Shown piece by piece: positions 1 to 64,000 of a stretch of 64,000 bases of DNA. The DNA lies in contig NC_068999.1 of the NCBI RefSeq assembly GCF_001194135.2, positions 7,598,168-7,662,167 on the forward strand, written 5' to 3'. Each line of letters opens with the position of its first letter. The stretch's first letter is position 1. Source of the stretch: Octopus bimaculoides (lineage: Eukaryota). Both the position numbers and the translations under genes were made by a program. The notes below the pieces were generated by a model. It saw only the letters and a program-made list of their open reading frames with translations, did no database searches and had not been told where the DNA came from.

Positions 1-12863: not shown

Positions 12864-13868
12864 GTGAGTGTGTGTGTGTGTATGCATATATGCATATATT
12901 TATATATGTATTATATGTATGCATATATGCGTTTGTATCTATTACATATTGTGTATACATAAATACACACACACACACACATACGCACACACACATACAC
13001 ACACGCACACACACATATATATATGCAGCTGAAAGAGCTGCATGCACACATGTTAACGCATGCACATAAATGCTGGCATGCTTTTGTGAACGACTACATG
13101 AACAGCATGCACTAAAGTAAACACACGTAAGATTTTCTATTTGAATGCAAGCCGGACATAAATATAGATTTTACATAGAATTTCTCTATGAATGAGTAGA
13201 AATAGCAACATAAATTATGTTCCATTTCAAATGAATAGCTGCAATTGGCAGTTCCTGTTATACGAGATGACGAAATTGTGAAGAATTGACATTTTTGAAC
13301 AATTTTTGATTGTAGTTCTCTTGCAAACAGTGGCGCTATGTAATAGAGAAATATAATCGAGTGAACAAAAACATTCTCTTCGTGCTATTCAAGTACGGTT
13401 CGTACGTACGTATGGAAGCAGAAGTAGTTGCGTACATTTCAAGACACTTTCTTAGCGTTGTGGTTTCGGATTCAGACCCACTACGCCACAACTGGGGAAA
13501 TCCTCTTCTGCTCTAGTCTCGAATAATCGTAACAATGTAGAATGTAGATGCCTGTTCATCGTCAAGTTTTATTTATTCCTGCTGTATAATTTCATACATC
13601 ATATACTTATAGATGTTTGACCTACACGTGTTTCCACTGCACGTGGCAAGTGCATGTAGTTGCATGTGCAACTGCACAGGCATTTGCACATACAACGATC
13701 TAGTGATTCAGCAAAAGAATCGGGAGAATCCGTGTTAGGTTTAACAAAATTATGCTAGAAGACCATCTATGGTCTGACCACTAAGAAAAGATTGTACTCA
13801 AGAAAATTCAGCAAACGCCAGAACGTAAGCGAGCAAGACAAATGAAAAGATACAAAATATAAAGATAA

Positions 13869-13927
13869 ATCACAGACCGGTTTCGTTGTTACCACTTACG
13901 TAAATGTCCGTAACTCATCAGTGTAAT
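13869..13927 (-). ncRNA. Type I hammerhead ribozyme motif
   Basis: attaca-CTGATGA-gttac...gtaacaac-GAAA-ccgg-TC-tgtgat: 6-bp helix I, canonical core, long helix II, palindromic helix III, GUC cleavage triplet. Confidence 0.8.
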
Positions 13928-14194
13928 CGTCATAGCAATATAATTTGCAGACCTGTTTATGAGACGTCCGCATGAGATTGAACATGTATATAGTTCTACC
14001 AATTACATGTGGGTTTATATTTCGTCCACTTAGTGGTCATTCTTTTTATATGTATGTAATATAATTTTTGTGAATCTTCAGCTCTTTCAATATGCTAGGC
14101 GACTGGTTTTAAATTGATATTAATGAAATTAATATTCAATTTTTCACCCTTATTTAAATTTAAATATCTCTTCCGATATACGTATTCTTTTATT

Positions 14195-14348
14195 TGTTTC
14201 AGCCATTTGACTGCGACCCTGCTGGAGTACTGCTTTCAGTCGAACAAATCAACCCTAGGACTATAGAAGAAAACACTTGCGCAAGGTGCCACGCAGTGCG
14301 ACAGAACCCGGAACCATGTGGTTAGTAAGCAACCTACTTACCACACAG

Positions 14349-14351
<3 letters not shown>
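14195..14351. mobile_element. Adjacent SINE fragments (plus-strand 3' piece and minus-strand tRNA-like head)
   Basis: Minus head GTGGCTGTGTGGTAAG...GGTTCCGGGTTC at 14262-14351. Confidence 0.7.
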
Positions 14352-14436
<85 letters not shown>

Positions 14437-14824
14437 ACACAGATATGCTTATATGTATATTCAGCTTTGATAAGCAACGAATTCAAAAGGTACATTCGTT
14501 AAATATCATTGACTTTTGTAGTGAAAAATTCAAACACAAATATTTACTGGAATTACCAAGAAGAGAACGCGCTTCCTTCACAGAAAGCGTGTCTTAAAGA
14601 TTGATGATCCGATCAAGATAATTTCTAAACTATCGATCAAAATGTCAAAGTAGATTTCTCGATAGTCAATTGAAGGAAAACTAAAAGCATCCGACACTTA
14701 TGCTTTTTGAATAGAAACTACGAGAACTCGAGGCATTTTTTTGTTTAATTTACTTACGCCGTTATTTTATTTATTTAAGGTAAATTTAAGTCTGATGCAA
14801 TACGATGACCTATGGGGATGTTAA

Positions 14825-14865
14825 GCATATTGACGACTAGAACGATGACGACGATGTTGATGATA

Positions 14866-14897
<32 letters not shown>

Positions 14898-15064
14898 CAT
14901 GATGATGGTGATGACGTCGACATGACTGACGATAACGACGATTGTGATAATCGTGAGATGACAACGAAGATGCCGGTGATAATGATGATGATGACGATGA
15001 CGATGATGGTGATGACGATGACGATGATGATGATGACGATGATGATGACGATGATGATGATGAC

Positions 15065-15096
<32 letters not shown>

Positions 15097-15200
15097 CGAT
15101 GATGATGATGACGATGATGATGATGATGATGATAATGATGACGATGATGATGATGATGATGATGACGATGATGATGATGACGATGATGATGATGTTGTCT
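14825..15200. repeat. Compound (GAT/GAC)n trinucleotide tract
   Basis: Directly visible. Confidence 0.95.
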
Positions 15201-16239
15201 ACGACGATGGTATTCGTAATGTTAATAGCATTGTACTTTTAGTGTACAACAATGTGGGCTGTTTATCAATTTCAAATCTTACAGTGTTGTACAAGAAGCA
15301 AATATAATTATGTTATCTTCGATGCATTTCGTAGGAAGTATTTTGTTTCATGAAAGCATCATTTCCGGTTTTTTCTTTGAAGTCTGTCTGAAAACAAAGA
15401 TAGTTTGAAAGTTCGTAATAAGAATTTCCGGTGTATTTATGTTTTTTTTTTTCGCGATGGAAAGAAGCACTGAAATTTGGTAGAAGTTTCTTCTCTCGTT
15501 CGTAGCCAACTGGTGCAGAATAAAACTTTAGAACATATCTATAATTGTAGTATTGGATCATGTTTTAAATGTAGAATAGCATTTCTTGCGTTATTCCGCT
15601 GGTTGTCATTCACGAAATTTCCGTAGTATGTTCAGGAAATTTGTGAAACCATTGATACATTTTATTCTATACTTTTAATCGGAAGAAAGTCACAAAAGTG
15701 GGTCAAAGGCCGAGTATTTCAGCCACGGTTCTTCTCAAACTGACTTCATGACCGGTATCTCTGGTGAAAAGAAAATAGCTTTCGTTATTTTTATAGAAAT
15801 TTGTATTGCAGAGAATTTCATACGTGCTCCAGGCCAAACAAAGCCTTGTTAGTGGATGTAGAGGACGGAAACTGTATAGAAGTCGTGTCGTATATAAGTG
15901 TTCGTGGTTGTGCTTCATAAATTACATTGGTTTTTATTTAGGTCGCTGTAAACTTGTGACTCGGCGATAAAAAGCGTTAGAATAACAACTAGATTGTAAA
16001 TAAGTACTGGAGTGGAATTGTGTGATTAAAACCTTTAATATGATGCTCCAGAATGGCCAGAACGCAGTGACTGACAGAAGAAAAACATAAACGATTAAAG
16101 ATTAGAGTCAGAACTCCATATTCTGTGTGTTTTATTTAAGATGGCATGGTGTAAATTGAAAGGGATTTTGCTTGCTGCTTTTAACTGTTTAGACTTCAGC
16201 ATTGATGATCTCTCGTTGACATGTTATGGACAGTTTTAC

Positions 16240-16363
16240 CTCGTATGGAAAATCTGGTGTTCTATACGCCACCTTAGAATCTTCATTTTCGTTTCTGCTG
16301 TTGTCGATGTTGTTCATGTTGCTATTATTGCTGTCAGGAAAAAGATCGCTGAGCTGATAGAAT
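16240..16363 (-). CDS. Candidate exon (FYQLSDLFPDSNNSNMNNIDNSRNENEDSKVAYRTPDFPYE)
   Basis: Open frame, donor GAG|GTAAAA, tandem acceptors giving starts at 16363 or 16353. Could instead be decayed element sequence. Confidence 0.25.
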
Positions 16364-16752
16364 CTTTAGAATGCCTGGCCAAAATGCTTTGTGGGATTAT
16401 TCTTCCGTGCCTTTATGTTCTGTGTTTAAATATTGCTGAGGTCAGGTCAACTATTGTTTTCATTCTTACAGTATCGAACAAATGAAGGCAACGGTCATGA
16501 ACTGCGGTTGATATAATCGGTCAAAACCTAGCGTTTCTTTGCTTCAATATTGTTATAGACTGAACAATATTATGTTCAGTCTATAATATCCCATAAGATT
16601 CTGTAACAATAAGAGCGACAACGAAAACGACATAACAACAACAACAACAACAACAACAACAGCAGCAGTAGCAGCAACAACAAAAACAACAATAATAATA
16701 ATAAACCTTTCTACAAAACGCACAAGGCCTGAAATTTGTGGAGAGGGGACAG

Positions 16753-17029
16753 GTTAGTTCAGGAAGTTAAGCAGTTATAGCCGATAAAAATGGTAGCAGT
16801 AGTGCCAAAAATTTTCGGAGCCCTGAGAAGAGTGAAGAAAAATCTCGAGAAGTATTGTGGAAAAAATAGGGGCTGTAATAAAGGTAGAGCACTTGCAGAA
16901 AACAGCACTGCTTGGAACCACTCGAATACTCCGGAAGGTGCTCGAAAAATAAGAGGTCTTATGTTAGTTCACTGGTAGTGAACAGCTGACACCGTAGTAC
17001 ATCACCAGCGTTAGAAGCTGTGCAAAGGC

Positions 17030-17100
<71 letters not shown>
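16753..17100 (+). mobile_element. R4/Dong-like (RLE) non-LTR retrotransposon 3' end with (TAA)n tail
   Basis: Encodes ..VEHLQKTALLGTTRILRKVL; homologous to 17979-18250; ends TGTGCAAAGGC(AAT)n. Confidence 0.8.
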
Positions 17101-17218
17101 GCCTTTCTACTAAAGGCAGAAGGCCTGTTATTTTGGGGAGAGAACAAGTCGATCATATCGACTCTAGTGTTCCATTGGTACTCAATTTATCGTCCCCGTT
17201 AGGATGAAAGGTAAAGTC

Positions 17219-17220
<2 letters not shown>
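17101..17220 (-). mobile_element. SINE 3' half
   Basis: Reverse complement of GACTTT.CCTTTCATCCT...GATAAATT.AGTACCA...GTCGAT family seen at 30170-30375. Confidence 0.75.
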
Positions 17221-17271
<51 letters not shown>

Positions 17272-17689
17272 GAAGAAGAAGAAGAAGACGGAGAAGAAGA
17301 AGATAAAATTTCTGGAAGGAATCACTTCCTTCTCTAATCTCTATTCAAGTGAAAGTTAAAAATGTTCATGAAGGCTTGACCAAAGAGGAGAATATCTGTC
17401 TTCAGTATTGGCTTTGAAACTTCCGTAATCGTTGTGAATCAATAATTCATTCCTGTGTTTGATCAATTCTCCGATTTTGTTCAGTTGGAGAATTGGTGAT
17501 TTATTTTCTATTCCGTATAATACGGCTGCCACAAGCAAACAGATATCCTCTTCTGTTGGTACCACTTCTTCGTTAATTTAACCTTCGTCCGACCGAGGTT
17601 TGTCTGACAGAATTGGTGGAAGGAACGGTTCTGTCACCACGATGAACCCATGATGGCTATTTTTGGTGCCTTCTATTATATGTATCTGG

Positions 17690-17870
17690 GACGAATTGCT
17701 TAGTGGTACTTTGCTCGTCGATACATTCTGAGTTCAAATTCCGTCAAGGTCGACTTTGCCTTTCATCCTTTTCAGGGTCGATAAAATAAGTAACAGTTGA
17801 ATACAGGGGGTCGATATAATCAACACATTCTCTCACCGAAAATTGATGCCTTTTTGGAAAAATTTGAAAC
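17690..17870 (+). mobile_element. SINE (5'-truncated)
   Basis: TTCTGAGTTCAAATTCCG.CAAGGTCGACTTTGCCTTTCATCCTTT...GGGTCGATAAAATAAGTA. Confidence 0.8.
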
Positions 17871-17936
17871 TCTTCTTCTTCTTCTTCTTCTTCTTCTTCT
17901 TCTTCTTCTTCTTCTTCTTCTTCTTCTTCTTCTTCT

Positions 17937-17937
17937 C

Positions 17938-17969
<32 letters not shown>

Positions 17970-18440
17970 CATCATCATTTACTGTCTTTGCACAGCTCCT
18001 AATGCTGGAGATGTACTACAGTGCCAGCTGTTCACTACCACTGATCTAAGGTAGCACCCCCTTTTTTTTTTCGAGGCAATCCGGAGTATCCGAGCGGTCC
18101 CACGCAGTGCTGTTTTCTGCAAGTGCTCCACCCTTATTACAACCTCTATTTCTTCCTTGTACTTCGCAATATTTTTACTCACTGTTTCCACAGTTCCGAC
18201 AATTATTGATACTACTACTGCTACTACCTTTTTCATCGACCACAACTGCTTAACCTCCCAAGCTAACCTATCAAATCTATCGACATTTCTTTCTTCCTTA
18301 TCGCATACCTTGTTGTCACCTGGGCATACTACATCTATAATCCAGCATCGTTAGCTTTCTTTCTGAATTAACACTATGTCTGCTTTCCTATTCTTTATCT
18401 CATGGTCGCACTGAATCATAAATCCCAGAGGATCTTTGCA
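17937..18440 (-). mobile_element. R4/Dong-like non-LTR retrotransposon, RLE domain and 3' end with (TGA)n tail
   Basis: Minus translation IQCDHEIKNRKADIVLIQKES.RCWIIDVVCPGDNKVCDKEEE...LAWEVKQLWSMKKV...VEHLQKTALRGTARILR matches the PD-(D/E)xK restriction-like endonuclease C-terminus. Confidence 0.88.
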
Positions 18441-18490
18441 TTATCATTTTCAACGATGTCATAAAATCCTGTAGGATCTTTACATTATCA

Positions 18491-18540
<50 letters not shown>

Positions 18541-18785
18541 GTAGTAGTAGTAGTAGTAATAGTAGTAGTAATAGTAGCTTTACTTCTCGTAGCAATACTA
18601 GTTAATGCTGTATACAGTCAGAAGCTTAAGGCTTGCGGAAGAGTTTATGTAATCGAATGGTGTTACGTTCGTGGTTTTTATTTTGTCTTAAGATTATTTG
18701 AGTGTTTCGTGACCTAAGTGAAGTGAATTGAAAATGGCTAACAATTGGATATAGGGTCTTGGACTTGGCTTGGCACGAAGCTTAC

Positions 18786-18809
18786 CTCAGCTCTTCATAT
18801 TTCAACATA
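18786..18809 (-). CDS. Candidate 24-nt microexon (T ATG TTG AAA TAT GAA GAG CTG AG; MLKYEEL)
   Basis: Strong acceptor (ttttattatgtcctcccgtcag|) and donor (GAG|GTAAGC); open only in phase 2-2, compatible with the 16363 acceptor. Confidence 0.3.
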
Positions 18810-19040
18810 CTGACGGGAGGACATAATAAAATGATAGAAAACAAAGCTATACCGTAATAGTATAAGAAAACTAAATATAAACATGAAAAAAAAAGAAGAA
18901 AAATAGAAAAGACAGAAAAGAAACAAGCAAATCACTGAATCGGTTGAGAGATGTAAAATGTCAGTCAGAATTACTGCAATGTCTTATAGTGTTAACAAAT
19001 AACGTGAGATCGCATAGATTCCGCTGAAGATGAAGATTGA

Positions 19041-19067
19041 GGGTTGGGGTCTGGCGGGGGTGGGGGG
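19041..19067 (+). other. Putative G-quadruplex
   Basis: GGG-TT-GGGG-TCTGGC-GGGGG-T-GGGGGG. Confidence 0.6.
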
Positions 19068-19238
19068 ATGACGAGGAAGAAGAAATAAAGAGAAGAAGCA
19101 ACTTTCATAAATGAATTCCTTTAGAAAGTGTAAATGTGAGAAGGATTCTGTGAGAGAAAGAGAGAGAACGTTAACTCGCAATACGTACATACATACATAC
19201 ATACATCCATACATACATACATACACACATACATACAT

Positions 19239-19277
<39 letters not shown>

Positions 19278-19531
19278 AAACACTTATATAATATGATACA
19301 TATAATATATATTAATATGATATATATATATAATATGTATATAATTTATATAATATTATATAACACATATACATATATTACACTTATTCATATTATATCA
19401 CAAAGAGGGAAAGAGATTTCAGAAATAAACGCATACACACACACGCAAACTCTGTCTTTCTCTGTCTCTCTCACGCACACATGCACGCACGGAAACGCAC
19501 ACAGACACACACACACACACTCGTGTACAAG

Positions 19532-19584
<53 letters not shown>

Positions 19585-19589
19585 AACTG

Positions 19590-19633
<44 letters not shown>

Positions 19634-20514
19634 GAAGGTGGGTAAGGAATTTAAAAGAACGTGATAACGTGAAACGAAAAACCAAACAAACAAAAGAATT
19701 CTCCACACAACAATAACGACAATAGCATTGGAGATATAATATTGAGGGAAAAAAAAAACAACACAGAAAACCAAAAAAAAAAACAAACAAATAAAAAAAC
19801 AAAGAGAAAACGAAGAGAAAAACTATCAATAAATAAATACTCAAAGAAAGCAATAGACTTCATGGTTTTTATTTGTTCTGCTAAAATATTACTTTGCGAG
19901 ATATGCCAAACTATCGAATTGGTATTTATAGAACTGTTGGGGTTTCTTCGCCTTTTTCTACCTACTCTCGCTCTCTCTCTCGCTCTCTTTCCCTTTCTCT
20001 AAATGCTATTTATGTGTGTGTGAATGTGTGTGTAGTGTGTGTGAGGAAGTGAGAGAGGGAGAGATAGAGATGAAATGTAAGCAACGCCCGTCAGTAACAA
20101 CATAGAAATCAAAGAACATTGCACTTTAGAACATAGACAAAACACCGAAAACATTCTAGTGAGAGGCTTTGTCTGTTTTAATCTTCCACTTGACTGCTGC
20201 TTTACTTAATTGGCCACCGGATAGATTGACTGCAAAGTTGATCTTTGTGGAACTTGAAATCAGAAAGTAGTAGAAAAAATCCGATCAAATCCCGCAAAAG
20301 CAAATTTTTCCGACCAACTCTCGATCCATTGGCTTCTAACAAACCGTTAAAAATAAAAGCATAATTGAGGTATAATACGCGTTATTACTCTTTTAGTCTT
20401 TTACTAGTTTCAGTCATTTGACTGTGGCCATGCTGGCCAAAATGAAAAGCTCTACTTTCTATTTTGTCCCCTCTGTTTTCAGCCCTGTGTGGCCAATAAA
20501 GAAACATATCTATC

Positions 20515-20550
<36 letters not shown>

Positions 20551-21352
20551 TTTACTATAAGTGTGTTTATATGTGATAGTCTGTTTTTGAAACGCAAGCG
20601 CGTTACACTGTTAATATTATTCGAAAGTTAGTTTAATAATAATAAGTGAACATTCACTGGTGATGTAGTAAAATGAAATACATTACAAAGTGTTCATTGG
20701 AATATGAAGAGTCGCCAACGGCTTACTCTACAAACGTACGCAAACACGAGCTAATACATTAACCCATATACGTACACATAGGCGTTAGAATTTTGCAAAG
20801 CAACCATGCGCATATATATATANNNNNNNNNNNNNNNNNNNNNNNNNNNNNNNNNNNNNNNNNNNNNNNNNNNNNNNNNNNNNNNNNNNNNNNNNNNNNN
20901 NNNNNNNNNNNNNNNNNNNNNNNNNNNNNNNNNNNNNNNNNNNNNNNNNNNNNNNNNNNNNNNNNNNNNNNNNNNNNNNNNNNNNNNNNNNNNNNNNNNN
21001 NNNNNNNAAAGATAATTATTCATTAAATGACTTTCAATGAAAAATATTTTGCTCAGTCTAGAGAATATAAACTCTTTTAATTTCATGGTAGTCCAGTTGG
21101 CACACCATCGTAAGCACACACATGCACACACTCATACACACGCACGCACGCACACACACGCACACACACATACACACACACACACACACTCACACACACA
21201 CGCACATGCACTCAGAACACACACACACATGCACATGCACGCGGCTAACTAAGAATTCATTACAATAACCATTACACATCAAGTCTAATAAATAGCAGAA
21301 AGATATTTAGACAAAATGTGTCCAAGCTATCACTCTGCCTATCTGTCGTCCC

Positions 21353-21440
<88 letters not shown>

Positions 21441-22065
21441 GTCTATCTGTCTATATGTCTATCTAATTACCTACCTATCTATACAATTTCATATACGGGT
21501 GAAATACACGTTCGTGATGCTTGAGCACTTATAGACACGGTAGGAGATACAAACATGTTTTGCAAACTGATGTCCTTGTGGCAAGTAAATGCACTACAAT
21601 GATAGAAACGCTTCCATGTAATCCACCATTATGTCGGGGTTACAAAGTGTTGCACAGCTGAGCTTGTTCTGTTTCTATTGGTATGGTACCGCAACCATTT
21701 TAGATAGATAGACAGACCTAGGGTTATAGTAATTCTAAATAAATAGATAGAAAGATAGAAAAAGAAAGATAAATATATAGATAAATAGATAGTTAGATAT
21801 AAATAGGTAGGTATATAGATAGATAAATGGATAGATAGATAGATATATAGATAAATAGATAGATAGATAGATAGATGGATGGATAATCAGATATACTTTG
21901 GCGTACGATATAACTGGCTGCCATATTTAGTGTTAAGACAGAATTATAAAAAATTATATTTTCTACCGAGTACAATCCACTTAAAGCCGTTTTCTTCAAT
22001 CTCATTTACTTGGCTTAGATATCGATTCGCTCCGAGTACTAGTTTTTACACATATCTTTTTCCTA

Positions 22066-22142
<77 letters not shown>

Positions 22143-22480
22143 NNNNNNNNNNNNNNNNNNNNNNNNNNNNNNNNNNNNNNNNNNNNNNNNNNNNNNNNNN
22201 NNNNNNNNNNNNNNNNNNNNNNNNNNNNNNNNNNNNNNNNNNNNNNNNNNNNNNNNNNNNNNNNNNNNNNNNNNNNNNNNNNNNNNNNNNNNNNNNNNNN
22301 NNNNNNNNNNNNNNNNNNNNNNNNNNNNNNNNNNNNNNNNNNNNNNNNNNNNNNNNNNNNNNNNNNNNNNNNNNNNNNNNNNNNNNNNNNNNNNNNNNNN
22401 NNNNNNNNNNNNNNNNNNNNNNNNNNNNNNNNNNNNNNNNNNNNNNNNNNNNNNNNNNNNNNNNNNNNNNNNNNNNNNNN

Positions 22481-22526
<46 letters not shown>

Positions 22527-22889
22527 TGCAAATTTATCTGTATATGCAAATGTTTCCGTTACACACACTCACCCATACGCATACACAGAAGCAAATATAA
22601 TTGCTTGTATATGAATCCATATGTGATATTTCTTATACATGTGTCATAGCTAATTATTTGTGTTCTATTTATTAAGTTCTTACCTACAGACACAAAAGCA
22701 CATTCCCACACCCCAATGCGCACATGTAGCTCACCCCCACAGACAAAGATTGAGATGCGCACACACATACATATGTGCTTGAGTGTGTCGATAACTCGTG
22801 ATTCTGTTTAAGTTTATCTAAGTCGTACAAGTAACCGCCTTACCGTATATTTGACACATATACACATATCCACCTACTCAGCTCTATCA

Positions 22890-22953
<64 letters not shown>

Positions 22954-23017
22954 GTCTGTCTATCTGTTTGACTGTCTTTTTATCTATCTGTAGTGCATGT
23001 GTATATGTACATTTATG

Positions 23018-23063
<46 letters not shown>

Positions 23064-25196
23064 ATATATATATAATATATATGTACGTATAAATAAGTGC
23101 ATATAAGTATATTCCTTTCTGTCTATCTCTCCATTTCTCTATAAAAATGTGTACGTGCCTGTCTGTCTGTCTGTCTGTCTGTCGCTCTTTGTCTATCCCT
23201 CCAACTCTCTCTCTATTCCCATATCTATGTCGATATGTTTACAAATCGCACATCGTATTGATTTTCTTTTCTTTGGTTTTTTTTTTTTGTTTTCATACTC
23301 CTGTTTCATTGTTATCTGCACCATAATTATCAACATGATATCATTTTTGTTTAATTTCAAATTGCCTTTACACCTTAATCCTATCTGGAGATCTGAAGTG
23401 TTATAAAGGATCATTTTGTATGTGACAGTCATATCTATTTATATAATACGTATATGAATTAAAATCACTGTTTTTCTTTTTATTAACATTATGTTTCCCT
23501 TAACATTATTTTTTTTTATTGAGCAATGGCAAAACGATAATATCAAATTATTTTCTGAAATTCATCATAAAATCTTATTTGCCCATGATTGTAAGTAGTT
23601 TTAACTGAATAAATATTTAGCCTATAAAATTTAATATTAGAAAATAATGGAAGGATAAAAATATTGTTGGCAATTTGATGATATATCATAGAATTAATGT
23701 CTGAATATATCTGTTGAATTGCAATAATGTGGATCGTTTTTGTCATTTTAGACTTAAATTATGTATGTAGTTATTTTGACGAAATATCTCTACAGTAAAG
23801 GCGCCGAATTAATTGTTTAAATATATATTTTGTATTCTTATTGGTACACCATAATGTTGTCGGTTCAAGGTTTATAGCAGAGCAATAACAAGATTAATGC
23901 ATTTCTGATTGATAGGGACAAATCAAAGTTTGTGACACATTTGGAAAAGGGACTTCGTTTAAAGAGACACAACTTCTCGATTATTTCATTGATGTTTTGT
24001 AACCTTATTTGTGAGACATTTTCATTATGTTTAAATACATATATAAATAACATCCTCAATTGTACACACACAGACAGATATACAGACACACACACATCAC
24101 ACATACAGACACATACACACAAACGGACACACATACGGATATACGTACATGAACATACACACAGACTTGCTTATATACACACACATGCCTATATACAAAC
24201 ATATGCATGCATAAATACATAACGAACAGATGAATTCTGAGGTTTAACAGTTTTCTTGAATGCTCACAGAATTACGGCCTGGTTATTGCAATTATCGCCT
24301 GAAGATTTGCAATCAGGACTAATTAATAGTAATTAATACTCATTAATTTAATCTGAGTTTGATCACATATACGACAAAAAAAATCAAAAATAGCTTTGTG
24401 TATTAGCTACCCATGTCAATATTTCAGTTCAAATAACAGCAGAAGGAACTGCAAGAATTGTTTTCCAGACTTTAAGAAAAACGATATCAGCCTGTAATTG
24501 TTCTTGGCATTTTTTGTGGCCACATGATGATAAATCCGTCGGTGCACCAGCATGGCCAAAATCAAATGACTGAAATGAATAAAAGAACAAAAGAAAGAGT
24601 TGATATACTGTAATAAAGTGAAGGTGGCAGGCCAGAATGAACGAACTTATTTATAATTAAGGGAAAGCGAATTTAAGGGAAGGTATATACAACACACATA
24701 TTCTTTTCGACACCTCCGCTTTATTTCATGCTAGCGTATATGTTATATAGTTTAAATATATCAAGTCTATCTCATCAGACAACTTAACAGAAACGTCGTG
24801 CGCGTGCACATACATACATACATACATACGTACATATGTATATGAGTTTGCGTGTGNNNNNNNNNNATATATACATATACAGATGTGTATGTATATATAT
24901 ATATAAAATATATATACATATACAGATGTGCATGCATATATATGTGTATGAATGTATGTACGTATATATGGATGTATATATGTATGTACATATGTATGCA
25001 TGTATGTATGTACGTATGTATTTCGTATGCTTATATGTATTAAAAAATAAGAAGAATGGTTTTAAAACTGAGCTAATCTTTATATATATAAATATATCTG
25101 AATAAGACACGTCATATTGCTTTAACATACGAGGTAAATATTTCTTATTATTTCTCTCCCTCTTTCTGTCTCTTTCTTTCTTTCTTTCTTTCTTTG

Positions 25197-25245
<49 letters not shown>

Positions 25246-25280
25246 CTCTGATTTTCTCTCTCTCTCTCTCTGTGCGTGTG

Positions 25281-25312
<32 letters not shown>

Positions 25313-25763
25313 TATATATGAGAGTGAGAGGGAGAGTAAAAGTACAAATATGTTTTCGCCTAACAAATGTTTTCAGATAATAGATTTACTGTAAAATATT
25401 AGTGTATGTTCATACAAGATAAGTTCATACAAGATAAGTTTTACACAACACAAACACAGCCACATATATTGAAAGAATGTCACAGATTACTGAGACGTAT
25501 AAAAGAAGTTTTACTGAACAAAATTTGATGTATGACGTAGGCCAAACGATGTTTTGTTGTGGAACAAACATCATATATTACTGATTGACTGGAATCGCTT
25601 TACTAACGTTTAAGATGTGCTTTTTCAATGTGTTTTCAGGCATTGACTGTCGTCGTGTACTTACAATAATCATTTCCAGCACATATACATATATTACAGC
25701 GAGGTTTCTGTTTAATTGCTTTGGTGCTCTCTCTCTCTCTTTCTCTCTGTCTCTGTCTCTGTC

Positions 25764-25856
<93 letters not shown>

Positions 25857-26056
25857 GTAAATGTCGAACAATGAGGATGAGTGCTCAGCACAGTATTGGT
25901 GGATAACATTTCTTTATTTTTGTATTAAGGCTAGCATTGGTTTTATGTTACGAAAAATATCTTAATATCTTAACACTTTTTCAAGCCGATCGCGTGGAGG
26001 AATCATGTTCGTCTCGATTTTGAAGACGAACACCCTAAACAGATAGGAAGATAGAC

Positions 26057-26122
<66 letters not shown>

Positions 26123-52354: not shown

Positions 52355-52396
52355 TACAGAGAAAGAGAAAGAGAGAGAGAGAGAGANNNNNNNNNN

Positions 52397-52431
<35 letters not shown>

Positions 52432-52908
52432 GAGAGAAAGAGAGATACCAGCTGAAGAGCCGGCCTATTCAATTTTTACAATAGAATATCTTATATAATT
52501 TTTTTATTTATTCCATATCAGACACAATTGCGCAATTTTTCGACAAAAAATTTCTTTGAGGATTTTTTGCCTTTTAAAATGCTTTCCTTTCGTTTGTTTA
52601 ATAAAAATTCCTCCTCCTAATCATTTTGCTTTCATTTCTTAATAGACAGCTCTCATGCAGAAAATGCCAGCTCTCATGCAAAACATGGCTGCTTCCAAAT
52701 CCTGTTTTTTGATAAAGGTAAAATTGATTAAACTTTAAACCTCAGTAACATTTTTCTGCAATTTTTCTGGATCAAATAAATAGCAAAATCGGTTTTGAAC
52801 GTCGAAAATTATTTCAATATACTAATTTGGAAATTGTGACATAATTTTAAAATCTATAAATGTGTGTATAGGTGTATGTACATGTATATGCATAATGAGA
52901 GAAAGAGG

Positions 52909-52965
<57 letters not shown>

Positions 52966-53940
52966 ATGTGTGTGTATGTATGTGTTTGGATTTGTGTCTC
53001 AGTGTCTACACCCTTGTAACGTAATAATCCGGGAAAAGAATAGACACAGACTAAGTACCAGATTTAAAAAGGCAACTTAAATAGAAAAGTACAGTACTGT
53101 TTTGCGTCGCTTTGTACGGACTAATCCCTTCTAGGCGCTGATCACATCCAGGTCGCAATCCAGTGACCGAGTGAAACAGAAGAATAAAAATTATATGCAA
53201 GGATAAAAGGATAAATTTCAAATTGAAGGTTACTGGTATAAGAAATTCCCATCTTAATAACAACATCTCATTTACGAACATTAGAAGACATAATAAATAA
53301 TATGTTTACTAAAAGATCTGTGATGATTTTAAACGTTGTACAGCTAACAAACGAGGCAATAAACTCTATTCAGCTAACGATAAAGCTACACATATGAGTA
53401 GCGCTTATATTTATTTATTGTTATAACATACTTAAAATCTATGCATTTATGGTAGTATATGTCGCAAAGGAATTGTTATATTTCTGAAAACATTCTTTAT
53501 AGATGAAGGTCATATTTTCTACTTCAGTGGAAAGTTAATCTCTGTGTGAGATGTGTTGAATATTTATAATTATTGTTCTTTAAGTATCTTCTCATTTTGT
53601 CCTTTCATTAACATCCTCTATACAGTAGCTTTGTCTCGTGCCCCCTACTTCTTCTTTGTATATAGCATTCTATATTAGCTAATTATACTATTACTGCGGT
53701 TCCACCATCACATCCTCCCCCTCCTCCTCCTCTTCTTTCTACTATAGCCACAAGAGCGGTAATTTTTGAAGGAGGGTGTGAGTCGATACATCGACCCCAG
53801 TGCGTAACTAGTACTTATTTTATCGACAAAACAACCACAAACACCAGTTCATATACACACACACATACACGCACACGCACAGAGGCACAGACAAAAAGGC
53901 CCACACTCGTAAACTGCATACACAGACACACAGAGGCACA

Positions 53941-54020
53941 CACACTTATGTACTGCGCGCACACACACACTTATGTACTGCGCGCACACACACACTTATG
54001 TACTGCGCGCACACACACAC
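53941..54020. repeat. 25-bp tandem repeat x3 (CACTTATGTACTGCGCGCACACACA)
   Basis: Directly visible. Confidence 0.92.
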
Positions 54021-54721
54021 GCGTATAAGAGGGCATTCTCAAAAGTCCCTTCTACCCAATCACCGCCAATGCATCAGGCATCCCAACGCTTTGGTAGCAT
54101 TCACTTTCCCAAGGTGCAATACAATGGGACTGATCCAAAACACGTGTTTGCGAAGCGAACTGCTTAATCACATACCCGTTCCTACAGGTGATTTTGTGAC
54201 TATTTCTAGCATGTCAAGAAACCACACACGTAAACGCACACACATAAAGGCACTTTCACTGTAAGCATCTATCGATTTATATATTTCAAATAAACAACTT
54301 GCGTACATTCTGTTCTCTAATAAAATTGTAAAATGCATTTCAGTGAGTTTAAGCCAAGATTTCAACTACATCTTTAAATGTCGAACACAAAGAACTTTCA
54401 ACATTACAAATCTGGCAACTAATGGCTTCTCCTGTCCTCCCTCCTTTACTCTCACACAGCCTTATCTTCTCTTCGATATTCTTCCACTTTATCGTGGTGC
54501 GTTAATTCAGAGATGTCGTCAAGGCTAAATTGGATGCCTTTACATATCAAATGCAACATCAATTTCCATCTAGATTACATATAGTGTATTTATCAACACG
54601 TTTAGTGAACCTATCAGCTTTCAATAAAGTTTGTTAGCTTCACTTTTCGTAGAACTAATATTTTACAATGTTTTCAAAAGACAGAAAGATATCTCTCGTT
54701 CATAAACTCATATACTTTCTT

Positions 54722-54811
<90 letters not shown>

Positions 54812-55822
54812 CTTCTCTCCCTCTTCAACTATCTCTCCCTCTCTCATATATATACATATATGAACATACGTGTAGGTATTGGTATATACATATGCATATA
54901 TATATGTATATATATATATATATATNNNNNNNNNNNNNNNNNNNNNNNNNNNNNNNNNNNNNNNNNNNNNNNNNNNNNNNNNNNNNNNNNNNNNNNNNNN
55001 NNNNNNNNNNNNNNNNNNNNNNNNNNNNNNNNNNNNNNNNNNNNNNNNNNNNNNNNNNNNNNNNNNNNNNNNNNNNNNNNNNNNNNNNNNNNNNNNNNNN
55101 NNNNNNNNNNNNNNNNNNNNNNNNNNNNNNNNNNNNNNNNNNNNNNNNNNNNNNNNNNNNNNNNNNNNNNNNNNNNNNNNNNNNNNNNNNNNNNNNNNNN
55201 NNNNNNNNNNNNNNNNNNNNNNNNNNNNNNNNNNNNNNNNNNNNNNNNNNNNNNNNNNNNNNNNNNNNNNNNNNNNNNNNNNNNNNNNNNNNNNNNNNNN
55301 NNNNNNNNNNNNNNNNNNNNNNNNNNNNNNNNNNNNNNNNNNNNNNNNNNNNNNNNNNNNNNNNNNNNNNNNNNNNNNNNNNNNNNNNNNNNNNNNNNNN
55401 NNNNNNNNNNNNNNNNNNNNNNNNNNNNNNNNNNNNNNNNNNNNNNNNNNNNNNNNNNNNNNNNNNNNNNNNNNNNNNNNNNNNNNNNNNNNNNNNNNNN
55501 NNNNNNNNNNNNNNNGTTGTCTTCTTATGCAGAGTTTGACCACCTCCACCACCTACACCTTAGAAGCATCGTGGCATCTGATGTAGCTTTATAAAGTAGA
55601 CAATGTTTCGAAAATACATTCACACAGATTGCATATTCGATTTGGACCACCTGGTATTACCTCAGTATGGAGGGTCATTTTTATAAGGTGTACGGTAGTA
55701 GGTAATTTAAAAGGTAAAACCGTGGTTTAATATATATAAAAAACGATAAGAAATGGAGCAATAATAACAATTAGAAGTGAATCATTGGAGTTTTAAAGTC
55801 ATTTATTAAAGGTGAGAGTATG

Positions 55823-55898
55823 CTTACAGCTGTTTCAGTATATATTCTGGGGTAAATTTACATTTACCTCGTTGCAATTGATAGACATCATCAGAAGG
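55823..55898 (-). ncRNA. Hammerhead-like motif with branched helix II (degenerate helix I)
   Basis: cctt-CTGATGA-tgtctat...GGTAAAT-gtaa-ATTTACC...atatact-GAAA-cagctg-TA-ag; shares GAAACAGCTGTA with the 50111 copy. Confidence 0.55.
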
Positions 55899-56169
55899 AT
55901 TATATGGCAAAGATAAAATAGAAGGAGAATAGAAAGATGTAGGGAAAGGAAAGGAAAATAAGTAATGTTAATTCAATGGTCTTACATTTTGTGAGGTATT
56001 TCATTCAATATATCATTTAGAAGATAGAAGAGGAGTTAGTTTAATCCAATGTGTTATAATTAATTAGTTTCATAATTGCACTTGTCGAAGGCTCTAACAT
56101 CTGGTGGTAGTGGCTAGTTGACCGCCGGTGTAACCCGAGGGAGTTATCGCTATTGGGGATATCCGGTGT

Positions 56170-56468
56170 AGTTAATTGGACCTATGTGACACAAAAAAGA
56201 CGTCAGGAGGTAGCCAACGTGAGATGAAGAGATCAAGGAAGAGGAAGACGACAATTATTCACGTAGTAATTGGTTCAAGTGGTACATCGCCCAAAAGGCT
56301 AGCAAAGAAGCTGGAGGATATTGGGATTGAAACACGACGGTCAACCTGCAGGAAGACTCAATCTTGTGCTCTGCAAGTATCTTAATGAACATTCTCGATA
56401 TTCTTAGGAGACTTGTCACCAAACTCCAGAATATTATCTCTTCAAATTAAATTATCATGTAATGGCTT

Positions 56469-56545
<77 letters not shown>
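56170..56545 (+). mobile_element. R4/Dong-like RLE retrotransposon 3' end (distinct subfamily) with (AAT)n tail
   Basis: EMKRSRKRKTTIIHVVIGSSGTSPKRLAKKLEDIGIET resembles the E...LW....VVPIVIGALG.....L...L..LGI motif; followed by (AAT)n. Confidence 0.7.
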
Positions 56546-56546
<1 letters not shown>

Positions 56547-57377
56547 GTATCATGCCCACTGTGGGCATGATATTACGTTATATAGTGTTACATCGACATA
56601 AAATACTCTTAGAAATAGAGAGAAACCATTTAGGGAATGGAATGTCTATCAGCGTGATTTAATGAAATATCAGTACATGTTATTTGAGTTTATAGGGAAA
56701 ATAATTATAAATTGGAAATAAATTGAATATAATATGTTATATTACTTATTCATAGAATATGTATACAGTAAACCCATGGATCGTATGACGTGGACTAATA
56801 AATTGTTGAACAAATTAATTTTGGTCCGGGAAAGAGTCCGATACGTATAAGACGTGAAAAATGGAGTAGAAACTATATTGCTTCATGTAAAAAGTATTGA
56901 TATATATATTTCACNNNNNNNNNNNNNNNNNNNNNNNNNNNNNNNNNNNNNNNNNNNNNNNNNNNNNNNNNNNNNNNNNNNNNNNNNNNNNNNNNNNNNN
57001 NNNNNNNNNNNNNNNNNNNNNNNNNNNNNNNNNNNNNNNNNNNNNNNNNNNNNNNNNNNNNNNNNNNNNNNNNNNNNNNNNNNNNNNNNNNNNNNNNNNN
57101 NNNNNNNNNNNNNNNNNNNNNNNNNNNNNNNNNNNNNNNNNNNNNNNNNNNNNNNNNNNNNNNNNNNNNNNNNNNNNNNNNNNNNNNNNNNNNNNNNNNN
57201 NNNNNNNNNNNNNNNNNNNNNNNNNNNNNNNNNNNNNNNNNNNNNNNNNNNNNNNNNNNNNNNNNNNNNNNNNNNNNNNNNNNNNNNNNNNNNNNNNNNN
57301 NNNNNNNNNNNNNNNNNNNNNNNNNNNNNNNNNNNNNNNNNNNNNNNNNNNNNNNNNNNNNNNNNNNNNNNNNNNNN

Positions 57378-57411
<34 letters not shown>

Positions 57412-57709
57412 GTGGGAGATAATTTATGTGTGCTTGCATGTATGTATGGATGCATCTATGCATGTATGTATGTATGTATTTATGTATTAGGCAATGAGTA
57501 AGGAAACCAGGCAAAAAGTTAGTTGCATGTTTCAATAAATGTTTCAGTGGTTTAATGTTTATATATGCGTATGTATGTGTTTGTGTTAGGTCTTTGATTT
57601 TGTGTATGTATACAAGCATATATGCACATGTGTATGTAGTTTCTTAGTGTAGGGGCTTCTGTCTAACCGCTCATACATACACATACACACACCCACCCAC
57701 ACATATATA

Positions 57710-57966
57710 TGACGACTGCCTTGTTTAAGTCTCCGCCTGCCAAATCCATACAAAAGACTTTCTAGAAGAAACCATCCAAAGGCACACGAAGATGGACTGA
57801 ACCGAGAACCATGTGGTTGGGATTCAAGCTTGTTAACATACAAAAACAACTGCGCCTATAGAATTATATCCATATTCTCTTTATATTCCACATTGAACAC
57901 GGTTTCGGAACCCGAAACCGTGTTGTTGGTAAGCAAGCTACTTACGACACAGCCACTCCTGCGCCT
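57710..57966 (-). mobile_element. Two SINE fragments
   Basis: Minus heads ...AACCACATGGTTCTCGGTTCAGTCC and GTGGCTGTGTCGTAAGTAGCTTGC...GGTTTCGGGTTCC. Confidence 0.65.
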
Positions 57967-58052
57967 ATATCTACATATATATGTAGACACACACACAATC
58001 CGTTTCCGTTCTGCTGCAATGTTTGTGTTTCTAAGTATAACTGCACTCATCC

Positions 58053-58104
<52 letters not shown>

Positions 58105-58505
58105 CTTGGTATGTCATTCTGCCCATACAACTGTCTCTCCCACATCCCTCTCTCACACACGTACACACCTAACCTTTACTATACACGTTGGACAATTAAA
58201 CGAATCCGATATTAACGCAACTTATAACACAAAGCAAGCAAAGATCAACGCACACAACCTTTCACTCATCCAGACAAATTATTTACAGCTGAGCTAGTTA
58301 AACAAATATTTATGTTGCAGTAACAGAACAGTTGATTTTGACAAGCTCGTTCAACATTAAGGCAATTCCTCGTGTGGTTCAGAAAATTGTTTTCAATTGA
58401 AAACTCAACAGAGTATTTAACGTATGGCATAACGTCTTCAAAGTCTGCACATTTTTGTTACGTCTCCAACGTCAGCAGTTTTATACACTTCTATCCTTCT
58501 CGATA

Positions 58506-58830
58506 GAGGAGGCGCAATGGCCCAGTGGTTAGGGCAGCGGACTCGCGGTCGGAGGATCACGGTTTCGATTCCCAGACCGGGCGTTGTGTGTGCTTATTGA
58601 GCGAAAACACCTAAAGCTCCAAAAGGCTCCGACAGGGGCTGGTGGCGACCCCTGTTGTACTCTTTCGTCCCAACTTTCTCTCACTTTTTCTTCCTGTTTC
58701 TTGAGTAACGCTGCGATGGACTGGCATCCCATCCAGCTGGGGGGGAATACATACGCCATAGAAACCGAGAAACCGGGCCCGTGATCCTGGCTAGGCATGA
58801 AAAGGGCGCATAAATAAATAAAAATAATCT
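58506..58830 (+). mobile_element. Full-length tRNA-derived SINE with A-rich tail
   Basis: TGGCCCAGTGGTTAGGGCAGCGGACTCGCGG...GGTTTCGATTCCC head; CTGCGATGGACTGGCATCCCATCCAG central block; (TAAA)n tail. Confidence 0.9.
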
Positions 58831-58856
58831 TTCTCGATATACGAAGTCCAAATTGT

Positions 58857-58900
58857 GGAGGGGCAATGGCCCAGTGGTTAGGGCAGCGGACTCACGGTGG
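58857..58900 (+). mobile_element. Isolated duplicate of the preceding SINE's 5' head
   Basis: GGAGG(G)GCAATGGCCCAGTGGTTAGGGCAGCGGACTC(A)CGGT is nearly identical to about 58506-58550. Confidence 0.8.
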
Positions 58901-59187
58901 GTAAATGTGTGTAAATACTGCATCGCAAACACTCATATGAACACACATACGTATACACACACACGCACAGATGCACATAAAAATACATACTTATGCACAC
59001 AGGCATGCACACACACACACATATCTTTTATTATTTACTTTTTCAATAAGGAAACGTTAATCACGCCTGAAAAACCGCCTGAGCATGTTTTAGTCAAATT
59101 GGCACTTATTCTGTCGACTATTTTTCTCGAACCGCTAAGTTACCGTTACCAAAACAAATCTGAGCTACATAATTAGAACTAATCTAC

Positions 59188-59230
59188 TCCAGACTGATGA
59201 AAAGTAGTAGCTCTGAAACTAGTCTCTGGA
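59188..59230 (+). ncRNA. Minimal type I hammerhead ribozyme
   Basis: TCCAGA-CTGATGA-aaag-tagtag-ctct-GAAA-ctag-TC-TCTGGA: perfect 6-bp helix I, canonical core, palindromic helix III, GUC triplet; one mismatch in helix II. Confidence 0.85.
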
Positions 59231-59474
59231 TGCTGGCTTTGCTGGGTGGCAGTGCTTATCTCCCCTGTTTGAAAACTTAAGTACAGAGAACGCTTGTGTC
59301 ACGTATCTATCTGGAAACGATGTTTCCTGGGGCTAAAAAGCAGTAGCATTCTTTGCTTTGCTGGGACTGCTACATTAAGTCGGCAACAAACCATCACTTT
59401 ATCTTGCTCCTACAGTATAAGTGATGCTTTGCCCCGTGAATAAGCAATATCCCAGTTTTATTTTCGGCTACACA

Positions 59475-59514
<40 letters not shown>

Positions 59515-60996
59515 GGTACAATTACGCACACATGCACAAACATGGGGGCGCATGCACACACCAAGATATGTTTATATGTATGTAAGTATATCTTCACGGA
59601 AACGAGTACTCTCACAGTGTACTCATAATCTGATAACATAACCTGCTCGTAATCTGAAAGCCCAAAAAATAAAAGTACACTTGTCAGTAAGATGCTTAAT
59701 AATTTTTAAACTAATTAATAAAATATTCAATTACTGATACCCTAAATAAATTTTAATGGATACTCTGAACATCTTAATCCCACGATTTTAGAATCGTTGC
59801 ATCAAATGAAAATAAGTGCACAAAAATGTCATTAAATCTGATGATTTGATTATCTCTGTTATCTTTAATTTTCCGTGGATTGAACAATTTCAGCAACTTT
59901 TTGATTAATTTCATGTGAAAGTCGCATCGCTAAACGTAATGGTATTTTTCTGTTAATGAACAGATAAAACTGTTATTTAAGTACGTTCATACTTAATTGC
60001 AATAGTCGAAGTGTTGTTATAATTACAGCTATAATTAATACTAGCATTTTCAATTTAACCAATAGATTATTTATGCATGTATATATGTATATACGTATGT
60101 ATGTATTCATGTGTGTATGCACGTATGCGTGTATGTATGTGTCTATGTATGCATGCATGTATGTAAGCATGTATGAATATATGAATGCATATATATATAT
60201 ATATATATATATATACAAATGTATGTGTGTGTATGTATGTACAAAAGTATTCATGAATACATGTGTGTGGAGGGTTTGTCTATCATCTCTCTCTTTCACA
60301 CACACACACACACACNNNNNNNNNNNNNNNNNNNNNNNNNNNNNNNNNNNNNNNNNNNNNNNNNNNNNNNNNNNNNNNNNNNNNNNNNNNNNNNNNNNNN
60401 NNNNNNNNNNNNNNNNNNNNNNNNNNNNNNNNNNNNNNNNNNNNNNNNNNNNNNNNNNNNNNNNNNNNNNNNNNNNNNNNNNNNNNNNNNNNNNNNNNNN
60501 NNNNNNNNNNNNNNNNNNNNNNNNNNNNNNNNNNNNNNNNNNNNNNNNNNNNNNNNNNNNNNNNNNNNNNNNNNNNNNNNNNNNNNNNNNNNNNNNNNNN
60601 NNNNNNNNNNNNNNNNNNNNNNNNNNNNNNNNNNNNNNNNNNNNNNNNNNNNNNNNNNNNNNNNNNNNNNNNNNNNNNNNNNNNNNNNNNNNNNNNNNNN
60701 NNNNNNNNNNNNNNNNNNNNNNNNNNNNNNNNNNNNNNNNNNNNNNNNNNNNNNNNNNNNNNNNNNNNNNNNNNNNNNNNNNNNNNNNNNNNNNNNNNNN
60801 NNNNNNNNNNNNNNNNNNNNNNNNNNNNNNNNNNNNNNNNNNNNNNNNNNNNNNNNNNNNNNNNNNNNNNNNNNNNNNNNNNNNNNNNNNNNNNNNNNNN
60901 NNNNNNNNNNNNNNNNNNNNNNNNNNNNNNNNNNNNNNNNNNNNNNNNNNNNNNNNNNNNNNNNNNNNNNNNNNNNNNNNNNNNNNNNNNNNNNNN

Positions 60997-61044
<48 letters not shown>

Positions 61045-61794
61045 GTGTGTGTGTTCTTGTAAGTATATGTGTATATTAGTTTACGATATAGCAACGAATT
61101 AAAACTCGATATGTTAAAGCTTAAAGTACTGGCAATTGTACCCACATTTCTAGCACATGTGTATTTGAAAATACTGATGTAAATCGTGGAAATTACAGAC
61201 ATATATTACCAGTAATGATACTTATAGCCACATCAGTTATAGACATGTGATAAATCTGTGGATATATCTTAGAGATAGAACTATTCGAGTGTCAAACCTG
61301 AGAGAAGAATTTTAAATCAACCAATAGGTTTTATTTTACGCCATAGAAAAGAATAGACGTGATATACAATATGGAATTGTAGATAAAGAAGACAAAGGCA
61401 ATTTGGAAGTTGGCTTTACGATGCAGTTTTATTTAGGTGCATTATGAAATTTGTAGTTACAGAGAATTACAATTGTTGAAGATGTGGTTACAAAGGAGAT
61501 ACAGATGGGAGGAAACTCTAATAAAAGCTCGCATCTAGATATGAATGAAATATTTTAGCACATAACTGATTTATGTTGTTTAGAAATATATAGACATTTA
61601 ATACAGAATTATTAACTCAGAATACGCGCATACACAATAACTATACACTGCAATTTTCTCGCATGCGATATATATATATATATGTATATAGATATTCATA
61701 TATATATGTATAGCAAACATACATGTACACATATACGCATAGATACGTACAAATATACATATATACATACATATATATACATATATATGTACAC

Positions 61795-61850
<56 letters not shown>

Positions 61851-62329
61851 ATAGAAAAGACAACAAAAGAAAGAAAGAGACCTCGAAATTATGTAAATAA
61901 AGGAATTTATCTGTAAAATATATGTGACACTTATTCGGCAGCCATGATAAAACTCCGATTTTTGTCATGGCTACCGAATATTTTTACAGATATATATATA
62001 TAGCAAATGAAAGAGAGAAGGTGGAATATACGAAAATATATTATTAATCACGACAATTGTTTCGACACATCTATCATGGATTAGTCTTGGGTGGGACACC
62101 CAGCAACTGGTTCAGGAGCACCGGTGGCGCAAAAGTATATCGTCGGGTGATAAATACGGGATGGAGCCGTATGTTTCTGTTTGTATGTTTAGGGTATTTT
62201 ACAGTCATTAATACATGTCTATATTTCTTTTTACTCAGAATAACATACGTGTTACACTGAAATTAATGCAACAGAGAGTACATCATATGTTTCTTTTTTA
62301 TTAACTGATGCACAGCGTTGAAATTGCGC

Positions 62330-63010
62330 ATGCTGGTTGAGCTCCTCATCCTCCATCGAAACGTACTAGCCAAACCTAGGTTTTTATCAAAAGGGAGGCA
62401 TCGAACGCAGCATTCTAATCCACGTCTTAGACATATGGCGCATGATTGTTTTCCTCACCTATTCATCACCCATTTCACCGCATCTGCGTTATCAGATCGT
62501 TGTCCCCTAAGACTCTTCTACATTGAACTGGATCGGAAGAATTTGGAGAAAGACATATCCGAGCTGAACAGTGTTTAAGATACCAGTGACCAACTCAAAA
62601 TCCCGATTGTCTGTTTTGCTGCCAAAGATAAAAGGGTCACACACTGACATGGTGAATGTGGATGGTTTTCAGATTATCTTTCCTCGTTCTTTTTCTCCTA
62701 CTGGCTTCTCGAAATTTTTTGAGTGTCTCAATATACCTTTCACTGTTCATAATGCAGTCACGTGTAGAAACTCCTTGTCGTCCGACACTGTGCCGCCATG
62801 ACTTTCTCTGAAGATCACTGACTTTTGAACGTATTTAGGTTGTAGAGAAAATGCATCGTACCATTCCATGGATTAAGCCCTCATTTCTGGTTGCGACCAA
62901 ATTTGCAAAAAGTAGTATTTTCATTGGCTTCAAATGATTCCAGGCGTTGAGAGCAGACTTAGTATTTCTCTTATTGAATATGGCATCACATCACTTTTGG
63001 CATAATTCCT
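62330..63010 (-). mobile_element. Decayed mariner transposase (catalytic C-terminal half)
   Basis: Minus translation fragments ..RKVMA.., MNSERYIETLKKF...RRKR, ..KSLRGQR..NADAVK.V align with the mariner DD(34)D region; many stops and frameshifts. Confidence 0.75.
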
Positions 63011-64000
63011 CTGACAGAAAGATTAAAATAAACATCTTTTTCTCAGGATTAAAATTTCAGAACTTTATGAACTCCTTATTGATAGAGAAGCTAAAATAAG
63101 TAAATTTCTTTGACGGATTTGTTGGCATGTGTCAGATGTACATGAAAACCAACTCATATGACACCATCACGAATGAACTTAGATTTTAGTTTGGGATTCT
63201 ATGTCAGTGCAGAAATTAATTCCATAAATATGTGCAGGGAATATACTTATAGGTGGTCGGATATTTAACATGTTCTGGTGGTGCTTTTGCTATAGTTAAA
63301 GGATTTGTAAGCCGTATCTTTGAGAATGTTTACTTTTCACTTAAATCAGAAATCGGGCTGCGGCCACGTTGGCTTTGAAGATTATTCCCTGAAAGGTTTG
63401 TTACTTATTCTACGGGTCTATTTTGTTGAACCGTTATTTTACGTGGACGTAAACAAACTGACACGATCTTCAAACGCTGATAGGGGAGGTACAAAAGCAC
63501 ACGCAAACACACTGTCCGTGTGTATAAGTATGTATGTATGTATGTATGTATGTGTGTATGAACGCATGCATACTTGCATACAGACAACAGACTCCTTCAC
63601 AGTTTCCCTGTAGGCAATAAACTCACGAGGCAATAAACTCAATAAACTCAATAAACTCAGGAGGTCGACTCGGAGCTGTAGTATAAAGCCACACTCCAAA
63701 ATGCCGTATAGTAGGATTGAACCCGAAACCAGTTCGTTGCAAAGCGAGCTTCGTAATCACACAGACATGCAGTTATTTCTTCTAATGATTTTTTTTCCAA
63801 TGTGATGGAGACCAATGTGATGGAGAGCTAGGAAAGCAATCTTCAGAGAGGGACCTTGAAATAATGTTGACAACGGAGCAGAGACCGCTAAAGCAGTGAA
63901 AAGGCAGCTTCGGATGTTAAGCAGAACGACACATTAAGATATTCACCCATGGAGGTTAAAGCAGGATTTGAACTCAGATTGTGATGAGTTCGGAAAAGAA

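What the first reader, a model, noticed from the sequence alone, without database searches (positions are those of the whole stretch)
13869..59230. At least eight hammerhead-ribozyme-like motifs in 46 kb: a dispersed, multi-family self-cleaving retroelement system
Type I hammerhead architectures (helix I / CUGANGA or CCGAUGA / helix II / GAAA / short helix III / NUH / helix I) occur at 13869(-), 34055(-), 35039(+), 38259(-), 46644(-), 50111(+), 55823(-) and 59188(+). Each has complementary helix I arms, which chance core matches would usually lack. Flanks and helix II differ, implying several families. Established: Penelope-like elements and retrozymes carry minimal type I hammerheads with palindromic helix III. 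Inference: this genome hosts a dense set of non-autonomous ribozyme-bearing retroelements that may produce self-cleaved or circular RNAs. None of this appears in the ORF track.
Basis: partly seen in the sequence, partly recalled or inferred. Interest (0 to 1): 0.88.

Follow-up and report, generated by a model that had tools for sequence, protein, structure and literature searches.

The report
Five dispersed hammerhead-like motifs, probably relics
Five of the eight sites carry the hammerhead ribozyme signature far more often than chance allows, but they look like scattered, probably inactive leftovers of ribozyme-bearing retroelements of a kind already known in animals.

Summary
Counts of the CUGANGA box alone match chance, and no Rfam hammerhead model reaches its threshold. 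The best match is 23.6 bits against a threshold of 48.5, at site 1.

A structure-aware descriptor gives a different picture. It requires exact CUGANGA and GAAA boxes, a short palindromic or hairpin helix III, U16.1, H17 and helix I.
- With helix I of 5 bp or more it finds 3 motifs (13868-13928-, 46644-46706-, 59188-59230+). Permuted-core decoys and shuffles give about 0.025.
- With helix I of 2 bp or more it finds 5 motifs (adding 35042-35098+ and 55823-55896-), against 0.31 expected.
- All five also carry C15.2-G16.2, which the descriptor did not require. That pair occurs in 10% of decoy hits.

Sites 34.1k and 38.3k have C at invariant U4 and are not separable from chance. Site 50.1k has no GAAA box.

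None of the five has a canonical helix II. The hammerhead fold is not favoured for sites 1 and 8. Flanks share no similarity. There are no tandem arrays and no RT or GIY-YIG reading frames.

The most likely reading is solo relics of Penelope-like-element or retrozyme-type hammerheads. Circular-RNA production is unsupported. This is a new member of a known kind, of modest interest.

The parts
13868..13928 (-). Layout: GAUUACA / CUGAUGA / 30-nt helix II domain / GAA / ACCGGU / C / UGUGAUU. Predicted cleavage is 3' of C at 13875.
   Evidence: Helix I is 7 bp, including 2 G-U pairs. Helix III is a 6-nt palindrome, C15.2-G16.2 is present and the triplet is GUC. G10.1-C11.1 is present, but only 3 bp sit flush against the core. 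Rfam Hammerhead_3 scores 23.6 bits against a gathering score of 48.5.
46644..46706 (-). Layout: UGGGAU / CUGACGA / 31-nt helix II domain / GAA / ACCUAAGGU / A / AUCUCA. Predicted cleavage is 3' of A at 46650.
   Evidence: Helix I is 6 bp. Helix III is 3 bp plus a triloop, or 4+1+4 as a palindrome. The triplet is GUA. Helix II is a 6-bp stem offset from the core by 2 nt on the 5' side and 5 nt on the 3' side. Rfam gives no hammerhead hit.
59188..59230 (+). Layout: UCCAGA / CUGAUGA / AAAGUAGUAGCUCU / GAA / ACUAGU / C / UCUGGA. Predicted cleavage is 3' of C at 59224.
   Evidence: Helix I is 6 Watson-Crick bp. Helix III is 1 bp plus the palindromic tetraloop CUAG. The triplet is GUC. Helix II reads A-U, A.C mismatch, A-U, G-C, U.G, with loop AGUA. 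Rfam gives no hammerhead hit, even in a 101-nt search.
35042..35098 (+). Layout: GA / CUGAAGA / 33-nt helix II domain / GAA / ACGAUUCGU / A / UC.
   Evidence: Both boxes are exact, C15.2-G16.2 is present and the triplet is GUA. Helix I is only 2 bp. There is a U.U mismatch at the base of helix II. The motif lies 64 nt from gap 35163.
55823..55896 (-). Layout: UU / CUGAUGA / 51-nt helix II domain / GAA / ACAGCUGU / A / AG.
   Evidence: Both boxes are exact, helix III is an 8-nt palindrome, C15.2-G16.2 is present and the triplet is GUA. Helix I is only 2 bp. The helix II hairpin lies far from the core.
38259..38294 (-). Layout: CGU / CCGAUGA / ACGGGAACGU / GAA / ACUCAGAGU / A / ACG.
   Evidence: It has C at invariant U4. 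It does have GAAAC...GUA and a 3-bp helix III. It is one of 2 hits among 18 one-mismatch core descriptors, where I estimate about 0.5 by chance. No Rfam hit. It sits between (TA)n runs, 29 nt from gap 38324.
34057..34096 (-). Layout: CCA / CCGAUGA / G+GUCACA-GAAG-UGUGAC / GAA / AGAACU / C / UGG.
   Evidence: This is the only site with the helix II typical of Penelope-like elements: a bulged nucleotide, G10.1-C11.1 and 6 bp. It has C at U4, a non-palindromic helix III and a 3-bp helix I. The expected number of such one-mismatch hits is about 1 per window. No Rfam hit.
50116..50122 (+). A lone CUGACGA box.
   Evidence: There is no GAAA within 60 nt downstream. No Rfam hit.

Best explanation
The window is a gappy, microsatellite-rich animal genome. 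Its SINEs look cephalopod to me, from memory only. It holds five dispersed copies of the metazoan type I hammerhead signature that are unrelated to one another in sequence.

Each copy has exact CUGANGA and GAAA boxes, the C15.2-G16.2 pair, a GUC or GUA cleavage triplet and a short (near-)palindromic helix III. Helix I is 6-7 bp in three copies and 2 bp in two.

I take them to be solo remnants of hammerhead-bearing retroelements. The candidates are Penelope-like-element flanking repeats or their non-autonomous retrozyme derivatives, left by truncated insertions.

Mechanism of the parent motif, from established knowledge and not shown here:
- In the transcript the core catalyses transesterification 3' of H17, giving 2',3'-cyclic phosphate and 5'-OH ends.
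- Helix III is only 1-3 bp, so two copies must pair through the palindrome to form an active dimer.

Inferred for these particular copies: each has an irregular helix II, no partner copy nearby and a disfavoured hammerhead fold. Most are therefore inactive or barely active relics rather than working ribozymes.
For: - Architecture against chance. With helix I >=5 bp there are 3 hits, against a decoy mean of 0.024, a shuffle mean of 0.025 and 0 in the reversed window. By my Poisson arithmetic the probability is about 3e-6.
- With helix I >=2 bp there are 5 hits against 0.31, and no decoy descriptor reaches 5.
- With a strictly palindromic helix III there are 2 hits against 0.005-0.006.
- An independent feature that the descriptor did not require: C15.2-G16.2 occurs in 5 of 5 motifs with helix I >=2 bp and in 0 of 3 hits with no helix I. 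It occurs in 10.1% of 6123 decoy hits. GAAAC makes up 17% of GAAAN in the window. The GAAAC/GUC consensus can be seen in Rfam's own model line.
- Exact-core motifs (5) outnumber one-mismatch-core motifs (at most 2).
- Literature match. Animal type I hammerheads have a 6-bp helix I and a 1-2 bp helix III with a small palindromic loop, and they act as dimers. Minimal variants from Penelope-like elements occur mostly as solo, highly heterogeneous copies with low activity in vitro (PMC4209133; PMC7229834). A U.U mismatch at the base of helix II is described in axolotl retrozymes.
Against: - No Rfam hammerhead model reaches gathering score. Site 1 scores 23.6 against 48.5. Sites 3, 5, 7 and 8 get nothing at E<=10 in short searches.
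- No motif with an exact core has a helix II of >=4 bp flush against A9 and G12. Only site 1 has G10.1-C11.1.
- The hammerhead fold scores -1.4 against an MFE of -11.8 kcal/mol for site 1, +1.7 against -9.0 for site 8 and -7.5 against -9.6 for site 5. Folding z-scores are unremarkable.
- There is no RT, GIY-YIG or other retroelement domain of that kind in 404 open segments. There are no tandem arrays. Flanks share no similarity.
- I wrote the descriptors after seeing the candidates, so the nominal probabilities are optimistic.
- No second sequence from this genome could be obtained to replicate the result.
Confidence: 0.6

Rival explanations
1. All eight sites are chance matches. Short degenerate boxes plus a few complementary bases will occur in 58 kb of AT-rich DNA, and both the reader and my descriptor were tuned onto them.
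For: - Box counts are at chance.
- The simple core-only descriptor CUGANGA-N7-17-GAAA gives 3 hits against 1.6.
- Rfam is negative.
- Folds are poor.
- The descriptors were post hoc.
Against: - There are 3 hits against 0.025 and 5 against 0.31, under three different nulls.
- C15.2-G16.2 occurs in 5 of 5, a feature that was not selected for.
- The three hits without that pair and with no helix I match the chance expectation of 1.7.

This rival does hold for sites 2, 4 and 6.
Confidence: 0.1
2. One reading: an active, dense system of non-autonomous ribozyme-bearing retroelements whose transcripts self-cleave and circularise.
For: - The motif excess.
- Cores are better preserved than a neutral relic population would suggest, 5 exact against at most 2 with one mismatch.
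- Animal retrozymes and elements derived from Penelope-like elements do this elsewhere (PMC7229834; bioRxiv 10.64898/2026.07.22.740005).
Against: - There are no tandem copies or nearby partners for dimer formation.
- Helix II is irregular in all five motifs.
- The hammerhead fold is disfavoured.
- No repeated families occur in the window.
- There is no expression evidence of any kind.
Confidence: 0.15
3. The motifs at sites 1 and 8 are box C/D snoRNA-like elements, with UGAUGA as the C box, CUGA as the D box and a terminal stem, rather than hammerheads.
For: Rfam gives weak C/D-box matches over the cores: DdR5 at 17.9 bits, snoR128 at 17.2, snoTBR5 at 12.4 and sR3 at 11.5.
Against: - All scores are far below gathering scores (40-70 bits).
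- At site 8 the C and D boxes are 12 nt apart, leaving no room for a guide, and 8 nt separate the D box from the stem.
- This reading does not explain GAAAC...GUH or the palindromic helix III.
Confidence: 0.02

Closest known systems
Canonical metazoan type I hammerheads of newt/axolotl satellite 2 and non-LTR retrozymes (PMC7229834)
   Same: - Open helix I of 6 bp.
- Exact core boxes and a GUC/GUA site.
- Helix III of a single or a few bp capped by a palindromic loop, which implies action as a dimer.
- AT-rich host sequence.
- Site 8 also has a helix II domain of canonical size (14 nt). A U.U mismatch at the base of helix II, as in sites 3 and 7, is reported for one axolotl family.
   Different: - There are no 170-400 bp tandem repeats.
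- Each copy is a singleton with unrelated flanks.
- Helix II is mismatched or offset from the core.
- No loop-loop contacts could be recognised.
- Rfam Hammerhead_1/3 models do not reach threshold.
Minimal hammerheads in the flanking repeats of Penelope-like elements (Cervera and de la Pena 2014, PMC4209133)
   Same: - Dispersed, mostly solo copies.
- Extreme sequence heterogeneity with preserved boxes.
- Palindromic 15.2-16.2 and loop 3.
- Weak predicted activity.
   Different: - The defining helix II is absent from all five supported motifs. That helix is 6-8 bp, with a bulged nucleotide after A9 and G10.1-C11.1.
- It is present only at site 2, whose core is mutated.
- Helix I here is longer, at 6-7 bp in three copies.
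- No RT/GIY-YIG reading frame lies nearby.
Rfam Hammerhead_3 (RF00008), type III
   Same: Site 1 can also be drawn as type III, using an upstream GGUC at 13950. Both boxes align to the model.
   Different: - The score is 23.6 bits against a gathering score of 48.5.
- Helices I and III carry mismatches in that register.
- The type I register gives a 7-bp helix I.

Membership tests
Hammerhead ribozyme (any type) | Invariant core box C3-U4-G5-A6-N7-G8-A9 | tested here: met
   The box is exact at sites 1, 3, 5, 7 and 8. It is not met at sites 2 and 4, which read CCGAUGA. Site 6 has the box only.
Hammerhead ribozyme (any type) | G12-A13-A14, the A15.1-U16.1 pair, and H17 not G at the cleavage site | tested here: met
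   Met at sites 1, 3, 5, 7 and 8, and also at site 4. C15.2-G16.2 is present in 5 of 5. Site 6 has no GAAA.
Hammerhead ribozyme (any type) | Three helices abutting the core, including a helix II paired directly next to A9 and G12 | tested here: not met
   Helices I and III are present. Helix II flush against the core is 3 bp at site 1 and 0-1 bp at sites 3, 5, 7 and 8. Stems exist but are offset by internal loops.
Hammerhead ribozyme (any type) | Match to a curated covariance model at its gathering score (Rfam hammerhead clan CL00010) | tested here: not met
   The whole window gives 0 hits. Site 1 scores 23.6 against 48.5 bits. The other sites have no hammerhead match at E<=10.
Hammerhead ribozyme (any type) | Site-specific self-cleavage | not testable with these tools
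   This needs in vitro transcription of monomer and dimer constructs.
Minimal hammerhead of Penelope-like elements | Location in direct repeats flanking an RT plus GIY-YIG reading frame | tested here: not met
   A Pfam scan of 404 open segments of >=45 aa over the whole window finds no RVT or GIY-YIG domain. The literature says most genomic copies are solo, so this does not exclude descent from such an element.
Minimal hammerhead of Penelope-like elements | [quoted passage not shown] | tested here: not met
   Absent from the five supported motifs. Present only at site 2, which has C at U4.
Minimal hammerhead of Penelope-like elements | Palindromic 15.2-16.2 and loop 3 | tested here: met
   The helix III elements are ACCGGU, ACUAGU, ACAGCUGU, ACCU-A-AGGU and ACGA-U-UCGU.
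Minimal hammerhead of Penelope-like elements | Genome-wide consensus families with compensatory changes | not testable with these tools
   Only one 64-kb window is available. No other DNA from this genome could be fetched.
Animal non-LTR retrozyme | Head-to-tail tandem repeats of about 170-400 bp, each with a type I hammerhead | tested here: not met
   TRF and the repeat search find no such arrays around any site. Gaps beside sites 3, 4 and 7 could hide collapsed arrays.
Animal non-LTR retrozyme | Expression as linear and circular RNAs of unit length | not testable with these tools
   No transcript data are available.

The most novel reading that the evidence does not exclude
This genome, possibly a cephalopod's, for which I found no published hammerhead survey, may carry on the order of 10^5 copies of a hammerhead variant class. 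Five copies in 58.5 kb of read sequence is about 85 per Mb. The class would have an irregular or offset helix II that Rfam models and standard descriptors miss. The cores would be under constraint, given 5 exact against at most 2 with one mismatch, and the motifs would be active as dimers or with host factors.
Probability: 0.12. Interest if true: 0.6.

Novelty: new member of a known kind. Interest (0 to 1): 0.35.

Why it matters
If the excess holds genome-wide, it adds another animal lineage to those whose genomes are peppered with hammerhead motifs derived from retroelements. The density here would be high.

It would also repeat a known puzzle for minimal hammerheads of Penelope-like elements: catalytic boxes and helices I and III are preserved in copies that share no other sequence.

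It is a practical warning as well. Curated covariance models miss these motifs entirely, while box-only searches cannot tell them from chance. Only a structure-aware descriptor with permuted-core decoys separated them.

It does not by itself show any ribozyme activity or any circular RNA.

Tried and rejected
- **Rfam.** I ran gathering and E-value modes on the whole window and on short stretches around all eight sites. Only one sub-threshold hammerhead hit appeared. The whole-window E-value list is swamped by microsatellite 'miRNA' look-alikes.
- **Flank families.** blastn and local alignment of +/-200-300 nt flanks found nothing above the shuffled score.
- **Retroelement proteins.** The Pfam screen of 404 open segments found no RT or GIY-YIG domain.
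- **Insertion into microsatellites.** Sites 2, 4 and 8 sit between like microsatellites. So do 24% of all unique segments, and the median unique segment is 194 nt. This is not informative.
- **Tandem or dimeric arrangement.** None was found. Upstream of site 1 there is a second GGUCUG box (13953-13948) and a loose core pair at 14081. Both are within chance expectation.
- **Helix II-based descriptor in the Penelope-like style.** It gives no exact-core hit. One-mismatch hits, including site 2, are near expectation.
- **More DNA from the same genome, or the organism's name.** Exact-protein look-ups failed. A homology search gave a single uninformative hit. Two metagenome scans, with the site 8 motif and with the SINE core, found nothing.
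- **Supplementary hammerhead alignments for an independent model.** None are held as text.
- **C/D snoRNA reading.** Rejected on box spacing.

Full report
**What the window is.** It holds 64 kb of AT-rich DNA (about 35% G+C) with 16 runs of N and no tRNA genes. It has 161 microsatellite or gap blocks, and the median unique stretch is 194 nt. It also contains copies of a tRNA-derived SINE, a Tc1/mariner HTH fragment and LINE-like open pieces. This is an animal genome draft. The SINE looks to me like the abundant octopus SINE, but that is memory and not a test. Attempts to name the organism failed.

**Gaps first.** Twelve gaps, not six, lie inside 13869-59230. None interrupts any of the eight motifs. 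The closest are 29 nt from site 4 and 64 nt from site 3. Spacing between motifs is therefore uncertain, but each motif was read from continuous sequence.

**The observation, site by site.**
- Site 1 (13868-13928, -): GAUUACA / CUGAUGA / 30 nt / GAA / ACCGGU / C / UGUGAUU.
- Site 5 (46644-46706, -): UGGGAU / CUGACGA / 31 nt / GAA / ACCUAAGGU / A / AUCUCA.
- Site 8 (59188-59230, +): UCCAGA / CUGAUGA / AAAGUAGUAGCUCU / GAA / ACUAGU / C / UCUGGA.
- These three have both invariant boxes, a 6-7 bp helix I starting at positions 1.1/2.1, a short palindromic helix III and a GUC or GUA triplet.
Their helix III elements are ACGAUUCGU and ACAGCUGU, and their helix I is only 2 bp.
- Sites 2 and 4 read CCGAUGA, with C at the invariant U4.
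- Site 6 has no GAAA within 60 nt and is not a hammerhead.

**Is it more than chance?**
- The box alone is not. There are 23 CUGANGA against 25.8 +/- 5.1 in dinucleotide shuffles, and 33 C[CU]GANGA against 35.9.
- A core-only descriptor from the literature (CUGANGA-N7-17-GAAA) gives 3 against 1.6.
- The architecture is. I required exact boxes 6-60 nt apart, a helix III that is a 4-8 nt perfect palindrome or a hairpin of >=3 bp, U16.1, H17 and a contiguous helix I.
- With helix I >=5 bp the window gives 3 hits. The same descriptor with 3600 permuted cores run on the real sequence gives a mean of 0.024. A set of 1000 shuffles gives 0.025, and the reversed window gives 0.
- With helix I >=2 bp there are 5 hits against 0.31, and no decoy reaches 5. 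With no helix I requirement there are 8 against 1.7.
- With a strictly palindromic helix III there are 2 hits against 0.005-0.006.
- These descriptors were fixed after I had seen the candidates, so the nominal probabilities are generous.

**An independent check.** The pair next to A15.1-U16.1 was not part of the descriptor. It is C-G, the natural hammerhead consensus GAAAC...GUH that is visible in Rfam's own model line. It is C-G in all five motifs with helix I >=2 bp and in none of the three hits with no helix I. Among 6123 decoy hits it is C-G in 10.1%, and GAAAC is 17% of GAAAN in the window. The three hits lacking it match the chance expectation of 1.7. I conclude that five motifs are real descendants or instances of the hammerhead pattern.

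**What speaks against working ribozymes.**
- No Rfam hammerhead model reaches its gathering score anywhere. Site 1 gets 23.6 bits against 48.5, drawn as type III with an upstream GGUC. Sites 2-8 get no hammerhead match at E<=10 in searches of 0.1-3.7 kb.
- No exact-core motif has a helix II of >=4 bp flush against A9 and G12.
- The stems that do exist are offset by internal loops, begin with U.U or U.G, or contain an A.C mismatch. Only site 1 has G10.1-C11.1.
- The hammerhead-type fold scores -1.4 against an MFE of -11.8 kcal/mol for site 1, +1.7 against -9.0 for site 8 and -7.5 against -9.6 for site 5. Folding z-scores are ordinary.

**Context.**
- Flanks of the sites share no similarity with one another or with anything else in the window.
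- There are no tandem arrays or nearby partner copies.
- Pfam finds no reverse transcriptase or GIY-YIG domain in any of 404 open segments.
- Sites 2, 4 and 8 lie between like microsatellites, which recalls the target preference of Penelope-like elements (PMC8557442). However, 24% of all unique segments do the same, so this is not evidence.

**Comparison with the literature.**
- Cervera and de la Pena (PMC4209133) describe animal type I hammerheads with a 6-bp helix I, a 4-bp helix II and a 1-2 bp helix III capped by a small palindromic loop. These work as dimers.
- They also describe minimal variants in Penelope-like-element repeats. Those have a 6-8 bp helix II, a bulged nucleotide after A9, G10.1-C11.1 and a palindromic 15.2-16.2. 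They are extremely heterogeneous, mostly solo and barely active in vitro.
- The five motifs here share the helix I and helix III architecture, the heterogeneity and the solo state. They do not share the helix II of either class.
- Non-LTR retrozymes (PMC7229834) require tandem repeats, which are absent here.
- I found no paper on hammerheads in cephalopods.

**Verdict.** There is a real excess of hammerhead-type motifs of the retroelement-associated kind. An active self-cleaving or circular-RNA system is not shown, and the structural evidence leans against it for these copies.

The best reading is solo relics of hammerhead-bearing retroelements (confidence about 0.6). Unexplained points:
- Exact cores (5) outnumber one-mismatch cores (at most 2) even though the flanks are unrelated.
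- All five motifs share the lack of a canonical helix II.

This is a new member of a known kind, and interest is modest.

Noticed in passing
window 33152-33732, 35163-35576, 38324-38686, 52387-52396, 54926-55515, 56915-57377 (and 740-797, 1565-1958, 8649-9470, 60316-60996): There are more assembly gaps than the program's note listed: 16 in the window and 12 inside the finding. Those I inspected abut microsatellites, so the assembly appears to break at simple repeats. Collapsed tandem arrays next to sites 3, 4 and 7 cannot be excluded.
   Followed up: partly
window 14150-14345(-), 38040-38225(+), 38687-38870(-); fragments 57786-57814, 15800-15920: These are copies of a tRNA-derived SINE ending in (TA)n, about 77% alike. 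From memory it resembles the abundant octopus SINE. The organism was not verified.
   Followed up: partly
window 58510-58800(+) and 58866-58900(+): A second tRNA-like SINE head (GGCGCAATGGCCCAGTGGTTAGGGCAGCGGACTC...) appears once at full length and once as a 35-nt fragment, about 400 nt upstream of motif 8.
   Followed up: no
window 50665-51012(-): An open segment matches the Tc1/mariner transposase HTH domain (Pfam HTH_Tnp_Tc3_2, 30.6 bits, cut-off 31.5). It is probably a decayed DNA transposon.
   Followed up: partly
window 46865-47555(-) and 48878-49264(-): By eye these open pieces resemble the end of an AP-endonuclease domain and the C-terminal part of a non-LTR retrotransposon ORF2. Pfam is silent and a homology search gave one weak hit. 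Motif 5 lies about 160 nt downstream of the first piece, on the same strand.
   Followed up: partly
window 4000-6200 and 10070-10920: These are long polypyrimidine/polypurine tracts of the (CT)n type with extreme GC and AT skew. They produce long spurious 'SLSLSL' reading frames.
   Followed up: no
window 13945-13962(-) and 14007-14087(-): Upstream of motif 1 on the same strand there is a second AAACAGGUCUG box resembling the motif's GAAACCGGUCUG. There is also a loose CUGAAGA...GAAA pair without helices I or III. This could be the remains of a second copy, or it could be chance.
   Followed up: partly
window 59176-59218(+), 13836-13926(-): Rfam gives weak box C/D snoRNA matches over the hammerhead cores, because CUGAUGA contains the C box and CUGA is the D box. 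These are look-alikes and are worth remembering when screening such motifs.
   Followed up: yes
whole window: The Rfam E-value search is dominated by about 250 sub-threshold 'microRNA' matches (mir-297, mir-3149, mir-466 and others). All of them are (TA)n, (TG)n or (TATG)n microsatellites.
   Followed up: yes
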